NCBI GenBank assembly: GCA_020849535.1
Contig: JADLGB010000142.1
Coordinates: 2,688-66,687, forward strand
Origin: Candidatus Hydrogenedentota bacterium
Lineage (GTDB): Bacteria > Hydrogenedentota > Hydrogenedentia > Hydrogenedentales > SLHB01
DNA length: 64,000 bases
Direction: 5' to 3'
Shown here piece after piece: positions 1 to 64,000 of the stretch. The first letter of the stretch is position 1. Each line of letters begins with the position of its first letter. The notes under the pieces were generated by a model. The model had not been told where the DNA came from, did no database searches, and saw only the letters and a program-made list of their open reading frames with translations. The translations under genes and the position numbers were made by a program.

Positions 1-2
1 TC

Positions 3-785
3 ATGGGGGGCATTGGATTCCACGGATGGGATTCGCTGGAAGGACTTCTCTTCACGCTCATCGGGGTTTCGCTGACCTCCGGCGGTTCGGGCGCGCTGAA
101 CCATTTCCTCGAGCGCGACGCGGACGCCCTGATGGCCCGCACGCGCAATCGCCCGATTCCTTCGGGCGCGGTGCCCGCGACGCACGCTCTGCTGCTGGGT
201 GAGTACATGGTTCTGGGCGGCGTGATGCTGCTTATGTGGAAGGTCAACCTGTTGACGGCCTTCCTCGCCCTGCTGACGGCGTTTCTGTACGTGCTGGTCT
301 ACACGCCCCTCAAGCGCGTTTCCTGGCTGAACACGCTGGTCGGCGCCATTCCCGGCGCGCTGCCTCCGATGGGCGGCTGGACCGCTGCCACCGGACAAGT
401 CGAGGCCGGCGCCTGGGTGCTCTTTCTGATTCTGTTCATTTGGCAACAGCCCCACTTCTACTCCATCGCCTGGATCTTCAAGGACGACTACGCGAAGGGC
501 GGCTTCAAGATGCTGCCAGTCGATGACCCGCAAGGCCGCCGCACGTTCCGGCAGATCATCGGTTTCGCGGCGCTGCTGATTCCCGTGTCGCTGCTGCCTA
601 CGGCGATTGGGTTGTCCGGAATCGTCTACCTCATCGGCGCGGCAATACTGGGCGTGTACATGCTCGCGTCTTGCTTTCCGCTGGTACGCACCGGCAGCGT
701 CGTGGATGCGCGCCGAGTCTTGAAGACCTCGGTGTTGTATCTGCCTCTCTTGTTGATGCTGATTGTGATAGACTTCAGCCTCTGA
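3..785 (+). CDS. ctaB: protoheme IX farnesyltransferase (heme O synthase), probably 5'-truncated by the window edge
   Basis: ORF 3..785. It has the UbiA-family motif NHFLERDADALMARTRNRPIPSG and many TM segments. The usual N-terminal segment is missing, so the frame likely enters from upstream. SCO1 and DUF420 genes follow. Confidence 0.9.
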   Translation: MGGIGFHGWDSLEGLLFTLIGVSLTSGGSGALNHFLERDADALMARTRNRPIPSGAVPATHALLLGEYMVLGGVMLLMWKVNLLTAFLALLTAFLYVLVYTPLKRVSWLNTLVGAIPGALPPMGGWTAATGQVEAGAWVLFLILFIWQQPHFYSIAWIFKDDYAKGGFKMLPVDDPQGRRTFRQIIGFAALLIPVSLLPTAIGLSGIVYLIGAAILGVYMLASCFPLVRTGSVVDARRVLKTSVLYLPLLLMLIVIDFSL

Positions 786-841
786 CCGCGCCGCCCCAGT
801 GGCGCGCTATTCCAGTTTCAAGCAGTACGGGGAATCGAATC

Positions 842-1471
842 ATGCACTCGCGCCGAATCGCCCTCATCGCCATCCTTGCCGCCATCCTGGTGGCCTTGAG
901 CATCACGCCGATGTTCCTCAAGCCCACCGCCGCGGTGAAGTCCAATTTGAACGTCCAGGTTGAGCCGGAATCGCTCTACGACGTGGGCGCCCTTCCGGAT
1001 TTCACGCTCACAGACGCGACAGGCGAGAAGTTCTCCGGCGCGGCATTGGCCGGAAAGATTTGGGTGGCGGACCTGTTCCTCACGTCCTGCCAGGGGGCCT
1101 GTCCGGTGATGACGAAGAACTTGAAGATCCTGCACGACAAGTATGCGGGCAACGACCAGGTGCGTTTCGTCTCGATCTCGGTCGACCCGGACACCGACAC
1201 GCCGGCCGTCCTCGCCGAGTACCAGAAGTCGCACGCAATCGACCCCAATCGCTGGCACTTCCTGACCGGGCCCATCGAAGACATCCATCGCCTCGCGAGT
1301 GAAGAAGGCTTCAAAGTAGGCGTGCCCGAAACGCCCATGGCCCACAGCCAGCGCTTCGTGCTCATTGACGCCAAGGGCCACATTCGCGGTTACTACGACG
1401 GCATGGATGAGGCCGACGCGCTGCGACTCGGCGCCGATATCGACACCCTCCTGAAGCAGGGTGGGGCGTAA
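842..1471 (+). CDS. SCO1/SenC family copper chaperone / thiol-disulfide oxidoreductase
   Basis: Start moved to ATG 842 (MHSRRIALIAILAAILVAL signal-anchor) inside ORF 671..1471. It has the CxxxC motif TSCQGACP and a downstream conserved His region (MAHSQRFVLID). Its stop overlaps the next start (TAATG). Confidence 0.85.
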   Translation: MHSRRIALIAILAAILVALSITPMFLKPTAAVKSNLNVQVEPESLYDVGALPDFTLTDATGEKFSGAALAGKIWVADLFLTSCQGACPVMTKNLKILHDKYAGNDQVRFVSISVDPDTDTPAVLAEYQKSHAIDPNRWHFLTGPIEDIHRLASEEGFKVGVPETPMAHSQRFVLIDAKGHIRGYYDGMDEADALRLGADIDTLLKQGGA

Positions 1472-1899
1472 TGGACCTGCCTGTTCTTCCGACTATCAAC
1501 GCCTCGTTGAACGGACTCGCGGCGGTGCTGCTGTTCTTAGGCTGGCGCGCCATTAAATCGGACAATCGCGAGCGGCATCGCGCCCTCATGATCGCCGCGC
1601 TGGCGTCCTCCGCGGCTTTCCTTGCCTGCTATCTCTACTATCACTTCACGGCCGTGGGCCTCACGCGATACCAGGGACACGGCGTCCTGCGCTACACGTA
1701 TTTCTTCATCCTGCTGACCCACACCCCGCTCGCGGCGCTCATGGTGCCGTTCATTCTCGCGGCCGTGTGGTTCGCAGCCAAAGGCCAATTCGCCAAACAC
1801 ACCCGCATCACCCGCTGGCTCTGGCCGGTATGGATGTACGTCTCCGTCACGGGTGTCGTCATCTACCTCATGCTCTACATCCTGCCGCAGGCGGTGTGA
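1471..1899 (+). CDS. DUF420 family membrane protein (cytochrome oxidase-associated)
   Basis: 142 aa with 4 predicted TM helices. The N-terminus INASLNGLAAVLLFLGWRAIK is typical of DUF420 proteins, which commonly sit next to SCO1/ctaB. Confidence 0.75.
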   Translation: MDLPVLPTINASLNGLAAVLLFLGWRAIKSDNRERHRALMIAALASSAAFLACYLYYHFTAVGLTRYQGHGVLRYTYFFILLTHTPLAALMVPFILAAVWFAAKGQFAKHTRITRWLWPVWMYVSVTGVVIYLMLYILPQAV

Positions 1900-2273
1900 A
1901 AGAACAACACCGGGTCCCGACCTGAGTCAATCGTCGTCGGTTCAGTGCGGCACCTGAATCCGATCATTTCGCTTGCCCAATACAACCCCAAGCCCAAGAA
2001 TTCACAACACCAATTGACGATGGGCTTGACCATAAACAGGCAGAATTACGTGCTTGCGGACGTCAGTGACAAGAGGGTCTTCGGAGGCCGTTTCTCAACC
2101 GAATGTTGCGAAGTGTGGCGGCAATCAGGATGATGAAGCAGCCAGAATATGGCTGAGTTATGCAACTCCGCAGGATCGACTTTATAGATCTTATATATGT
2201 GCACGTGGACCGGGTGCATCGACACGCGCATTCCTAGGTTGTCACAGTTTACTTCGAGCGTGAGGTTTCGGTA

Positions 2274-3230
2274 ATGCTCCAGTATTTGCAGGCGCTGGAA
2301 GAATTCATCGAGGGGCACCAGGAAGTAGTGATGATTGCCCTGACCGCCATCTATGTTTTGGCTACAACGGTCATAATGATGTTGAATGCTCGAACCGTAC
2401 GGCGCATGGAAGAGTCAAACAGGCTATCAAGAGAAGCCTTGCAGCAGAACGTACTGATTGAAAGACAGCGCAGCAGGCCCTATGTGATAGCAGATCTATT
2501 GATAGAGAAGCACCTTGTCTATGCGACACTGGCAAACATTGGCCGCACTCCAGCCCGGGAAGTAGTCGTCAAATTTGACCCCGTGATCTATAGAGATGGC
2601 TCCCCCCGTTATTGCGAGATATGCTTTGTTAAGGATGCCGTTTCGTTCCTTGCTCCAGGTCGAGAGATTCGTGATTTCATCGATAGCTCTCCGTCTTTCC
2701 TTGACCGTTACGGCGCTCTGACTTTTCAAGTCAATGTTAACTACAAGGATACGGATGGGGAAGAGTTCAGAGAGAGCTGTCAGATTTCTTTGGCACCTGC
2801 ATTGACTCACATGACAGTTGACGATGAAAGGGATGTTCGAGACGCACTGAGGCTGTTGAAGGATGTCGGTCATGCGGTTCAAGGCATAGAGCGATTGGTA
2901 GATAAAGGGGTAGCAACTCTGGAATTGTCGAGTAAACTGATTGCTGGGCGGAGGCCAGGTAGCAACGTGGAGCCTACGGAGCTTGTCGACAAGCTTGTCG
3001 ATTTCGAAATAGAGTTGTTGAAAAAGATAGGTAGCGCAGGCAGCGAAGGCAGTGTCTATAAGCGTCTGCTTAGCAACGAGAATTCCCGCCTGCAATGGGA
3101 CTATAGGGAAGCTCTTGAACGACTCGCTATTCTTGGAATCTTGTTAGAGGAGCCGACGCGCTGGCAACTGACAGCGCTGGGGTGGAGAGTCGTAGACGCG
3201 ATGGAGCTCAAAAAGCCCCAGGATCATTGA
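2274..3230 (+). CDS. hypothetical membrane-anchored protein (no family recognised) in a low-GC islet
   Basis: 318-aa ORF starting at ATG 2274, preceded by GAGGT 7 nt upstream. It has one N-terminal TM helix (VVMIALTAIYVLATTVIMML). Composition and codon usage are visibly more AT-rich than in neighbouring genes. Confidence 0.65.
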   Translation: MLQYLQALEEFIEGHQEVVMIALTAIYVLATTVIMMLNARTVRRMEESNRLSREALQQNVLIERQRSRPYVIADLLIEKHLVYATLANIGRTPAREVVVKFDPVIYRDGSPRYCEICFVKDAVSFLAPGREIRDFIDSSPSFLDRYGALTFQVNVNYKDTDGEEFRESCQISLAPALTHMTVDDERDVRDALRLLKDVGHAVQGIERLVDKGVATLELSSKLIAGRRPGSNVEPTELVDKLVDFEIELLKKIGSAGSEGSVYKRLLSNENSRLQWDYREALERLAILGILLEEPTRWQLTALGWRVVDAMELKKPQDH

Positions 3231-3555
3231 GCGAGTCACAATCGCACTGCCTATTTCTTGACTTGGCCTTCTGTATCGAGGAAGACGGTGAAAACCATTC
3301 TTCTGTGATCACCGGCTGCTGGCGATAGGCATGCCGGCCATGCCGTTTCATATCAGCGTTTCTCGAGACCGAAGAGTCGCGCAGATACTGGCCCTATACG
3401 TTCAGGTCGCCAACCGGAAGGTGAGAAGAAGTGTGGAAATGACCGAGTGAGTCATGCATGTAGCGCAGGCATCTCGCCTGCTCCGAAGCACCAGTCTTCC
3501 CTCCCTCCTTTCCGACGCCGCGTGCCCGTGATACGCGTACCGCTGCGCATCTCGT

Positions 3556-3820
3556 GTCCCGGAGGGACAATCGAAAGTAGCCCAGGACTTCCAGTCCTGG
3601 GTCTGGCTCCCCTCCGACCAGTCCCGGAGGGACGGCAGAGAGCGCACGTCCAGTCACGGACCGGGTGCGTTCCCTCTGACTTATATGTCCACAAACCCTC
3701 TGAAGTGGTATACATGGTGCCGCATGATGGGCTCTGCCGTCCCTCCGGGACTGCACGAAGAGAGGGCACAGAGGACCCCGGATTGAAATCCGGGGCTACT
3801 TTCTGTCGTCCCTACGGGAC
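3556..3820. repeat. composite nested inverted-repeat module (REP-like family B)
   Basis: The outer arms are 3556..3601 (GTCCCGGAGGGAC + hairpin CCCAGGACTTCCAGTCCTGGG) and 3776..3820 (hairpin CCCCGGATTGAAATCCGGGG + CTACTTTCTGTCGTCCCTACGGGAC). The inner arms are 3621..3638 (GTCCCGGAGGGACGGCAG) and 3734..3751 (CTGCCGTCCCTCCGGGAC). Confidence 0.8.
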
Positions 3821-3897
3821 TTGCAGGCGGGACTTGCGGGCAGCGCTACGGGGTAGCCGGACTTCTGAATCGCGCTCCTAGATCACAGCCTGCCGGT

Positions 3898-4275
3898 TCA
3901 ATTGTCGCGGTCCTTTGTGGCCTCAATGTCGAGACCCCCTTCGTTGATCGTGAGCCGATAGGTGAAATGCCCAGGTCCGAGCGGCTTCTCACCTACATAG
4001 TCGATAGGCTGGATCTTCATGGTGGTTGTCCCTACATCAAGAGTAACGGCCGCGTACCGATACGCGCCGGGAATGACCTGATACTCCGTAACGGCGCCAC
4101 TCGCAATGTTCCCAAAAGCCTTGCCTGCCACCCCAACGTGTTGAAAGTCTTGCGATGAGGCGTTCTGGACGCGTATGTAAGTCGACTTATCAGGCTTGGT
4201 GCATGCCGCGGACAGTAAACAGAGCGCGATTGCAGCAACAAGGGTTGGGGTTTGATATCTTGGCGGTTTCCTCAT
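3898..4275 (-). CDS. small hypothetical lipoprotein
   Basis: Start moved to ATG 4275 (MRKPPRYQTPTLVAAIALCLLSAAC, lipobox LSAAC), with GAGGAG upstream. The remainder of the 125-aa product is predicted beta-rich. No family recognised. Confidence 0.6.
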   Translation of the reverse strand: MRKPPRYQTPTLVAAIALCLLSAACTKPDKSTYIRVQNASSQDFQHVGVAGKAFGNIASGAVTEYQVIPGAYRYAAVTLDVGTTTMKIQPIDYVGEKPLGPGHFTYRLTINEGGLDIEATKDRDN

Positions 4276-4535
4276 CACCGGAAGACTCCTCTGTGTGACA
4301 AGCACATTGGGTTCAGTAAGTCCTTCAAAATGATGCGCGTTCAACTGCGGGTTTTTGGGGTCACAGGTGGCCCCCAGCAACCGACAGAAGGTCAAACGTG
4401 GGAACTCTGATTGACCTATTCCGTATTGTAATTGCACGAAGTATCACGAGGGTACCGGATTCTCCAGCCGCACAGCGGCGCGAAGTGACCGGAATACGCA
4501 TGTTTCCGCCTGAGCCTTCGCCTTGGGTGAATTCA

Positions 4536-4811
4536 GCCCGTAAGGGCGAAAGACAATAGCCCAGCGATTCATCGCTGGGTAGCCTGGGCAACCAGAAGAC
4601 GAGTCCCGTCAGGGACGACAGAGCAGGCGAGGTATCATCGGAAGACGGCGTTCAAGGAAAGGCTGGAGGATTTGCATGAGAAGTATGACGTGAAATACGC
4701 GGTACTGGAGCTGGTATGGACTCTTTCGCCCCTGCCGGGGCTTGGGAGGTATGGGGTCCCGCGGACCCAGCGATGAATCGCTGGGCTATTACCTGTCGTC
4801 CCTATCGGGAC
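4536..4811. repeat. second composite inverted-repeat module of REP-like family B
   Basis: The left unit is 4536..4579 (GCCCGTAAGGGCGAAAGACAATAG + hairpin CCCAGCGATTCATCGCTGGG). An internal copy lies at 4603..4623 (GTCCCGTCAGGGACGACAGAG). The right unit, in opposite orientation, is 4766..4811 (CCCAGCGATGAATCGCTGGG + CTATTACCTGTCGTCCCTATCGGGAC). Confidence 0.75.
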
Positions 4812-5031
4812 TTTTTCACCAAGCCCAGACTTTACGAGAATCGGCAAGAACTCGGAAAATGTCCGAGAACACACGGGAAGCAGCATCCGGGAACTCGGTA
4901 CTCTCAAGAAGTATCATTTGAGCGGGTTTAACGTCTGCGCATCTGTGATCGACTATTGGATAATCCGTGCCACAGAAAGTCCTACGCCTGATTTAACGCA
5001 GGCCCGTCAACCTGCGCAGGAGGTGTCGACA

Positions 5032-5718
5032 ATGAACAGGCTGCTGGTTGGGATACTGACGATCATGCTCGTCGCCGGGAGTGCCGCCGCCGCTACCTGC
5101 GAACCCAAGACCTGGGACGACATGTTCTGGTGGGGAAACGGCGCGGCACCAGAACCATATCCGGACCAGGGTACTGCAGGATGCCCCGAGTCTGAGGCTC
5201 GCTCATGTTACTGGTGGTGGCCGGAGGAACCGGACACCAATGCGGAAGACGCGGAACTCTGGGGCAACCGGGGCGTGGTATATCACTGCTGGGTGAAATC
5301 TGAAGAACCGCCATTGCTGCCCCCAGCGCCGGCTTCGCAAGATTCCAAGACACTTGGCCGGCAGCGTGACATAGTCGATTACGACTACAACGTCCTCTTC
5401 GATTTCGACAAATCCATCTTGAAACCGGAAGGCAGAGCGGCAGCGGACAACATGGTCAAGTATATGAAGACCCATCCCGGCGACACGGTCGTGGTTGAAG
5501 GTCACACCTGCGACCTCGGCAGTGAAGACTACAACATGACATTGGGTCAGCGCCGTGCCGACGCCGTAAAGAAGTACATGCTGGAAAGCGGAATCGCACC
5601 AGAACGAATCACCACAATGAGCTTAGGAGAGAGCCAGCCGGCGGTTCCGAACGACAGTGAGCCAGACCGAAAGCTGAACCGGCGCGTGCAGTTCAATGTC
5701 ACGATGGGCCCCGAATAG
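5032..5718 (+). CDS. OmpA-family peptidoglycan-binding protein
   Basis: Start at ATG 5032 (MNRLLVGILTIMLVAGSAAAA signal peptide), with AGGAGG upstream. The C-terminal OmpA_C domain reads FDFDKSILKPEG...GHTCDLGSEDYNMTLGQRRADAV...NRRVQF. Confidence 0.85.
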   Translation: MNRLLVGILTIMLVAGSAAAATCEPKTWDDMFWWGNGAAPEPYPDQGTAGCPESEARSCYWWWPEEPDTNAEDAELWGNRGVVYHCWVKSEEPPLLPPAPASQDSKTLGRQRDIVDYDYNVLFDFDKSILKPEGRAAADNMVKYMKTHPGDTVVVEGHTCDLGSEDYNMTLGQRRADAVKKYMLESGIAPERITTMSLGESQPAVPNDSEPDRKLNRRVQFNVTMGPE

Positions 5719-5810
5719 AGATGAGATGAATCGAAGTCATCCCCTTCGCACTCATCGAGAATGAGATACGAGGCCGTCCGCGCTCGGATACGCCGCGCGT
5801 ACCCGGCAAG

Positions 5811-7259
5811 CTATCCGCGGCGTTGTTCCGCCGTTGCGGGAAGGGTCAGGGTTGCCTCCGCTCCGCCTTCGGGGCGGTTGACGAGGCGGATCTCTCCTCC
5901 GTGGAGCGACGCCACTTCCCGCACGAAGACCAGCCCCAGGCCGGAACTCTTCTTGCCGGTGTCGGGACGCCGCAGCGAGTAGAAGCGGTCGAAGACTTTC
6001 TCCAGCGCGTAGTCCGGAATACCTGGGCCGTGGTCCTGGATACGCAGGATAACCCTCCCTTCCTGCTGTTCGGCAAGGATGCGGATTTCCGCGCCCCGGG
6101 GACTGAACTCGACGGCGTTTTGCAGCAGATTCGCCAGGGCCTGCCGAAGCAAGAAACGCTCTGCGTGCACGGTGACCCCTGGAACTTGGTTTACAGACAC
6201 CTTAATCTCACGGCTCGACAACACCGGCTGCATGCCCGCGATAACATCCGCAATCAGCTCGGCGATGGAGACTTCTTCGACATCCCGAAGCTCACGCCGG
6301 TTTTCCAACGCCGACAATTGGAGCATGCGATCGACCAACCCCTGAATGCGCTCGGACTCCGATTTCAGGTTCGCCAGAAACTGTCGGCGCTGCTCGATCG
6401 GCATGTCTTCTTCAAGCAGTTCAATCGCGCCGCGGATGGCCGAAAGCGGACTCTTCATCTCGTGCGTCAAGGTCTGCACGTACTCCTCCACGTACTGCTT
6501 GCCTTCGAGCGCGGTGCGCATTTCTTCAAACGCGGCGCCCAGCGCCGCAATCTCGCCGCGGCCCAGTTTCGGCAATGCCGCGCGCTTGCCATCGCGAATG
6601 GACTTGGCATAGTGGGTGAGTTTCTCAATGGGCCACGTGATCCAGGCGGAGATCACGGATCCGAGCAGAATCACGGAAACCGCGGCGATAATACCGGCCA
6701 CGGCGACTTTGTGCTGGGCGGCTTCCATGAAGAGTGTGAGACTGCCGGAGGGCTTGCAGATCGTCAACACGCCCGCGATCTCGCCGTCGATGAGAACAGG
6801 CGATGCCACGTGCACAATGGACGTTCTCGGGTCCTCAGGTATGAGACGTGTCGCGCGCGCGCCATACTCGCCACGCAACGTGCGAATGACATCGTTCCAA
6901 CGCGAGTAGTCCTTGCCTTCATCGTTGCCATGGTTGGAGTCAAAAAGCACGATGCCGTTGCGGTCGGTCACATAGACGCGCATGTTTACTTTCGTCTTCG
7001 TCATTTCGAAGATCTGCGCTGAGAAGCGCCGCTTCTGGGCATGATCGAAGGCGAGCCGCAGGTCGTCCGTGTGAATGCCGTCGCGTTGGGATTTCTCCGA
7101 TATCAAAGAGGCCAACAGCGTCGCGGTGTCGACCATGCTTTCTTCCATGGTTTCAAGATAACGGGGCCGCAGATCTTCGCGGATCCAATCGACAAGCTGG
7201 TAGAACCCCACGCCCGCAACGAGTAGAAACGCGATGAACATGCGTGTGCGGATCTTCAC
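5811..7259 (-). CDS. creC: two-component sensor histidine kinase, CreC-like
   Basis: The N-terminus VKIRTRMFIAFLLVAG...DTATLLASL resembles CreC. It has the H-box LTHEMKSPLSAIRGA, the N-box LLQNAVEFS and the G-box GLGLVFV. The GTG start at 7259 overlaps the regulator stop (GTGA); ATG 7241 is an alternative start. Confidence 0.85.
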   Translation of the reverse strand: MKIRTRMFIAFLLVAGVGFYQLVDWIREDLRPRYLETMEESMVDTATLLASLISEKSQRDGIHTDDLRLAFDHAQKRRFSAQIFEMTKTKVNMRVYVTDRNGIVLFDSNHGNDEGKDYSRWNDVIRTLRGEYGARATRLIPEDPRTSIVHVASPVLIDGEIAGVLTICKPSGSLTLFMEAAQHKVAVAGIIAAVSVILLGSVISAWITWPIEKLTHYAKSIRDGKRAALPKLGRGEIAALGAAFEEMRTALEGKQYVEEYVQTLTHEMKSPLSAIRGAIELLEEDMPIEQRRQFLANLKSESERIQGLVDRMLQLSALENRRELRDVEEVSIAELIADVIAGMQPVLSSREIKVSVNQVPGVTVHAERFLLRQALANLLQNAVEFSPRGAEIRILAEQQEGRVILRIQDHGPGIPDYALEKVFDRFYSLRRPDTGKKSSGLGLVFVREVASLHGGEIRLVNRPEGGAEATLTLPATAEQRRG

Positions 7260-7972
7260 GGCGTCTCCTTCAGTGAGTAACCCAAACCGCGGTGGGTTTG
7301 GATGGGGTCGGATTCGGGCGTGATCCGGCGCAGTTTCGCGCGAATGGTCTTCACGTGCGTGTCCACCGTGCGGTCCATGCTGGCCTCGGGTTCTTCCCAA
7401 ACATGCTCCATGATCTGCTCGCGCGAGAAGACCCAGCCGGGCCGCCGCAACAGCAATTCCAGGAGCCGGTACTCATAGCGAGACAGGTCGAGCGGTTCAC
7501 CGCAATAGGAGATTCGCATGCGTTGCGCGTCGATTGCGAAACGCGAGGGCGGGCTGGTCCTGCCATTCGTGGCGTCGGTTGCGGGCACACGCCGCAGCAC
7601 GGCCCGCACGCGAGCCGCGAGTTCTCGAGGGCTGAACGGCTTCGGCATGTAGTCATCGGCGCCGATTTCCAACCCGACGATCCGGTCGACTTCCGCCGCG
7701 CGCGCGGTGAGAAAGATGATAGGCACCTCGGAAGTCCTGCGGATGTCGCGGCAGAGTTCGAAACCGTTCCGGTCCGGCAGGCCGACATCGAGCACAATCA
7801 GACTGATTGTGGAGGATTCGAGGCATCGGAGTGCTTCGTCCGCCGTGGTGCACCAGTCCACCGCGAAGCCTTCCGTTTGGAGGGCATACGTGATGTTGTC
7901 GGCGATAGCCGGCTCATCTTCCACCACGAGGATCCGCTGCACTGATCCGTCTCCCGATTTCCCCGCGGCCAT
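7256..7972 (-). CDS. creB: OmpR-family response regulator, CreB-like
   Basis: Start moved to ATG 7972 (MAAGKSGDGSVQRILVVEDEP...). It has a receiver domain (LDVGLPDRNGFEL, LTARAAEVDRIVGLEIGADDYMPKPFSPREL) and a winged-helix output domain (DRTVDTHVKTIRAKL...THRGLGYSL). Confidence 0.85.
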   Translation of the reverse strand: MAAGKSGDGSVQRILVVEDEPAIADNITYALQTEGFAVDWCTTADEALRCLESSTISLIVLDVGLPDRNGFELCRDIRRTSEVPIIFLTARAAEVDRIVGLEIGADDYMPKPFSPRELAARVRAVLRRVPATDATNGRTSPPSRFAIDAQRMRISYCGEPLDLSRYEYRLLELLLRRPGWVFSREQIMEHVWEEPEASMDRTVDTHVKTIRAKLRRITPESDPIQTHRGLGYSLKETP

Positions 7973-8095
7973 GTATTCCACGGAGGTAGACCACGCAACC
8001 CATCTTCGCATGGGGTCGGAACTACTCGCAAGCACTCGAAAACTGACCACGGGGACACAGGGAAACGCGGGGGATAGACAAGTGCTGGATGAAGA

Positions 8096-8325
8096 GACAG
8101 GCGATGGGGTTTTGCCCCACATGCGCTTGTTTTTCCGGCCGAGCTGTCCGATCCGTCGGATGTCCCGACGAAGACACAGGCGAGGGCGCCTGCGCCACAT
8201 GCGCTTGCTTTGCCTCGCGCTGTTCTTCTTCTCTTCCAGTCTTTGGTTTACCCATAGGCCTCAATGATTCTAAGCCAACGCAGAATGAAAGACAGTCGTG
8301 CGGCACAGGCGCCCTCGCCTGTGTC
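8096..8325. repeat. palindromic repeat cluster, family A (GACACAGGCGAGGGCGCCTG core)
   Basis: There is a degenerate copy at 8096..8126, a forward copy at 8173..8204 (GACACAGGCGAGGGCGCCTGCGCCACATGCGC) and an inverted copy at 8298..8325 (GTGCGGCACAGGCGCCCTCGCCTGTGTC). The same arrangement recurs at 39145..39289. Confidence 0.8.
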
Positions 8326-8448
8326 TTGAATGCTTTGATGCGCCGCTTGAACGTCGATAGGTTGCGCCGAAGCAGACGGTGCACTATAGTGTGCGCCGCC
8401 GTTCGGTACGAGCCAAACTCGCTGCTTGCATCCCTTTGGAGGATCCAC

Positions 8449-9375
8449 ATGAAGCCAATCATCTTGGGCCAAGGCCGTCACACATACGAACTCGTCAGTG
8501 GGTGGGGCCGGCTCCCCTCGGGAGTCCACTACGGATACACGCACGGCGTTTGCGAAGACCGCAGCGGGTGCATCTATATTCATAATCAGAGTCCCCATGC
8601 GATGATGGTCTTCGACCCCGACGGCCAATTCGTTTCGTCCTGGGGCGAAGAGTATGAGAGCGGCGCGCACGGTCTCCAGCTCAACCGGGAAGACGGTGAG
8701 GAATTCCTGTACCTCGCGTTGACCAGCCAGAACCGTTGCGTGAAGACCACGCTGGACGGCGAAGTGGTCTGGGAGGTTGGATGTCCCATGGACTCCGGGG
8801 TCTACAAGGAGCCCGGCGAGTTTGTGCCCACGAACATCGCTATTGCGCCGAATGGCGACTTCTATGTGGCCGACGGTTACGGGTTAAGCTACATCCATCA
8901 ATACAACGCGAAGGTCGAGTACCTCCGCACTTGGGGCGGAAAGGGCAGCGCACCCGGCAAGATGAATTGCCCACACGGCATCTTCGTAGATACCCGCGGC
9001 GCACAGCCCGTGCTCGTCGTCGCGGACCGCGCCAACGTGCGTCTCCAGTACTTCGACCTCGAAGGCAAGCACCTGGGCTTCGTGACCGATGAACTGCGCT
9101 TCCCCTGCCATTTCGACATCCTCGAAGGCGACCTGCTCATTCCGGACCTCTACGGCCGCGTCACCATCTTCGACCGCAATAACAAACTCGTGGCACATCT
9201 CGGCGACAATCCCGGCGTCGAGAAGCAGGAGGGCTATCCCAACCTGCCGCACGCCGACCGCGTGCCCGGCAAGTTCATCTCGCCTCACGCCGCGATCTGG
9301 GATCGCGAAGGCAACCTCTACGTCGTCGAGTGGGTGAGCGACGGCCGCGTGACAAAGCTGCGGCGCACGTCATAG
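8449..9375 (+). CDS. six-bladed beta-propeller protein, NHL-repeat / peptidyl-alpha-hydroxyglycine lyase-like
   Basis: Start moved to ATG 8449 (MKPIILGQG...), with GGAGGA upstream. It shows repeated NHL-like blades (NGDFYVADGYG, HGIFVD...LVVADRAN, GNLYVVEW). The upstream part of ORF 8089.. is repeat DNA. Confidence 0.7.
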   Translation: MKPIILGQGRHTYELVSGWGRLPSGVHYGYTHGVCEDRSGCIYIHNQSPHAMMVFDPDGQFVSSWGEEYESGAHGLQLNREDGEEFLYLALTSQNRCVKTTLDGEVVWEVGCPMDSGVYKEPGEFVPTNIAIAPNGDFYVADGYGLSYIHQYNAKVEYLRTWGGKGSAPGKMNCPHGIFVDTRGAQPVLVVADRANVRLQYFDLEGKHLGFVTDELRFPCHFDILEGDLLIPDLYGRVTIFDRNNKLVAHLGDNPGVEKQEGYPNLPHADRVPGKFISPHAAIWDREGNLYVVEWVSDGRVTKLRRTS

Positions 9376-9377
9376 TC

Positions 9378-10820
9378 ATGTCCAAGCAGGACCCCATCAT
9401 GCACGCCAGCGGCCTCGTGGCCAAGCTGGGGCTTTTCACTACCGTGATGATCATCATGGGCAACATGATCGGCTCGGGCATCTTCAAGAAGGCCGCGCCC
9501 ATGGCGGCGGAGTTGCAGTCGCCCGGACTGCTTCTCATCTGCTGGCTCATCGCGGGGGTCATCACCTTGTTCGGGGCGCTGACCTACTCCGAGATCGCCG
9601 GCATGATCGCCGAACCGGGCGGCCTGTACCAATACCTCAAGCGGATGTACGGACGCGGGTTCGCGTTTCTCTTTGGCTGGTCGTCATTCACCGTCATTCA
9701 GACGGCGTCCATCAGCTCCATCGCCTATGTCTTTGGCGAAAGCGCGAACGCGCTGTACGGATTCCCCCGGCTCGCGCCCGAGTACGAAGCATGGTCCATC
9801 TTCGGATTGTTTCAACCGCTCGATAACCTCGGCGTGAAGCTGTTCACCATCGCCACGATTGCGGCGCTCACAACGGCGAATTACTTCGGCGTTGTTTTTG
9901 GAGGCGTCATCGCCAGCATCTCGACGTGCGTGAAACTCGCGGGAATCGCCGTGGTAATCCTGCTTGGGCTGTCGCTCAGCGGCGGAACCTTCGACCACCT
10001 CGCGCCCCTGCTTGAGAATCCTTCCGCCGAATACCGCACCTCGCTCGGCCTCTTCGGCGCGATGTTCGCCGCGTTTCTGGGTGCGTTCTGGGCCTACGAT
10101 GGATGGACCAACGTAGCTTCCCTCGGGGCGGAAGTGCGCAACGCGAAACGGAACATCCCGCTCGCACTCGCAATCGGGACCTTCGGCGTCATGGGCGTGT
10201 ACATGGCCATCAACGCGGCGTACCTCTACGTCATGCCGGTAGAAGACATGGCCGCGTTGACTCAGACCAAGAACAGCATCGTTGCCGTGGAAGTCATGCG
10301 CCGCGCGCTGGGCGAGGGCGGCGCCACCTTCATCGCGGTGCTCATACTCCTGTCCACCTTCGGCGCGACCAACTGCCAGTTGATGCCCCACTCGCGCGTG
10401 TACTTCGCCATGGCACGCGACAATCTCTTCTTCCGGGCCGCGGGCAACTGCCACCCCCTGCACCACACCCCGTCCACCTCGCTGATCATCCAGGCGGTCT
10501 GGGCGTCGCTGCTGGTGTTGAGCGGCACCTTCGACCAACTCACCGACATGGTGATCTTCGCGTCCTTCATCTTCTATGGCGCGGGCGCCTTCGGTGTGTT
10601 CGTGCTCCGGCGCACCATGAAGGACGAGCCGCGCTCCTACCGCGTGACCGGCTACCCGTTTGTGCCTGCGGCGTTCGTCCTGTTCTGCTGCACGCTCGTC
10701 CTCGTGACCATCTACCAGGACCCGAAGAACGCCTGCATCGGACTCGTACTCGTGTTTTCCGGCATTCCGTTCTACTGGTACTGGCGCGGACGGGACGGGG
10801 CGCAATCCCGATACTCGTGA
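9378..10820 (+). CDS. APC-superfamily amino acid permease
   Basis: Start at ATG 9378. The product has about 12 TM helices. The N-terminal signature is LGLFTTVMIIMGNMIGSGIF and the core motif is GAFWAYDGWTN. Confidence 0.85.
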   Translation: MSKQDPIMHASGLVAKLGLFTTVMIIMGNMIGSGIFKKAAPMAAELQSPGLLLICWLIAGVITLFGALTYSEIAGMIAEPGGLYQYLKRMYGRGFAFLFGWSSFTVIQTASISSIAYVFGESANALYGFPRLAPEYEAWSIFGLFQPLDNLGVKLFTIATIAALTTANYFGVVFGGVIASISTCVKLAGIAVVILLGLSLSGGTFDHLAPLLENPSAEYRTSLGLFGAMFAAFLGAFWAYDGWTNVASLGAEVRNAKRNIPLALAIGTFGVMGVYMAINAAYLYVMPVEDMAALTQTKNSIVAVEVMRRALGEGGATFIAVLILLSTFGATNCQLMPHSRVYFAMARDNLFFRAAGNCHPLHHTPSTSLIIQAVWASLLVLSGTFDQLTDMVIFASFIFYGAGAFGVFVLRRTMKDEPRSYRVTGYPFVPAAFVLFCCTLVLVTIYQDPKNACIGLVLVFSGIPFYWYWRGRDGAQSRYS

Positions 10821-10949
10821 AGGAGAACCTACGCTACCATTGAATGTGTTGCGCACACTCAAACGCGCAATGTATTCTCTATCTCAAATTGGAACTGCCT
10901 TATCTATCTAACCTTACCAGGTACCCGACCGCCACCAAGAGGAGTCCTC

Positions 10950-12488
10950 ATGCACTTTGGATCTACTCAACTGTTGGCAGCATGTTTGCTTGTTCAGGGA
11001 CTAATGCCAGGTGCTTGGCCTCAAGAAGTTCTCAAGCCGAATTTCGCTGAACTAGAAGCGCGTTGGGAATCTGCACGCCAGACGATCGGGCTGCCCGGCA
11101 TGGCCATCGCAGTGGTCAAGGATGACAACGTATCATACGAGAGAGGCTTCGGATATCGCGATCTCGACTCGAAGGCACCATTCACTGCGAACACGGCATC
11201 CTACATCGCCTCCGTCACCAAGACCTTCGTGACATTTGCCGTAATGCAGCAAGTAGACGCTGGCAGAGTGGACCTCGATAGGCCCGTGAAATCATACCTG
11301 CCGAGATTCCAGCTTGCCGATCAGGAACTTACCCAGCGCATTACGGTGCGGGATTTGCTCTGCCATCGCTTTGGGTTGTCCAATTGGCCCATCACCTTCG
11401 CCGAAGCGTACACAGGCATTCTGAACGACGACTTCTTCTACCGAGAGCTTTCCAGGACCGATGTGAAAGGGTCCTGGGCTTACAGCAATTTGCACTTCAC
11501 GCTGTTAGGGCGTCTTGTCGAAGCGGTAACCGGCCAATCCTGGCAACACTACCTTCAGGAGCATGTGTTCCTACCGGCCGTGATGGATCACACCACCGCG
11601 CGGGCCAGCGAGCTGTACGCCATCGCCGATCACGCCACGCCCTATATCTGGAGGGACGGCGTATGGCGGGCAAGCTCTTTTCGCAAGGCCGATAGCACCA
11701 TGCACGCAGCGGGGGGTATCGGCTCGTCAGCCCACGACCTGGCGCTATGGATCCTGCTGCACCTGAATTCGGGAGCTCTCGAGGACAGGCGCCTTCTTAG
11801 CGACGCGGCTGTGACGCAGATTCTGACTGCGCAGGTCAAGCCGAAAAGCCGTTACTTCATGTTCGGCCGCAAAGAAATGGGGCTTGGGTGGTATCTTGGG
11901 GATTACAAAGACGATCTCCTTGTACATCACTTTGGTAGTTACGCGGGCGCCCACGCCCACGTCTCGTTCATGCCTGAGCACAAGCTGGGCGTGGCAGTTG
12001 TCACTAATTCCGACGAAGACATGGCTATGCTTGTGCACCTCATGGCGGCCGATGTCTATGACGCGTATCTCGGGCGTACGCCAAGCAGAGACCTGGGCCG
12101 TTTCGTCAGGAAAATGAAGCGGGGACGTGAAATGGCCAATAGGAAGATGAGGGAACTGCCGGCACATACCACCGCCTTGGCATTGCCAAAATCCTGTGAC
12201 GCCTACACGGGGACCTACCTCAGCGAATCGTGGGGGATTCTCGAAATATCTCGTGATGGCGACGGCCTTGCAGGACATGACGGCAACTTCCCCCTATCAT
12301 TCTATCAGGATGACCGCGGGGACGTTGTTGCAGACACACCCCTTGGAAACTTCCAGGTTGAGTTCATCGATGGAACTGAAGGCGGCATCGCCGGGATTCA
12401 CATTGTCATGAGCGGTGAAGCGACCATGTCCTTCTATAGGTGCCTGGGCGGGCCAAACACAGCCACAAAACGAAAGAGTGCTGAATGA
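10950..12488 (+). CDS. secreted serine hydrolase of the beta-lactamase/esterase (class C-related) family
   Basis: It has a signal peptide, with GAGGAG upstream of the ATG. The SxxK motif is ASVTKTF within a typical EstB/AmpC-like context (GFGYRD...TANTASYIASVTK). Confidence 0.8.
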   Translation: MHFGSTQLLAACLLVQGLMPGAWPQEVLKPNFAELEARWESARQTIGLPGMAIAVVKDDNVSYERGFGYRDLDSKAPFTANTASYIASVTKTFVTFAVMQQVDAGRVDLDRPVKSYLPRFQLADQELTQRITVRDLLCHRFGLSNWPITFAEAYTGILNDDFFYRELSRTDVKGSWAYSNLHFTLLGRLVEAVTGQSWQHYLQEHVFLPAVMDHTTARASELYAIADHATPYIWRDGVWRASSFRKADSTMHAAGGIGSSAHDLALWILLHLNSGALEDRRLLSDAAVTQILTAQVKPKSRYFMFGRKEMGLGWYLGDYKDDLLVHHFGSYAGAHAHVSFMPEHKLGVAVVTNSDEDMAMLVHLMAADVYDAYLGRTPSRDLGRFVRKMKRGREMANRKMRELPAHTTALALPKSCDAYTGTYLSESWGILEISRDGDGLAGHDGNFPLSFYQDDRGDVVADTPLGNFQVEFIDGTEGGIAGIHIVMSGEATMSFYRCLGGPNTATKRKSAE

Positions 12489-13822
12489 CCACGGGACATA
12501 CCAGCAACGAAATCGGGCAGGCACCTGACAATCCTCCATCGGCAAACGCTGAGGGACGGTCGAGAAGGGGCCGTATCCTTCGCGTCATTGTGCTGTTCGC
12601 CGCACTGCTTCTTGTTGCCGGAGTCATCATCGTCCGAAAGACTCTTGCATACACGATCTGGGGATTCGACATGCCAGCGCTGCAAGGAAACTACGAAGTC
12701 GGCAGAGTATCGTGGGATGTTTTGAGTCCGGACCGCATGGAAGTCTTCTCCGAAGATCCCGCAGATCGCCGTGAGATACGGGTTGATGTTTACTACCCTG
12801 CAAAGGACAGTTCCGTCCGGCAGCCCGGAGTGTACCTTGAGCCCCAAATCGCGGAAGGCGTCACCGGTTTGCCTGCTTTCGTCGTGAGCAAGATCCGGCC
12901 CAATTGGCGACCCGGCGCCGAGCCCGACCGCTCCGGCGCGCCCTACCCCGTTCTTCTGTTTTCGCCGGGCGTTGAGGGTCCTCCGGTGTTCTACACGAGT
13001 CTCCTCGAGCAACTTGCCAGTCAGGGTTACGTGATTGTTGCGTTGTGGCACCCATACACAACCTCCCGGACCCTTTTCTCCGACGGACGTATTGTGGAAT
13101 CAAAATACGAAGCGAATGGCGCCATGTGGGAAGGGGACGAAGCCTCGCGTGAGGCGGCCAAGCAGCGCGTGTCCGCAGTCTGGGCTGAGGATGTACGCAT
13201 GGCCCTGGACGAAGTGGCGAAACGGAACGAAGACGAAGAGTACGGAGGCCTATTCGACCTCCAGCGCGTCGGCGTATTCGGGCACTCCTTTGGCGGACAG
13301 AACGCCGCAGCGGCCATGACCATCGACCCGCGCATACGTGCCGGCCTCAACATGGATGGCACCGCTGTCTATCAGCCAATCCTGGACAAGGGGGTCACGG
13401 GCGCCTTCGCGCTCCTATACGATACCTTCGAGCCGCCGCCGATTGAATACTTACAGTCCAAGGGCAAGAGCACGCGCGAGTGGTGGATCGAAGACTGGAG
13501 CCCTCGAAACTGCCCCAACGCCCTGCGTCAAAACGCCTCACAGTTCTACGCCTTCCAGATTGATGGTCTGAGCCACGAGGGCTTCTGCACCGATTTGTCG
13601 CTGCTTCAGGAGGTCTTCCCTTTTGCCATCACACAGGATATGGTCGGCACCGTAGATGGACGACGCCTTTTGGATATGCTCAGCACCTTGGTCCAGGGAT
13701 TCTTTGACAAGCACCTCTCCGGCAAGGAGGTGCCATTCCTGCAGCAGCCGCAAGAGGCCTTCCCGGAGCTGCACACGGGCATCAAGGGATATCCTGATCC
13801 GTCGCTGGCCCCGCCAAATTGA
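12485..13822 (+). CDS. membrane-anchored alpha/beta hydrolase, PAF-acetylhydrolase/lipase-like
   Basis: It has an ATGA start/stop overlap with the previous gene and an N-terminal TM anchor (ILRVIVLFAALLLVAGVIIV). The nucleophile elbow is GHSFGG, within the context VGVFGHSFGGQNAAAA. Confidence 0.75.
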   Translation: MTTGHTSNEIGQAPDNPPSANAEGRSRRGRILRVIVLFAALLLVAGVIIVRKTLAYTIWGFDMPALQGNYEVGRVSWDVLSPDRMEVFSEDPADRREIRVDVYYPAKDSSVRQPGVYLEPQIAEGVTGLPAFVVSKIRPNWRPGAEPDRSGAPYPVLLFSPGVEGPPVFYTSLLEQLASQGYVIVALWHPYTTSRTLFSDGRIVESKYEANGAMWEGDEASREAAKQRVSAVWAEDVRMALDEVAKRNEDEEYGGLFDLQRVGVFGHSFGGQNAAAAMTIDPRIRAGLNMDGTAVYQPILDKGVTGAFALLYDTFEPPPIEYLQSKGKSTREWWIEDWSPRNCPNALRQNASQFYAFQIDGLSHEGFCTDLSLLQEVFPFAITQDMVGTVDGRRLLDMLSTLVQGFFDKHLSGKEVPFLQQPQEAFPELHTGIKGYPDPSLAPPN

Positions 13823-13872
13823 ATCGTAGCCGAGAACCGAACAACCGCGCCATCCACGCCCCTTCCCCTGTC

Positions 13873-13902
13873 TTGACAGGGCTTACCAGCGTTCGCTACC
13901 AT
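13873..13902 (+). promoter_or_regulatory. candidate sigma70-type promoter for the tRNA pair
   Basis: TTGACA at 13873..13878 is followed by an 18-nt spacer and TACCAT at 13897..13902, which lies 11 nt before the tRNA-Gln 5' end. This is a sequence pattern only. Confidence 0.4.
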
Positions 13903-13913
13903 ACTGGCGGCGA

Positions 13914-13989
13914 TGCCGGATGGCCAAATTGGTAAGGCTCCTGACTCTGGATCAGGCAATTCTAGGTTCGAATCCTAGTCCGGCAACCA
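13914..13989 (+). tRNA. tRNA-Gln (anticodon CTG)
   Basis: Hand-folded cloverleaf: acceptor TGCCGGA/TCCGGCA, D arm GCCA-AATTGGTA-AGGC, anticodon arm CCTGA-CTCTGGA-TCAGG, and T arm CTAGG-TTCGAAT-CCTAG. The discriminator is A and CCA is encoded. Confidence 0.9.
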
Positions 13990-14028
13990 TGTTGATCCCG
14001 GGCGCTTGCACGTGCCCGTAAGAACCGC

Positions 14029-14103
14029 GGCCCGTTCATCTAGCGGTTAGGATGCGGGATTCTCAGTCCCGTCACAGGGGTTCGATTCCCCTACGGGCTG
14101 CCA
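14029..14103 (+). tRNA. tRNA-Glu (anticodon CTC)
   Basis: Hand-folded cloverleaf: acceptor GGCCCGT/ACGGGCT (G1-U72 wobble), anticodon arm CGGGA-TTCTCAG-TCCCG, and T arm AGGGG-TTCGATT-CCCCT. The discriminator is G and CCA is encoded. The layout parallels E. coli tRNA-Glu. Confidence 0.9.
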
Positions 14104-14363
14104 TATTATCATAAGTGTGGCGGCTAAAGGACTTACAGACTTTGGCCTCCCGCCTTCCTCCCGAAAACACCTGAGAATATGCGGAATCCGGGCCGGGGTT
14201 CCTGGAACCGGGTTCCAAAATCCCGCTTGGTTCCGCGAATCCCGGACGTCATCACAGCCCGCGCGATCACCCAAGCCGCCGCAGGTGCCTCCAGGCACCT
14301 CGATAAATCTTGCTGAAAGATCGCCCCCCTCTGTTGTACAATTCTGGAAGTGGGGGACACGCC

Positions 14364-16103
14364 ATGAAACTCGTCTTCCTATTTGGATTCTCAACTGCCC
14401 TCGCCCTCCTTATGCTCTACCCCATGTTTGACGCCAGGGAAGGCATGCCCTCGGCGGACGGTGTGATCATGGCATGGAACCGGTGGCATTGCGCAGAGTG
14501 CGTATTAGCCTGCCGGAACCCTCTTCACACAGACCTCTTTCTCTACCCACGCGGTGTCTCCCTCGCAAAGCATACATTGTCACCTGGTTTTGCGCCTGTG
14601 GATATCACAGTCAAATGGCTGTCAAACAATTCACCCTTCTGGCCTTTCTACGCGCTGCGGGTTGTCGTATTCGGCTCATTTGTAACCCTGTTTGCCCTGA
14701 CCTATATCCTGCTTCGAGAGCTGTCCTGCGGTCGCGTGGCGAGCGGCGTTGTGTCCGCATGTTTCACCTATGCAGACTTCTTCATCAGTCACGCGCAATA
14801 CCCGCAGTTCGCCGCGATGTGGCTTTATCCACTTTGTACTTTACTTCTACTCAGGCTCTGCCGCCGGCCATCATTCGGGTGGCTGCTCGCATTGGCCATC
14901 ACGGTCGGCGCCTCCGTCTACTTCACGGAAATGGTCGCGCTTTGGTGTCTCGGCGTAACGCTTGTGGCTCTACTCCGTTTTCCGCAAATGCTCGCAGTGT
15001 TGCGGCAAACGCGCCCGTGGTGGTGGCTGGCATCCGGCGCTTGCAGTGCGATCATCGCCGCGCCATTTCTCCTGGCGTTCGCGGCTTCGGATGGAGCCAC
15101 GCAGGCCGACACGGCCCGGTACCTCAGCGCGGATTTTACGGGCTTTCTCATTCCAGCGGATCAGCTAAACCCATTCGCAGCCCGTCTGGTTCAGACAATA
15201 CTTGGGGTCCAATACGATACTCGTGTCGAAATATGGCTTGGTTGGATCTTGCCATTGGGAGCCCTGTTGAGTCTCGTCATGACCCAAGAACGCCGCAGTA
15301 GTTGGCCGTTTCTTGCCGTGGCAGGCGGGGTTCTGCTGCTTTCAGTCGGACCCGATCTCAGAATGGGGGAGACCGTTTACCAAGACGTAATGCCTTGGGT
15401 TGATTTCGCGAGAGTTCCACCATTCTGTTGCTGCCGGGCGCCTTATCGGCTATTGCCTGCCGCGCTCTTCGCCTTGTCAATTCCCGCGGGCCTGGCGCTG
15501 AGCCGCATCGGCTCGGCAAAGCACGGCAAGTGGGTGCTGACAGCGTGTGTTGCCCTCGCGGCCGTTGAAGTATACGCGCCCGACAACAACGTGGCAGCCA
15601 GCGATCGTTCAGGATTCGCGCTCTGCAATGTCTTTGCGACGCCGCCGCCCGAATTCGTCGAGCACATTACGTCCGAAGGTGTGCCGGGCCCATGGGCGAC
15701 GTTTCCGCCGAGTTTCTATGATACGGCGGGGGTCTACGCGCAGATGTTCCACCACCAACCCATCTGCGCCGGGCTGTGGGTGTCGCGGTGGTCTACGAGG
15801 CAGGAAATGGACTACTGGGAGTATCACGCCGTCTATGCTCACGCTATCCGGGAGCAGAACCCAGAGATACTTACCACGTGGCTACGCGAGCGGGGCGTTT
15901 GCAATCTTCTCGTCACGCGGTTGGACGCACTGGATGGATCGGGATTGGATTGCATGGCACATACCATTAATGTGGTCGATTGCCGCCACGTGTTCACGCC
16001 TGAGAACGACCCTTTTGCGCATGCTATCCGGCAGGTGCGGAGAATTGAGATCCCCAGAACTGCGACAGCTACGCCTGGATCGGCGGCCACGCGGGGGCTG
16101 TGA
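14364..16103 (+). CDS. large polytopic membrane protein, possibly GT-C-type glycosyltransferase-like (function unknown)
   Basis: Start moved to ATG 14364 (MKLVFLFGFSTALALLMLYP). The product is about 580 aa with more than 10 hydrophobic segments followed by a soluble C-terminal region. No diagnostic motif was recognised, so the functional guess is weak. Confidence 0.6.
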   Translation: MKLVFLFGFSTALALLMLYPMFDAREGMPSADGVIMAWNRWHCAECVLACRNPLHTDLFLYPRGVSLAKHTLSPGFAPVDITVKWLSNNSPFWPFYALRVVVFGSFVTLFALTYILLRELSCGRVASGVVSACFTYADFFISHAQYPQFAAMWLYPLCTLLLLRLCRRPSFGWLLALAITVGASVYFTEMVALWCLGVTLVALLRFPQMLAVLRQTRPWWWLASGACSAIIAAPFLLAFAASDGATQADTARYLSADFTGFLIPADQLNPFAARLVQTILGVQYDTRVEIWLGWILPLGALLSLVMTQERRSSWPFLAVAGGVLLLSVGPDLRMGETVYQDVMPWVDFARVPPFCCCRAPYRLLPAALFALSIPAGLALSRIGSAKHGKWVLTACVALAAVEVYAPDNNVAASDRSGFALCNVFATPPPEFVEHITSEGVPGPWATFPPSFYDTAGVYAQMFHHQPICAGLWVSRWSTRQEMDYWEYHAVYAHAIREQNPEILTTWLRERGVCNLLVTRLDALDGSGLDCMAHTINVVDCRHVFTPENDPFAHAIRQVRRIEIPRTATATPGSAATRGL

Positions 16104-16975
16104 ATCTGCGATGCAGAGCGATTGGCGGCGGGTCTTCATCCTGGAAACGGCAGTTGCGCTATCTCCATGTTGTGAGGTTGGTATTGCACAACGCATTGAA
16201 GAGAACGGTACTGTCACCGTCTGGGAGCGTACCGTTCGACTGGCGAGGTGCTATCTGCATGGTTAGCCACGTTGTCCCCGCGTTCGCGAGGATGACGAGC
16301 GTGGCGTTCCCAGGCTCGACTGCCGTTCTTAGGTTCATACCGGATGCAGACAAAGGGCCCGCGTAGGGCCCCTTCCCAACGGGAAGGAAGGGGAGTCTCC
16401 ACTCCTGCCCCCCCGCCTTTCTTGACGTACGTATCTGGCTACCCATTCCCCTCTGTATCTCCAGTCCTTCTTCCGAACCCGAAGGTACGTCCTGCGCATT
16501 CCTCTACACACCGTGGTGCACGTGCCGCGGCATGCGACACACCTGCGGCAAGGGTGATCTCTGGTGGACAATAGTTGGTCATGCCTGACAATGCATTGCG
16601 TGGCCACATACCCAATGGCGATTATCTCAGTATTCTTAGTTAATGCAAACCCTTGCCGACTAACACTCATTCCCAGTACATCGAAAAAATTAGACAGGTA
16701 TGGAAATTGCTTCGATGCAGTACAACTGCAAGGTTTACCAATTCGCGTGTAAGTAGAAGTCTGCGCATTCGCCGAATGACGTGGGGACTCGCTGTATCTG
16801 CGAGGGACGGCTGGCCGGAGCGTGCTGCGGACCGTTTCGCCGTGGTTGCGGGCGTTCACCGGCGCTCGCGACGCCGCAGCGCCACATGTGAACTCCCGGG
16901 CCGGGACCGCCTCCGCGTGGCGAGCAGCCCGCCCGGCCGAGAGAGCATTCGACGGACAAGGAGATCCCGAACCGC

Positions 16976-19555
16976 ATGAGTGTCAGTGCCGCCAGCATTT
17001 CAGCCCCTGGAGTACAACAGGATTCGCGATCGTGGCCGTTAGGCAGTGTACTGAAAACCGGCACGGTTGCCCTCCAATTCGCGCTCGTGGCGTTGGTGTT
17101 CACCGCGGTGCGTCTCGAGAGCGAGGCCTTCCGCCAGGTGCTCTACATTTCGGTCGCGGCGTTTCCCATCAACCATTTCCTGCCGCTGCGATTCCGGCTC
17201 CCCTTCTTCGTGCTGCTGAGCGTGGGGATCATCATCAAGATTCTCGGCGTCGAGAGCGCGGCGTGGGTGTTCGGGATCGGGCTGGTCTTCATTGGCCTGT
17301 GCCACGTGCCGGCACCTGTCAAGGTCCGCGTCGGGCTGGTGGCGGCCGCGGCACTGGCGCTCGCAACGTTTCGCGCGGGATGGGTGGACGCGCCCTGGCC
17401 CGGCGGGATTTGGCCGATCCTCGGGGCCATGTTCATGTTCCGGATGATCGTGTACCTCTACGACCTGTCTCACCAATCGGCGCCAACCGGTCCATGGCGC
17501 GCCCTGGCTTACTTCTTCATGATTCCGAACGTGTGTTTCCCGCTCTTCCCCGTCGTGGACTATCAAGCCTTCTGCCGCACCTACTACAACGAGGACGCGT
17601 ACAAGATCTACCAGACCGGCATCAAGTGGATGCTTCGCGGCGCGCTGCACTTCATTCTCTACCGGTTCATCTACACGTTCCTCCTGGTGGGTCCGGAAGA
17701 GATCCAGGGGGCGGGTGACTTCTTCCAGCATATGGTGACGACGTACCTGCTCTACTTGCAGGTTTCCGCCATGTTCCACACCATTATCGGTCTTCTGCAT
17801 CTGTTCGGATTCAACCTGCCCGAGACCAATCACCACTACGTGCTAGCATCCAGCTTCACGGACTTCTGGCGGCGGATTAACATCTACTGGAAAGACTTCA
17901 TGATGAAGGTCTTCTTCTATCCGCTGTTTTTCCGGTTGCGCAAGCGCGGCACAACCCAAGCCATGATCCTGGCGACGCTAATCGCCTTTTTCGCCACCTG
18001 GTTCCTCCACGCGTACCAGTGGTATTGGCTGCGGGGCGCCTTCCTGTTCACGACGCCGGACGTCGTATTCTGGTTGATCCTCGGCGTCCTGGTGACGCTG
18101 AGCGTGTGGGCCGAGGCCCGGTCAAAGAAGAAAGTGGTGCCCGCGTCGGGTCCCGAGAGCGCCAAGCTCGCCGCCGCCCTCGCGCTGAAGACGGTGGCTA
18201 CCTTTCTCACCATCACCTTCCTGTGGTCCCTGTGGACCTCCGAGTCGCTGATGGAATGGAAGGCCATGCTGCTTCAACTGCGCCACTGGGACGCGGCGGG
18301 TGTGCTGAAGATCGGTGTCGCGTGCGCCGCGCTTGCGGTTGCCGCGGTCGCCGTCGGGCGCGACCAGTGGATGATCGGCGCCGCCGCCCGGCAGCGCGCC
18401 GCCAAGGCGAAACCGTTTGACTTCTGGCGCAGTGCGGCCGCCAATGGCGCCGCGGGCGCATTCATCGTGTCGTTGGCCCTGGCGGAGGTGCAAAGCCATC
18501 TCAGTCCCACGATGGTGGCGGTCCTTGAATCCATCGAAGCGCCCTCGCTCAACGCGCGCGACGAGGCCGCGTTGCAGGGCGGTTACTACGAAGACCTGAT
18601 TCAGGTGGACCGATTCAACCCCGAACTGCAAGCGAAGTATAGCAGGCAGCCGAAGGATTATTTCGACGAGTGGCGCGCCGCGATGAACACGAAACGCGAC
18701 GACTACCTGGGCATCGAGTTGACACCTTCCGCGGCGATCACCTACGCGGGCGTGACGTACACGACGAACGAGTGGGGCATGCGCGACAAGCCGTATACGA
18801 GGGAGAAGCAGGATGGCGTTTGCCGGGTTGGCATCATCGGCTCGTCGCACGTGATGGGATGGGGCGTGAACGATGGCGAAGTGTGCGATGCGGTCGCGGA
18901 AGCCCGATTGAACGCGGAGGGCCTTCCTTGCGAGTTGCTCAACTTCTCGGTGAACGGGTACGACCCGATTCAGAAGACGATCACCCTGCGCGACAAAATG
19001 CTGGATTTCGATTTGGATGCCGCATTTCTCTTCTGCCACCGGATTGAAAAGCAATGGATCGTATCCCATCTCGTGCAGCGCGTGAAGAGCGGATTGGCGA
19101 TCGTCGAACCGCGCATCCAGGAAGTGTTGGCGGCGTCCGGTGCGACCAAGGACATGAGCGAGCCCGAGATCAAGGTGCGGCTGAGCGGCTCCGGTTCCGA
19201 ATTGCTCAGGTCATTCACCACCTTTGCGGAGGCCTGCCGCGAGCAGGGCATCCAATCGGTGTGGATCTTCATGCCGGAGAAGGGCCGCGTCACCTTCTTC
19301 GATCGCGACATCAAAGAGCTGTTTGAATGCGCGGAAGCGGCCGGCTTCGATCAAATCCTGGACTATTCCGACGCCTTCAAGGGATATCCGGAAAAGGAGC
19401 TGGCCATCTCGGACTACGACGACCATCCGAACGCGTTGGCCCACAGCCTTCTTGCGCATCGCATTTTTGAAACCATCAAGACGAACGACGCGGTATTTGC
19501 CGGCGGCTTGGCGCCGCAGGGCGAAGCCCCCGCGGCAACTTTGGCCCAACGATAA
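16976..19555 (+). CDS. fused MBOAT-family O-acyltransferase (DltB/AlgI-like) and C-terminal SGNH/DltD-AlgJ-like domain
   Basis: The N-terminal ~470 aa are polytopic and carry MBOAT-like motifs (GAMFMFRMIVYLYDL; FNLPETNHHYVLASSFTDFWRRINIYWKDFMMKVFFYPL). The C-terminal domain has SGNH block I-like VGIIGSSHVMGWG and block V-like DYDDHPNALAH. AAGGAGA lies upstream of the ATG. Confidence 0.8.
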   Translation: MSVSAASISAPGVQQDSRSWPLGSVLKTGTVALQFALVALVFTAVRLESEAFRQVLYISVAAFPINHFLPLRFRLPFFVLLSVGIIIKILGVESAAWVFGIGLVFIGLCHVPAPVKVRVGLVAAAALALATFRAGWVDAPWPGGIWPILGAMFMFRMIVYLYDLSHQSAPTGPWRALAYFFMIPNVCFPLFPVVDYQAFCRTYYNEDAYKIYQTGIKWMLRGALHFILYRFIYTFLLVGPEEIQGAGDFFQHMVTTYLLYLQVSAMFHTIIGLLHLFGFNLPETNHHYVLASSFTDFWRRINIYWKDFMMKVFFYPLFFRLRKRGTTQAMILATLIAFFATWFLHAYQWYWLRGAFLFTTPDVVFWLILGVLVTLSVWAEARSKKKVVPASGPESAKLAAALALKTVATFLTITFLWSLWTSESLMEWKAMLLQLRHWDAAGVLKIGVACAALAVAAVAVGRDQWMIGAAARQRAAKAKPFDFWRSAAANGAAGAFIVSLALAEVQSHLSPTMVAVLESIEAPSLNARDEAALQGGYYEDLIQVDRFNPELQAKYSRQPKDYFDEWRAAMNTKRDDYLGIELTPSAAITYAGVTYTTNEWGMRDKPYTREKQDGVCRVGIIGSSHVMGWGVNDGEVCDAVAEARLNAEGLPCELLNFSVNGYDPIQKTITLRDKMLDFDLDAAFLFCHRIEKQWIVSHLVQRVKSGLAIVEPRIQEVLAASGATKDMSEPEIKVRLSGSGSELLRSFTTFAEACREQGIQSVWIFMPEKGRVTFFDRDIKELFECAEAAGFDQILDYSDAFKGYPEKELAISDYDDHPNALAHSLLAHRIFETIKTNDAVFAGGLAPQGEAPAATLAQR

Positions 19556-19573
19556 CCATAGAGGAATTACAGC

Positions 19574-19843
19574 ATGAACGATGATGCCCAGAGCATTCAG
19601 AATTCTGTAAAGGACTACCTCCTGAAGACGTTTCTTCCCGGCGAAGATCCGGATTCGCTCACGCCGGACACCCCGCTGATTTCCGGCGGCATTCTCGACT
19701 CGATCTCGACGGTGAAACTGGTGACCTTTCTTGAGGAGCAATACAAGGTCGAATTTCAGGCCCACGAGATCAGCTCCGATACCCTCGAGACATTGACGGA
19801 CATCGCCAAGACCATTCAGCTCAAGAGCGCGGCGCGCGCATGA
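19574..19843 (+). CDS. acyl/D-alanyl carrier protein (DltC-like)
   Basis: 89 aa. The phosphopantetheine attachment motif is GGILDSISTVKLV (Ser codon 19700..19702). GAGGAA lies upstream of the ATG. Confidence 0.85.
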   Translation: MNDDAQSIQNSVKDYLLKTFLPGEDPDSLTPDTPLISGGILDSISTVKLVTFLEEQYKVEFQAHEISSDTLETLTDIAKTIQLKSAARA

Positions 19844-21387
19844 CGCGGCTTCACCAGTTTCTCGAACGGTCAGCGCAGGCGTATCCTGAAAAGACCGCGG
19901 TGGTGGACGCCGAGCGCGGCGTCTCCGCGACGTATAGCGAACTCCAGAAACAAGCCGAAGCCATCCAAGAGCAACTCGCGGCGGCCGGGGTGGTCGCGGG
20001 CGACCGCGTGGGCATTTGCATGCCGAAGTCCATTGGAAGCTTTGCGGGACTCTTCGGCGCCCTGCGTGCGGGCGCGGCCTACGTGCCGGTGGATTCCACC
20101 GCACCGGCCGTGCGCAACGCACTGATATTCAACGATTGCGCGGTGCGCGCCATCCTTGTGGCCGGGAATCTCGCGGAGAGCCTGTGCGCCGAACTGGGCG
20201 ATGGGCGTTACCGAAGCGCGGGTGAATTGGCGTTCCTTGCGCCGCATGGCGTCCCCGCAGTGCTCCTCGTCGCGGAGCCGCGAACGGAGCAACGCTTCGA
20301 TGGCGTGGACACCTCGAACCTGGCCTACATCCTTTACACTTCCGGTTCGACAGGCAAGCCCAAAGGCGTGATGCACACCCACGCCAGCGCCCTGGCTTTT
20401 ATCGATTGGTGTTCGGAACTTTTCGCCCCCAATGCGGACGACTGCTTCTCGTCGCACGCGTCGTTTCACTTCGACTTGTCCATTCTCGACATTTACGTCT
20501 GTATCAAGCACGGCGGCAAATTGGTCCTTCTTGGAGAGTCCCTGGGAAAGCAGCCGGCGAAGCTCGCGGAGGTCATCCTTTCCGAGCGCATCACCATCTG
20601 GTATTCGACGCCGTCCATCCTTCGGCTGCTGGCGGAGTACGGGCAAGATGCGCAGCACGACCGCGTGGCGCTTCGCGTCGTGTTCTTCGCGGGCGAGGTC
20701 TTCCCCGTGAAGCATCTGCGCGCCGTGATGGCCATGTGGCCCAAGCCACGCTACTTGAACCTCTACGGGCCGACCGAGACAAACGTGTGCACGTACTATG
20801 AAGTCCCCGTCACGTTCCCCGAGTCACGCACAGAGCCTTTCCCCATCGGCAAGGATTGTTCCGGGGATGTGTGCATGGTGGCCGATGAACGAGGCCAGGA
20901 AGTGCCGCACGGAGAAGAGGGCGAACTCTTCGTCAAGGGCGGCTCCGTCATGCGTGGCTACTGGAACCTGCCACAGCGCAACGCGGAAGCCTTCTTCATC
21001 GACAAGCAGGGTGGACACTGGTACAAGACGGGCGATGTGGTGAAGGTCAATGCCGACGGCGACTACGAATACCTCGGGCGGCGCGATCGCATGGTCAAAC
21101 GGCGCGGTTATCGCGTGGAACTCGGTGAAATCGAGGCGGCGTTGTACACGCACGAGTCCGTTTCGGAGGCCGCGGTGGTGGCCACGCCGGATGTCGAGAA
21201 TGGCGTGGTCATCCGGGCGTTTCTGAACTGGTCGGGGGATAAGTCCCCATCGCTGATCGCGATGAAGCAATTCTGCTCGAAGAAGCTCCCCCTCTACATG
21301 ATCCCCGACAAATTCATCCCCGTGGTGGCCCTGCCCAAGACGTCCACCGAAAAGGTGGACTATCAGAAGCTGCTGGAAATGGAGTAA
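19840..21387 (+). CDS. stand-alone amino acid adenylating enzyme (DltA-like carrier protein ligase)
   Basis: It has an ATGA overlap with the carrier gene. The A-domain core motifs are LAYILYTSGSTGKPKGV, FHFDLS (Asp 20473..20475), NLYGPTET, GELFVKGGSVMRGYW, YKTGD, GRRDRMVKRRGYRVELGEIE and PKTSTEKVD. Confidence 0.9.
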   Translation: MTRLHQFLERSAQAYPEKTAVVDAERGVSATYSELQKQAEAIQEQLAAAGVVAGDRVGICMPKSIGSFAGLFGALRAGAAYVPVDSTAPAVRNALIFNDCAVRAILVAGNLAESLCAELGDGRYRSAGELAFLAPHGVPAVLLVAEPRTEQRFDGVDTSNLAYILYTSGSTGKPKGVMHTHASALAFIDWCSELFAPNADDCFSSHASFHFDLSILDIYVCIKHGGKLVLLGESLGKQPAKLAEVILSERITIWYSTPSILRLLAEYGQDAQHDRVALRVVFFAGEVFPVKHLRAVMAMWPKPRYLNLYGPTETNVCTYYEVPVTFPESRTEPFPIGKDCSGDVCMVADERGQEVPHGEEGELFVKGGSVMRGYWNLPQRNAEAFFIDKQGGHWYKTGDVVKVNADGDYEYLGRRDRMVKRRGYRVELGEIEAALYTHESVSEAAVVATPDVENGVVIRAFLNWSGDKSPSLIAMKQFCSKKLPLYMIPDKFIPVVALPKTSTEKVDYQKLLEME

Positions 21388-21449
21388 CCAAAGAAGCGGC
21401 CGCGAGGATGCCTTCCCTGCGGTGACACGAAGTGACGGAGGAGTACCCT

Positions 21450-22598
21450 GTGGATTTTTCGTTGACCGAAGACCAGCGCCAGCTTCGCGACCGCATGGCG
21501 AAGTTCGCACAACTTGAGCTGAACAGCGGGGCGATCGAACGCGATAGGGATCAGGTTTTCCCGCACGACCTGTGGAAGCGTTGCGGCGAAATGGGCCTGC
21601 AAGGCTTGCCGGTGCCGCCCGAATATGGCGGCGAAGGGCTCGATCCCTTGAGTACGGCCATCGCCCTGGAGGGTTTTGGCTACGGCTGCCGCGACGCGGG
21701 CTTGCTGTTCGCGGTTTGCGCCCACCTTCTTGCATGTGTGGTTCCCATTTCGTTGCACGGCAGCGGCGCGGTCAAAAAGAAGTACCTTCCCGGCTTGTGC
21801 AACGGCACGCTCATTGCCGTGAATGGAATGACGGAGGAGACTTCGGGCTCGGATGCGTTCCACATGGCGAGCAGGGCGGCCGCCGATGGCGATGGGTATC
21901 GCATCAGCGGCGTGAAGACCCTCGCCACCAATGCGCCGATAGCCAACCTCGCCGTGATCTATGCCGTGACCGATGAGAAAAAAGGCGCACATGGTGGCAT
22001 CACCGGCTTTGTCGTGGAAACGAATACGCCGGGCCTCCGGCAGGGTCAGCGCTTCGACAAGTTGGGCTTTCGCACCGCCCAGATGGGCCGCTTGGATTTC
22101 AAGGATGTCGTCGTGCCGAAGGAGAATGTCCTGGGCGGCGCCGGTGGAGGGTCCACGATATTCACGCAGTCCATGGAGTGGGAGCGCATCTGCATCGCCG
22201 CATGCCACGTGGGCGCCATGCAGCACTTGATGGAGCGCGCCATCGAGTATGCGCGCACCCGCACTGCCCAAGGCAGCCCCATCGGCAAGTATCAGGCCGT
22301 TTCTCACAAGATTGCGGATATGAAGATCCGGTTGGAAACGGCGCGTCTGCTCGTGTACCACGCGGCCTCGCGCATCGGCAAGGCGCGGGATAATGCCATG
22401 AACGCTTCCATGGTCAAGGTGTATGCGAGCGAGTGCCTCCAAAAGACCGCGATGGATACGATCCAGATCTTCGGGGGCCATGGCATCCTGACGGAGAATG
22501 AACTTGAGCGGGCGCTCCGCGATTCCATCGGGAGCAGCATCTACTCAGGCACCAACGAGGTACAGCGCAACATCATCGCGAGCTGGCTCGGCCTCTGA
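21450..22598 (+). CDS. acyl-CoA dehydrogenase-family flavoprotein
   Basis: The start is taken as GTG 21450 (VDFSLTEDQRQLRD, the usual ACAD N-terminus), 6 nt after GGAGGAG; the ORF track begins at 21432. ACAD signatures are GMTEETSGSD and the C-terminal IYSGTNEVQRNIIA. Confidence 0.85.
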   Translation: MDFSLTEDQRQLRDRMAKFAQLELNSGAIERDRDQVFPHDLWKRCGEMGLQGLPVPPEYGGEGLDPLSTAIALEGFGYGCRDAGLLFAVCAHLLACVVPISLHGSGAVKKKYLPGLCNGTLIAVNGMTEETSGSDAFHMASRAAADGDGYRISGVKTLATNAPIANLAVIYAVTDEKKGAHGGITGFVVETNTPGLRQGQRFDKLGFRTAQMGRLDFKDVVVPKENVLGGAGGGSTIFTQSMEWERICIAACHVGAMQHLMERAIEYARTRTAQGSPIGKYQAVSHKIADMKIRLETARLLVYHAASRIGKARDNAMNASMVKVYASECLQKTAMDTIQIFGGHGILTENELERALRDSIGSSIYSGTNEVQRNIIASWLGL

Positions 22599-22685
22599 GC
22601 CGGTCGTTCTCCAGAACTTCCACAGCAACGCTTCGCCGGAAGAGCCGGCCAGTGCCACCCTTTCGCCAAGAGCGTAATCCTCCTC

Positions 22686-22711
22686 GTAGGGCGGGATTGA
22701 TTCCCGCCTAC
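22686..22711. repeat. hairpin repeat, family E (GTAGGGCGGGATTGATTCCCGCCTAC)
   Basis: A self-complementary 26-mer. Related copies lie at 31574..31596 and 31726..31748. Confidence 0.7.
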
Positions 22712-22939
22712 CTCATCTGGCGGGCACGGATCAGGCCCAACGTGCAGAACGCGTACCTTGAGACGGCCCCGTCAATCATTAGTCATTGGTGGATAACATC
22801 TTACAGGCGTCCTAAGTGGAATCCGCACTACCTGTTTTGTAAATAATTGCCAACATTTGATTTTCGCGTAAACGCACTATTGGCGCTTTTCTTGCTTCCT
22901 CTAAGCGGGGTGGTAACCAAAACTGCGGGGGAAGTAATC

Positions 22940-23713
22940 ATGAAGACTGGGGGAAAGATCCGTCCTGCGTTCGCCACCTTATGCGCGATTCTGCTGGCCT
23001 GCGGCTCAGCGTACGGGCTCACCTTGGAACTCTACAATGACTTCGGCGGGGCTCAACCGGTAAGCGGCCAGTCCACCTTCGACTGGGACTACGACTTGTC
23101 TGCGTATAGCTTCCTCAGTGCGAGCTACGTGACCATCAACAGCGCGACACTCGAGGTATGGGCCCAGAGCGTCGACACGAATGCGGACATCCCTTCCAAC
23201 GTCACGTGGGGAACGTCCTGGCAGTATTACTCGGGAAGTTTGGCGGACCTGCTCATCGGGGAAGCGGATTCGGGCTCCACTGCGTTGGTCAGTCCGCTAA
23301 CCACGCTGAACCTGCTGCCGGGAGTCACCACCTACGCCTACTTGGAGGATGGCGATTTCCTGGCCGAAGTCCACGTGAACGAGACGAATAACTGGCACGT
23401 GGTTTCGTCCAATACCGTCGGTCACTACGAATGGTACGAATCGGGCGGTTACTGGGTGTACTACGGTCCTTTCAACATGTGGAGATACTGGCAGCCGACG
23501 TACAGCCAGCGCTGGGTCTACGATTACACCCAGTACTTTTACAACCCGAACTACGACGGTATGCTGACCCTGCTGAATTCCCGGCTGCTCATCGATTACA
23601 CGATTGATACCAATCATCCCGACTATCAGACGGTCGTGCCCGAGCCGGCCTCGCTGATCATTCTAGGTTTGGGCCTTTCGGGCCTCGCCGTGCGCAGACT
23701 CCGCAAGAGCTGA
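22940..23713 (+). CDS. PEP-CTERM sorting-signal protein
   Basis: Start moved to ATG 22940 (MKTGGKIRPAFATLCAILLACGSAYG signal peptide). The C-terminus VPEPASLIILGLGLSGLAVRRLRKS is a textbook PEP-CTERM anchor. Confidence 0.85.
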   Translation: MKTGGKIRPAFATLCAILLACGSAYGLTLELYNDFGGAQPVSGQSTFDWDYDLSAYSFLSASYVTINSATLEVWAQSVDTNADIPSNVTWGTSWQYYSGSLADLLIGEADSGSTALVSPLTTLNLLPGVTTYAYLEDGDFLAEVHVNETNNWHVVSSNTVGHYEWYESGGYWVYYGPFNMWRYWQPTYSQRWVYDYTQYFYNPNYDGMLTLLNSRLLIDYTIDTNHPDYQTVVPEPASLIILGLGLSGLAVRRLRKS

Positions 23714-23740
23714 CTCCTGTCCGCTCTCGGTTCTCCTCTG

Positions 23741-23770
23741 CCCCCGCCTTGTGGCGGGGGTTTGCCTTTG
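23741..23770 (+). terminator. rho-independent terminator candidate
   Basis: The stem CCCCCGCC / GGCGGGGG has a TTGT loop (23741..23760) and is followed by TTTGCCTTTG. It lies 28 nt after the PEP-CTERM gene stop. Confidence 0.7.
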
Positions 23771-23978
23771 TCGTGGAGACTGTATGTACGAGACGGCGGG
23801 CGCGCGCCACAGGGAATTCCGGCCGGCAAGACTCTAGCGCTGTGCCCCAACGGGCCTCAGTGCTCACTTCCGAAACATTCCACGGGGAAATGTCAGGCGA
23901 GTTGTCTAGCCACGGGGGTGCCAAGAGGCTGCCCGACTGCCGCAGAATTTGGAAGACGACGGCGCATCATGCGTTTAT

Positions 23979-24241
23979 GGCCTGAAAGGCCAAAATACCC
24001 AAAGCCCAGGGTTGGCCGTAGCGTCAGCGAAGGCCTACCCTGGGTATCGGGATGCACATTCTTACTACCCTGAAAGGGATGCATAGCCGTCGAGTCGCCA
24101 ATCCCAAACGCGCCGTTCATCAGATTGAACCGTGAGTTATGCACCCCTTTCAGGGGATGCTCCTGGAAGGCGCTGACCCTGGGTAGTCCCGCCGTTTCGG
24201 CGGGCCAACCCAGGGCTAAGAGTACATAGGCCCTTCAGGCC
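23979..24241. repeat. inverted pair of ~100-nt REP-like units, family C
   Basis: Unit 1 (23979..24078) comprises GGCCTGAAAGGCC, then the CCCAGGG...CCCTGGG hairpin (24005..24044), then CCCTGAAAGGG. Unit 2 (24144..24241) is the mirror image: CCCCTTTCAGGGG, then CCCTGGG...CCCAGGG (24177..24215), then GGCCCTTCAGGCC. Confidence 0.8.
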
Positions 24242-24586
24242 ATTGCGGCGGCTCAACGCCGCCGATTCGCACCCATCTTGCCGGGGCTCAACTCACTCTG
24301 AATCACCGCGATAGATTCCAAAGAGAGGCGTACCAGCCAGAGTTTGTGAGGATAACGGAACGGGCAGATTTAGTGCGATTGCCCTGAGAAAGTACAAACG
24401 ATGCCAGAACGAACGGCAAAGTCACGTGGATAGAGATGCAACGCCGACGCAGCGATCTCAAGGCCCCATTCACGACGCGGCCGAAGAAGTGGGGCATCCC
24501 CCTGCACCTTTTCGCTTCAGAGAGACGCACGCGGTATTCTTCTCTTGCGTCATGTCAGCAGCACGGTCAACATGAGGGACGAGACC

Positions 24587-24928
24587 ATGTATATCGATGA
24601 CCTAGTCTTTGTCGGGCTGAATGGATATGCCTTGGCCTTGCACCGGGAAACAGGCGAGATCGTGTGGTCGAACGATCAGATGCACTCCGGATACGTCACG
24701 CTGTTGCTCGATGGCGATCGGCTCATCGTTTCAACCAACGGCTACATCTACTGCCTCGATCCGATGACCGGCCAGATCCTTTGGCACAACCCTCTCAAGG
24801 GGTACGGCATGGGTGCGCCCACTTCGCTGGTGTCGATCCGCGGCCAAAGCATGCAGGAGGTTACCATGCAAGCAGCCGCGGCGCAGGCCCAGACCCAGGC
24901 AGCGTCAACGTCGTCCGCGTCAAGCTGA
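24587..24928 (+). CDS. small PQQ-like beta-propeller repeat protein
   Basis: It has BamB/PQQ-type repeat motifs (ALHRETGEIVWSN; YIYCLDPMTGQILWHN) and a Q/A/S-rich tail. The start is uncertain: ATG 24587 is preferred because GAGGGA lies upstream, and ATG 24572 or TTG 24545 are possible. Confidence 0.55.
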   Translation: MYIDDLVFVGLNGYALALHRETGEIVWSNDQMHSGYVTLLLDGDRLIVSTNGYIYCLDPMTGQILWHNPLKGYGMGAPTSLVSIRGQSMQEVTMQAAAAQAQTQAASTSSASS

Positions 24929-24939
24929 GGGGATGCCGT

Positions 24940-27018
24940 CTACGGTGAAGACGCCGCGGGGGGCTCCGCCGGAGCAGGAGACGCGTCGCCGCGCAGCACG
25001 CTCAGGGCCTCGCTCGCGGCGGCGTTTGCCGGGTCCAATCGCATGGCCTCGGAGAAATGATGGATGGCTTCTTCCACCCTTCCCTGATTCGCAAGAATCG
25101 CGGCGAGATTCTGGTGCGCATCCACGTAGTTGGGGTCCAGATCCAGGGCCGCTTGCAATGCCTTCTCGGCGGGTCCCGCTTGACCTAGGAGATGACAGGC
25201 AATGCCGAGGTAGTACTGCGCGGATGCGCTCTTCGGATCGAGCCGGACCGCCTCCGTGGCTTCGGCCTGCGCTTCCGCAAGCTGATTCAGCAGGAGCAAG
25301 GCGTTCGCCAGACCCACATGAAGGGTGGCATCTCCAGGCTTCAACTTCGCCGCAGTCTTGTATTCGGACACGGCGGACTGCACATCGCCTTTCTGCGACA
25401 GGGCGACGCCCAGATTGTAGTGCGCCTCGACATTCGCGGGACTCAAGGACGCCGCGCGCTGGTACAGGAGAATCGCCTCATCCACGCTACCACCTGCCAG
25501 GCGCGCGTTCGCGACATTGATCAGGGCGTCGGGACTATCCGGCGCAAGCTCGAGCGTCTTTTGAAACGCCTCGAGACTGCCGTCCTTTCCTTGGAGCATC
25601 AGAGCGATTCCCAGGTTGTTGTGCGCGTCCGCGTAGGCGGGGACGATGCGAACGGCCTCACGTAGATGCGATTCGGCGGAGGCGTAGTCAGCCTCGCCGT
25701 CCTGCGCGGCGCGGGCGCGTTTCATCAGCGCAACACCGAGATTATTGTGGGCGACGGCGTTGTCCGGGGTCACGCGCAAAGTGTGCTCGAACAGGGTAAT
25801 CGTGTCTTTCCAGTAGCCGGCCTGCACATAGGAGACGGTCAGGAGAGGCGTCAGCACGGCCACGGCGCCCGAGGAAAGGATCACCCGGCGCGCTGGGAGT
25901 TTTCGCGTCAATTCGTCAATCCCCCAAGCCACCATGATGAAAAGCCCGATGTGCGGCAGGTAGGTGAAGCGGTCGGCCCGCGCGAAACTACCGATCTGCA
26001 CGATGCCGATCACCGGAAGCAACGTCACAAGCCACCAGAACCAGCCCGTGAACAGATAGGGGCTCTTGTGCCATCGCGACACCGCGAACGCGGTCACCGC
26101 GATAAGGCCCGCCACGGCTGCCAACACCGCCCACAGCGAGATCGCGGCGGGGTAGGGATAGTAGGGCGCCAAACCCGCGGGCCACACGGTGACCCAGACG
26201 TACATCACATACGAGATCATCGCGTTGCCGAGGCGCTCAAGGAATCCCACTTCCGTCAGGGTGCGCACCGCACCGCCGCGACTCTGGACGTAGACCGTGA
26301 TGATACACGCGGCGAGCGACGCGAGGAGAAACGGGATCTTCTCGCGAAAGAGACCCCTGAAGATGCGCCTCTTCTCGGAGAACACCGGCGAGGCGGCCAG
26401 GCGTCTCAGCGGCCATGCGTCCAACAGCAGGAGTAACACGGGCAGCGTCACGACCATGGGCTTGCAGAGCAGCGCGGGAAGGAAGTGGAAGAATGAGAGG
26501 AGATAGGGCTTCCATGTGCCGCGCTCCGCGTATTGCATGTAGAACTTCAGGGTGAGTAGGAAGAAGTGCATGCTGAGCACATCCTTCCTGCTCGAAAGCC
26601 ACGCCACGGGCTCGACATGCAGGGGATGCAGTGCGAACAGCGCGGCCGCGAACGCACTGGGCCAGAAGACGCCCGTCATCGCGTGCAGCAGCATGAACAG
26701 CAGAACGGTGTTGGAGCAGTGGAAGATGACGTTGATGACATGCGGGGGGCCCGGATCGAGACCGAACAAGTCCACATCGATCATCTGGGTCAGCGTGCTG
26801 ACGGGCGTCCATCCAGCGTTGATCGGCTGCGTGAACGCGGCGATGACGCCGTCCCGGGTGACGCCGTTCATCACGTAGGGGTTTTCGGTGATGTAGACGT
26901 TGTCGTCGTAGTTGAGAAAGTCGAAGGCGCGCACCTGATGGTATACGGCAAGAATGCCGAGGACGAGCGCCGCGGCCACGACGGTGGTCTTTAACTGGTC
27001 ACGGGTAATCTTGATCAT
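24940..27018 (-). CDS. TMTC-like protein: N-terminal polytopic GT-C/DUF1736-like membrane domain plus C-terminal TPR repeats
   Basis: The N-terminal motif is FLNYDDNVYITENPYV, followed by about 10 TM segments. The C-terminal half consists of TPR units (AHNNLGVAL, AHNNLGIAL, AHYNLGVAL, AQYYLGIA). ATG 27018 is preferred over TTG 27057. Confidence 0.8.
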   Translation of the reverse strand: MIKITRDQLKTTVVAAALVLGILAVYHQVRAFDFLNYDDNVYITENPYVMNGVTRDGVIAAFTQPINAGWTPVSTLTQMIDVDLFGLDPGPPHVINVIFHCSNTVLLFMLLHAMTGVFWPSAFAAALFALHPLHVEPVAWLSSRKDVLSMHFFLLTLKFYMQYAERGTWKPYLLSFFHFLPALLCKPMVVTLPVLLLLLDAWPLRRLAASPVFSEKRRIFRGLFREKIPFLLASLAACIITVYVQSRGGAVRTLTEVGFLERLGNAMISYVMYVWVTVWPAGLAPYYPYPAAISLWAVLAAVAGLIAVTAFAVSRWHKSPYLFTGWFWWLVTLLPVIGIVQIGSFARADRFTYLPHIGLFIMVAWGIDELTRKLPARRVILSSGAVAVLTPLLTVSYVQAGYWKDTITLFEHTLRVTPDNAVAHNNLGVALMKRARAAQDGEADYASAESHLREAVRIVPAYADAHNNLGIALMLQGKDGSLEAFQKTLELAPDSPDALINVANARLAGGSVDEAILLYQRAASLSPANVEAHYNLGVALSQKGDVQSAVSEYKTAAKLKPGDATLHVGLANALLLLNQLAEAQAEATEAVRLDPKSASAQYYLGIACHLLGQAGPAEKALQAALDLDPNYVDAHQNLAAILANQGRVEEAIHHFSEAMRLDPANAAASEALSVLRGDASPAPAEPPAASSP

Positions 27019-27049
27019 GGTGGCGGTAGTGTGGTTCAGCGGCGCGGGG

Positions 27050-28909
27050 TTAGTCAACCGGAAGCGTGAAGACGAAACGCGCCCAATGGCCTTCCATCGA
27101 CTCGGCCCAGACTCGCCCGCCGTGCCTGCCCACCAACTGTTTCACGATGAAAAGGCCCAGACCGGTCCCTTTGCGGCCGGTCGTCTCGTCCACATCGAAG
27201 CGCTCGAACTTCTGGAAGAGTTGCGGTAGGTGATCCCTGTTGATCCCTTTACCCTCGTTCCAGACGCTCAGGGTGACCTCCTTGTCATTGCGGTCCGCCT
27301 GAATCAGGACGGTCCCGCCCGTGCGCCCGTATTTGCCTGCGTTCCCGATGAGATTGTCGTACACCACGCGGAGCAAGTTCACATCGCCGGTCACGACGAG
27401 ACTATCCGGCACGGTAACTTCCACGGTCATCGAGCGTTCGGCAAACTGCCGGCTGTGGGCGCGCACCGTGGGCGCGATCACGTCCGCCACAAGCTTCACG
27501 CGCGATTTGATGACCTGCAATTCGCCGCGCTCCAGCCGCGATAATTGCAGGTAGTTGTTTGTAATCTCATCGAGGTAGGCAAGGCTCTGCGCGATCAGTT
27601 CGACACCCTCGCGCAAGTCGCCCTCGAGCTTCCCGTAGGATCCGTCTTTCAGCAGTTCGGCATTGAACATCGCGGCGCTGATGGTACTGCGCAGTTCGTG
27701 CGTGACAAAGCCGAGCATGTCGAGGTAGTTGCGATTGGCCGTTTCCAGGGCGCTCTTCTTGGCCACGATTTCATTGTGCCCATCTTCGATCTGGTCGGCC
27801 ATCCGGTTGAACGACGCGGCTAGGTCGCCTACCTCATCGCGGCTGTTCACGGTCACCCGCGCGGCGAAATCGCCCTGGGCGATCTGCTGCGTCGTCTTGT
27901 CGAGCGCCGTGATCTGGCGCATGACGCCGCGCGCACCTAGATAGCTGGCGAGAAAGGCCAGCGCCGTTACGATGGCGAGGAGCGTGGCGATCGTCAGCAC
28001 AACCTCTCGTTTCATGTCTTCGTAGATCAATTCGAGTTCGCCCACGTACAGCATGCCGATTGGGGTGCCGGTGGGGTCAAACATGGGCTCGTAGCGGGAC
28101 AAGTACCAGTCGTTCACAACGAGCGCGCGTCCGGTCCAGGGCTCCCGTTTTTCGAGCACTTGATGCGCCACTTCCGGCGACACGGTGGTTCCGAGAGCGC
28201 GTTCTCCATTGGGAAGCAAAACGGTGGTCGCAACACGGACCGTGCCGAGAAAGATCGTGACCGTGCCTACCCGGCGGTCCTTATAAAGACGGTTGGAAAA
28301 GACGTTCCCCTGGACTTCGTCCACGATGCCCGTGGCGCCGTTCAAGAGGGTCCCTACGAGGATGTGACCCTGGACGTTGCCCGCCGCGTCCAGGAGCGGT
28401 TCCAGGGCGAACAGGATCATCCCAGTGCCGTTCTGGCCCTCAGTACTGCATCGCGCGGCAAGGGCGGCGCCTTCGCGGGCCAACGACTCGGGTGCGAGGA
28501 GGAAGGTGCCCGACACGCGTTCGTCGTGGCCCCAGAATCGTTCCAAAGGGGGAGCATTGAAGCGGTCACCCGCTTCGTCTGACTGGGCGCGCTGGACCAC
28601 GGTGGCATCCGGTTTCAGCCACAGGACCAAGTCCAGAGACCAGCGCTCGCGCGCGCGTTCGAGAAGGGCGCGGCCCTGTTTGTCCGCCGTGAGTTCCTCG
28701 GATTCCGCGAGAAATGCCGCGACGGTTTCCAGGAGACGGCGCTGGTCGTCAAGCACCTGCCACGCCGAGCGAATGGTGAGTGTCATGCGCTCGTTGGTTT
28801 GACGGATGATCAGCGTGCTGACCCAACCCACCTGAAGCACGGCGATGACCACAAACAGCACCACGAAGACGCTGACGATCACCAGACCCACTTTGGTACG
28901 CAGTTTCAC
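27050..28909 (-). CDS. sensor histidine kinase with periplasmic Cache-like domain and HAMP
   Basis: GTG start, with GAGG upstream. It has two TM segments flanking a ~280-aa extracytoplasmic region. It also has a HAMP domain (ITALDKTTQQIAQGDFAARV...DEVGDLAASFNRMADQI), the H-box FVTHELRSTISAA, the N-box NLIGNAGKYG and the G-box GTGLGLFIV. Confidence 0.85.
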   Translation of the reverse strand: MKLRTKVGLVIVSVFVVLFVVIAVLQVGWVSTLIIRQTNERMTLTIRSAWQVLDDQRRLLETVAAFLAESEELTADKQGRALLERARERWSLDLVLWLKPDATVVQRAQSDEAGDRFNAPPLERFWGHDERVSGTFLLAPESLAREGAALAARCSTEGQNGTGMILFALEPLLDAAGNVQGHILVGTLLNGATGIVDEVQGNVFSNRLYKDRRVGTVTIFLGTVRVATTVLLPNGERALGTTVSPEVAHQVLEKREPWTGRALVVNDWYLSRYEPMFDPTGTPIGMLYVGELELIYEDMKREVVLTIATLLAIVTALAFLASYLGARGVMRQITALDKTTQQIAQGDFAARVTVNSRDEVGDLAASFNRMADQIEDGHNEIVAKKSALETANRNYLDMLGFVTHELRSTISAAMFNAELLKDGSYGKLEGDLREGVELIAQSLAYLDEITNNYLQLSRLERGELQVIKSRVKLVADVIAPTVRAHSRQFAERSMTVEVTVPDSLVVTGDVNLLRVVYDNLIGNAGKYGRTGGTVLIQADRNDKEVTLSVWNEGKGINRDHLPQLFQKFERFDVDETTGRKGTGLGLFIVKQLVGRHGGRVWAESMEGHWARFVFTLPVD

Positions 28910-28951
28910 GCAAGCCTCATCGCATGATGCCCGGGCGAGTGGCGCCCTCGA

Positions 28952-29566
28952 TCAGGTGTGCCATGCGGCGTCGAAGAATCGGTATTCGAGTTCCATGGCG
29001 CGCCGGTAGTTGTACCTGATGCGGTCCGTCGGAACCGCATAGCCTTCGAGGAGATCCTCCAGGCGCGTCGCGAGGCCCTCAAACTCGGGACTGCTGTACG
29101 TGATCACCCAGTCCCGGTAGGGGCTGTCCGGCGCGAGGCGATCCGCGAGTTCCTGCCCCAGCCACGCGTAAAGGCGCATGCAGGGCGTCATCGCGGCGAT
29201 GATCTCGCCGACGGTCGCCAGCGCGGCCACGCCCATGAGGAAGTCCGTGTAGGCCAGCGTAGCGGGATTGGGCTCGGGATCGGGGTTCAGGTTATGGCGT
29301 TTGGCGATTTCCTCGTGAAGGTCCAGCTCGTCAAGGACGCCGTCCAGCAAGTCCTTGAACGCGAAGAAGCCGGCCCGGTCGGGGCTCTTGGCAAGGGCCA
29401 GGGCATAGGCCCGCGCAAAGGTGTCCAGAAAGTACGCGTCCTGTTCCATGTAGCGCGCGAAGCGTTGCGGGGGAAGCGCACCCGAAGCAAGACCCTGAAC
29501 AAATGGATGTTCCAGACACTGCTGGGCGAGATCCTGATTCTCCAGCCAGAGTTCTTGAGCGTTCAT
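28952..29566 (-). CDS. tenA: TenA-family thiaminase II / aminopyrimidine aminohydrolase
   Basis: The N-terminus HPFVQGLASGALPPQRFARYMEQDAYFL is the classic TenA/THI-4 signature. It has an ATGA overlap with the upstream DJ-1 gene. Confidence 0.8.
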   Translation of the reverse strand: MNAQELWLENQDLAQQCLEHPFVQGLASGALPPQRFARYMEQDAYFLDTFARAYALALAKSPDRAGFFAFKDLLDGVLDELDLHEEIAKRHNLNPDPEPNPATLAYTDFLMGVAALATVGEIIAAMTPCMRLYAWLGQELADRLAPDSPYRDWVITYSSPEFEGLATRLEDLLEGYAVPTDRIRYNYRRAMELEYRFFDAAWHT

Positions 29567-30090
29567 GCGCGTTCCGCCGCGTCGAGGATGGCCTTCATGA
29601 AGACCGGGAGATCGCGCGGAATCTGGGCGGACACCATCTTGCCGTCCACCACGCAGCGCTCGTCAATCCAGATCGCGCCCGCGTTTTCGAGGTCATCCTT
29701 GATCGCGTTGACGCTGGTCATGCGCTTGCCTTTGACGATTCGCGCGCTGATCGGCACCCAACCCGCGTGGCAGATGGACCCGACGACCGCGCCGGCCGCC
29801 CATGCGTCCGCCACGAAACGGTTGCACTCGGGGTAGCGGCGAAGCTTGTCCGGCGCGAATCCGCCGGGGACAACGAGGACGCGGACTTGCGCCGGGTCTA
29901 TGTCGGCGAAGGTGCTGTCCGCCATGACGGGGTAGCCTTCCTTGGAAGTATAGGTGGCGCCCTTCTGGGGACCCACGACCTTCACGTCGTAGCCGGCTTC
30001 CTCGAGACGCAGCTTCGGATAGTGCAGTTCCAGGTTTTCGTACATGTTCTCGGCCAGCACGACCGCCAGCCCTTTGGAGCGCTCTCCCAT
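29563..30090 (-). CDS. DJ-1/PfpI family protein (type 1 glutamine amidotransferase-like)
   Basis: 175 aa. The nucleophile elbow is GSICHAGW and the conserved VVPGG motif is present. AAGGAGA lies upstream of the ATG. Confidence 0.85.
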   Translation of the reverse strand: MGERSKGLAVVLAENMYENLELHYPKLRLEEAGYDVKVVGPQKGATYTSKEGYPVMADSTFADIDPAQVRVLVVPGGFAPDKLRRYPECNRFVADAWAAGAVVGSICHAGWVPISARIVKGKRMTSVNAIKDDLENAGAIWIDERCVVDGKMVSAQIPRDLPVFMKAILDAAERA

Positions 30091-30270
30091 TCGCTTCTCC
30101 TTGAAATACCCAGTTCACCACGCCGTTAATGAAGTCATTCGCACCGAGGCCATGGAATGAATTCTACTCTGACGCCCAGGCAGTGAAGAAGGACTTCGTG
30201 TGTTTGGAGCCGATCCGCCGCATCTCATTGCCCTGGTGCCATTACATATAAACATGGTGTAGCACAATTA

Positions 30271-30314
30271 CCCCTTTGAAGGGGGTGGCCCGCAGGGCCG
30301 GGGGATGTTCTTCT
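30271..30314. repeat. REP-like repeat, family D (CCCCTTTGAAGGGGG + GGCCCGCAGGGCC)
   Basis: Two adjacent hairpins. A near-identical unit lies at 56770..56812 and a half unit at 56654..56668. Confidence 0.75.
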
Positions 30315-30333
30315 CCCTCTACTCGTTCCGGCC

Positions 30334-31428
30334 TCACTCCAACTCCGCGAGCGACGGATCCCATATTGTCGCGGCGATGTAGCGCTCTTCCTGTTCGCGT
30401 CCATGGAAATAATACACGGTCACGCACTTGCCGTCCGGCCGCTGGATCATCCGCGGATAGCCCAGGTCCCAACTCGCGCCGTCATCGCGCAGGATGATCT
30501 CCTGGCTCCACGTCACGCCTTCGTCCGCGCTGATACGCGCGCGGATGCCATACGGCGGCAGGCGGTGTCCGTACGTCAACGCAATGCGGCCGTCCTTCAA
30601 CCGGATCATGTGGGGAGGGTTGCCGGCATTGTTGATGAACGGCCGCTTCAGCAGGTACCAATGCACGCCGTTATCGTACGAAAGGTACGGCTCGATCCAC
30701 CATTGCTTCTGATCGTCGAGCGTGCCCCGGCGCCGGATCATGCAGAGGATGCCGTTGTCCGACAGGCGCAACGCCGATGGCATGATCGCGTAATCGCCCC
30801 GGCCCGGTTGCGCGCCGATCCAGCCCACGCGCTCCCAAGTCTTCCCGCCGTCCGTGGTGCGCGCACACAACGGCCAGCCCTCAGCGCCGTCGTCCTTGGC
30901 GGCCGCGAGAAACGCCAAAAGCTGGTGTTTGCCTTCCACCATGTAATCCGTGCGCGCCAACAGCTCGGGCTGACCGAACGTGGGCATGACATAGGGACCT
31001 TGCCACGTCTTGCAGCGATCGAGCGAGTAGTAGTACGTGCTCATCCGGAACTTCAGCGCGAAATCCGGGTGCGTGAAATCGATGCCGCCCGGCGGATCGC
31101 TGGGTGCGGCTTCCTTACCGTCCGGCGCCGAGGCCGAGGGGTCTTCGATAGTCCACGTCTTGCCGCCGTCGAGACTCCGCGCTTGGCGCTCCACGGACGG
31201 GCGCTCGCCATCGATGTCGTGACCGCCGGTCGGGCTCTCCTTGTAGTAGCCCCACTGGAACCCCACGACAATCTCATCGCCCCACGACCAGATGCCGTGG
31301 TTGGCGGGCCAGCCGCCGAAGCGCGTGGCCTCCTTGGCGACCACGACGTTCTCCCAGGCATTCTCTGGCGTCTGCGCGCTGCACAGCAGGGGGAAACATA
31401 AGACCGCGAAAAAGCAAAATCCTCGCAT
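30334..31428 (-). CDS. secreted BNR/Asp-box repeat protein, sialidase (GH33)-like beta-propeller
   Basis: It has a signal peptide and four Asp-box motifs (SLDGGKTW, TTDGGKTW, SYDNGVHW, SADEGVTW). AGGAGAGG lies upstream of the ATG. Confidence 0.8.
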   Translation of the reverse strand: MRGFCFFAVLCFPLLCSAQTPENAWENVVVAKEATRFGGWPANHGIWSWGDEIVVGFQWGYYKESPTGGHDIDGERPSVERQARSLDGGKTWTIEDPSASAPDGKEAAPSDPPGGIDFTHPDFALKFRMSTYYYSLDRCKTWQGPYVMPTFGQPELLARTDYMVEGKHQLLAFLAAAKDDGAEGWPLCARTTDGGKTWERVGWIGAQPGRGDYAIMPSALRLSDNGILCMIRRRGTLDDQKQWWIEPYLSYDNGVHWYLLKRPFINNAGNPPHMIRLKDGRIALTYGHRLPPYGIRARISADEGVTWSQEIILRDDGASWDLGYPRMIQRPDGKCVTVYYFHGREQEERYIAATIWDPSLAELE

Positions 31429-31573
31429 GTCACCTCTCCTCGGTTAAACCGCCTGAAGGATAACCAGCCGGCGCGAATTGTTACGCGCCATCATATAACG
31501 GGAGGGGTAATCGCACCAAGATCGGCAGGCAAGGCATCAAGGGCCACACGAATCCCTAAACGAACGCACACCG

Positions 31574-31748
31574 TAGGGCGAGATTTGTTCCCGCCTTCTT
31601 ACCTTACCAACTGTGAATCGGAGGGAGACTCATTCAGGACCTGTATACCCGTGTGCCCCACTGGGAGCGCCGGCATCCCTGTCGGCTCTTCGACAATCCA
31701 GAGGTAATCCCCACCTCGCAAAGAGGGCGGGAACAAATCCCGCCCTAC
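31574..31748. repeat. inverted pair of family E repeats directly downstream of the FmdE-like gene
   Basis: The two copies are 31574..31596 (GTAGGGCGAGATTTGTTCCCGCC) and 31726..31748 (GGCGGGAACAAATCCCGCCCTAC). The second abuts the stop codon at 31749..31751. Confidence 0.75.
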
Positions 31749-32426
31749 TTAAGGCTTCGCCCGCCCAGTCTTCTCTTCGACCTCGAAGATCTCCTTGCGA
31801 TCGAAGTCCGCCCACACGCCGTACGAAGCGTGTGCCACCGCGTGGAAATACGCTGGCGTCAGATCGCCATATTGCGCGCGCGCCTCTTGAATGATCTGGC
31901 CGATACGTTCCTGATACTCCGGTTTCAGGCTGAGCCGGATCGTGCGCTCCTTGTATGTGAACTGCGCGGCTACCTCGCCTTTCTCCTTTTTCGGCACGCG
32001 GATGAGGTTCTGCCCCAGCGTGCTTCCGAGCCCAACCTGGAGCCCATCCAGCATGCAGGACAGCGGCTGTCCGGACCCCGTCTCCGCCGTGACGGCAACG
32101 GCACGCATGGGCGCTTCGAGCACTTCGCGCGCGCGCACCGCCATCTTCGCGCCGAGCACGGTGTAGATGCCGACATGCTGGTGGAACTCGTGCGTGAGCA
32201 CGACTGCCTCCCACTCCTCCAGGCCGTAACGCTCCGGCACCCGCTCGCGCACCAACGCCGCCGTTGCCCCCTCGTAAGCCTCAGGCGCCGTGGGAAACTC
32301 GCTCAGGACATTCAGCGGCCGCACGCCAGGCGGCGCAGGCGCTAGCGATGGGTCGTCGCCCATCGCGGAGATTCCCGATACCGCAAGCACACAAAGCACG
32401 ACTTCAAACCTCAAGCGCATTTTCAT
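31749..32426 (-). CDS. secreted FmdE-family domain protein
   Basis: It has a signal peptide. The regions FHQHVGIYTVLGAKMAVRA and SCMLDGLQVGLGSTLGQNLI resemble the FmdE family motifs (FHGHxxPxxxxGxRM; SCxxDxxQxxxGxTxGxxNL). ATG 32426 is preferred over GTG 32435. Confidence 0.5.
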   Translation of the reverse strand: MKMRLRFEVVLCVLAVSGISAMGDDPSLAPAPPGVRPLNVLSEFPTAPEAYEGATAALVRERVPERYGLEEWEAVVLTHEFHQHVGIYTVLGAKMAVRAREVLEAPMRAVAVTAETGSGQPLSCMLDGLQVGLGSTLGQNLIRVPKKEKGEVAAQFTYKERTIRLSLKPEYQERIGQIIQEARAQYGDLTPAYFHAVAHASYGVWADFDRKEIFEVEEKTGRAKP

Positions 32427-32444
32427 TTCACGCACCTCTCTCTA

Positions 32445-33428
32445 CTAACCCAAACCATAGTGCCCGATCTGGCGGGGGATCCCGTAATTGTGGTCCTTAT
32501 CGTCGATCACGGGGAATTCCGTGGGGTACTTGATGAACTCGACGTGGCCGTCCATGTACAGGATGTTGCAGCCCCCGGGAATGTGGTTGAACACCACGCC
32601 GCCCGCCGCCGCGCCAGCGTCGCCGAAACTTCCATAGGTGTCAAACATCACGACCAGATCGCTCTGCGCCTTCGCCCCCGCAGCCGGATTGTTGATGTCG
32701 GTCACCGCGAACCGCTCAACGCCCTCCTTCAAGCGAACCGCTTTGTCGCCCCCGGCGTACCCTGTGCCCAGGATCGCCGTCCACGCCAGCTTCGTGGCGA
32801 CAGAGAGGTCCTGGTCCCAATCCTTGGGCGTAACCGGCATGATGACCGGCGCCGTACCCTGAATCGTGTTCGCGGGATACACCGCCCCCGAAGCGGGCGT
32901 GGTGCCTGTGGCATTCCACATGCCGTAGAACTCGTCTACATTGGTAATCGCGAACCCATGGTACCAATACGAGCGCCCAATGTACGCGGCGAAGAAGTAC
33001 TGCTCGCTCAGGTCGTCCCCGTTTGCCCGCGCGGCCTCGACATGCCCGTCAATCGAGCCCGAGGGCAGACGGTCCGCGACCATGGCGCCCGCGCCATCCG
33101 CTTCGGTATCTGACGGACACTTCGACACCGCGAGGTCCGTCAGATACTCAGGATAAACCTCAAACGGATCCGGCGCGGCGAACACCGGTACGCCGCCGGG
33201 ATTGGCAAACGGCGCCACCGGCGGAAATTCATCCCGGTTCTCGCCAGCGTACATCTTGTAGATGATCCCGTACTGCTTCAGATTGCTCGCGCACGACGCG
33301 CGGCGCGCGGCCTCACGCGCCCGCGCCAACGCCGGCAACAGGATTGCCGCGAGGATGCCGATGATCGCAATGACCACCAGCAATTCGATCAACGTGAACC
33401 CTTCTGCAAACTTCTTTGACACGTGCAT
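32445..33428 (-). CDS. DUF1559 / H-X9-DG-type protein with prepilin-type N-terminal cleavage/methylation domain
   Basis: The N-terminus is [43 protein letters not shown] and the C-terminal motif is [25 protein letters not shown] lies upstream of the ATG. Confidence 0.9.
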
Positions 33429-33452
33429 GGTGACATCCTCCCCCTCAGGTTC

Positions 33453-33479
33453 GTATTACGAATCGCAGAATCGTAATAC
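33453..33479. promoter_or_regulatory. inverted repeat GTATTACGA-N9-TCGTAATAC in the 5' region of the DUF1559 gene
   Basis: It has perfect 9-bp arms (33453..33461 / 33471..33479), 25-50 nt upstream of the start codon at 33428. It shares the ATTAC/GTAAT half-site with the dyads in front of blaI. Confidence 0.45.
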
Positions 33480-33649
33480 TATCGGCCCCCAATGTCAAGT
33501 AACCTGTGCCCGATGGGCTGACAGGCGAGGGCACCTGTCCCACAAGTCTTTGTTCGTCCGCGCTGGTCCGTGCTTGTCCGTGGAACTGGTCTTTGCCCTG
33601 CTCCTGCGTGCCTTGCCAGGAAATTGTCCCACCCCCCCCTTGACTTTTG

Positions 33650-33686
33650 ATTACAGATGTAATATCTTATGAATTACACTTGTAAT
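33650..33686 (+). promoter_or_regulatory. two BlaI/MecI-type operator dyads (ATTACA-NN-TGTAAT) upstream of blaI
   Basis: Box 1 is ATTACAGATGTAAT (33650..33663) and box 2 is ATTACACTTGTAAT (33673..33686). A TTGACT -35-like hexamer lies at 33640..33645 and AT-rich -10 candidates are overlapped by box 1. The RBS GGAGG is at 33691..33695. Confidence 0.6.
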
Positions 33687-33701
33687 CCAAGGAGGCCGCC
33701 C

Positions 33702-34076
33702 ATGCCGAAAGTCCCCCAGATCTCCGAGGCCGAATGGGAAGTCATGCGCGTCTTGTGGGCGCGTGCGCCGCAGACCGCCAACGAGGTGTGTGCCGCGCTC
33801 GCGGACTCGACCACGTGGAGTCCGCGCACGATCAAGACCCTCCTGAACCGGCTGGTCAACAAAGGCGCGTTGAAATACAAGCCGCAGGGCCGCGCATACC
33901 ACTACCTGCCCGCCGTGAGCGAAAGCGCGTGTGTCCGCGCGGCGAGTAGGAGTTTTCTCAAGCGTGTATTCGGCGGCGCGCTGACGCCCATGCTTGCCCA
34001 TTTCCTCGAAGAAGAAAAGCTGAGTGCGGATGAGATCGCGGAGCTGAGGTCGATGCTCGACGAGCGGAGGGATTAG
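33702..34076 (+). CDS. blaI: BlaI/MecI/CopY-family transcriptional repressor
   Basis: Start moved to ATG 33702. The N-terminus PQISEAEWEVMRVLW...TANEVCAAL...WSPRTIKTLLNRLVNKGAL is the penicillinase-repressor winged helix. The stop lies 2 nt before the blaR1-like ATG. Confidence 0.9.
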   Translation: MPKVPQISEAEWEVMRVLWARAPQTANEVCAALADSTTWSPRTIKTLLNRLVNKGALKYKPQGRAYHYLPAVSESACVRAASRSFLKRVFGGALTPMLAHFLEEEKLSADEIAELRSMLDERRD

Positions 34077-34078
34077 CC

Positions 34079-37000
34079 ATGTCTACGTTCCTCTCAGGGC
34101 TTACGTCGGCGTTTGATGCCGTCATCCAAACGACGCTACAGGCGACGGTCCTGGCCGCGCTGATCCTCATCTTGCAGCGGCTGCTGCGCAAACGCCTCAC
34201 GCCGCGCTGGCACTACGCGTTGTGGCTGTTGGTGCTGGCGCGATTGTTCTTGCCATGGACCCCTGAAAGCCCCACCAGCCTCTTCAACTATGTCCGCACG
34301 GAACAGGCATCAACTACCCAGTTGCTGCTGGCGATCCCTGACATTGAGTACATGTCATTTGATGGGCCACCTGAGGTGAGCGCCATGCCGCCGCTACCGG
34401 ACCGGGCAGTCGAAATCACGGACTCCACGCCCGCTATCGGCCTCTCGTGGAACGATGGGCTGCGCCTGGGTTGGCTGGGCGTCGCGGCGATCCTCTTCCT
34501 GTACGTGTGCGCGGTGAACGGTTCGCTGTGGTGGCGCGTGCGGCGCGAACCTGCCATCGACGACGGCCCGGCCGCTTTCGAGTTCGCGTCGTGCAAGGAA
34601 GTGATGGGGGTTCGCGATGCGATCCGCCTCGTGCGCACGAGCCGCGTCTCCACGCCTGCCCTGCTCGGCCTGCTGCGTCCACGCCTGCTCCTGCCCGAAT
34701 CGATGGAGCGCGCGTTGTCACGCGAAGAGCTGCGCCATGTGTTCTTGCACGAACTCGCCCACTACCGCCGCGGCGATCTCCTCGTGAACTGGCTGATGGT
34801 CGCCTGTAACATCGTCCACTGGTTCAACCCCGCGCTCTGGTACGCCTTTCACCGCATGCGCGCCGATCGCGAACTCGCCTGCGACGCCCTCGCCATGAGC
34901 TACATCGCGCCGGAGGACACGTCTTCCTACGGCCGCACCCTGCTGCGCCTGCTCGAACACGTCGCCCGCCCGCGCCCTTTGCCCGGCCTCGTTGGCGTCC
35001 TCGAACGCAAATCGCACCTGAAGAAGCGCATACGCGGCATCGCCGGCTTCAAACCCGGCTCCTATCGATGGTCGGTCTTGGCCGTCGTGCTGATCGCTGT
35101 GTTGAGCGCCGTCGCGTTGACCAATGCGTCATCGAAGGAAGCGGCGGAAGGAATGCCAGCGTCTTCGCTCGCACCGGATGACAATGCTCCCGAACCGCTT
35201 GTGAGTACTATCGGTGTCGTCGAGACCGATAGCCAGGACAAGTCTCCAACGCAGCTTTCGGACCTTGGCGCCCTGCTCACGGAGGATCAAACGCGCATCG
35301 AACCGATTGGGGATCCTTCGTCACATGAGCCGTTCGACCCCAGCGGCCAAGGCGAGAATGTGGCTACGGTCAATTCGGATGCGGCCTCGACGCATACCGG
35401 TGAACTGGACGCACTCGTTGAGAACACCGGATACCGAAACGAGACGGCCGAAGACGCGCACGATGCGAAGCCCGAAAGTGAGGCGGCGTTACCCTATCCT
35501 CCCGTTCAGATCGATTTCGGAGAGGGAAACACGTTGACGGCCGATTCTGCCCGGCTGGACATGGCCACGTTAGAACTGGAGCTCGTGGGGACCATCTTTC
35601 TCGACAAGCACTCGGGGTCTGATCTTCGAGTCAGTAAGGGCACGGCTTCACTGACACTGGATGGACCTCAGAAAGGCGCCCTGCGTGATATCAAGGGCGA
35701 AGATGTCGAGATGTTGGAGGACCTTTCTCCAGTAACTCCCGATGAGACGAAGGTGCTCAAAAGTCGTGACGAGAGCGAGCCACACGGGGTCTACATTCGG
35801 CACGGGGACGCCACGTTCATCGCCGATACGATGCTTCTCGATATGGAGTCGAGCGAGATCAAGCTGGCCGGACATATTCAGTTCAGCTCCGATACCGTTC
35901 GCGAAGGCCGCGCCGGCGAGGTGCGCCTCAACTTCCTTACGGGCAAAACAGAGATGGCAGGCCTGGTCGCTGAAAGTATAGAGCGGGAGGGTTCACGAGA
36001 GCCTCGACAGGCAAGCCCCGGCGCACTCTACACCTTGTCGGAGTCCGAGCGAATTCGTGAGGGTCTTCCGAAGCCGCAAATAAACGTCCTTGTGCCCCCT
36101 TCGGATCAGAACCCACGCGGGTATGCACTGATCAATTCCGAGAAGGTCTACGTTGGGGACAGGATTCCTGAGACTGGAGATGCGCCCACCCAGGCCAATT
36201 CGAAAGAAATTGTGCTTAAAGACGTCGATCTGGACGGCATCATTGTGGAGCGCGATGGGCGAGGGTACCGCGTCGGCACGCAAGGCTCCGTGTGGAGGCT
36301 GTTGCCGAAGGACAATGGTGCGGAGCACACCTCTGTATCCGCAAAGGAGGGTGATTCTGCAGCAGCCAGCCCGAAAGACTTGACTGGAGCAGGCGAGACA
36401 ATCGGTACGGATCAGGAGTTGTTCACGATCGAGTTTCAATCGTTCCGCCTATCTCGAAAGGATTTGGATAGCGTAATCGAGGATTGGGTTGAGTTGCCGG
36501 AAATCGAGAGATTGTACGGTGAATCGCGAGTCTTCTCAGTGCCTTCGTCATTGGTTCGTCCGGTCGAAGCTGTCACAGGCGCAACGCGGTTGGGAGGACA
36601 AATCTGTTGCGTACCGTGTGGGGCGCTGGAGAAGTATGGTGTGACCATTAGCGATGGGGAACCTGGGTTTGCCTGGGATCTCACGATTCCACGCAGGCAT
36701 GCCTCAGACAACGAACATCCCTCCGCTCCGATACAGATCAGAAACCCTATGGAATCCTTCATGCGAAACATTGAGCAAAAGTGCACCGACTACGGCGAGG
36801 CCGAAACCGCAATTACCCTCCCTGGGATAGAAACGGGTCCAGGCGGCAGGATGCTACTTGAGGTGCTCTGGCGAACAAAGGACCTCGAGTTCGGTGATAC
36901 CAAGTACCACGGGGTCTTCGCAAAGTTCCCCGTTCGGTTCGGTGAATGGACCGCAATCACCTTCCCCAAGACCCGCATGCAGCACTATCTCGTCTTTGCC

Positions 37001-39142
37001 CGCGTAACCGAAGGCAGGGCCGGTTTTGACGCCGCAGCGGCAGTCGCTTCATCCATGAAGAACGCGTCTGAGCGCTCCGCCGAATCCCCGGCGCTTCCGA
37101 GTCCCGACGTGACAGCGAAGCTGGATAGTCCGATCTCACTCGAGTTCGAGGGCGAGCATCTCACCGCGATCACGGCATTCATGGCTTCCTACTTAGGATT
37201 GTCTATCGAGCTGGACAGCAAGGTTATTGCGCCGAAAGGTAGTACGCCCGCCGAGAGCGCCGCGTACGCGACAAATGGCATCGTGCCGTACGTGAAGTTG
37301 GCGGACGTTCCATTCAAAGACGCTTTGAAGGCCCTCCTCCGTCCGCTGGGTCTTGCCTACGAGATGCGCGGCAATACGGTGTACATCTCGACCCCCGATC
37401 GCTTGTCCGCGCAGGAAGCTGTTGACGAATCCCAGGAGCGCCCGAAGGTGGAGGACGTGAAAGTCTCCGTCACGTTTCCCGAAAACACGACGCTCATGGA
37501 GGCCGCCGCCAAACTGGTTGACGCGGCCGATGTGAACATCGTAGTCGACCGCCGCGCCGTCCATCCCGAAGGTGGCAATGGCTCCGACCCAACGGAATGG
37601 ATGGTGCCACCGCGCGAGATCAAAGGCGCGCTCCTCATCGACGTGCTCTGGGAAATGCTCGAGCCCCTGGGCCTGACCTTCGCAGTGCAACCCGGTTTCA
37701 TCTGGATCAGCACCCCGGATCGCATCGCCACCGAGACTTTCGAAGTACTCGAAACGCGGCGCTATCCTCTGGAACTCATCCGCGAGCTGAACGGCAATGC
37801 GGCCAGCCGCGCGGAGTCTCTGGCTGACATACGGCGCATGGTTCGTGTCACTGAACCGGACTCGCTGAAGACGCTGTCATTCGCGCGCATCATTGAAGAA
37901 GATGGCGTACTCGAAGTCCGCAGCGCGCCCACCCATTTGGATCAGTTGGAGCAAAACCTCCTCCTTTACGAGAGCGCGAATTCGACACAGACTGCTGAAA
38001 ACGCTGGTGCTGAGGCACATGAAGATGCGGCTGCCGGGACCGGGGACGAGACTTCACTCGAGCACCATACAGCGAGCCCGGTAACAAGCGCCACTATCGA
38101 CTCGAGTCTCCAGCAGGCGTGCAACGAACTGCTCCGCGAATTGGAGGGTTCGATCGTGGTATTGAATGCGGACTCCGGCGCGGTGCTGGCCATGGCAGGC
38201 TCAGCGGCGGCTGAGTCCAACGATATCCTCCATCCCGCCTACCAAGAGGCCTATCCGCCGGGGTCCTTGTTCAAGGTGCTGCTGGCGATCGCGGCCTTGG
38301 AGGAGGGGATCATCACAGAAGAGACGACTTTCGGGTGCAGCGGGAAATTCTATCTACCGGGTGTTGCGCGGCCGTGGCGCTGCTGGCGCTTAATGTACGG
38401 CGGCCACGGCGGGGTGAACGTCGTCGATGCGTTGGCGTACAACTGCGATGTGTTCTTCTACAACGTCGCGCTGAAACTGGGACCGGAGAAGATCAAGGAG
38501 TGGTCAAGCAGACTCGGGCTTGGCGTGCCTACGGGGATCGATCTGCCGGGAGAGGCCGTCGGACTCATCCCCGACCCCACGTGGAAGAAAGAAGCCGCAT
38601 CAGCCGCCGGCAAGACTGAAACTTGGGAAAAGAACTGGTACCCCGGCGAGACCGTCAATCTGGGCATCGGCCAAGGTGCGGTGAGCACAACCATGCTACA
38701 GAATACCGCCCTGATGATGTCCATCCTGAACGGTGGACGTCGCGCGCAGCCCTTCACACAAGGAGACGTGCTCCCCACGCTTTCCGAACCCCTGGTGAGC
38801 GAAGAGACTCTGCGCATCGTTCAAGCGGGGTTGCGCAAGTGCGTCGAGAGGGACAAACCCCCGCCAACGGGCACGGGAAAAGAGGCCAGAATTGAAGGAT
38901 TCGACATCCTCGGCAAGACGGGCACCGCGCAGGTCGTCCAAACCTTGAAGGCGAAACACTACTCAAATGAAGAAGACATGCCCTACGAACAACGCGACCA
39001 CGCGCTGTTCATCGCGGGGGTGATGGACCGGTCACCGCGTATCGCCGTGGGTGTGTTCATCAAACACGGCCTGCATGGCAGCTCGACCGCGGCGCCTATT
39101 GCCCGCGCCGTGATTGCGGAGTTCTACGGAGGCGGCACCTGA
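34079..39142 (+). CDS. giant BlaR1-family M56 metalloprotease / signal transducer with C-terminal PBP2-type transpeptidase (penicillin-binding) domain
   Basis: 1687 aa. The N-terminal M56 module has TM helices and the zinc motif HELAH (34748..34762). A further TM helix (WSVLAVVLIAVLSAVAL) is followed by about 1000 aa of extracytoplasmic sequence. The last ~345 aa (from ~38105) are a transpeptidase domain with SLFK (Ser 38264..38266), NCD (38441..38449) and KTGT (38915..). This domain is strongly similar to mrdA at 62079.. Confidence 0.9.
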   Translation: MSTFLSGLTSAFDAVIQTTLQATVLAALILILQRLLRKRLTPRWHYALWLLVLARLFLPWTPESPTSLFNYVRTEQASTTQLLLAIPDIEYMSFDGPPEVSAMPPLPDRAVEITDSTPAIGLSWNDGLRLGWLGVAAILFLYVCAVNGSLWWRVRREPAIDDGPAAFEFASCKEVMGVRDAIRLVRTSRVSTPALLGLLRPRLLLPESMERALSREELRHVFLHELAHYRRGDLLVNWLMVACNIVHWFNPALWYAFHRMRADRELACDALAMSYIAPEDTSSYGRTLLRLLEHVARPRPLPGLVGVLERKSHLKKRIRGIAGFKPGSYRWSVLAVVLIAVLSAVALTNASSKEAAEGMPASSLAPDDNAPEPLVSTIGVVETDSQDKSPTQLSDLGALLTEDQTRIEPIGDPSSHEPFDPSGQGENVATVNSDAASTHTGELDALVENTGYRNETAEDAHDAKPESEAALPYPPVQIDFGEGNTLTADSARLDMATLELELVGTIFLDKHSGSDLRVSKGTASLTLDGPQKGALRDIKGEDVEMLEDLSPVTPDETKVLKSRDESEPHGVYIRHGDATFIADTMLLDMESSEIKLAGHIQFSSDTVREGRAGEVRLNFLTGKTEMAGLVAESIEREGSREPRQASPGALYTLSESERIREGLPKPQINVLVPPSDQNPRGYALINSEKVYVGDRIPETGDAPTQANSKEIVLKDVDLDGIIVERDGRGYRVGTQGSVWRLLPKDNGAEHTSVSAKEGDSAAASPKDLTGAGETIGTDQELFTIEFQSFRLSRKDLDSVIEDWVELPEIERLYGESRVFSVPSSLVRPVEAVTGATRLGGQICCVPCGALEKYGVTISDGEPGFAWDLTIPRRHASDNEHPSAPIQIRNPMESFMRNIEQKCTDYGEAETAITLPGIETGPGGRMLLEVLWRTKDLEFGDTKYHGVFAKFPVRFGEWTAITFPKTRMQHYLVFARVTEGRAGFDAAAAVASSMKNASERSAESPALPSPDVTAKLDSPISLEFEGEHLTAITAFMASYLGLSIELDSKVIAPKGSTPAESAAYATNGIVPYVKLADVPFKDALKALLRPLGLAYEMRGNTVYISTPDRLSAQEAVDESQERPKVEDVKVSVTFPENTTLMEAAAKLVDAADVNIVVDRRAVHPEGGNGSDPTEWMVPPREIKGALLIDVLWEMLEPLGLTFAVQPGFIWISTPDRIATETFEVLETRRYPLELIRELNGNAASRAESLADIRRMVRVTEPDSLKTLSFARIIEEDGVLEVRSAPTHLDQLEQNLLLYESANSTQTAENAGAEAHEDAAAGTGDETSLEHHTASPVTSATIDSSLQQACNELLRELEGSIVVLNADSGAVLAMAGSAAAESNDILHPAYQEAYPPGSLFKVLLAIAALEEGIITEETTFGCSGKFYLPGVARPWRCWRLMYGGHGGVNVVDALAYNCDVFFYNVALKLGPEKIKEWSSRLGLGVPTGIDLPGEAVGLIPDPTWKKEAASAAGKTETWEKNWYPGETVNLGIGQGAVSTTMLQNTALMMSILNGGRRAQPFTQGDVLPTLSEPLVSEETLRIVQAGLRKCVERDKPPPTGTGKEARIEGFDILGKTGTAQVVQTLKAKHYSNEEDMPYEQRDHALFIAGVMDRSPRIAVGVFIKHGLHGSSTAAPIARAVIAEFYGGGT

Positions 39143-39144
39143 AA

Positions 39145-39289
39145 GAGACCGGCGGGGGTGCCTGCCCCACATGTCTTTCTCCAGCGGTATGTACGCCGCG
39201 ATCCTTGAAGCACTGGGGCAGACTTGGGCAGAAGAGAGAAAGACAGAGGCCGGGCAAGCGCGTGTGGCACAGGCGCCCTCGCCTGTGTC
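39145..39289. repeat. inverted pair of family A palindromic repeats immediately downstream of the blaR1-like gene
   Basis: The forward copy is 39145..39175 (GAGACCGGCGGGGGTGCCTGCCCCACATGTC). The inverted copy is 39258..39289 (GCGCGTGTGGCACAGGCGCCCTCGCCTGTGTC). The architecture matches 8096..8325. Confidence 0.8.
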
Positions 39290-39416
39290 TTTGTCTGCCA
39301 TCTGCCTGAGTTTGAAATCCATTTCGCTGTCTTCGCGCGAAACCATAGATGGCCCTGCAAGAGCCAAGGTCCTGGCGCCGCACCTTCAGCGCTCAAGAAC
39401 AAGAGCTTATCGGATA

Positions 39417-39470
39417 CCCAGGGTGGCGCTTCGCTCTGCCCTGGGCTGATATGGTTTCGGCCCTTCAGAC
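39417..39470. repeat. single family C unit
   Basis: It comprises the CCCAGGGTGGCGCTTCGCTCTGCCCTGGG hairpin plus GGCCCTTCAGAC. Compare 24177..24241. Confidence 0.65.
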
Positions 39471-39557
39471 TTCAAGAGTGGGGGGCCACATTCTCGTTGG
39501 ATTCCCTCTTCATTCTCTTCCTTAACGTCTTGGCGAGAGGTTCTTCTTCGCACGCCC

Positions 39558-40127
39558 TCAGGGTGCCGTGCAGCAGGCGGTGTCGATGAGATGGAGCAAT
39601 TCGTTCACGACCGTGCGCTTTTCTGCGTCCATCTCGTAAAGTGCGGACACCTTCTTTCTCGCGGCTCCGACATCGCCGCAGGCTTTCCCGCGCGCGATGA
39701 GTTCCCGGCAGTCACCGGGCATGGGACCCCAGCTTCCGCATTCCGTAAATTGCTCGCTTAGGAAGATGAACTTCGGGATCGCCTCGCCGCCGTTCGTGAG
39801 GAAGCGCACAAACACGTCCGGGTGTTGTTGCCGGGTGATGTAGCGCACCTTGAGCTGAGGAGCCGTCTGGGCCAGGCGCTGCAACACCGGAACATGCCGC
39901 ACGACATCGCCGCACCAGTCCTCCGCGACCGCCACCACATACACGGGCCGCGGCAGCGCGCCGAGATACGCAACCGTCTGCGCGTCGAGTTTCTGGCCCT
40001 TGACCGCGGTCTCCATCGCGATCGCGTGGTCTTTGTTCTCCGCACCCGCGATCCACGCGAAGTAGTCGATCCCAGAGTCAAACACCTTCTTCCAATCAAT
40101 CACGGGCAAAACGGGTGGGCGTGGCAT
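39558..40127 (-). CDS. thioredoxin-fold family protein
   Basis: 189 aa, with AAGGAG upstream of the ATG. The motif AEDWCGDVVRHVPVL sits at the position of a thioredoxin-like active site (WCGD). Confidence 0.65.
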   Translation of the reverse strand: MPRPPVLPVIDWKKVFDSGIDYFAWIAGAENKDHAIAMETAVKGQKLDAQTVAYLGALPRPVYVVAVAEDWCGDVVRHVPVLQRLAQTAPQLKVRYITRQQHPDVFVRFLTNGGEAIPKFIFLSEQFTECGSWGPMPGDCRELIARGKACGDVGAARKKVSALYEMDAEKRTVVNELLHLIDTACCTAP

Positions 40128-40337
40128 GGGTCGTACTCCTTATGTAGTGACTGCGCACCTTCGCGTCGCGCACGACGCGGTAGGCGGCTCTCCAAATGAA
40201 CCGTGCACGTGGCAAGGCTATTCCTTTTCGAGGCAGCGGGATCGCTGCAACTTCCGCGTGCCCGTTGGCCGGGGCACGTATCTACGGGTTGTGGATGCGC
40301 TCAAGTTTCTCCGGATCCAGCCGATATACATGGTGTA

Positions 40338-40739
40338 GCCGAGGCACGGAGGCTAAGGCGAGAATGAGACACGGATGTCGCGAAAGTTGAACCCGGGGTT
40401 GGGCTGGGCGTACCACCCAACCATCGAAATCACGGCTTGATGCGCATCCCCGCAGCGGCCTTGATATAGGTATCCGGTGGCCATCCCTACACCGGGTATT
40501 GCAGTGTGGTGAGGCGTCCATCCCTACGTTTCACCTGAGATTTTGCAGATAGTTTTCCCTCCGAGAGTGGCGCCACAATCCCATAGTTGTGGCGTCCTTC
40601 CTTTTGTCCCGATTCGTTCTATCCCCAGTCAGAAGCCTCGTCCACGCCGGTACATATGCACTAAAGATCTCGTGCAAACAGCCGATAAAGGAAGTGCACG
40701 GCCGAGACACGGAGGTCGAGGTCAACTGACACGGATGTC
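40338..40739. repeat. two ~40-nt direct repeats within a 756-bp non-coding gap
   Basis: Copy A is 40338..40379 (GCCGAGGCACGGAGGCTAAGGCGAGAATGAGACACGGATGTC). Copy B is 40701..40739 (GCCGAGACACGGAGGTCGAGGTCAACTGACACGGATGTC). Confidence 0.6.
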
Positions 40740-40883
40740 ACCCCATTTTAATAGACCGTGGACTTGCCGGCGCGAGCTGGCGCCGGGCGGCCAATCCCAC
40801 CGCTCCGGAATTATGAAGCCCATTGGTCTTACCCTCTGTAGAGTGCGCTATGGCCCGGCGTGGCATAGCGCATTTCTCTTTTC

Positions 40884-41642
40884 TCAGTAGAGCACTTCCA
40901 TAAGCGTGAGGCCGTGCGCGGGCGCCGTGTAGCCGAGATAAGGACCCGGCGCCGCCAGGGCTTCTTCCAAGCGCGATTGTGGAAGATGCCCGCGCGCGAT
41001 CTCCATCAACGTCCCGGTCATGTTGCGGACCATCTTGTAGAGGAAACCACTTCCAAAATACTCGAGCCGCCAGACATCCCGCGCCGAGGGATGTGACACG
41101 ACGCCGCCTTCCTCGAGCGTGACGCGATACAGGGTGCGCACCGTCGAGTGTTTGGGCGCGGCGCGGCTGCTTTCAAATCCCGCGAAGTCGTGCTCGCCTT
41201 CGAGCCTGCCGCAGATCGCGCGAAGCAGATTCACGTCGGTGTCGCGATGCGCCGTCCATACGTATGGCGCCAGAAACGGGTCGGGCTCGCGCCCGGTGTC
41301 GAACGCGTAGCAGTACCGTTTCGCCTTCGCGGATTTGCGCGCGTGAAACGCTTCGGGCGCCGGCTCCAACGTGTCGACGCGAATGTCCGGGCTCAACATG
41401 GCGGACAGGGATCGCCGGAGGCGTTCGGGGTCCACGTCCTTGGGCCAACGGAACGAGCACACCTGGGCCAAGGCATGCACGCCCGCATCCGTGCGGCTTG
41501 CCCCGTGAACCCGCACGGGCTGACCCGCGATGCGCTCCATGGCCGCCATGAGGTCCCCCTGCACGGTGCGCTCAGCCGGCTGCACTTGCCATCCCGAGAA
41601 TGGCGTGCCCGCATATCGAACGACGGCTTTGTAGTTTTGCAT
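40884..41642 (-). CDS. truA: tRNA pseudouridine(38-40) synthase
   Basis: Start moved to ATG 41642 (MQNYKAVVRYAGTPFSGWQVQP). The catalytic motif is GASRTDAGVHALAQV and the C-terminus is FLYKMVRNMTGTL. Confidence 0.9.
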   Translation of the reverse strand: MQNYKAVVRYAGTPFSGWQVQPAERTVQGDLMAAMERIAGQPVRVHGASRTDAGVHALAQVCSFRWPKDVDPERLRRSLSAMLSPDIRVDTLEPAPEAFHARKSAKAKRYCYAFDTGREPDPFLAPYVWTAHRDTDVNLLRAICGRLEGEHDFAGFESSRAAPKHSTVRTLYRVTLEEGGVVSHPSARDVWRLEYFGSGFLYKMVRNMTGTLMEIARGHLPQSRLEEALAAPGPYLGYTAPAHGLTLMEVLY

Positions 41643-41798
41643 GCCTTCCAACTCGCCGGAGCGCTCCATTTGAACGCTTCCCGTCAACCCCAGATTTTAC
41701 GGCAACGTAATCCTACACAGACGCATACGCCGTTTGACAGGCCGCGGGGCCGTGGGCTACCCTGTGGCATCGGCTACTTTACGCGGGGAGACTCTCAA

Positions 41799-42326
41799 AT
41801 GAAACGCACACGTGCGATGTTGGCGCTCATGTTGCTGGTCGTGGCGGCGGTGGGGTGCAATACCCTGGGCCGTCAACCCAAACTCCAGGATGCGGCAATT
41901 GTTCCCGCTACACTCAAGCCCGGCGACAGCGCGGTGATTACCGTGAAAGTCGTCGACAAAGAACACATCATCGATCGGATCGTGGGCGTGGTGCTGGAAG
42001 ATACGCGCATGAAGCTTCCGGTGTACGACAACGGCGTGGCGCCGGATGCCAAAGCGGGCGATGGCGTCTGGTCTCTCCAGGTGGATGTACCACCGATGGC
42101 GCTCGCGGGCCAGTTCACCTTGGAACTGACGGCGTTTGATTCCAAGGGCGTGGCCATCGAAGTGCGCAAATCCAAGCATGAAAAGGGACCCCTGACCGCG
42201 ACGTGCACGTGGGTCATCACCGCGCCACCTGAAGAAGCCGCGCCCGCGGAGGCCGCTCCGGCGGAACCTGCGCCTGCGGAACCTGCGCCCGCCCCGGCGC
42301 CCGAAGCCGCGCCCTCCCAGGGCTAG
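41799..42326 (+). CDS. hypothetical lipoprotein with Ala/Pro-rich C-terminal tail
   Basis: ATG 41799, with GGGGAG upstream. The lipobox reads VAAVGC. The core looks Ig-like and the tail is PPEEAAPAEAAPAEPAPAEPAPAPAPEAAP. Confidence 0.7.
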   Translation: MKRTRAMLALMLLVVAAVGCNTLGRQPKLQDAAIVPATLKPGDSAVITVKVVDKEHIIDRIVGVVLEDTRMKLPVYDNGVAPDAKAGDGVWSLQVDVPPMALAGQFTLELTAFDSKGVAIEVRKSKHEKGPLTATCTWVITAPPEEAAPAEAAPAEPAPAEPAPAPAPEAAPSQG

Positions 42327-42338
42327 AGGATTTCAACC

Positions 42339-43592
42339 ATGCTTTGCCTCCTTGTGGCGGCGTGCCTGAGCGCGCCGGACATCGTCTTTCTTTCCGTAGA
42401 CACGTTGCGGGCGGACCGCCTTGGGTGTTACGGGTACGAATTCGACACCTCGCCCAATGTGGACCGCTTGGCGGAGGGCGCGCTGCTCTTCGAGGATTGC
42501 GTCACGGAAGTGCCGCTGACCTCGCCCTCTTTTGGCGCCATGATGACGTCCCGGTTCCCGCGCATGAACGGTGCCGCGCGCAACGGTCTTCCGTTGCCCG
42601 ACGACATCCCCACGCTCGCCGAAGAACTGAAGAAGGCTGGCTATCAGACCTTCTGTGTGCAGAGCAATTGGACACTGAAAGCGCCGCTGTGCGGGCTCGC
42701 GCGCGGATTCGACACCTATGAGGACGGCTTCAACAAGAAGCGCTGGGGCGTGTTGAAGTCGGAGCGCTACGCGGATGAGGTCACCCGCATCGCCCTGGAT
42801 CTTCTGGCGAAACGCGACCCGGCCAAGCCGCTGTTCTGCTGGATCCACTACTCGGATCCGCACGCGCCGTACCGTTTTCACAGCCGCTTCAATCCCGGCG
42901 ATCGCACCCTGCGCAAGCTGGATGAAACCGGGCAGACGCGGGTGCGGTATGACTCGGAAGTCGCCTACACGGATTCGCACATCGGTCAGATTCTGGCGGC
43001 CGTGCCGCAGGAAGCCGCGGTCGTGTTTGTCGCGGACCATGGCGAGAGTCTCTACGAGCACGATTACCTCGGCCACGGACGCCGCGTGTACCAGCACGAA
43101 GTGCGCATCCCCCTGATCATTCGCGGACCCGGCGTGAGCGCGGGAAGATCCCAAACGCCGGCGCGCGGTATTGATATTGCCCCGACGATCTTGGGCCTCG
43201 CCGGGCTTCCCAAGGTGGAAGGAATGCTGGGCGCCGACCTTTTGAAGGATTCGCTGCCCATGGATCGCGTGCGCGTGATTGAAACGTACGGCGGGGCGGT
43301 TCCCCGCATTCCAGGCGCCAAGGCGCTGATGGCCTCGCGGCCGCCGATGCGGCAGGCCGTCCTCGCGGAGCGCTGGAAGCTGATCCTGGACGGAAGCCGG
43401 CCCGAGCTGTTCGACCTCAGTCAGGACCCTTCCGAGTTGACGGACCTGGCCCAGAACCAGCCTAGTCACACGGAGAACCTGACCAAGCTCATTGCGGATT
43501 GGGATCAGGCGGTCTCCAAGCTCGACGCGACCGAAGCGGAACTTAACCAGGACGATATCGAGGCGTTAGAGAGCCTGGGCTACGTGGAGTGA
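42339..43592 (+). CDS. sulfatase-like hydrolase/transferase (alkaline phosphatase superfamily)
   Basis: The metal-site motif is VFLSVDTLRADRLGCYGY. The nucleophile region reads PLTSPSFGAMMTSRFP, with Thr where sulfatases have Cys/Ser. Later motifs are HYSDPHAPY and FVADHGE. Confidence 0.8.
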   Translation: MLCLLVAACLSAPDIVFLSVDTLRADRLGCYGYEFDTSPNVDRLAEGALLFEDCVTEVPLTSPSFGAMMTSRFPRMNGAARNGLPLPDDIPTLAEELKKAGYQTFCVQSNWTLKAPLCGLARGFDTYEDGFNKKRWGVLKSERYADEVTRIALDLLAKRDPAKPLFCWIHYSDPHAPYRFHSRFNPGDRTLRKLDETGQTRVRYDSEVAYTDSHIGQILAAVPQEAAVVFVADHGESLYEHDYLGHGRRVYQHEVRIPLIIRGPGVSAGRSQTPARGIDIAPTILGLAGLPKVEGMLGADLLKDSLPMDRVRVIETYGGAVPRIPGAKALMASRPPMRQAVLAERWKLILDGSRPELFDLSQDPSELTDLAQNQPSHTENLTKLIADWDQAVSKLDATEAELNQDDIEALESLGYVE

Positions 43593-44684
43593 GTCGCCGT
43601 TGAACAGCGGCAGCGGATCCACGGGGACATCGTTCTTGCGCACCTCAAAGTGAAGATGGGGCCCGGTCGCGCGGCCGGTGCTTCCCACCTGGGCGATGGC
43701 CGTATCGGTCGTCACCACATCACCCGCCTTCACCAGATTCTTCGACGCATGCCCATACACCGTGTGCATGCCGTTCGGATGCTCGACAATCACCATCTTC
43801 CCGTAACCGGGCCGCCACCCGCTGAACGTCACCTTGCCCGGCATGGAGGGATAAATCTCGGTTCCCGCCTTCGCGGCGATGTCCAGTCCCTGGTGGAACT
43901 GCGGACGGCCCGTGAAGGGGTCGGTTCGCATGCCGTATTTCGAGGTGAGACGCGCCGGTCCCCCGAGCACTTTGGACCACGGGCTGCCCGGCAAGATGAC
44001 CGTGTCGGAGAATGAGCCCGGTTCCAGGATCGATTGCATGAGGCCGGTGATATCGACGCCGCGGCTGGCCGCCGCGGGCTCGACGACGGTGTCCTGTGAA
44101 AGCGCGCGGGCCGCGGACGTGCCGTGGGGAACGATTGGAGGCGCCGACGCCCGGGCCCTACTCGTCGCCATCGGCAGATTCATCTTTCCGTACCCAACGC
44201 GCCGGGGTTCATTGGGCATCTTCAAGCCGGCCTTCTCCTGAGGCATTGCGGGTCCGCCCTTCTGGGCGGGCATAGAGATCTGCTCCGGCTCCGCGCCCTT
44301 TGGGAGGGGCGCCGCGCGAAAAGCGCTCGACAATTGGCTCAGGGTGGGTGCGGGGCGTTCCGTCGTCAGGGCGGCCAAGTCCAACTTCTGACCCACCGAC
44401 AGGCGGTCAGGATTCTTGAGCCCGGCTTCCTTCGCAAGGCGCGTGACGGCGGAGTGGATTTCCGCCTTGGTCGGCTTCTTGCCCTGAGCACTGAGGTGGT
44501 CACGGCAGATCTGCCACAGGTTCTCGCCCTCAGTGACGGTGTGGGTGACGGTCTTGCGGCTCGAGGAATCGCTCCGCACCTTCTCGATGAATTCGTGAAA
44601 AGCGGCAGGGGGCGTGGTCGCTATCGGCAGCAGCCCCGGAACCGGTTGCGCGCCCTGTTCGCCTGTGATTGGTACGATCCGCAT
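43566..44684 (-). CDS. LysM-domain M23 family metallopeptidase
   Basis: It has a LysM-like segment (TVTEGENLWQICRDHL...LSVGQKLDL). The C-terminal M23 motifs are HQGLDIAAKAGTEIY, VIVEHPNGMHTVYGH and GSTGRATGPHLHFEV. Its 3' end overlaps the convergent sulfatase-like gene by 27 nt. Confidence 0.85.
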   Translation of the reverse strand: MRIVPITGEQGAQPVPGLLPIATTPPAAFHEFIEKVRSDSSSRKTVTHTVTEGENLWQICRDHLSAQGKKPTKAEIHSAVTRLAKEAGLKNPDRLSVGQKLDLAALTTERPAPTLSQLSSAFRAAPLPKGAEPEQISMPAQKGGPAMPQEKAGLKMPNEPRRVGYGKMNLPMATSRARASAPPIVPHGTSAARALSQDTVVEPAAASRGVDITGLMQSILEPGSFSDTVILPGSPWSKVLGGPARLTSKYGMRTDPFTGRPQFHQGLDIAAKAGTEIYPSMPGKVTFSGWRPGYGKMVIVEHPNGMHTVYGHASKNLVKAGDVVTTDTAIAQVGSTGRATGPHLHFEVRKNDVPVDPLPLFNGDSLHVAQAL

Positions 44685-44860
44685 CCTGCCTCACCCTTGT
44701 TGGGGAATACCCGCAAAGGCGAGAGAGCAAAGCCTATGCCTAATCTGGGTAATATGCTAAGTAATTGCAATACAAGAGATTACACAGGCTTCGCGCTGAA
44801 ACCAGACTGAATCCCCGGAAGAATATTCCCCCCGGAGGGGAGAATTCTGCTTGTTTGCTC

Positions 44861-45502
44861 TCAGCGTTCCACCACTGCGAAGAGCCGGCACCCGCTCGAA
44901 TCGATGCCCTTGATCTTCAGCGGCATGGCGAAGAGATAGAACATGTCGCGGTCCAGCGCTTGCCCGTTGGCCGGGAATTCCACGAGCAGGCAGTCACGGC
45001 TTAGCAGGAGGTCGTGGAACGTCTTGCCGTCTTCCAACCCCTGCCCGAAGTTGATGGTGCAATCGAAAATGAAGAGTTTCAGACCGAGTTCGGCGAAATA
45101 CGGCACACAGTCCATGTCGAAAATGAGGGGGTTGCGCGGGGTGTCATTACGCACAAACAAGACCTCGAAGGAGCCCCGGCGCGGTTCGAGCTGCCGTTTC
45201 ACGAAGTCCAGCGTGACGCGCGGCGCGCACTCCTCGATGTCCGTCTTGAGCAGGGTCGCCTTGCCCATGAAATGGTCAAGCGGATAATCCGTGCAGGTCT
45301 TGCCCTTGAAGTAGAAATGCACGGGCGATTCGATGTGCGTGCCCACGTGGGTGTGCGTGTTGACGATGTCGTACTTGAGCGTGCCATCGCCCAGGCGGCC
45401 TTCTTTCACCTCAAAGGGACGGCCCTCAGTTGTTTGGTTCGGCACCACCTCAAGCGACAGGTCCACCAGTTTGTATGCTTTCAAGTCGATATCGAATAAC
45501 AT
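44861..45502 (-). CDS. cyclase-family protein (kynurenine formamidase-like)
   Basis: Start moved to ATG 45502 (MLFDIDLKAYKLVDLS), with AGGGGAGA upstream. The metal motif is HTHVGTHIESPVHF. Confidence 0.75.
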   Translation of the reverse strand: MLFDIDLKAYKLVDLSLEVVPNQTTEGRPFEVKEGRLGDGTLKYDIVNTHTHVGTHIESPVHFYFKGKTCTDYPLDHFMGKATLLKTDIEECAPRVTLDFVKRQLEPRRGSFEVLFVRNDTPRNPLIFDMDCVPYFAELGLKLFIFDCTINFGQGLEDGKTFHDLLLSRDCLLVEFPANGQALDRDMFYLFAMPLKIKGIDSSGCRLFAVVER

Positions 45503-45620
45503 GGCTTCTCCCCTCTGATTCAGCAATGGTTTCTCGCGCCGTACATGTGCCGCAATTGCAGAGCATGGCTCACGCAAAAACGAGTCTAGCACATTCCCGA
45601 TGAGCGCCACACAAGAGCCG

Positions 45621-45711
45621 CATCAGGAGCGCCGGCACCCTGCCGGCTTCTTCATATCTGCGGCGCTATCGTCAACATCAAGAGCCGGCAGGGATGCCGG
45701 CGCTCCTGATG
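45621..45711. repeat. large hairpin, family F (CATCAGGAGCGCCGGCA..CCTGCCGGCT arms)
   Basis: The left arm (45621..45649) and right arm (45683..45711) are near-perfect reverse complements separated by about 33 nt. The element continues into an ATCCTGCAAATCCTGTCC tail (to 45768). Confidence 0.8.
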
Positions 45712-45912
45712 GGCATTCCTGATCTTGCCATCTTCTTGCATGCCATCCTCATCCTGCAAATCCTGTCCAATACAACGCCATGTCAGCAGAATTGTCATTG
45801 ACGAGGTTAGATCAGGCCAATATAATGACATGAACCGGGCCTGTAATGGTCCCGTGCGCTTCCACGCGGGAATTCAAGGACAATCACAGGCACTGCGCAG
45901 GAGGGTAAGCCC

Positions 45913-46455
45913 GTGAATATGCCGTTGGGCGTTCTGCTGGTTCTCGCGGTTGTGAGCGTCTTGGTACTCTGCCTGATACTGGCGTTTGCTGGGATCGTGC
46001 TTTGCATCCGGCGTCGTGCGCGGAAGACAGCGATTGCGCTGGTAATCGTGTCCGCCGCAATTGCCGTGCTTTGTGTGTGGGCGGTCTACTGGGTTGCGCC
46101 GAAGGGTGGCCGGACGATTGCGCAACTGGACCTCCCCGACGGACGTACGTTCGTCGTTCGCCACTACCGCTTCGGGTGGACGGAGTACCCGAAAGTCCGC
46201 TTTTACGCGCGGAACAAGGAAGGGGCCTGGACGAGTTTCATGCTCATTGCCGAGTTGGTGAATCCCAATGACACGTCGCTTGTGATGGACGCGTCGCGGC
46301 AGGAGGTTGAGGTGGCCCCAATTGGCGGCTGGTATCGGATCAAAGAGAACGGCTTCTTGAACATTGACGGTTCCTGGGGCCCAACGCGGCAGCTCCCGCC
46401 GGGTGTCGAGCCGGGGGCGGAAGACATCTACGATCGCGCGGCGTATTCCCAGTAA
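45913..46455 (+). CDS. hypothetical membrane protein
   Basis: GTG 45913 lies 8 nt after GGAGGG. It has two N-terminal TM helices (LGVLLVLAVVSVLVLCLILAFAGIVLCI; AIALVIVSAAIAVLCVWAVYWV). No family recognised. Confidence 0.6.
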   Translation: MNMPLGVLLVLAVVSVLVLCLILAFAGIVLCIRRRARKTAIALVIVSAAIAVLCVWAVYWVAPKGGRTIAQLDLPDGRTFVVRHYRFGWTEYPKVRFYARNKEGAWTSFMLIAELVNPNDTSLVMDASRQEVEVAPIGGWYRIKENGFLNIDGSWGPTRQLPPGVEPGAEDIYDRAAYSQ

Positions 46456-46544
46456 CAAGGGGCGGATCGCCCACCAGCAGATATGCGTTTGAGCCCAAAT
46501 CCAGCAGGTGAAAGGGTCTGACCCATCCACGCACCCCCGAGTCA

Positions 46545-46614
46545 CATCAGGAGCGCCTGATCATGCCATCCTCTTGCCTTCCGTCTTCATCCTTCAAATC
46601 CTGTCATCCTGTCC
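46545..46614. repeat. partial family F unit (CATCAGGAGCGCCTGA ... CCTTCAAATCCTGTCATCCTGTCC)
   Basis: It is a direct-orientation counterpart of 45697..45768, on the other side of gene 45913..46455. Confidence 0.65.
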
Positions 46615-46675
46615 AGCTCTTCGTTCTTTTGCAGGGAAAGAGGGCGAGCGACTCGGAGATGTAGTCTGCCCGATC

Positions 46676-48079
46676 TCAAGATTTCCCTGTCGGCTTCGCG
46701 CCGGCCCCGGTTGCGCCGAACTCCCGGCGGCCTCGCCAGTCCATGGGCTGTTTGGAGAGGATCTGGGCCATGAGCGATAGCGCGAACCAGACGCGGAGCA
46801 CGCCGGAAACGGGGTGTAGCCATGGCACGATGGGATGAAATTCGGCGATCTTCTCGATGCCTTTGTACTCGCGGACCTCTTCCACGTACAGCGCGAGCCC
46901 GGCCGCGGCGAGCAGCGTCAATAGCGGGTCGAAGCGGCCAGCGCTCAGTTGGGGGATGATGCCCGCCGCCATCACCGGCAACGCCGCGAGCGTGGTGCTG
47001 AGGCGCAGGGCCATCATCGTGAGCGGCAGGTGAATGTGTTCGCCGAAGAAGATGCGCATCTTGCGCAGGGTGTTCTTCTTGACCTCGCGATATCCCTCGT
47101 AGAACCGGACGCGCATGAGGTCAGGCGTCCATGCGAAGCCGACGCGTCCGCCGATGTGTTTAACGGCGGCGGCCATCAGGGTGTCCTCGGGATGCCACTG
47201 GCCCAGCGCCTTGTGGCCGCCAAAGGCCCGATAGCTGGCGCAGCGCACCATCATGAACGCGCCGATTCCGATCGGGAAGGTGCGGGGATCGTTGAGGCGG
47301 TCAAAGTGCGCGCCCTGAACGATCCCGCGCCAGCCGGTGGGGAGCAAAAGCTGCTCTGCCCAGGTCCTGGCAAGCAGGCGCGGCATGCAGGTGAGGAAAT
47401 CGAGGCGTTCGCGTTCGGCGAGGGCAACGGCCTGCTCCAGCAGCCCTGGCTCGAGCACCACGTCGGCATCCACGAACAACAACCAATCCTCATCAATGGC
47501 AGCGCCGCGTTCGTTGTCGATCAGGAGGAAGGCTTGCCAGAGTGCGTTGGATTTGCCGAACCAGCCTTCGGTAATTGGCGGATCGTGCAGAACGCGCACG
47601 CGCGGGTGGTCGCGCTGGATCGCGTCGAGGATGGCGCGGGTCCGGTCAGTCGAGTGATCGTTGATAAACCAGACGTCGAGGTTAGGGTACGGCAGCGCAA
47701 GCAGCGCACGCGCCGCTTCCTCCAGGTGCGCTTCTTCGTTGCGCGCGGGCACCAGCACCGTGACCCTTGGCCACTGCTTCGGCGGGTCCATTGAGGCCGC
47801 ACGCGAGAGGCACGGCAGCCCCGCCAAGTTGCGGCGGAACTCACGTCCGCGCGCTTCGCGCTTCCACACGAACACGGCAACGTAGACGCACACGAGCAAG
47901 ACGGTCGCGGGATGCGGGTGGACGCATGCGATGATGAGCAGTACAAGGATCGACCACCACAACACCACGGCCGCCGAACTGGGCACCGGCGTGAGGCCGC
48001 GCACCAAGGCGCCCATATCGATAGAAGAATGCTCCCCGCCAACCGAATCCGGCTGGCGGGGAGCGTTGTCGATCTTCAC
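46676..48079 (-). CDS. membrane-bound family 2 glycosyltransferase
   Basis: The GT-A motifs are VTVLVPARNEE, FINDHSTDRT and LLFVDADVVLEPG, flanked by N- and C-terminal TM segments. The start is uncertain: GTG 48079 lacks a clear SD and the internal Met at MGALVRG is possible. Confidence 0.8.
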   Translation of the reverse strand: MKIDNAPRQPDSVGGEHSSIDMGALVRGLTPVPSSAAVVLWWSILVLLIIACVHPHPATVLLVCVYVAVFVWKREARGREFRRNLAGLPCLSRAASMDPPKQWPRVTVLVPARNEEAHLEEAARALLALPYPNLDVWFINDHSTDRTRAILDAIQRDHPRVRVLHDPPITEGWFGKSNALWQAFLLIDNERGAAIDEDWLLFVDADVVLEPGLLEQAVALAERERLDFLTCMPRLLARTWAEQLLLPTGWRGIVQGAHFDRLNDPRTFPIGIGAFMMVRCASYRAFGGHKALGQWHPEDTLMAAAVKHIGGRVGFAWTPDLMRVRFYEGYREVKKNTLRKMRIFFGEHIHLPLTMMALRLSTTLAALPVMAAGIIPQLSAGRFDPLLTLLAAAGLALYVEEVREYKGIEKIAEFHPIVPWLHPVSGVLRVWFALSLMAQILSKQPMDWRGRREFGATGAGAKPTGKS

Positions 48080-48104
48080 GAACGGGCCGTCCTGCCTGAC
48101 GGCA

Positions 48105-48221
48105 TTACAGGCTCATGGTCGCGTTGACGGGCGGCTTCTTATCGCCTTTGATCGCCTTCAGCGGACCGGCCGCAGGCATTGGAGCGAGTTGGATTTTGCC
48201 GATTGCTCGAATGTGTTTCAC
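48105..48221 (-). CDS. candidate small ORF (38 aa) upstream of the GT2 gene
   Basis: GTG 48221 lies 9 nt after GGAGGT (48231..48236). The product reads VKHIRAIGKIQLAPMPAAGPLKAIKGDKKPPVNATMSL and the stop TAA is at 48105..48107. It is below the 60-aa cutoff of the ORF track, and coding status is unproven. Confidence 0.3.
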   Translation of the reverse strand: MKHIRAIGKIQLAPMPAAGPLKAIKGDKKPPVNATMSL

Positions 48222-48430
48222 GTTGCAGTCACCTCCGTTGTGTGGTCTCGTCCGTAGCCGCGATACGCGCGACATGCGACGTCAACCGTGTACCAGATTC
48301 CGCGCGAACGGGCAACCTGTAATCGCGCCAACCCTAGGCGCGAATCGGCCCGCCAACGCATGTTCCTTGCAGCCGCCGCCAGCATTTGACGGCGTAATTG
48401 CAACGAATCTACCACGTGCAGAGGAACCTG

Positions 48431-48580
48431 TCAATCGGCCACCAGCGCCAGCAGACTGCCCTGGTACTCATCCAACGCCTCCTGCACGTCTTGGGCACGG
48501 TTCCGCACGACCGTGCGCCCGATCACCTCTCCTTTACCATCCAGCAAACATACGTGATGACGCTTGTTTCCGCAATCCCA
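48431..48580 (-). pseudogene. remnant of an IS110-family transposase N-terminus
   Basis: The translated segment WDCGNKRHHVCLLDGKGEVIGRTVVRNRAQDVQEALDEY resembles the IS110 N-terminal pattern (G)IDxGKxxHHxxxLDxxGxxxxxxxVxN. It is truncated after about 50 aa and no catalytic or C-terminal part is present. Confidence 0.35.
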
Positions 48581-48779
48581 CTGTTCGCGGAGCCTGCCTG
48601 CCCCTTCCGCGCATATCATGGCGGCCGTTTCTCTTGCACTTCCCCTGCTCCCGCCGCGTCTCGCCCGTGAGGTGGCATGGGCATCCCTGCCTATGGTCTT
48701 CGACTCGTGCAACCTAGTCCTACAACGCGGGATTGTCCATAGACAGAATGCCATAAGATGAATTCGATGAATGTCTTCG

Positions 48780-48848
48780 GTAGCGCCCGCCTTCCACGGC
48801 GGGCGTCTTCGGGCTCCGAGTCCGCCCGGCGTGGAAGCCGGGCGCTAC
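48780..48848. repeat. inverted pair of hairpin repeats, family G (GTAGCGCCCGCCTTCCACGGCGGGCG)
   Basis: Copy 1 is 48780..48805 and the inverted copy 2 is 48823..48848 (CGCCCGGCGTGGAAGCCGGGCGCTAC). A partial TGTAGCGCTGTAGG lies at about 48894. Confidence 0.75.
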
Positions 48849-49088
48849 AAAGACGGGGATTCCCCCGATTTGCTCGACGCGAGCGATGGAAAATGTAGCG
48901 CTGTAGGACTAGGTGTACGCGCGGCGGCACATCGCCATTCTCAGCGCCAAAACCATCTGCCCTCCAAAGTCATCCAGTACACTGATTCACACTCTTCTCG
49001 TGGTTACCGTCCAGTCCATTTCTTGATCAGGGCGCTGTGCTGTCACGCCTCGGGCGTGAAGAGCGAGGCAGTACTCCAGAGGCTATAT

Positions 49089-49652
49089 CTATTGGCAGCT
49101 TTGCGGATCGCTGAAAGGTGCCTGCGGGATCTGGATTGCGCGCCTTTTGTGAGTGCGTTTCTCCCACGCAAACATCGTGACCGCCGCCAGCCAGATCAGG
49201 ACTTCCAGCGCGAAGGTCCAGTGCAGGATGAAATTCAGCGCGGTGTAGGGATACGCGTTCGGTACCTCGGCAAAGACGGTGTAACGGTGGCTGAAGGGTT
49301 TGTGCCAGAGGATACCTGCGACGATGGTGTCGAGGAAACAATGGAGTAGGAGGTTGACGCCCGCGAGAACTACGAGTGGTATCATGTGGCGGCGGCGCAG
49401 GAAGAAGCACGCAGCCCCGGCGCCACAACACACCGCCACCCAGAACAAAGGGATGTGCGTCCAGTAGCTGTGGTGCAGATGTTGCCGCTGGTCGATGGTG
49501 AGGAAGTAGATCATGTCGAGATCAGGCAGGAGCGCGGCAACCACGCCAACACCGATGACCGTGCGCGGCGACGCGCACGATTCGGGAATCCATCTCATCC
49601 ACACGGCCAACTTGGAAACAGCGTATCCCGCAGGGGCGTGCGCGGTCAGCAT
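49089..49652 (-). CDS. membrane-bound metal-dependent hydrolase, DUF457/YdjM-like
   Basis: 187 aa and polytopic. The conserved-looking motifs are LLPDLDMIY and HHSYWTHIP. The assignment is tentative. Confidence 0.5.
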   Translation of the reverse strand: MLTAHAPAGYAVSKLAVWMRWIPESCASPRTVIGVGVVAALLPDLDMIYFLTIDQRQHLHHSYWTHIPLFWVAVCCGAGAACFFLRRRHMIPLVVLAGVNLLLHCFLDTIVAGILWHKPFSHRYTVFAEVPNAYPYTALNFILHWTFALEVLIWLAAVTMFAWEKRTHKRRAIQIPQAPFSDPQSCQ

Positions 49653-49751
49653 CCTTCACTCCTTCGCGACGACAGCATCGGGTTGTTTCACGTACCCGGT
49701 GTAATCCCCGCGAGGGACGCGAAGCTTCGCGATGGAGAAGGAAAACCCGCT

Positions 49752-52706
49752 TCAAGGCGCTTTGTACGTGATCGCCAAGTCAATGCGGCCTTCGAGCCCA
49801 CTCAGGTCAATGATTTCGCTCGTTGTTTCGAAGTGGGCGTGAGGATTGCCGTTGACGTGTACGCCAATCATCGTGAATCCAAGTGGCGCCCGGATTTTGA
49901 AGTAGACGTTCTTCGCGGAATTCCGATTGGGGAGCGAAATGCTCGCCTCGATGGTGTTGTGCGCGAGATGCGAGTCGATGCGGTAGCTCACGGGACCGAA
50001 GCAGGTCGGCGCGTTGGCGACGCGAATCGACTTGCCATCCTCAAGCCATTCGCGCGGTGTCGCGTGGGCGAGGTACAGCGATTCGGGCAAGCCTTTCTCC
50101 CGATCGAACGACTCGCGCACGAGCATGAGCCGCAGCGGGAGCAGGAAGGCGTTGTTGTTCGCGCTGCACGGGGTCCCGTAGCAGGAGCGGTAGAACTCGC
50201 CCGCGCGTTCGCCCACGGTCTCTCCTTCGCCCGAAACGTAGGTGCCGCGCGTCTGGCCGTGCGCTAGCTTGCCGTAGAACGTGAGGATGATCTGTTCGGC
50301 CTCATCGCGGTTCGCGATGAGTTGCAGGTAGTCGGGCAAATAGACGTTGTCGAAGCCGGTGGTGTAGTACCCCGGAAGGCCCTGCGCGCGATACGAGCCA
50401 ATCGGCGTCGGGTAATAATTGAAGCGCAGCAGACCCAGCAGGAAAGACCCGTGGTTGCGCATGAATCCCACGATGCGATCCATATCGCCGCCGTGGGGAT
50501 CCCAGAATCCCGACGCGAAGGCGTAGGGCATGCACAGGTTCCAATAACTGCCGAGCCGCGTCTCTGTCACGGGTGCCTCAATGGGCGCGTCTTCGAGCAG
50601 CATGCGCGGGATAAACAACGTGCCGTCGGGCATATCTTTCTGCGAGACCTTCATCGCCTGCGCAATCGCCTGCTGCAGGCCATTCGCCACCGGATAGTAG
50701 CGATCATACAGATCGTCGCGCCCAATCTCCTTCCAGATGACCGCCATATCACGCATCCCGCGCCATCCGAGCGTTTGGTGCCAGACGAAATAGGACACCT
50801 GCGGGATGTCCCCGCATTGGCGTTCCTTCTGCAGCAGGCCGTTCGGGTCCGCTTCGATCTGGCGGCGAAACTCCTCGCAGAAGGCCTCGTACGCGGGCGT
50901 GTTGCGCTCGATGAAGGCTTTGTCGCAGGTCAGGTGGTAGTAGTGCGCCGCGTGCGTCAGTTTCTCGGCCCGCTCCCAGTTCGCATAGTACTGGGCTCCT
51001 TTCGTCTGATTGACGAGATATTCGAGACCGTCCCGGTGCGCGTCAGGAAATCCATAGAGACCCAGCGTGGCCACCGCATCGCTGCTCTCGGGCTGGTAGA
51101 AGGAATCGTGATAGACCACCGCCCCGAGACTGTAGCGCCACCGCATGATGAGATTCTGAATAAGGAGGTTTTGTTGGACGTCCATCACGAGTTTTTCGGG
51201 GACGTTGAACTGAGCGCCCTTCACAAGCAGCGCATCCCAATACGCTCTCCATTCTGACTGCTTTTCGTCGTACAGGCGATTCACGGTTTCAGCGTCGAAA
51301 GTCAGCGGGCGTGTCGGATGCCAGATGAGTGTGCAGGTCGCGCTGTCACTATCCGCCTCCCATCGATCTTCTCGGCCTTCGTGTAGCAGCACGCCTGATG
51401 CAGCAAGACCTGATTCGCCACCCCTAACGAAGCGCAGCGTTGTCTTGGCCCCATCTGCGGGGTGCGCCGTGATGCGGACAAACGCGGCCAGTCCTTCCAC
51501 GCCATCGAGCGGCGACGCAAACGACTCCTGCGTGTACCGGATTCCCTGAGCATCCTCATAGGCGGCCTGCAGAATCGGGTAGTATCCGCCCTCCAGCACG
51601 GGATGTGCGAGCCGCTGCACGTCATGTCCGTACGGCTCAGTGGCATCCGCTCCGACGAAGACAGTGAGGTCATTCGTGTTGTCGTATCGGTCTGCGGTGA
51701 TGCGGCTGCCGTCAGCCACGGGGATGATATAAGGCGGTTCGCCGCCATCGAGCCCCCACAGGAGATTGTGAACCCCCAGCGTTTCGTTTGTGAATCCCGT
51801 CGAGTAGAACAGCGGCCGTAGGTAGTCCTTGACGCGGTCGTACGTAGCCCCACCCTCGGCGATGATGGTCTCGCCCCAGACATCTCTGCCTTCGCGCAGA
51901 GCCGCGTTAAGCGACCGCGCATACTCCGATTCCTCGACAGCCGACTCGCGGCGATCGGGAAATGCCCCGCGCGTCCGCTCGTACTCCGCGAGGACCGCTT
52001 GGGCATCCAGTGCGCCGTCGTACAGGCGCGCTTCCGCGATGGCGCCGTTGAAACAGTTGCCAATCGCTTTGGGAAGATTCGCGTAAGCGCCGAGGAGGAT
52101 TGGCGTGTCGTAGGCGTCTAGCAGCGCTGGGTCCACCGCCGCGTGCGTGGCTTCACTCCCGTTCACGTAGACGCGCGCCGTCGCGCCATCATACGTTGCC
52201 GCGAGATGATTCCAGTTGGATCCCCAGTCTACGCTGCTGGCTTCGGCTAATACCAAACGTCCGCCGGCGCTTCCGTAGAAGGCCACGGCATGCGGATGTT
52301 CGCGAGTGTCCATGAGAAAGAGCCCGTACTGATACCAGGGTTCCGTGTGTTGCGGCAGCGACTTCACAAGCAGCGGAACTTGGGACTCGATGGGAAGGTC
52401 TCCTGTGCGAAACCAGAGGCTGATGGTGATGTGCGTTGGATTCAGGCCTGACGAGGCATTCACCACGGCATGCGCGCCTTCTCCATCGAGGTAAATGTGC
52501 GGATGGTCAACGAGGTCCTCTTGGCGATGCAGCACCTTCGCACCGCGCAACGCCAGGTCGCGGCCATTGCCTGACGTGTCGCGCACGGTATCCACGTCCT
52601 CGGACGGCGCGATCCATTCGCCCAGGAGCGTTGGCCCTTCTGCGGCGAGGGTGCCTGAAAACAGCACAAGGACAAACAACGCATGCGCGCGCAGAGCGTA
52701 ATTCAT
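49752..52706 (-). CDS. secreted LamG-domain protein with large C-terminal putative glycoside-hydrolase-like region
   Basis: It has a signal peptide. The N-terminal LamG/concanavalin-like jellyroll motifs are ITISLWFRTGDLP and WNHLAATYDGATARVYVNGSE. The remaining ~700 aa are unassigned. ATG 52706 is preferred over GTG 52709. Confidence 0.7.
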   Translation of the reverse strand: MNYALRAHALFVLVLFSGTLAAEGPTLLGEWIAPSEDVDTVRDTSGNGRDLALRGAKVLHRQEDLVDHPHIYLDGEGAHAVVNASSGLNPTHITISLWFRTGDLPIESQVPLLVKSLPQHTEPWYQYGLFLMDTREHPHAVAFYGSAGGRLVLAEASSVDWGSNWNHLAATYDGATARVYVNGSEATHAAVDPALLDAYDTPILLGAYANLPKAIGNCFNGAIAEARLYDGALDAQAVLAEYERTRGAFPDRRESAVEESEYARSLNAALREGRDVWGETIIAEGGATYDRVKDYLRPLFYSTGFTNETLGVHNLLWGLDGGEPPYIIPVADGSRITADRYDNTNDLTVFVGADATEPYGHDVQRLAHPVLEGGYYPILQAAYEDAQGIRYTQESFASPLDGVEGLAAFVRITAHPADGAKTTLRFVRGGESGLAASGVLLHEGREDRWEADSDSATCTLIWHPTRPLTFDAETVNRLYDEKQSEWRAYWDALLVKGAQFNVPEKLVMDVQQNLLIQNLIMRWRYSLGAVVYHDSFYQPESSDAVATLGLYGFPDAHRDGLEYLVNQTKGAQYYANWERAEKLTHAAHYYHLTCDKAFIERNTPAYEAFCEEFRRQIEADPNGLLQKERQCGDIPQVSYFVWHQTLGWRGMRDMAVIWKEIGRDDLYDRYYPVANGLQQAIAQAMKVSQKDMPDGTLFIPRMLLEDAPIEAPVTETRLGSYWNLCMPYAFASGFWDPHGGDMDRIVGFMRNHGSFLLGLLRFNYYPTPIGSYRAQGLPGYYTTGFDNVYLPDYLQLIANRDEAEQIILTFYGKLAHGQTRGTYVSGEGETVGERAGEFYRSCYGTPCSANNNAFLLPLRLMLVRESFDREKGLPESLYLAHATPREWLEDGKSIRVANAPTCFGPVSYRIDSHLAHNTIEASISLPNRNSAKNVYFKIRAPLGFTMIGVHVNGNPHAHFETTSEIIDLSGLEGRIDLAITYKAP

Positions 52707-52842
52707 CACTGCTCCATTCGTGTTAAGTGGGAGTGCGGGTTCTGACTAAGCGAACACTATTTGCGGGCCATTTGTCCAGCCGCGGGACAAGAGAAGACTC
52801 TGGACGGCCACGCGGAATCCACCTTCAATCGCGCCGTGTTAC

Positions 52843-53751
52843 TTACGGCAACTGCTCCTGCAAAAACTCCAGGGTGAGCACTTCGAGGCTCTTGCCGCGG
52901 AGGCGGTAGTTCCACGCGGAGTGTCCGAAACCGTCCGCTTCGTAGAACTCGTTCGGGACGCCGATCCGGTCCAGGAAGAAGTTGAACCGTTCCGCTGATT
53001 GAAAGGGCGTCAAAAACACGTCGTCTTCGTTGCCGTGGCAGATCATCACGGGCGGGTCATTGGCGTCGATCTCGGAGAGCACGTGGTCGGCATTGCCCCA
53101 GAAGTGCACATAGGCGTTTACGCGCGCGGACACGCCGGGGTTGTTGAATTCGGGGATGGGGAATGACGGGCCATCCGACGCCCAGTCGCGGGAGTCCGTA
53201 ATCGCCACGCCAGCGCCCGCGATCGCGCCTGCGGATTCACCCAGGAACGCGATGCGGTTTGGATCGACGTTGTAGGAGGCGGCGTTCGCGCGCACGAAAC
53301 GTACTGCGGCCTTCGCGTCGACCGTGGCCGCGTGTGCGGCATCGGGCATGAAGGTCAGCTCCCAGTATGCGGGCGGCGTCGGCGGGTAATCGGTAATGAG
53401 CCGGTAGTCGATCGAGAATACCACGAACCCGCGGCGCGCGAAGTAGCTCGCCCATTCCACCATGCGGTCGCTGTCCTTCCCGTCTTCCAGGAAACTGCCG
53501 CCGTGCATGACAATGAGAGCGCGCCGCGCCACCTTGCCCTCCGGCGGCTCGTATACGTCGAGGTAGAGGGGCTGCTCCTCCCACGTCGTGGCGCCGGGGC
53601 CGGAGGCCACATTGCCCACCGCGTAGGGGACATTGTAGGTCACTTCGAGGTCAGCGGGGGGCTCGCCCGAATCGGGGCAGCCCGCGCCCGCGAGGATGAT
53701 AAACGCTAGCCCGCAGCCATACCACGCGATAGACAAGTTCCTGGCGCGCAT
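52843..53751 (-). CDS. secreted alpha/beta-hydrolase fold esterase/lipase
   Basis: Start moved to ATG 53751 (MRARNLSIAWYGCGLAFIILAGAGC, possible lipobox). It has the oxyanion motif VMHGGSF and the nucleophile motif LGESAGA. The long upstream extension of ORF ..54390 overlaps the divergent gene and is rejected. Confidence 0.8.
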   Translation of the reverse strand: MRARNLSIAWYGCGLAFIILAGAGCPDSGEPPADLEVTYNVPYAVGNVASGPGATTWEEQPLYLDVYEPPEGKVARRALIVMHGGSFLEDGKDSDRMVEWASYFARRGFVVFSIDYRLITDYPPTPPAYWELTFMPDAAHAATVDAKAAVRFVRANAASYNVDPNRIAFLGESAGAIAGAGVAITDSRDWASDGPSFPIPEFNNPGVSARVNAYVHFWGNADHVLSEIDANDPPVMICHGNEDDVFLTPFQSAERFNFFLDRIGVPNEFYEADGFGHSAWNYRLRGKSLEVLTLEFLQEQLP

Positions 53752-53923
53752 ATATTTCGTTGCTCCTCCATCCGCCGCGGCCGGAAATGGCACTGCGAGC
53801 GGATGTTCCTTCTCTTCAATTCTACGCGATGATCCGCGATCCCGCCAGTCGGTGAGGTTTGCCCGAGCAGGGTTGCCCATGTCATGCTGCCCCTTGTCGC
53901 TTAAGTCCGAAGGAGTACTGGCC

Positions 53924-56593
53924 ATGACTTCAGTAGTTGTTCCGCTGCTTTTCGCATTTGCGGCACAGGATTTGCCGTCCTGGGCCTTTGACGATCCAGC
54001 CGAGGCGCAGGCCTGGGTGCCGAACGAGCACGTGGCCAATGTTGCCGTGAAGGACGGGGCCCTTTGTGCGGATGCCGTGAAATGGGACCCGATGTTCTTC
54101 TGCACGGGTTTGTCGTTTCCGGCGACGCCGTGGCAGTACGTCGTCATTCGCGTGAAGGCCAGCCAAACCGGCAGCGGCGAGTTGTTCTGGACCGGCACGG
54201 AGGAAGGCCCGTTCGGCGGTTTCTCGCAGGAGCGCAGCCAACGGTGGGAAGTCGCGGGAGATGGGGAATTCCACGAAGTGCCCGTCTTTCCCTTCTGGCA
54301 GGCGGAGGGGACGATCAAGAAGCTGCGGCTTGACCTGTTCGATGGCGCGCACTTTGAAATTGACAGCATCTCTGTGCGCACGTGGGGCACGGATCAGGAA
54401 CCCATCACCGGGCTGTACTTCTGGAACTTCGCTTCGGGGAATCCCTGGCAGACTGTTCCCGGCGCCGCGGAGTCTTTCGCACCTCCGCTGAAGCTGCCGA
54501 TTGAAGATCGTCATTGGGTGACGGTCGAGTTGCAGTCGGACCGCGACGGCGCCGCAACGATCCTGTGGGCTTCTGAAGAGGTACCCGGTCTACAAAGTGA
54601 GTCTTTCGCGATCCGCAAGAGCGAGCGGCCGCTCGCCTACAACGTGCCAATGGAGGGCAATCGCGCGTGGAAGAGTCCACTGCTCGCCCTGGGCATTCGC
54701 CTGCCGGAAGACGCAGCGATCACCCTGCAGTCGATCAGTATCGGCGAGGAGCCCGACGGTCCACCGGAACTGGCGGCAACGTATTTCGGCTTTGAAAATG
54801 CGGTCAATCGCGCAGGCGCTCCGGTTTCGGTCTTCGTGCGCGTGAAGAACCTTGGCGGAGGCTTCAACGGGGTGCGCGGCGTACAGTTGATCGTGCCGGA
54901 GGGTCTTGCCATTTCTTCAGCGCCGGAGAAACCTTGGATCGAGGGTCTAGCCTTTGACGAGTACGCGGACCTCGCTTGGACCGTTGTGGCGGAACGCGCG
55001 GGCGTCTACACCGTGCAGGCATCGTTTGAGGGCAAGAATGCGCCGGAAGGCGTCGAGACCACGCTGGCCTTCACCGAACCCTTGAGCTTGCCGCAAGCAG
55101 ATTATGTGCCGGAGCCCCGGCCCGTCGAGACGACGATGGATGTCGCCGCGTACTACTTTCCGGGCTGGGAATCGGCCGCAAAATGGGACTGTGTCCGCGA
55201 GATCGCTCCGATACGTAAACCGCTTCTCGGCTACTACGACGAGAGCAATCCCGAGTGCGTGGACTGGCAGATCAAATGGGCCGCGGAAAACGGCATCACG
55301 GTCTTCCTCGTGGATTGGTATTGGATCAAGGGCAATCAGCACCTCACCCACTGGTTTGAGGCGTACAAGAAGTCGCGATACCGCGACAGCCTCAAGGTGG
55401 CGATCATGTGGGCCAACCACAATCCGCCAAACACCCACTCGCGCGAGGATTGGGTCAATGTCACACGCGAGTGGATCGACCAGTATTTCAGCATGGACAG
55501 CTACTACCGCATCAACGGCAAGCCCGCGCTCTTCCTCTGGGACCCGCGCAACCTCCGCAACGACCTCGGCGGCTCCGAGGGCGCGAAGGCCGCGCTCGAC
55601 GACTCGCAGCGGATGGCCCGCGAGGCTGGTTATGAGGGCGTTGAGTTCGTAGCGGTCAACACGGCTGAGTCTCCTGCCTTCGTGGAGATGCTCGCCGCCG
55701 AGGGTTACGCAGGCGCGACGAATTATCACGAGTGGGGCAGCGCCACCGATAATCTGCCCGCGCCGCAGCGGGCCCAATATGAGGATGTGGTCGCGACCGC
55801 CCCCGCGGCATGGGCACGGCGTGATGCCATGTGCGCTCCCCTTACGTACTATCCGCTCGTGGACACGGGCTGGGACTCGCGTCCCTGGCACGGCGACAAG
55901 TCTCTGGTCATCCAGGCGCGCACACCGGAACGATTCGAGCGTCTCTTGCGCGAGGCGAAAGCGTATTGCGATGGCCACGGGAAATCGCTCGTGATCCTGG
56001 GTCCGGTGAACGAGTGGGGAGAAGGCAGCTACATCGAACCCTGCACCGAATACGGATTCGCCATGCTCGAGGCTATCCGACGGGTCTTCGTGAAGGGTGA
56101 GGCGGCCTCGTGGCCGGTGAATGTGGCTCCGGGCGACGTGGGCCGGGGCCCCTATGATTATCCGCCTGCCGAAGCCGTCACGTCGTGGGACTTCAACACT
56201 GATGCGGGCGGATGGCGGAATATGATGGGACTGGGCAACTTCCGCGTGGAAGGCGGCGCCTTGTGCGCGAAAAGTGTGGACCGCGATCCCGCGATAGTGG
56301 TCAGCCTGACGAACGTTCGCGCTTCCGCCTTCACGGGGGCGGTGGTGGACGTGCGCATCGCCGGAGACATGCCTGAGGCGATCCAGGCGCAACTGTTCTG
56401 GACACGCGGCGCCGGCACCACGAGCGAAGCGGCCAGCGCGATCGTACCGTTGGCGCGCGACGGGCAATCCCACACCTACGCGTTCGACCTCGCCGCGCAC
56501 CCGCGTTGGCGAGGTTCCATCACGTCGCTGCGCTTCGACCCCTGCAATGCACCCGGGTTGGATATCGCGATTGATTCGTTCCGGTTGGAGTGA
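53924..56593 (+). CDS. secreted multidomain protein with GH99-like / WbsX-type domain
   Basis: ATG 53924, with AGGAG upstream. The central region YYFPGWESAAKWDCVREIAPIRKPLLGYYDESNPECVDWQIKWAAENGITVFLVDWYW matches my memory of the WbsX/GH99-like family. The N- and C-terminal beta-rich modules are unassigned. Confidence 0.65.
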   Translation: MTSVVVPLLFAFAAQDLPSWAFDDPAEAQAWVPNEHVANVAVKDGALCADAVKWDPMFFCTGLSFPATPWQYVVIRVKASQTGSGELFWTGTEEGPFGGFSQERSQRWEVAGDGEFHEVPVFPFWQAEGTIKKLRLDLFDGAHFEIDSISVRTWGTDQEPITGLYFWNFASGNPWQTVPGAAESFAPPLKLPIEDRHWVTVELQSDRDGAATILWASEEVPGLQSESFAIRKSERPLAYNVPMEGNRAWKSPLLALGIRLPEDAAITLQSISIGEEPDGPPELAATYFGFENAVNRAGAPVSVFVRVKNLGGGFNGVRGVQLIVPEGLAISSAPEKPWIEGLAFDEYADLAWTVVAERAGVYTVQASFEGKNAPEGVETTLAFTEPLSLPQADYVPEPRPVETTMDVAAYYFPGWESAAKWDCVREIAPIRKPLLGYYDESNPECVDWQIKWAAENGITVFLVDWYWIKGNQHLTHWFEAYKKSRYRDSLKVAIMWANHNPPNTHSREDWVNVTREWIDQYFSMDSYYRINGKPALFLWDPRNLRNDLGGSEGAKAALDDSQRMAREAGYEGVEFVAVNTAESPAFVEMLAAEGYAGATNYHEWGSATDNLPAPQRAQYEDVVATAPAAWARRDAMCAPLTYYPLVDTGWDSRPWHGDKSLVIQARTPERFERLLREAKAYCDGHGKSLVILGPVNEWGEGSYIEPCTEYGFAMLEAIRRVFVKGEAASWPVNVAPGDVGRGPYDYPPAEAVTSWDFNTDAGGWRNMMGLGNFRVEGGALCAKSVDRDPAIVVSLTNVRASAFTGAVVDVRIAGDMPEAIQAQLFWTRGAGTTSEAASAIVPLARDGQSHTYAFDLAAHPRWRGSITSLRFDPCNAPGLDIAIDSFRLE

Positions 56594-56653
56594 ACGCGCG
56601 TGGTCTACGTGAGGAAACGGGGTGGGAGAAGAAGAGAAGAACATACCCCTACA

Positions 56654-56812
56654 CCCCCTTCAAGGGGGACCAACGCAGCACTATGTTTGTGAATCAATCC
56701 AACATCCAGTGGCAACACAGAAGCTGTGGGCCGCCAAAACACGCGGACCGAAGGGCACGCGCTCTGCGTCCCCCTTTGAAGGGGGCAGGCCCGCAGGGCC
56801 GAGGGGGATGTG
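56654..56812. repeat. family D repeats (half unit plus full unit)
   Basis: CCCCCTTCAAGGGGG lies at 56654..56668. The unit CCCCCTTTGAAGGGGG + CAGGCCCGCAGGGCCGAGGGGGATGTG lies at 56770..56812. Compare 30271..30314. Confidence 0.75.
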
Positions 56813-56858
56813 AAGCCCCAGCGCGCAGTGTGTCGAACGCCGCATCGAGGAAGACGAC

Positions 56859-57503
56859 ATGAGCACTCATCCGATCCGTTCCACTAACGTATATGCCGCC
56901 GTCTTGCTGTTGGCTATTCTTGCCGGCGCCTGCGCGACCTCTGCGCGCACCGCATCACACGCCGATCTCGTGGAACTGGTGGACGTCATCCCGGACATCC
57001 TGCTCGATATCAAATACGCCACCACGGACAACTTCACGGGCAAGGTGGTGTATCCTGCCGCGCGATGCTTTCTCGTCCGCGATGCCGCGGAGGCGCTAGG
57101 TGACGTGCAAGAGGACCTTCGCCCCCTTGGGTATCGGCTCAAGGTGTTTGACGGTTACAGGCCGCTCTCCGTGCAGCGAATCTTCTGGAGCATCTTGCCC
57201 GACCCAGCTTATGTGGCGGACCCGGCCAAGGGGTCGCGCCACAATCGCGGGTACGCGGTGGATCTGACGCTCACAGACCTGCAGGGCCATGAAGTAGCGA
57301 TGCCTTCTGGCTACGATGACTTCAGCGAGCGAGCACATCGCGATTACCTCGCGCTCCCCGCGGAGGCCATTGGGCACCGCGAAATCCTGGAACAGATCAT
57401 GGTCCGCCACGGCTTCATCCCCTTGCCCACCGAGTGGTGGCACTTCGACTATCGGGGGTATGAGAACAAACCCAATCTGGATATTCCATTCGACGAACTG
57501 TAA
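56859..57503 (+). CDS. VanX/DdpX-type D-alanyl-D-alanine dipeptidase (M15D) with N-terminal export signal
   Basis: The motifs are IKYATTDNFTGKVVY, FDGYRPLSVQ, SRHNRGYAVDL (zinc ligands) and EWWHFDY. The N-terminus VYAAVLLLAILAGACATSA is hydrophobic. GAGGAAG lies upstream of the ATG. Confidence 0.85.
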   Translation: MSTHPIRSTNVYAAVLLLAILAGACATSARTASHADLVELVDVIPDILLDIKYATTDNFTGKVVYPAARCFLVRDAAEALGDVQEDLRPLGYRLKVFDGYRPLSVQRIFWSILPDPAYVADPAKGSRHNRGYAVDLTLTDLQGHEVAMPSGYDDFSERAHRDYLALPAEAIGHREILEQIMVRHGFIPLPTEWWHFDYRGYENKPNLDIPFDEL

Positions 57504-57510
57504 CCAAGCA

Positions 57511-58098
57511 TCAGGCCTCGCTACCGCCCGGAGTCTTTACGCGTGAAGGAGTTCTATCCGTCTTGGGCAGGTGCTGTTTCACTGCGTCCTCGAGCCCATT
57601 CATGGGATTGCCGTGCCACACGAGTTTGCCGTTCGAGTCGATGACGAAGGCATGAGGAATCGTGTTGATGTTGACGCCCAGCATGTATGCGATAGCGGTG
57701 AGCTGGTCGCGGTCAACGGCGACAGGATAGACCATCTTCGGGCCCTGCTCAGTCAGAAACTCCTTCACATATTCGGGATCTTCATCGGTAATGGCCACGA
57801 CTTCGAGACCTTGGTCCTTGTACTTTTTGTAAAGCTCGTTCAGGTGCGGGATCGCCACGCGGCACGGAGGACACCACGTCGCCCAGAATTCGACCACATA
57901 GACTTTGGTGCCTTTGCCTTCGGATAGAGCAATTGGTCCACCCTGGAGCCATTCCGCCAGTTGGAGTGCGGGGGCGGGGTCTCCAAGCTTCAGCTCCTTG
58001 ACCTCCTCATCGGCCTTGACCGCACCCGCCAGCGCAAACACGGTAGCCACGATGGCCAGGCACGCGAACGCCCCGTGGAATACATACTTCCAGATCAT
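57511..58098 (-). CDS. TlpA-family thiol-disulfide oxidoreductase (redoxin)
   Basis: It has a signal-anchor. The active site is EFWATWCPPCRVAIPHL. Confidence 0.85.
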   Translation of the reverse strand: MIWKYVFHGAFACLAIVATVFALAGAVKADEEVKELKLGDPAPALQLAEWLQGGPIALSEGKGTKVYVVEFWATWCPPCRVAIPHLNELYKKYKDQGLEVVAITDEDPEYVKEFLTEQGPKMVYPVAVDRDQLTAIAYMLGVNINTIPHAFVIDSNGKLVWHGNPMNGLEDAVKQHLPKTDRTPSRVKTPGGSEA

Positions 58099-58283
58099 AA
58101 CCCAGTCCTTTCCGGCGCAAGCGCGCCGCAGTCACTTCGGAGGATCAAACGCGCGAGGCGCCTCACTTCTTCCAAGGGAGCCGTTGCGTGGTCTGTCATG
58201 GGGTGTATTCAGGAGGTGGCTGGCACCATTTCAGGGCGGGGAATGGGAGATATGGGAACTATGGGAACTATGGAAGGCAACAC

Positions 58284-59195
58284 TTACAGGGATTCGCTGT
58301 CGCGGAGGCCGAGGCTCAGGTATATCTGCTTGGTGGCATCGGACTTATTGAGGGTGTAGAAGTGGATGCCTCTTACCTTGTGATCCAGCAGATCCCGGCA
58401 CTGTTCGGTGGCCCAGTGCACGCCGACCCGGCGGACCGCGTCGGGGTCGTTGCCGCCGCGCGCCAGCGCCCGCAGCAAGGGCGCGGGAAACCGTGAGCCC
58501 GCCGAAAGCTCGGCCATACGGCGCATGCCTGACACAGTTGTGATGGGCATGATGCCGGCCACGATCGGGACGTTGATTCCCGCGAGTTCGCACCGTTCGC
58601 GAAAATCGTAGAAATCGCGGTTGTCGAAAAAAAGTTGCGTGCAGATGTAGTCGGCTCCCGCGTCCACCTTGGCCTTCAAGTAGTCCATCTCAAGGAGGCG
58701 GTTTGGCGTGTCGGGATGGCCCTCCGGGAACCCGGCGACGCCGATGCCAAATCCGCGCGGGTCCGGGTGGCCTTCCGTCTCGGTGAAACGGCGGATGAAG
58801 CGCACCAGATCCGCCGCGTGCTTGAATACGTCGCGGGACCGCTCGTAGCCCTGTACGTTGCGCGGGGGATCGCCGCCGAGCGCGAGGATGTTGCTGACGC
58901 TCGCCTGCGCGTAGCGGCTCAGGATCTGGGTCACGTCTGCTTCGCTGTGGCACACGCAGGTCAGGTGCGGGATTGGGTCGAGGGCCGTTTCTTGCTTGAT
59001 GCGCACCACGAGGTCGTGGGTCAGCTCGCGCGTGGAGCCGCCCGCGCCGTACGTCACTGACACGAAGGAGGGCTTCAACGGCGTGAGTTCGGCGATGTTC
59101 GTGAACAACGAGTCTGCCGCTTCCGCGGTCTTGGGCGGAAAGAACTCGAATGAGAACGTCGTGGTACGGCTCGCGAATATGTCTTGGATATGCAT
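58284..59195 (-). CDS. metF: methylenetetrahydrofolate reductase
   Basis: Start moved to ATG 59195 (MHIQDIFASRTTTFSFEFFPPKT). The motifs are SVTYGAGGSTR, HLTCV and ICTQLFFD. Confidence 0.9.
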   Translation of the reverse strand: MHIQDIFASRTTTFSFEFFPPKTAEAADSLFTNIAELTPLKPSFVSVTYGAGGSTRELTHDLVVRIKQETALDPIPHLTCVCHSEADVTQILSRYAQASVSNILALGGDPPRNVQGYERSRDVFKHAADLVRFIRRFTETEGHPDPRGFGIGVAGFPEGHPDTPNRLLEMDYLKAKVDAGADYICTQLFFDNRDFYDFRERCELAGINVPIVAGIMPITTVSGMRRMAELSAGSRFPAPLLRALARGGNDPDAVRRVGVHWATEQCRDLLDHKVRGIHFYTLNKSDATKQIYLSLGLRDSESL

Positions 59196-59270
59196 GCAGT
59201 CAGCCTTGTACAGCGCCCGCGGATGGTATCCGCCGCGGGGGTGGAGCGTCAAACGCGTGCTTCGGCCAGG

Positions 59271-60791
59271 TCAGGCAGTGACCTCCTGGCGGGTGCGCGC
59301 GCTGAGAATCTTCATGTCGTGTATGTGGAAGTCCGAAACGGATTCAATGGCAATCTCGCGGTCAAACTTCTGGGCCACGTCGTCCAGCAACTCCTTGTTC
59401 TCCGTGCGCAGCCGCCGGGCCACATCGGGGTGGAGCTGGAGAATCAGGCGCTTTTCCTTGGATTTGCAGAAGAGTGTGTGCAACTTGCGGATCGTGTCGA
59501 ACGTCATCGTAGTCACCGAGCGGACCATACCGCTCCCTTCGCAATAGGGACAGGGCTGAGAGAGCGCCTTGACGAGGTTGTGTTTTACGCGTTTCCGGGT
59601 CATCTCGATCATGCCCAATTCGCTGATCTCCGAAATCGTCGTCTTGGCGCGATCGTTCTGGAGGCATTCCTGGAGTTTGCGGATGAGTTCCTTGCGGTTC
59701 TTCTCATACTGCATGTCGATGAAATCGATTACGATGATGCCGCCCAGATCGCGCAGGCGCACCTGGCGCGCGATTTCCTCGGCGGCGTCGAGGTTGGTCT
59801 TGAGAACGGTTTCTTCGAGATGCTTGGTGCCCGTGAAGCGGCCGGTATTGACGTCGATGGCGACGAGGGCCTCGGTCTGATCGATGCAGATGTGGCCACC
59901 GCTCTTGAGATAGACCCTGCGGTGCAGCGCCTTCTCGATTTCTTTCTCGATGTTGAACTTGTCGAAGATGGGGCGCTTGCCGTTGTACAGCTTGACGCGC
60001 TTCTTCAGGTTTGGCGCGAACTTGTCCAGGAACTCGAGGATGCTCTTCTCCTCGGCCTCGCTGTCGATGGTGAGTTTCTCGACATCGCGCGTGAACAGAT
60101 CGCGCACCATCCGCAGGATGGGGCTGAGGTCTTCGTGCAGGAGGCACGGCGCCTTCATGGTCTCCATCTTGTCCTTGATGTCGGTCCACACGGTACTCAG
60201 GTATTTGATGTCGTCCTGGAAGTCACCCTTCTTTTTGCTCTCGCCGGCGGTGCGCAGGATCATGCCGAGGCCGGGCGGCCGGATCGATTGCAGGGTCTTG
60301 CGCAGGCGTTCGCGTTCGCGCTCGCTGCCGATCTTGCGCGACACGCCGAGGTGTTTCACCGTCGGCATCAGCACGATGTAGCGGCCGGGCAAGGTGACGT
60401 AATTCGTGAGGCGGACGCCCTTGGTGCCCAGCGTGTCCTTGCTGACCTGCACCATGATGTGCTGGTTCTTCTTGAGTAGCGTCTCGATGCTGGGAGGCTT
60501 GCCGCGCTGGGACCGCTCTTTGGGCTTAGCCGTGCCTTCCTCGAACACGAAATCGCCGGTGCCCTCCGCTCCCGCGATATCGGACACGTACAGGAAGCCG
60601 TTCTTCTCCAAACCGATGTCGATGAACGCCGCTTGGATGCCTGGCACGATCGAGTCCACTCGGCCCTTGTAGATGTTACCGACGACGCTGCGGCTTTCGT
60701 GACGATCGATCAGCAATTCAGTAAGCCGCTTTTCCTCGATGAGCGCGATGCGTGTTTCGAGCGGTTCCACATTGATGATGAATTCCTTCAT
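59271..60791 (-). CDS. rng: Rne/Rng-family ribonuclease (RNase G)
   Basis: 506 aa. It has an S1 domain (GNIYKGRVDSIVPGIQAAFIDIG) and the catalytic core motifs ALVAIDVNTG and GGIIVIDFIDM. Confidence 0.9.
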   Translation of the reverse strand: MKEFIINVEPLETRIALIEEKRLTELLIDRHESRSVVGNIYKGRVDSIVPGIQAAFIDIGLEKNGFLYVSDIAGAEGTGDFVFEEGTAKPKERSQRGKPPSIETLLKKNQHIMVQVSKDTLGTKGVRLTNYVTLPGRYIVLMPTVKHLGVSRKIGSERERERLRKTLQSIRPPGLGMILRTAGESKKKGDFQDDIKYLSTVWTDIKDKMETMKAPCLLHEDLSPILRMVRDLFTRDVEKLTIDSEAEEKSILEFLDKFAPNLKKRVKLYNGKRPIFDKFNIEKEIEKALHRRVYLKSGGHICIDQTEALVAIDVNTGRFTGTKHLEETVLKTNLDAAEEIARQVRLRDLGGIIVIDFIDMQYEKNRKELIRKLQECLQNDRAKTTISEISELGMIEMTRKRVKHNLVKALSQPCPYCEGSGMVRSVTTMTFDTIRKLHTLFCKSKEKRLILQLHPDVARRLRTENKELLDDVAQKFDREIAIESVSDFHIHDMKILSARTRQEVTA

Positions 60792-60903
60792 GGCGTCTCC
60801 AGGTGAGGGACGGAGGAGGCGCGCGCGCGGACATAGATCGAATGGACCGGCGTGAAGGCGCCGGCGTGCAACACGCGCGCGTAAACTCTGCCCATCACAT
60901 AAA

Positions 60904-62082
60904 TCAGGCGAAAAACCCTTTTCTCACATGGACACTCAACACCGTGCCCACGCACATCATAGTCGTAACGTAGAAAGAGCCGCCGTAGCTCAGGAAAGGC
61001 AGCGGCAGCCCCGTGACGGGCAGCAGATTCAGGGTGATCGCGATGTTCACAAGCACATGGAACGCGATCACGCTGACGCTGCCCAGGGCAAGCAGGCCCC
61101 CGGCAAGGTCGGGGCAGTCCCGGGCGAGGGATAGACCCCGCAACAGGAACAGGGCATAGAGCCCGATGAGGATCACGCCGCCGACGAAGCCCATCTCCTC
61201 CGCGAAGAGGGCGAAAATGAAGTCCGTGTGGTACACCGGCAGGAAGCGCATGTGGGTCTGGGTGCCCTTGCCGAAACCCTTGCCCCACATCTGGCCGCTG
61301 CCCACGGCGATCTTGGTCTGGGTGATTTGATATCCAGCGTCCTTGGCGAAGTTGGGGTCCGCCTCCGGGTGGAAGAAGGACACGATGCGGGTCTTCTGGT
61401 GATCCTTGAGGGGCAGATGGTCCAGATTGAAGTACGCCAGCGGCGCGATGGTGCAACCGGCCAACACGATGGCCAGGATGTGCCGGCGGCGGCAACCGGC
61501 GGCGAACAGCATTACAAAGACCAGCGGAGATGCGACAATGGCGGTGCCCAAGTCGCCCTGGATCAGGATCAACAGGATCAGAACCCCCGCGATGGCCAAG
61601 GCCCCAATGAAATAGGCGAGCTTGTAGATGCGCTCCTGGTAGCGTGATAGATACCAGGCCAGCGTGTAGATGAGCGCCACCTTGCTGAACTCCGAGGGCT
61701 GGAGTTGCACGCCAAGTACACGGAGCCAGTGCTGGCCGCCCATGGCCGTGAACCCGATGAGCGGTACCGCGATCAGGAGCAAGACCGCCAGCCCATAGAA
61801 GAACGGCGCCATGGACACAAGCGCCCGGTAATCCATACATGCGATCAGCACCGCCATCAGGATTCCGAGGGTGCAGAAGAGGATCTGCTTCACGTAGTAC
61901 TTTGAAAAAAACGCCACATCCGCCGCGGCGCTTTGGCTGGCGCTATACAGCGTGAAGAGACCGGCGATCGACAAGGCCAGTGTGAGGCCCACCAACAGCC
62001 AGTCCAGCCGACGCAGGTTACGGTAGTTGAACGTGTGGATGTGGGCTTCCAGCAGGTTGAGATCGCGCTCGATCCGGCTCAT
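60904..62082 (-). CDS. rodA: rod shape-determining SEDS protein RodA
   Basis: It belongs to the FtsW/RodA/SpoVE family, with about 10 TM segments. The motifs are QPSEFSKV, HTDFIFA and PLPFLSYGGS. It has an ATGA overlap with mrdA. Confidence 0.9.
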   Translation of the reverse strand: MSRIERDLNLLEAHIHTFNYRNLRRLDWLLVGLTLALSIAGLFTLYSASQSAAADVAFFSKYYVKQILFCTLGILMAVLIACMDYRALVSMAPFFYGLAVLLLIAVPLIGFTAMGGQHWLRVLGVQLQPSEFSKVALIYTLAWYLSRYQERIYKLAYFIGALAIAGVLILLILIQGDLGTAIVASPLVFVMLFAAGCRRRHILAIVLAGCTIAPLAYFNLDHLPLKDHQKTRIVSFFHPEADPNFAKDAGYQITQTKIAVGSGQMWGKGFGKGTQTHMRFLPVYHTDFIFALFAEEMGFVGGVILIGLYALFLLRGLSLARDCPDLAGGLLALGSVSVIAFHVLVNIAITLNLLPVTGLPLPFLSYGGSFYVTTMMCVGTVLSVHVRKGFFA

Positions 62083-64000
62083 TGGCCGACCTCCCGGCGC
62101 GCAATCGTCAGCGGCTGCGCCACGCTGGCCGAGCCTGGCTCATCCGGCCGGTTCAAGTAGAAGTACTCGTATATTTGCCGGGCGATTGGCGCCGCCGTCG
62201 AGCTTCCGTGCAGGCCATGCTCGACGATCACACTCACCGCGATGCGCGGCGAGCGGTCCGTGACACCCGAGATAAACAGCGCATGGTCGCGCAACTCGTA
62301 GGGGATATCTTCCTCGTTGGCGTAGTGCTTGACGTGCTGCAATCCGGCCACCTGGGCGGTACCCGTTTTGCCCAGGATGTCGAGGCCCTCGATCTTGGCC
62401 TCCTTTCCCGTGCCGGTCGGGGCTGGCTTGTCGCGCGCGACGCACTTGCGCATGCCCTCCGTCACGATCCGCAGCGTCTCTTCGCTGAAGAGCGGTTCGC
62501 TGACCTGAGGCCCGAGTTCCATGTTGAGATACGGACGTACGCGGCGCCCACCGTTGAGGACGGATGCCATCAGCACGGCGTTCTGCAGGGGCGTGGTGAC
62601 TACCTCGCCTTGGCCGATGGACATGTTGACCGTCTCGCCGGGGTACCACTTCTGATACCAGGGCTCGGTCTTGCCCGCCTTTAGAGCGAGCATCTTCTTG
62701 CGCTCGGGATCGGGGATAAGCCCGGTGACTTCACCAGGCAGGTCGATCCCGGTCTGAACGCCGAGGCCCAGTTTTGAGGACCATGCCTTGATGCGCTCAG
62801 CCCCCAACTTGAGCCCGACATTGTAAAAGTAGACGTCGCACGAGTACGCCAGCGCATCCACGACCGCTACTCCCCCATGTCCGCCATACTTTAGGCGCCA
62901 GCAACGCCAAGGCCGGGAAACCCCGGGGAGATAGAACTTCCCGCTGCATCCGAAAGTCGTGTGCTCGTTGATGACTCCTTCTTCCAATCCTGCAATCGCG
63001 AGCAGAACTTTGAACACGGAGCCGGGCGGATAGTGAAACTCATGGGCACGGCACAGCATGGGCTTGGTTTTGTCGCCGAGTGTCGCTGTGACCAACTGCC
63101 CCCTGTTGGGGCTGTTTGTCACGAAGATGCTGGGGTCATAGCCGGGGCTGCTCGCCATGGAGAGCACCTCGCCGGTTTCCGCGTTCAACACCACGACTGC
63201 GCCCGTCAGACCCTCAAGCAACCTTTCACACTCGCGCTGCAGTCCAATATCGAGCGTGGTGAAGATCGACCCGCCAGGAACCGGGTCGATGCGTTCCTCG
63301 ACCTCTAGCTCGCGCCCTTTGCTGTCCATCTCCACATAGGCATTGCCGCGTTCGTCGGTTTTCAATTGGGGCACACTGCCATTATAACGGCTGACGATCA
63401 TCGCGCCGTCCACGCCCTTCAGAACGTCCTCGTACTGCATTTCCAAACCGGAGCGGCCCGTGACATCCCCCATGCTGTAGCGCGGCTTGAGCCTCTTCCA
63501 TTCGTCGAGATCGATTTCGTTCATCCAGCCCAGCAATTGTCCCGCCGTCTGATTGTAGTAATAGCGCCGTTGGGGACGGGCCACGGTATACACGCCCGGC
63601 AACGCGAAGGAGCGCTCCTCGACCAGCGTGAGTTCCGTGCGCGAGATGTCGCGCTTCACCGGGATTTGCTCCCACGGCGCTTTTCGTTGCTCGGCGTTGG
63701 CGATAGCGGCCAGAAGAGCATCCTTGTCGATCTGGATGATCTGATTCAGCGTTTCGATCACGCTCGCCGGGTCGTTGCACAAAGCGGGGACCAGGACGAG
63801 ATCGTTTGCCGCGCGGTTGTCGGCGAGAACGACGCGCTCGTCGCGGCCGAAGATCACGCCCCGCGGCGACTTGAGGGGCTCGTTCATGAGCCGGTTGTTC
63901 TCGGCCTGATCGGCGTACTGGGCGCCGTCTATGACCTGCAATTGCCACAGGCGCAAACACAACCCGGCCAAGGCCAGCAACAAGGCGAACGCCAGCCAGG
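62079..64000 (-). CDS. mrdA: penicillin-binding protein 2 (elongasome transpeptidase); 5' end lies beyond the window
   Basis: The frame stays open to position 64000 (WLAFALLLALAGLCLRLWQLQ is the TM anchor). It has a pedestal domain followed by a transpeptidase domain with SVFK, SCD and KTGTA. It lies upstream of rodA in the classic mrdAB arrangement. Confidence 0.9.
   Translation of the reverse strand, partial: WLAFALLLALAGLCLRLWQLQVIDGAQYADQAENNRLMNEPLKSPRGVIFGRDERVVLADNRAANDLVLVPALCNDPASVIETLNQIIQIDKDALLAAIANAEQRKAPWEQIPVKRDISRTELTLVEERSFALPGVYTVARPQRRYYYNQTAGQLLGWMNEIDLDEWKRLKPRYSMGDVTGRSGLEMQYEDVLKGVDGAMIVSRYNGSVPQLKTDERGNAYVEMDSKGRELEVEERIDPVPGGSIFTTLDIGLQRECERLLEGLTGAVVVLNAETGEVLSMASSPGYDPSIFVTNSPNRGQLVTATLGDKTKPMLCRAHEFHYPPGSVFKVLLAIAGLEEGVINEHTTFGCSGKFYLPGVSRPWRCWRLKYGGHGGVAVVDALAYSCDVYFYNVGLKLGAERIKAWSSKLGLGVQTGIDLPGEVTGLIPDPERKKMLALKAGKTEPWYQKWYPGETVNMSIGQGEVVTTPLQNAVLMASVLNGGRRVRPYLNMELGPQVSEPLFSEETLRIVTEGMRKCVARDKPAPTGTGKEAKIEGLDILGKTGTAQVAGLQHVKHYANEEDIPYELRDHALFISGVTDRSPRIAVSVIVEHGLHGSSTAAPIARQIYEYFYLNRPDEPGSASVAQPLTIARREVGQ

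Follow-up and report, generated by a model that had tools for sequence, protein, structure and literature searches.

A two-gene operon of the blaI–blaR1 family lies on the forward strand of a 64,000-nt stretch of DNA from a Hydrogenedentota bacterium (the window; Table 1). Its receptor gene, 34079..39142, is a single unbroken open reading frame of 1687 aa, and the stop codon of the blaI-like gene falls 2 nt upstream of the receptor ATG, as an earlier note on this DNA had described. BlaI/BlaR1 is the textbook repressor-cleaving receptor system and the model for inducible β-lactam resistance. The receptor described here ends in a transpeptidase (TP) domain of the PBP2 type, carried on a very large periplasmic arm.

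Table 1. Features of the receptor operon and of the mrdA-rodA region (window positions)
Feature	Position	Strand	Basis or remark
Sigma-70-like promoter, TTGACT / 17 nt / TATCTT	33640..33668	+	Consensus scan and sequence reading
Operator dyad 1, ATTACAGATGTAAT, BlaI/MecI/CopY-type	33650..33663	+	Overlaps spacer and -10 hexamer
Operator dyad 2, ATTACACTTGTAAT	33673..33686	+	5' leader; 23 bp from dyad 1
blaI-like winged-helix repressor gene	33702..34076	+	124 aa from ATG 33702; Penicillinase_R match
blaR1-like receptor gene	34079..39142	+	ORF and profile matches (Pfam, NCBIfam)
M56 zinc-metalloprotease membrane module	34079..35128	+	aa 1-350; Pfam, BlaR1 8EXS alignment, hydropathy
HELAH	34748-34762	+	aa 224-228
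ADRELACD	34862-34885	+	aa 262-269
Last TM helix of M56 module	35072-35119	+	Hydropathy scan
Acidic low-complexity linker, then β-rich region	35129..36331	+	aa 351-751; no detectable homologue
Domain D, conserved periplasmic domain	36332..37078	+	aa ~752-1000, FTIEFQSF...
Secretin-like periplasmic module, N0-N0-N1	37121..37972	+	Pfam STN, AF2, Foldseek
STN/N0-like 1	37121-37405	+	Within secretin-like module
STN/N0-like 2	37457-37726	+	Within secretin-like module
N1-like	37733-37972	+	Within secretin-like module
Acidic Ala/Glu/Thr-rich linker (fusion junction)	37973..38086	+	Sequence, hydropathy
PBP2-derived TP domain	38087..39139	+	aa 1337-1687
AMAGSAAA in TP, followed by the 22-aa deletion	38189-38224	+	Comparison with PBP2s
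SLFK	38264-38275	+	aa 1396-1399
N-C-D (Ser→Asn)	38441-38449	+	aa 1455-1457
TMLQ (Pro→Met)	38690-38701	+	TP domain motif
KTGT	38915-38926	+	aa 1613-1616
Terminator-like hairpins at the end of the operon	39155-39168 and 39266-39289	+	REP-like repeat at the second site
rodA	60904-62082	-	FTSW_RODA_SPOVE (Pfam)
mrdA/PBP2 with pedestal	62079-63983	-	PBP_dimer and Transpeptidase (Pfam); 5' end at window edge

The receptor begins with a membrane protease module. Peptidase_M56 (PF05569) matches aa 15-319 with E 1e-61 and a score of 209 bits (cut-off 31), and the HELAH motif and E264 align to the Zn-site HEYAH (201-205) and E242 of Staphylococcus aureus BlaR1 (PDB 8EXS). The hydropathy peaks (aa 14-36, 128-146 and 332-350, and a lower one that reading by eye puts near aa 42-60) place the HExxH between TM3 and TM4 and fit the four-TM topology of BlaR1, with everything after aa 350 predicted to lie outside the cytoplasm. 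The generic BlaR1 model (NF000326, blaR1_generic) fell short of its 400-bit cut-off at 186 bits and matched only positions 4-324 of 585, the M56 half.

The upstream gene encodes a repressor of the BlaI family, with a Penicillinase_R (PF03965) match of E 4e-38 and 130.8 bits, and its whole length can be aligned with MecI (1SD6) and BlaI (1SD4). Its start is more likely ATG 33702 than the mechanical ORF start at 33669, because an AAGGAGG ribosome-binding site (33688-33694) precedes the former. The protein is best regarded as a family member and not as a named equivalog, since it falls below the exception-level BlaI_of_BCL cut-off (147 versus 180 bits) and has no C-terminal Cys motif of the CopY type; a CopY-type copper repressor was considered and rejected, given the absent Cys motif and the M56 partner. 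The MecI cleavage site, N101|F102, aligns to H|F in the window repressor, a replacement that weighs against the sensing model discussed below.

Perfect TACAnnTGTA dyads occur twice in the 64 kb window, both at the promoter of this operon, where 0.08 would be expected by chance. The dyads are conserved in the related loci L001, L002 and L009, and the pair with its 23-bp spacing also precedes blaI in L001 and L002. With HExxH and the Glu ligand conserved, BlaI aligned to MecI/BlaI over its full length and dyads at the promoter, the BlaI/M56 switch is predicted to be intact, and the locus, judged by these features, is a genuine, intact and presumably autoregulated two-gene blaI–blaR1-family operon. 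Beyond the receptor gene lie Thioredoxin_9 and truA on the opposite strand, and no rodA is paired with the fused TP among these neighbours. A gene with a PF00144 match at 10950-12488 was considered as a linked β-lactamase target and rejected for want of an operator box. No β-lactamase or PBP gene within the 64 kb window has such a box, an observation that counts against the sensing model.

At the other end of the receptor, the Transpeptidase family (PF00905) matches aa 1357-1679 with E 1e-51. The architecture claimed in the earlier note, an M56 protease with a PBP2-type TP, thus holds, and the TP is of class B2 and not class-D-like. The check which that note had proposed, a profile search for PF05569 and PF00905, detected both domains but cannot separate this protein from a canonical BlaR1, because the class-D-like sensor of BlaR1 also matches PF00905. 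The distinction comes from more specific comparisons. All PDB matches of the TP at E<=1e-10 were class B PBPs (MrdA/PBP2, to E 1e-41, SpoVD, PbpB and PBPA), with no class D enzyme, OXA or BlaR1 sensor at that threshold. The best NCBIfam model, pbp2_mrdA (TIGR03423), scored 289 bits against a cut-off of 455 and matched only over positions 297-591 of 593, which means that the fused TP has no pedestal; PBP_dimer (PF03717), which represents the pedestal, had no match in the 1687-aa protein, and the earlier note was right on this point too.

The catalytic signature of the fused TP is nearly, but not entirely, preserved. Only 5 of about 50 highly conserved columns are changed; the SxxK nucleophile Ser and Lys, the KTG and the motif-2 Asp are kept, the last being typical of class B2 PBPs (PMC4810414). 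The set SxxK/SxD/KTG is nevertheless incomplete, as motif 2 reads N-C-D: Ser1455Asn (SCD→NCD) alters a position at which all of 114 PBP2 homologues have Ser. The earlier note had correctly listed SLFK, NCD and KTGTAQV, but had not remarked that NCD replaces an invariant PBP2 serine. Because of this replacement and the 22-aa deletion, acylation competence of the fused TP cannot be assumed from its sequence, and since both the motif-2 Ser and a class-B segment are lost, the domain is most likely a catalytically attenuated ligand-binding domain and not a working cross-linking enzyme. The Ser→Asn change may abolish acylation, which would also tell against a sensor role.

Between TM4 and the TP lie the approximately 1000 extracytoplasmic residues noted earlier, which prove not to be featureless. 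Searched in four pieces at E<=5, the spacer gave no Pfam domains except STN. The first part, aa 351-751, had no Pfam match in this search and has no L001 or L002 counterpart beyond aa 478; a single-sequence AF2 model of aa 461-1050 was unusable (pLDDT 33). Impressions from sequence reading of LptA/OstA-type repeats at aa ~470-640 and of PilP/GspC HR domains at aa ~680-750 were dropped, with nothing supporting them. Domain D is common to P0002 (55%) and to P0121 in L001 (38%), lying after the STN module in L001 and before it in the window protein. The third part is a putative secretin-like N0-N0-N1 module. Its Pfam STN score of 27.1 bits is just under the cut-off of 28.4, and an AF2 model built from a 10-sequence alignment (pLDDT 73) gave, as best Foldseek matches in the PDB, nearly all secretin N0-N1 domains (PilQ, XcpQ, InvG, EscC, GspD) or signalling domains of TonB-dependent transducers (FpvA, PupA), with probabilities of 0.95-0.99 but E ~2e-3 and TM-scores of ~0.2, the latter being low because the model holds several domains. 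Such a module could itself be the signal input. The spacer as a whole (aa 351-1290) has a GC3 of 0.67, below that of the neighbouring gene segments. The TP is set about 1000 residues from TM4, unlike the BlaR1 sensor, which rests directly on membrane loops (PMC9834060), and this distance speaks against the TP as sensor.

The source of the TP can be read from the same contig. A canonical mrdA-rodA pair, syntenic with L003 and L005, occupies 60904-63983 on the reverse strand, and the fused TP is about 65-71% identical in amino acids to the window's own PBP2 (BLASTP 65%) and 68% identical in nucleotides. Homology begins at T1339, where TIDSSLQ matches TLDIGLQ at residue 243 of that PBP2, and the nearest TP relatives found by search are Hydrogenedentes PBP2s. 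These identities indicate that the fused TP is a paralogue, derived by an old duplication from PBP2 of the same lineage, and that it lacks membrane anchor and pedestal because the duplicate was cut just before the TP fold. The fused TP is kept under purifying selection: relative to the canonical copy, dN/dS is 0.17 (dN 0.25, dS 1.46) and identity at the three codon positions is 75/81/48%. It is also ~6 identity points farther from outgroup PBP2s than the canonical copy. Three proteins that might have been orthologous fusions were rejected: P0133 and P0137 are PBP2 genes truncated at a contig edge, followed in the fetched loci by an unannotated gene fragment and by rodA, respectively, and P0132 resembles the window's canonical PBP2 (79.5%) more than it does the fused TP (68%).

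Orthologues of the fusion itself, for which the earlier note had proposed a search in related MAGs, did not appear in the searches run. The two closest orthologous M56 loci, L002 (88% nucleotide identity) and L001, have no TP, and because both genes lack it, the TP is predicted to be dispensable for core signalling of this orthologue group. L002 has CarboxypepD_reg-like repeats and ends after STN1; L001 has domain D last. More broadly, M56–STN proteins from Hydrogenedentes and Planctomycetota (P0002, P0121, P0004, P0008, P0124 and P0125) have M56 modules orthologous or paralogous to that of the window (86% identity for P0002, from a Hydrogenedentes MAG, and 75% for the L001 gene), and share with it domain D, the putative STN-STN-N1 module, an upstream BlaI and identical operator geometry; unlike the window protein, none has a TP, and domain order and content vary by locus.

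Fusions of M56 to a class B PBP (bPBP) type TP have arisen elsewhere. Public metagenomes hold at least 19 other such clusters at 50% identity (18 among the best 150 50%-identity representatives, plus P0090), all uncharacterised, e.g. P0328 (MBN1905310.1, annotated as 'penicillin-binding protein 2' in a Deltaproteobacteria MAG), P0090, P0252, P0308 and P0270. The novelty claimed for the chimeric architecture was in this respect overstated. Literature searches found no characterised M56–PBP2 fusion. The layout of the window protein, blaI then M56 then bPBP-type TP, is theirs as well, with blaI directly upstream in 5/5 examined loci. Their pedestal may be full, partial or absent (absent in P0328, P0307, P0257 and P0365), at least one catalytic residue is lost in 14/19, and the same motif-2 Ser→Asn recurs in three (P0090, P0252 and P0253). 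The window fusion is independent of the others, its TP being nearest to its own PBP2 and ~27% identical to the P0090 TP. It also differs in structure and state: in the other fusions the TP or pedestal is joined to TM4 directly or via ankyrin repeats, none with an STN spacer, and many are fully dead, having lost the nucleophile Ser or Lys, both of which the window copy keeps. The window receptor is an uncharacterised but recurrent variant of the known BlaI/M56 signalling system.

The likeness to BlaR1/MecR1–BlaI/MecI of S. aureus and Bacillus licheniformis extends to a single autoregulated operon with blaI ahead of blaR1, the winged-helix Penicillinase_R repressor with TACAnnTGTA operators, the four-TM M56 zinc protease with HExxH...E, and an extracytoplasmic C-terminal domain of the penicilloyl-serine transferase superfamily matching PF00905 (PMC9834060). 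In canonical BlaR1 the architecture is likewise PF05569+PF00905, with a class-D-like sensor (PMC12516126; PMC13081940), whereas here the putative sensor domain is of the class B2 PBP (PBP2) type, motif 2 is N-x-D, ~1000 residues including secretin-like N0/N1 intervene between TM4 and TP, the window holds no linked β-lactamase or PBP2a gene, and the BlaI scissile position differs from the N|F of MecI. Most 'BlaR-like' proteins have no canonical sensor and are likely to respond to other cues from the envelope (PMC13081940). CenIR of Clostridioides difficile and BlaR of Mycobacterium tuberculosis are likewise BlaI/M56 pairs without a canonical class-D-like sensor, and CenIR-type non-canonical BlaIR systems control cell-envelope genes, not β-lactamases (PMC13081940). 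CenR has a short disordered extracellular tail, in contrast to the very large folded periplasmic arm ending in a PBP domain that is seen here. With PBP2 (MrdA) of the Rod system the fused TP shares fold and sequence, TIGR03423 as best model and the class B2 motif-2 Asp; it differs in lacking TM anchor, pedestal and adjacent rodA, in the replaced motif-2 Ser, and in the 22-aa deletion, which removes the P-x-Y-D-P-x-x-F region. The pedestal and TM anchor of class B PBPs mediate pairing with RodA.

We favour, with moderate confidence, a model in which this autoregulated BlaI/M56 operon uses its attenuated PBP2-derived TP to sense stem peptide or β-lactam and signals to repressor cleavage. The receptor would comprise a four-TM M56 zinc protease with its catalytic site facing the cytoplasm, followed after TM4 by a ~1340-aa periplasmic arm of acidic linker, unassigned fold, domain D, N0-N0-N1, second acidic linker and TP. 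The TP pocket would be occupied by a D-Ala-D-Ala-terminated stem peptide, or acylated by a β-lactam, and the signal would travel via the arm and TM4 to the protease. The protease may then cleave the BlaI-like repressor, by homology with BlaR1, which cuts BlaI directly once its sensor site is occupied (PMC9834060). Cleavage would free the two TACAnnTGTA operators seen at the operon's own promoter, and also those of unlinked regulon genes in other parts of the genome. That the TP might sense β-lactams or stem peptides is plausible.

A possible, though rather unlikely, alternative is that the BlaI/M56 switch is real but the TP is not its input: N0-N0-N1, domain D or the unassigned region would sense, for example, an outer-membrane or periplasmic partner, and the TP would be auxiliary, or would serve only to anchor or position the arm at nascent peptidoglycan. 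The L001 and L002 orthologues, which work without a TP, fit this reading, as do the many Hydrogenedentes and Planctomycetota M56 proteins with STN and no TP (P0004, P0007, P0008, P0081, P0112, P0124, P0125), the role of STN/N0 as protein-protein signalling domains in the TonB-dependent transducers and secretins to which the module is matched by fold, and the extreme variety of M56 C-terminal regions, with 254 InterPro architectures (PMC13081940). It accords poorly with purifying selection on a TP whose active-site signature is almost complete, and with the independent lineages that have repeatedly placed fused class B PBP modules right after M56, without any further domain (P0328, P0307, P0257, P0365), which argues that a PBP TP can be a sensor.

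The sensing model also has a stronger form, which we regard as doubtful: the receptor would be a direct cross-linking monitor, in which a TP slowed by Ser→Asn and held at the peptidoglycan/outer-membrane layer by the N0/N1 arm reports free D-Ala-D-Ala donor stems or β-lactam blockade to the repressor-cleaving protease, and M56–bPBP fusions at large would be widespread 'pseudo-PBP' cell-wall sensors, mostly without covalent catalysis.

Two further readings deny the TP a part in signalling. It is improbable that the domain is a functionless, decaying appendage of a fortuitous duplication and fusion, with S→N and the 22-aa deletion as early decay. The loss of an invariant catalytic Ser, the deletion, the greater distance from outgroup PBP2s and the singleton status of the fusion in the searches run would suit decay, but a dN/dS of 0.17 at dS ~1.5, 350 codons without stop or frameshift and the retention of ~45 of ~50 highly conserved columns, including SxxK and KTG, would not. 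Still less credible is a bifunctional protein whose TP works as an M56-anchored DD-transpeptidase or carboxypeptidase, independent of signalling: SxxK and KTG are intact and the class B2 motif-2 Asp is kept (PMC4810414), but the motif-2 Ser is lost, pedestal and TM anchor for RodA pairing are absent, rodA has its partner in the canonical mrdA at another place in the window, and the majority of sister fusions are catalytically dead.

The fusion is very probably real, and misassembly is unlikely. The window is uniform in its tetranucleotide composition (r 0.90-0.96), and the longest exact k-mer common to the fused TP and canonical mrdA is 17 nt, so no repeat is seen at which a misjoin could have arisen. 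Collinearity with L002, the orthologous locus, extends over two stretches of the left flank (33453-35139 and 36914-37412) and over a unique downstream 100-nt element (39375-39477). Looked up as an exact match, the window protein has no record in public assemblies. Protein, genome-contig and metagenome-contig searches gave no second copy of the junction: a homology search with aa 900-1687 gave 12 matches, none covering both STN and TP, the genome-contig search matched only a distant Streptococcaceae PBP, and the metagenome-contig search only two ~34% TP matches over query residues 160-258. This singleton status is also a point against the TP sensing model. That two separate genes were joined by chimeric assembly or binning, or by a sequencing error masking a stop, is a very remote possibility: the junction is in no independent assembly searched and falls within a low-complexity linker, but if the genome's mrdA had been joined on in a chimera, rodA would follow it, and the downstream flank instead matches the M56 locus L002; the canonical pair is assembled separately on the same contig with 68% nucleotide identity and at most 17 nt of exact sharing, composition is homogeneous, PBP2 homology starts in frame exactly at the TP boundary, and the changes of the fused copy (N1455, the deletion) are in no canonical PBP2.

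Across ~20 clusters, then, the M56 switch has repeatedly captured domains of the cell's own peptidoglycan cross-linking enzyme, often with later loss of catalytic residues. If stem peptides or β-lactams are bound, M56–bPBP fusions would be natural sensors of cell-wall status, and new β-lactam or muropeptide biosensor parts could be drawn from them. The window offers an unusually clean example: donor mrdA and derived sensor domain share one contig, which gives a direct view of what changed as the enzyme became a putative sensor, namely loss of TM anchor and pedestal, motif-2 Ser→Asn, and a 22-aa deletion.

The receptor gene (34079..39142, + strand) is an uninterrupted reading frame of 1687 amino acids (aa), in which Pfam recognizes Peptidase_M56 at aa 15-319 (E 1e-61), Transpeptidase (PF00905) at aa 1357-1679 (E 1e-51) and, below threshold, a secretin-type STN domain near aa 1073-1105. 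The top NCBIfam model for the C-terminus, pbp2_mrdA, is matched only at profile positions 297-591, and thus the pedestal is missing from the PBP2-type transpeptidase domain (TP), while the BlaR1 equivalog NF000326 matches in its M56 half only. The HELAH (aa 224-228) and ADRELACD (aa 262-269) motifs align with the zinc site of Staphylococcus aureus BlaR1 (PDB 8EXS), and at the sequence level the M56 active site is intact. Its hydropathy profile, which peaks at aa 14-36, 128-146 and 332-350, agrees with the topology of BlaR1, and the protein beyond aa 350 would be periplasmic.

Ending 2 nt before the receptor ATG is a BlaI-family repressor gene (Penicillinase_R, E 4e-38), whose product aligns end to end with the MecI and BlaI structures and has H|F at the MecI scissile site N101|F102. 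The earlier note had described just this arrangement, a blaI-like gene 2 nt upstream of a long ORF joining an M56 module to a pedestal-less PBP2-type transpeptidase, and the description holds: the frame is open throughout, and both domains are detected by profile. Translation of blaI probably starts at ATG 33702, the mechanically called start at 33669 being probably wrong. TACAnnTGTA is the classical box of BlaI, MecI and CopY; it occurs twice in the 64-kb window, against 0.08 expected, both times at the blaI promoter, and our scan of the window found none ahead of any other gene. A pair at 23 bp spacing also precedes blaI in the two closest orthologous M56 loci, L001 and L002, and a single box does so in loci L009 and L010. 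At the sequence level BlaI is intact and its cognate operators lie at the promoter of its own gene; because the dyads occur only there and terminator-like hairpins follow the receptor stop codon, the two genes form a self-contained, autoregulated operon. A mechanical ORF of 136 aa (33262-33672, +) that extends across the operon promoter and into the divergent intergenic region looks low in complexity and gene-unlike, and is unlikely to be a true gene. The divergent neighbour (32445-33428, -) encodes a DUF1559/N-terminal-methylation (type IV pilin-like) protein, a class characteristic of Planctomycetota and Hydrogenedentota, and has a promoter-like site of its own at 33498-33470.

Features of the operon, the receptor and the canonical PBP2 operon (window positions, or receptor residues where marked aa)
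Feature	Position	Strand	Basis or remark
Operon promoter, TTGACT-17 nt-TATCTT	33640-33668	+	Intergenic sequence
Operator dyad 1, perfect, ATTACAGATGTAAT	33650-33663		TACAnnTGTA scan
Operator dyad 2, perfect, ATTACACTTGTAAT	33673-33686		TACAnnTGTA scan
blaI start ATG	33702		Preceded by AAGGAGG ribosome-binding site
Acidic low-complexity linker	aa 351-~470		Sequence, hydropathy
Region with no homologue found	aa ~470-751		Pfam, comparison with related loci; single-sequence AF2 pLDDT 33
Domain D, no assigned function	aa ~752-1000		Common to P0002 (55%) and P0121 (38%)
Two STN-like units and N1-like unit	aa 1015-1298		Pfam, AF2, Foldseek
rng (RNase G)	59271-60791	-	Pfam RNase_E_G
rodA	60904-62082	-	Pfam FTSW_RODA_SPOVE
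mrdA (PBP2 with pedestal)	62079-63983	-	Pfam PBP_dimer + Transpeptidase; 5' end reaches window edge

The contig also carries, 23 kb away from the fusion gene, a canonical mrdA, rodA, rng operon (59271-63983, -). The fused TP is 65% identical to the PBP2 encoded there from PBP2 residue 243 to the end (71% over 307 core columns), with homology beginning where TIDSSLQ at receptor aa 1339 corresponds to TLDIGLQ at residue 243. None of the matches listed from a 5.8-billion-sequence collection reaches the identity of this PBP2; next come Hydrogenedentes PBP2s. The fused TP is therefore a paralogue, of origin within the lineage, of the housekeeping PBP2, cut where pedestal meets transpeptidase. The two Hydrogenedentes PBP2 loci that we fetched are contig-edge fragments with a gene downstream, which is rodA in the case of P0137. 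Comparison with the window mrdA (dS 1.46, dN 0.25; identity by codon position 75/81/48%) indicates an old duplication. The fused copy has been under purifying selection (dN/dS 0.17) and is about 6 identity points more distant from outgroups than is the canonical PBP2.

When the fused TP was aligned to 114 PBP2 homologues, nearly all columns conserved at 95% or more were found to be retained. The departures are S1374G, P1376A, S1455N, P1539M and the loss of one Phe, which belongs to a 22-aa deletion in which the P-x-Y-D-P-x-x-F segment has gone. SxxK (S1396, K1399) and KTG (aa 1613-1615) are intact. Motif 2, SxD in class B2 PBPs, has lost through S1455N a serine found in all 114 homologues; because this serine passes a proton to the leaving group in acylation, the site is expected to be slow in catalysis, not plainly dead.

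The model of aa 1015-1298 (AF2 pLDDT 73, 10-sequence alignment) finds as its best Foldseek PDB matches almost exclusively secretin N0-N1 domains (PilQ, XcpQ/GspD, InvG, EscC, MxiD) or signalling domains of TonB-dependent transducers (FpvA, PupA), at probability 0.95-0.99 and modest E-values. The periplasmic architectures of the three loci all differ: the window has M56, unknown region, domain D, STN1, STN2, N1 and TP; L002 has M56, CarboxypepD_reg-like repeats, domain D, STN1 and a stop; and L001 has M56, STN1, STN2, N1 and domain D in an apparently frameshifted gene. Near position 9750 an apparent +1 frameshift breaks that M56 orthologue (8920-12070 of ERZ25039549:contig_97683) into two gene calls of 380 and 689 aa, a sequencing error or a pseudogene. 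Since the TP-mrdA divergence is far older than that between window and L002, the simplest history is that L002 lost STN2-N1-TP by one deletion or that the loci are recombination mosaics; under either, the orthologue group can do without TP.

The class-D-like sensor of canonical BlaR1 also matches PF00905 (PMC12516126; PMC13081940), and PF05569 with PF00905 is therefore the textbook BlaR1 architecture. The profile search proposed earlier does recover both domains, but the pair is no evidence of novelty; the reading as a BlaI/BlaR1-family system with a PBP2-type transpeptidase stands, whereas the architecture is not new at the Pfam level, where subfamily assignment and not domain presence discriminates. 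With P0090 (M56, PBP_dimer and TP) as the query, a full HMMER scan against 1.84 billion representatives found M56 and TP together in 18 of the 150 best clusters at 50% identity, so that with P0090 there are at least 19 such clusters besides the window protein, and the joining of M56 to genuine class-B PBP modules is recurrent. Pfam finds a full, partial or absent pedestal in 10 of the 18; P0252 carries ankyrin repeats between M56 and pedestal, and P0328 (MBN1905310.1, auto-annotated 'penicillin-binding protein 2') is present in two independent assemblies. In all five loci examined blaI lies immediately upstream. At least one residue of the catalytic triad is lost in 14 of 19 fusions (the nucleophile Ser in six), and the motif-2 Ser is Asn in 4 of 20 (P0090, P0252, P0253 and the window protein). 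The window fusion arose independently of these, because its nearest TP relative is its own genome's PBP2, and its secretin-like spacer is unusual among the fusions. In a 2026 preprint 254 architectures of M56 proteins are documented, and CenIR is described as a non-TP BlaIR system controlling envelope genes (PMC13081940). Our literature search found no paper characterizing any M56-class-B-PBP fusion, in keeping with the earlier note. The window receptor is a variant within the BlaI/BlaR1 family, belonging to a recurrent, uncharacterized set. The broader pattern, repeated capture of PBP transpeptidase domains by M56 switches with frequent later loss of catalytic residues, offers a testable lead.

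BlaR1 is the homology basis for the proposed signalling (PMC9834060): ligand in the TP pocket would signal to the M56 protease, which would cut BlaI and so derepress the operon and unlinked targets. The PBP2-derived domain is, as far as its sequence tells, periplasmic and selectively maintained, with a nearly complete penicillin/D-Ala-D-Ala-binding signature, and we lean slightly towards TP as the sensory input, although the signal must then cross a spacer of ~1000 residues. In BlaR1 the sensor docks on the extracellular loop between TM2 and TM3. The ligand could be a β-lactam, bound covalently, or a stem peptide, whose binding may be non-covalent, to judge from the many sister TP domains that are dead. 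The N0/N1 module or domain D might instead be the input. That TP is an accessory tethering or localization domain is rather unlikely; a decaying appendage is improbable, and a bifunctional enzyme a shade more so.

Hardly credible is a misassembled junction. The fusion is a singleton: our searches of proteins, genome contigs and metagenome contigs gave no second copy of the junction. However, a misjoin to mrdA would carry rodA downstream; instead, the receptor stop is followed by a non-coding element of ~100 nt (39375-39477), 82% identical to L002 4699-4798, where its placing behind the orthologous M56 gene and its orientation are the same. This element occurs once in the window, and Rfam gives no match to it at gathering score. 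With 86-88% nucleotide identity, the left flank is collinear with L002; the canonical mrdA is separately assembled on the same contig, with 68% nucleotide identity to the fused TP and no shared exact word longer than 17 nt; tetranucleotide composition is even throughout the window; and the fused TP has private substitutions, absent from every canonical PBP2. Together these observations argue that the fusion is real.

Elsewhere the window encodes three more cell-wall-related proteins, a VanX-like M15 D-Ala-D-Ala dipeptidase (56859-57503, +), an M23 peptidase with LysM (43566-44684, -) and a 512-aa PF00144 serine β-lactamase/DD-peptidase-family protein (10950-12488, +); all three genes are without a TACAnnTGTA box. 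The Rfam Acido-Lenti-1 sRNA motif occurs four times within 1.3 kb, each time above gathering score (38-54 bits), at 3555-3601 (-), 3776-3821 (+), 4535-4579 (-) and 4766-4812 (+). A GC-rich hairpin repeat with the core GGCACAGGCGCCCTCGCCTGTGTC, in appearance a terminator or REP-like element, recurs between genes both in the window (39252-39305, 8165-8329, 48669-48700) and in the related MAG contig L002 (69-96, 4427-4473, 7187-7248, 7336-7389, 7441-7472).

Follow-up and report, generated by a model that had tools for sequence, protein, structure and literature searches.

A single reading frame from a Candidatus Hydrogenedentota bacterium encodes a BlaR1-type membrane transducer whose periplasmic end is formed by the transpeptidase (TP) domain of a PBP2 (MrdA), an arrangement that is both real and unusual. 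Taken as a whole, the locus is on balance probably best explained as a blaI–blaR1 operon in which an old TP domain, derived from the PBP2 of its own lineage, would act as a target-mimic penicillin receptor. The DNA analysed, referred to throughout as the window, comprises 64,000 nt (GCA_020849535.1 JADLGB010000142.1:2688-66687); the same fusion protein is also found as record P0121, on a 140,965-bp contig.

Organization of the locus

Judged from its gene content, the locus appears to be a two-gene blaI–blaR1-type operon of a Hydrogenedentes bacterium, with the following features:

33640..33686, plus strand: promoter/operator region, with a candidate -35 hexamer (TTGACT, 33640-33645) and two BlaI-type dyads 9 nt apart
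33650-33663, plus strand: BlaI-type dyad 1, ATTACAGATGTAAT (ATTACA-NN-TGTAAT), putative operator
33673-33686, plus strand: BlaI-type dyad 2, ATTACACTTGTAAT (ATTACA-NN-TGTAAT), putative operator
33702..34076, plus strand: blaI-family repressor gene, 124 aa from the ATG at 33702, preceded by AGGAGG (start in the ORF listing, 33669)
34079..39142, plus strand: fusion ORF, single and unbroken, 1687 codons (M56 transducer, long periplasmic region, PBP2-type TP domain)
34121..35035, plus strand: Peptidase_M56 (BlaR1-type) membrane zinc-protease domain, aa 15-319 (Pfam PF05569, E = 1e-61)
35150..36304, plus strand: variable periplasmic region, aa 358-742, without homology to the matching part of orthologue P0122
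36305..37411, plus strand: periplasmic region aa 743-1111, with STN-like unit 1 (aa 1019-1109, 37133-37405) at its end
37457-37726, plus strand: STN-like unit 2, so named because it resembles unit 1 (26 % identity) and repeat units found in P0124
37739-37975, plus strand: secretin-N1-like unit, so named because it resembles repeat units found in P0124
37976-38092, plus strand: low-complexity linker preceding the TP domain
38093..39127, plus strand: PBP2-derived TP domain, aa 1339-1683, homologous to the TP half of MrdA

The product of the repressor gene matches the NCBIfam BlaI/MecI/CopY models (E = 1.8e-43), with all matches falling under the 'exception' or 'equivalog' cut-offs and thus indicating family membership only. 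The promoter hexamers were picked out from the sequence alone and are accordingly candidates, whilst the two dyads are the only such matches in the 64 kb, against 0.04 expected. Both are kept at the same position in L002, the locus of a close relative represented by an independent MAG (GCA_020847495.1), and 119 metagenome stretches show this pair of dyads as well, 60 of them with a BlaI homologue inside the fetched stretch. Nowhere in the 64 kb does a BlaI dyad accompany a beta-lactamase or resistance gene; a gene of the PF00144 family, at 10950..12488, is without one.

Pfam recognizes both Peptidase_M56 and Transpeptidase (E = 1e-51) in the one ORF. The N-terminal part is the usual four-helix M56 zinc-protease transducer. 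Its HELAH zinc site (34748-34762, aa 224) falls, by hydropathy, after the hydrophobic segment aa 127-152 and before that of aa 331-350, in agreement with the HExxH position of BlaR1/MecR1 proteins between membrane helices three and four. The latter segment (35069-35128) is the last of its kind, and all residues beyond aa 350 are predicted to lie on one side of the membrane. The NCBIfam model blaR1_generic matches over positions 4-324 of 585 only, with 186 bits against a cut-off of 400, and its sensor part finds no match anywhere in the fusion.

Some 1340 periplasmic residues follow, ending in the complete TP domain, which is separated from the last membrane helix by ~990 residues. No Pfam families were found in aa 358-742, a stretch that tblastn against L002 jumps over and in whose place P0122 carries CarboxypepD_reg domains. 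Beyond this, divergence from L002 is saturated for aa 743-945, and the final 500 nt of 36305..37411 are orthologous to L002 3839-4337 with 85.6 % nucleotide identity. The first STN-like unit reaches 24.8 bits with STN (PF07660), under the cut-off of 28.4. The fusion gene is a mosaic, with segments that differ greatly in their divergence from its orthologue.

Relationship of the sensor-end domain to the resident PBP2

The window also harbours a conventional PBP2 gene:

62079..63983, minus strand: resident mrdA (PBP2, 634 aa: pedestal plus TP), of which 62157..63257 is the TP part homologous to the fusion
60904..62082, minus strand: rodA, directly downstream of mrdA (Pfam FTSW_RODA_SPOVE, E = 2.4e-90)

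The position of rodA identifies the resident copy as the elongasome PBP2; no rodA partner lies beside the fusion gene. BLASTP of the whole fusion against the whole of MrdA yields one alignment (fusion aa 1339-1683, MrdA aa 243-609, E = 2e-159) with 238 identities, amounting to 65 % of 367 columns or 69 % of 345 aligned pairs, and so the similarity covers the entire TP domain rather than short motifs. On the MrdA side it begins at aa 243, where the TP domain has its first strand. A preliminary description of this DNA had counted 91 identities in 109 positions, and this figure is exact for fusion aa 1392-1500 (38252..38578) against MrdA aa 318-426 (63032..62706), the best 109 residues at 83 % identity. 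The continuation of similarity towards the C-terminus, as claimed there, is likewise borne out, with 32 of 38 residues identical in the C-terminal segment. The limits given, 38105..39142 against 62079..63120, are here corrected to 38093..39127 (plus strand) and 62157..63257 (minus strand). Overlooked at that stage were the absence from the fusion of one 22-aa stretch ('SPGYDPSIF...', near 38216) and the final 25 aa of MrdA, which have no counterpart in the fusion. This deletion removes the conserved SxPxYDP motif, and the conserved SxPxYDP...NR segment adjoining the pedestal is deleted or changed. A CSGKFYLPG..RPWRCWR 'insertion', previously described as unusual and shared by the pair, is not confined to them: it belongs to a C.G...RCW..GHG segment general to PBP2s, and other Hydrogenedentes (P0001, P0002, P0008 and P0017) likewise have the extra 'L(K/M)YGG' residues.

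The assignment of the sensor-end domain to the PBP2 (MrdA) type is upheld by sequence and fold. TIGR03423 (pbp2_mrdA) is its best NCBIfam model (model positions 297-591), with 289 bits, under the cut-off of 455, compared to 535 bits, above it, for resident MrdA. Among PDB chains, phmmer retrieves PBP2/MrdA (E = 1e-41 to 1e-33). An AF2 model of the domain (pLDDT 93.4, pTM 0.93) has, as its best 50 Foldseek matches in the PDB, exclusively class B PBPs or structures of their transpeptidase domains, headed by PBP2 (TMq ~0.8). The C-terminal domain is therefore predicted to have the penicillin-binding (serine DD-peptidase) class B TP fold. Resident MrdA displays PBP_dimer and Transpeptidase domains; the pedestal PBP_dimer (PF03717) was not found by Pfam in the fusion, from which the PBP2 membrane anchor is also absent.

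With regard to catalytic motifs, the fusion carries SLFK (38264-38275), NCD (38441-38449) and KTGT (38915-38926), where resident MrdA has SVFK, SCD and KTGT. NCD corresponds to SxD with Ser replaced by Asn, leaving the full PBP2 set (SxxK, SxN/D, KTG) incomplete. This replacement occurs in only two M56 fusions among 40 aligned TP domains, and the Ser is kept in 36 of 36 free-standing PBP2s. Of the 64 columns invariant across 21 Hydrogenedentes-clade PBP2s, 55 are kept in the fusion, including SxxK and KTG.

Origin and age of the fusion

Comparison with L002, whose blaI (Penicillinase_R) gene product is 99 % identical in amino acid sequence to that of the window (dS ~0.35), delimits a deletion at the 3′ end of the gene:

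37402..37412, plus strand: left copy of an 11-nt imperfect direct repeat, CTTGTCCGCGC, from a three-way alignment; site of the L002 deletion
37413..39108, plus strand: 1696-bp segment deleted in L002 (STN-like unit 2, secretin-N1-like unit, linker and nearly all of the TP domain)
39098..39142, plus strand: right repeat copy, ATTGCCCGCGC (39098-39108), plus the last 13 codons and stop, surviving out of frame in L002
39252..39477, no strand assigned: 3′ flank common to L002, comprising a short dispersed repeat of REP-like type (39252-39305) and, at 39375-39477, a ~100-nt element that is unique

L002 4333-4374 translates to RAVMKRFCSGGST followed by a stop, the window counterpart being RAVIAEFYGGGT and a stop (blastn, 33/41). 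Since the final 13 TP codons survive in this scar, the fusion is older than the split and is no assembly chimera. The TP domain was thus in this gene already in the common ancestor with L002, which lost it later through a 1696-bp deletion between the 11-nt repeats.

The two TP copies share 69 % nucleotide identity but only 48 % at third positions; their longest common exact word is 17 nt, and synonymous sites are saturated (pS 0.65, dS ~1.5). Orthologous genes of the window and L002 display dS values of 0.32-0.44. The dN/dS ratio, a check proposed in the preliminary description, is ~0.16 for the TP pair. Maximum likelihood branch lengths are 0.34 for the fusion and 0.10 for MrdA, and Tajima's relative-rate test counts 51 unique changes for the fusion against 15 (p = 1e-5); the fusion copy has evolved ~3x faster than MrdA, under purifying selection.

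Phylogenetically, the fusion domain lies inside the Hydrogenedentes PBP2 clade, beside resident MrdA and two metagenomic orthologues, and not among PBP2s of a distant lineage. Fusion, resident MrdA and the metagenomic orthologue P0001 form a group with ~80 % NJ bootstrap. Resident MrdA is 79 % identical to P0001, 73 % to P0002 and 68 % to the fusion domain, which is itself about equidistant from resident MrdA (68.1 %) and P0001 (68.4 %). Exclusive sisterhood of fusion and resident copy receives 2-9 % NJ bootstrap, and, under maximum likelihood, a RELL value of 0.34 against 0.31 and 0.29 for two alternatives. Silent sites lean slightly to this sisterhood (codon permutation, z = 1.8, p = 0.04), the pair having the lowest pS among the four sequences compared (0.65 vs 0.70-0.76). 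GC3 is 0.76 for the fusion TP and 0.78 for that of MrdA. Of the earlier proposal that the domain is of resident rather than foreign origin, the own-lineage part consequently stands, whilst a sister relationship with the resident gene is weakly supported. These comparisons suggest an old duplication, as deep as the radiation that parted resident MrdA from orthologues 73-79 % identical to it and, in terms of dS, a minimum of ~4x deeper than the divergence from the closest relative known.

Other accounts of the origin fare less well. Contig chimerism, in which a piece of mrdA from a related population became attached to a blaR1-like gene, might be suspected since the full-length protein comes from one contig only, with no second copy in protein databases or JGI metagenomes. 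This is exceedingly improbable given that the independent MAG retains the TP end at the orthologous locus with its 11-nt repeat, that the 3′ flank is collinear between window and L002, that 1687 codons run in frame with the join exactly at the TP boundary, behind the linker, and that the domain carries sensor-specific changes absent from every PBP2 compared; the earlier dismissal of collapse or chimeric assembly holds. The duplication had also been described as recent, the 3′ half of the resident mrdA having joined a blaR1-family gene directly within the same genome. The 83 % segment, the low pS with its marginal excess of identical codons and an ML tree compatible with sisterhood would suit such an event, but we regard it as very improbable, and 'recent' is rejected on dS saturation and the L002 deletion scar: third positions and the short common words speak against it, MrdA is nearer to P0001 and P0002 than to the fusion, and the fusion is older than a split at dS ~0.35. 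Somewhat less far-fetched, if still rather improbable, is horizontal acquisition of the module from a close Hydrogenedentes relative with a P0001-like mrdA, as opposed to duplication in the ancestor's genome. The equal distances to MrdA and P0001, the mosaic gene, and an NJ preference for resident MrdA with P0001, leaving the fusion outside (70-83 %, Poisson or alpha 1.5), are in keeping with it. The ~3x longer fusion branch, however, by itself accounts for the equal distances, silent sites lean to the resident copy, GC3 fits the host, and three other fusions each match their own lineage's PBP2, suggesting that local capture is the rule. Old duplication within the lineage remains the preferred origin.

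Other M56–PBP2 fusions

At least three other such fusions exist (P0242, P0262 and P0210), all immediately preceded by a Penicillinase_R (blaI) gene, and with TP identities to the window's domain of 54, 40 and 30 %, respectively. The TP domain of P0242 is of Hydrogenedentes type and that of P0210 of Verrucomicrobiota type; the three lie in different parts of the PBP2 tree, each beside another PBP2 lineage, so that, together with the window fusion, they appear to be independent captures. Their layouts also differ from that of the window, with the TP placed directly after the membrane helix in P0242 and accompanied by part or all of the pedestal in P0262 and P0210, and all three are without STN-like units. 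The motif states are SCD/KTG for P0242 and P0262, and NAD/SAG for P0210.

It is quite possible, if a little short of an even prospect, that BlaI/BlaR1 switches of environmental phyla, taken as Gram-negative, have repeatedly captured the host PBP2 TP domain as a receptor, on four or more independent occasions (two Hydrogenedentes lineages, Verrucomicrobiota and one further), followed by drift to non-catalytic binding. In keeping with such drift, the SxD Ser has become Asn twice, and KTG or even the nucleophile is lost in one lineage. Under repeated capture, target-mimic sensors would see what the elongasome PBP2 sees, be it PBP2-directed beta-lactams or stem peptide. If true, this would be a second, convergent route to beta-lactam/cell-wall sensing, apart from the class-D-lactamase-like sensor of BlaR1/MecR1.

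Proposed function

The best reading of the fusion is that of a target-mimic penicillin/peptidoglycan sensor, where 'sensor' is deduced from the architecture. The TP domain would be a penicillin-binding receptor imitating the antibiotic's real target. A beta-lactam would acylate Ser1396 of SLFK, the KTG being intact, and the change of the SxD Ser to Asn would disable transpeptidase turnover and prolong the acyl form; it could also reduce the acylation rate. This change is not universal in such fusions, as P0242 and P0262 keep the Ser. The occupied state would then be relayed to the M56 protease, resulting in cleavage of BlaI, which would thereby come off the pair of ATTACA-NN-TGTAAT dyads that overlie the promoter of the operon itself. 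The BlaR1 sensor of Staphylococcus aureus lies right at the membrane, with coupling via loop EL1 (PMC9834060); with ~990 residues intervening, coupling in the fusion must differ from this or be indirect. These phyla have a greatly enlarged M56 family whose C-terminal domains are many and unrelated, and which is therefore not in general devoted to beta-lactams.

The same architecture and relay might instead serve a non-antibiotic ligand, such as D-Ala-D-Ala stem peptides or muropeptides, and report cell-wall status or damage. We consider this unlikely, yet deserving of attention: the stem peptide is the natural substrate of the parent enzyme, substrate-binding motifs are kept, and BlaIR-family systems without a beta-lactam role are known (bioRxiv 10.64898/2026.08.03.742534; CenIR). 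Furthermore, the P0210 lineage is without KTG and a relative, P0387, without the nucleophile (GTFK), which points to some fusions, at least, binding their ligand with no acylation step. Weighing against it, the window fusion keeps the SxxK Ser and Lys and KTGT, beyond the needs of simple binding. These intact motifs, along with the confident fold and purifying selection, would equally suit a TP that is still a working D,D-transpeptidase/carboxypeptidase on a BlaR1-like anchor, i.e. an auxiliary wall enzyme and not a sensor. Such a role is distinctly improbable, given that the SxD Ser, invariant in the 36 free-standing PBP2s, is Asn, that class B PBPs operate with a SEDS partner by way of the pedestal and the fusion has neither pedestal nor rodA neighbour, that the pedestal-adjoining SxPxYDP...NR segment is deleted or changed, and that the gene is paired with blaI and operators.

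Comparison with known systems

In this fusion the transducer/repressor chassis of BlaR1/MecR1 carries a copy of the drug's actual target, and not, as in those proteins, a relative of a resistance enzyme (class D beta-lactamase). If the sensor works, the M56 chassis has given rise to penicillin/cell-wall sensing on more than one occasion, and the fusion would be a natural decoy receptor, derived from the target and expected to follow PBP2 in its specificity. It would also suggest that uncultured phyla (Hydrogenedentes, Verrucomicrobiota) meet and answer beta-lactams or wall damage in nature; Hydrogenedentes, the host phylum, is taken as Gram-negative. The L002 scar, for its part, shows how fast such sensor ends are gained, swapped and lost. 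The Pfam architecture 'Peptidase_M56 + Transpeptidase' conceals two unrelated sensor kinds, which surveys so far list together (PMC12516126).

The fusion resembles BlaR1/MecR1 of S. aureus and Bacillus licheniformis in its N-terminal four-helix M56 zinc protease with HExxH (PMC9834060), its outer penicillin-binding-fold domain with SxxK and KTG, the adjoining BlaI/MecI-family repressor gene and the TACA-NN-TGTA-type dyads over the operon promoter. It differs in that the canonical sensor is class-D-beta-lactamase-related and follows right after the last helix, whereas here a PBP2 TP domain lies ~990 residues from the membrane, behind STN-like units, and in that no regulated beta-lactamase or PBP2a gene is near the fusion in the 64-kb window. 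From PBP2 (MrdA) itself, to which the TP domain is 69 % identical, with the same fold and SxxK and KTG, the fusion is set apart by the missing anchor, pedestal and rodA neighbour, the SxD replacement and the lost 22-aa segment. Sensor-less BlaR/BlaI systems (BlaR of Mycobacterium tuberculosis and M. abscessus; PvmSR of Pseudomonas aeruginosa; CenIR of Clostridioides difficile) likewise combine M56 with a BlaI-family repressor, as do PVC-group M56 proteins with PD40, TPR or CarboxypepD_reg ends as non-canonical sensors. Both are without a penicillin-binding fold, which the fusion has re-acquired from a different source. A further parallel is found in the PASTA-domain Ser/Thr kinases (PknB/Stk1 type), wall/beta-lactam receptors whose extracellular module is borrowed from a class B PBP. 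There, the module is a small non-catalytic PASTA repeat with a kinase output, whilst the fusion employs a whole catalytic TP domain and a protease/repressor output.

Architecture of the fusion gene and its operon

The fusion gene and the resident PBP2 gene of the window are arranged as follows:

34079..39142, + strand: fusion ORF, 1687 codons, uninterrupted (ORF listing)
fusion aa 15-319: Peptidase_M56, BlaR1 type (Pfam, E = 1e-61)
fusion aa 1357-1679: penicillin-binding transpeptidase (TP) domain (Pfam, E = 1e-51)
62079..63983, - strand: mrdA, 634 aa, PBP_dimer and Transpeptidase (Pfam)
60904..62082: rodA, directly after mrdA

Resident MrdA scores 535 bits against the NCBIfam equivalog TIGR03423, above its cut-off of 455. 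Between the two domains of the fusion, aa 358-1340 give nothing above the Pfam threshold, with sub-threshold STN matches only. The last hydrophobic segment ends by aa 350 and hydropathy reveals none further on, so that aa 351-1687 remain together on a single side of it, which by BlaR1 topology (PMC9834060) is the periplasmic side of the membrane; the distance from membrane to TP domain is ~990 residues. By eye, LTADSARLDMATLELELVGTIFLD and FIADTMLLDMESSEIKLAGHIQFS, within aa ~465-640 (window 35500-36000), resemble the repeat pattern of LptA/OstA-type beta-jellyrolls, a region for which Pfam returns nothing.

Immediately ahead of the fusion gene lies a BlaI/MecI/CopY-family repressor gene, whose stop precedes the fusion ATG by two bases; its start is likely the ATG at 33702, preceded by AGGAGG. 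Two dyads, ATTACAGATGTAAT and ATTACACTTGTAAT, sit 9 nt apart between a TTGACT hexamer and the blaI ribosome-binding site, are the sole matches in 64 kb (vs 0.04 expected), and are conserved at L002, the corresponding locus of a close relative. They share the TACA-NN-TGTA form of Bacillus and Staphylococcus BlaI/MecI operators; an operator form with a 4-nt spacer gave 0 matches, the 2-nt spacer being the one that fits. The complete arrangement, ATTACA-NN-TGTAAT-N9-ATTACA-NN-TGTAAT, recurs in 119 metagenome stretches, with a BlaI homologue in 60 and an M56 gene in 46 of the same fetched stretches, these M56 genes being 37-44 % identical to that of the window. The double dyad appears to be an operator that a large environmental family of BlaI/M56 systems has in common. 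At none of these 119 loci does a PBP2-type TP domain stand behind an M56 gene; the lone TP match (locus L101) belongs to a normal mrdA, well away from the dyad.

Neither a further dyad nor a resistance gene with a dyad occurs in the window. A PF00144 'Beta-lactamase' family protein (512 aa; 10950-12488, + strand; E = 7.7e-66) is encoded 23 kb from the sensor gene, with no BlaI dyad nearby, and belongs to a family that includes esterases and DD-peptidases. Other cell-wall genes of the window specify a VanX-like D-Ala-D-Ala dipeptidase (Peptidase_M15, E = 9e-38; 56859-57503, + strand) and an M23/LysM peptidase (43566-44684, - strand). A near-perfect palindrome, GTATTACGAATC-GCA-GAATCGTAATAC, at 33453-33479, lies 25 nt upstream of a divergent DUF1559/N-methyl pseudopilin-like gene (32445..33428, - strand), and might serve this regulator, or a different one, as a second operator.

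Origin and age of the transpeptidase domain

A single BLASTP alignment (E = 2e-159) joins fusion aa 1339-1683 to MrdA aa 243-609, with 238 identities, or 69 % over 345 aligned pairs. Homology sets in precisely with the first TP-domain strand (T-L/I-D) and stops 25 residues short of the MrdA C-terminus, the single gap being one of 22 aa on the fusion side that takes out the conserved 'SPxYDPxxF...' stretch. The peptides aligned in the preliminary description, and its count of 91/109 identities, are exact, and the C-terminal segment has 32/38; its ranges were slightly off, with the homologous DNA being 38093..39127 vs 62157..63257. An unusual insertion that it noted as shared by this pair occurs in several other Hydrogenedentes PBP2s too; it is a feature of the clade rather than of these two proteins.

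NJ trees of 27 and 41 TP domains place that of the fusion within the Hydrogenedentes PBP2 clade, where it groups with resident MrdA and P0001, a metagenomic MrdA orthologue (79-83 % bootstrap, Poisson or gamma distances). On this nesting, the proposal of a lineage-internal origin, as opposed to a foreign sensor, stands. Placement tests could not separate the topologies inside this group, because the internal branches measure only 0.025-0.045 substitutions per site: exclusive sisterhood of fusion and MrdA appears in 2-9 % of NJ replicates, quartet site counts for fusion TP, MrdA, P0001 and P0002 (a second metagenomic orthologue) are 4/5/5, and maximum likelihood (own implementation; Gonnet-derived matrix plus gamma, 289 sites) gives RELL values of 0.34 for a sister of MrdA, 0.31 for a position outside MrdA and P0001, and 0.29 for one outside P0002 too. 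Strict sisterhood to resident mrdA and acquisition by transfer from a near relative both fit these values. Four-fold site identity is 0.435 between fusion and MrdA vs ~0.33 in all other pairs, a codon-permutation test leans marginally towards the same pairing (z = 1.8, p = 0.04), and GC3 matches (0.76 for the fusion TP vs 0.78 for that of MrdA). The fusion TP domain is a copy of the lineage's own PBP2, dating approximately to the radiation of these MrdA lineages.

A recent duplication of mrdA, as originally suggested, is refuted by the extent of divergence. The two TP regions display 68.6 % nucleotide identity, with 48 % at third codon positions, and a Nei-Gojobori comparison, which had been proposed as a check, returns pS 0.65, a saturated dS of ~1.5, dN 0.24 and dN/dS ~0.16; the domain has been under purifying selection. 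In no sliding window does dS come near low values. The two copies share exact words of at most 17 nt, and thus show no trace of recent gene conversion. Resident MrdA is closer to the metagenomic MrdA fragments P0001 (79 %) and P0002 (73 %) than to the fusion TP domain (68 %). The fusion copy has also evolved faster, with 51 vs 15 unique changes (Tajima test, p = 1e-5) and likelihood branches of 0.34 vs 0.10 substitutions per site for MrdA.

Loss of the domain in a close relative

The counterpart encoded at L002 (Hydrogenedentes MAG GCA_020847495.1), P0122, is a protein of 1241 aa that is 86 % identical to the fusion over aa 1-357 and terminates past the first STN-like unit. The blaI proteins are 99 % identical, window 33453-35139 corresponds to L002 1-1677 (88.5 % nucleotide identity) and window 36914-37412 to L002 3839-4337 (85.6 %), with dS in the orthologous parts of 0.32-0.44. 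The 3′ flanks are collinear, each with a REP-like repeat and then a unique 100-nt element. On these correspondences the two loci are orthologous. The REP-like element is a short dispersed intergenic repeat with a core of about GTGGCACAGGCGCCCTCGCC, present in both orientations and on both sides of the blaI-blaR1 operon in both genomes:

Window copies: 8167-8232, 8297-8327, 33521-33544, 39252-39305
L002 copies: 69-96, 4427-4473, 7220-7248, 7336-7389

L002 follows the window through CTTGTCCGCGC (37402-37412) and resumes past ATTGCCCGCGC (39098-39108), so that the piece absent from it is 1696 bp, bounded by these 11-nt imperfect direct repeats. The scar involves window 37402-37412 and 39098-39142 and L002 4326-4374; beyond the junction 33/41 nt match, and the last 13 TP codons and stop persist out of frame (RAVMKRFCSGGST and stop vs RAVIAEFYGGGT and stop). 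As 1696 is not a multiple of 3, the stop of P0122 three codons past the junction is explained. Between insertion of the TP module in the window lineage and deletion in the relative, the scar decides for deletion. The module was therefore present in the gene of the common ancestor, and disappeared from the relative when the DNA between the direct repeats was deleted. The same scar, with its remnant TP codons, bears out the earlier view that the fusion is no chimeric assembly.

Elsewhere the genes have diverged in content. Fusion aa 358-742 (window 35150-36304) are without counterpart in P0122 (L002 1690-3210), which there has CarboxypepD_reg domains, whilst the fusion has no recognisable family; aa 743-945 are saturated with respect to P0122, though their flanks show dS of ~0.35. 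The fusion gene is a mosaic, and its sensor region resembles a shuffled cassette.

State and fold of the transpeptidase domain

The fusion retains SxxK (SLFK, aa 1396) and KTG (KTGT, aa 1613) intact, and has Asn for the serine of SxD (NCD, aa 1455). Serine occupies this position in 36/36 aligned free-standing PBP2s, and amongst the TP domains aligned Asn is found elsewhere only in P0210, also an M56 fusion. Across the 21 PBP2s of the Hydrogenedentes clade used for comparison, 64 columns are invariant; the fusion alters nine of them, six in SxPxYDP...NR, the segment that surrounds the 22-aa deletion. In PBP2 this segment probably adjoins the pedestal, which is missing from the fusion. An AlphaFold2 model of the domain (36-sequence alignment) has pLDDT 93.4 and pTM 0.93. 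Class B PBPs, or structures of their transpeptidase domains, account for every one of its top 50 fold matches in the PDB, PBP2 first, with no BlaR1/MecR1 sensor or OXA enzyme among them; the best PDB matches by sequence are likewise MrdA.

Other M56-PBP2 fusions

Three further fusions of M56 to a PBP2-type TP domain were identified, and a Penicillinase_R gene immediately precedes each of them:

P0210: 948 aa; pedestal and TP
P0242: 1515 aa; TP straight after the membrane helix, other domains beyond
P0262: 810 aa; partial pedestal and TP; two assemblies

Their TP domains are 30-54 % identical to that of the window, and in the PBP2 tree neighbour, respectively, Verrucomicrobiota PBP2s, another Hydrogenedentes group, and a group close to Desulfobacterota/Binatia-type PBP2s. 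Since each stands beside a different PBP2 lineage, local PBP2s have been captured repeatedly by the M56 transducer. P0242 and P0262 retain SCD/KTG. P0210 (locus L003) reads STFK/NAD/SAG, and its fragmentary relative P0387 (a 2.4-kb JGI contig) GTFK/GAD/ETG, with the nucleophile lost, whilst free Verrucomicrobiota PBP2s keep S..K/SCD/KTG; in the Verrucomicrobiota-type fusion lineage the catalytic motifs have thus decayed step by step. With regard to closer relatives, a full-length word-indexed search recovered the fusion itself and P0122 (N-terminus, 86 %) only, exhaustive HMMER against 1.84 billion representatives gave the fusion itself as the only full-length match to the 576-aa module, and a module scan of genome and metagenome contigs found nothing related.

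Proposed function and comparison with known systems

Whilst we regard the architecture, the pairing of the fusion with blaI and operators, the origin and age of the TP domain, its purifying selection and the states of its motifs as established, the mechanism is proposed. The TP domain would be where a BlaR1-type switch binds its ligand, a switch in which a beta-lactam acylates Ser1396, the change to Asn1455 suppresses turnover, and the signal passes to the M56 protease, leading to cleavage of BlaI and derepression of the operon. The main rival holds that the ligand is a stem peptide or muropeptide, not an antibiotic. A weak point of the proposed mechanism is that, in these phyla, the M56 family of the fusion is combined with a wide variety of unrelated sensor domains. 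Acylation by a beta-lactam is the reading that we favour.

M56 together with PF00905 is the textbook architecture of BlaR1. The literature that we searched contains no account of a BlaR1-type protein with a PBP2-derived TP sensor, and a 2025 survey lists M56 with PF00905 with the sensor types undistinguished (PMC12516126). The fusion differs from S. aureus BlaR1 in that coupling through the EL1 loop (PMC9834060) is not simply transferable to a protein in which such a long stretch separates the membrane from the TP domain.
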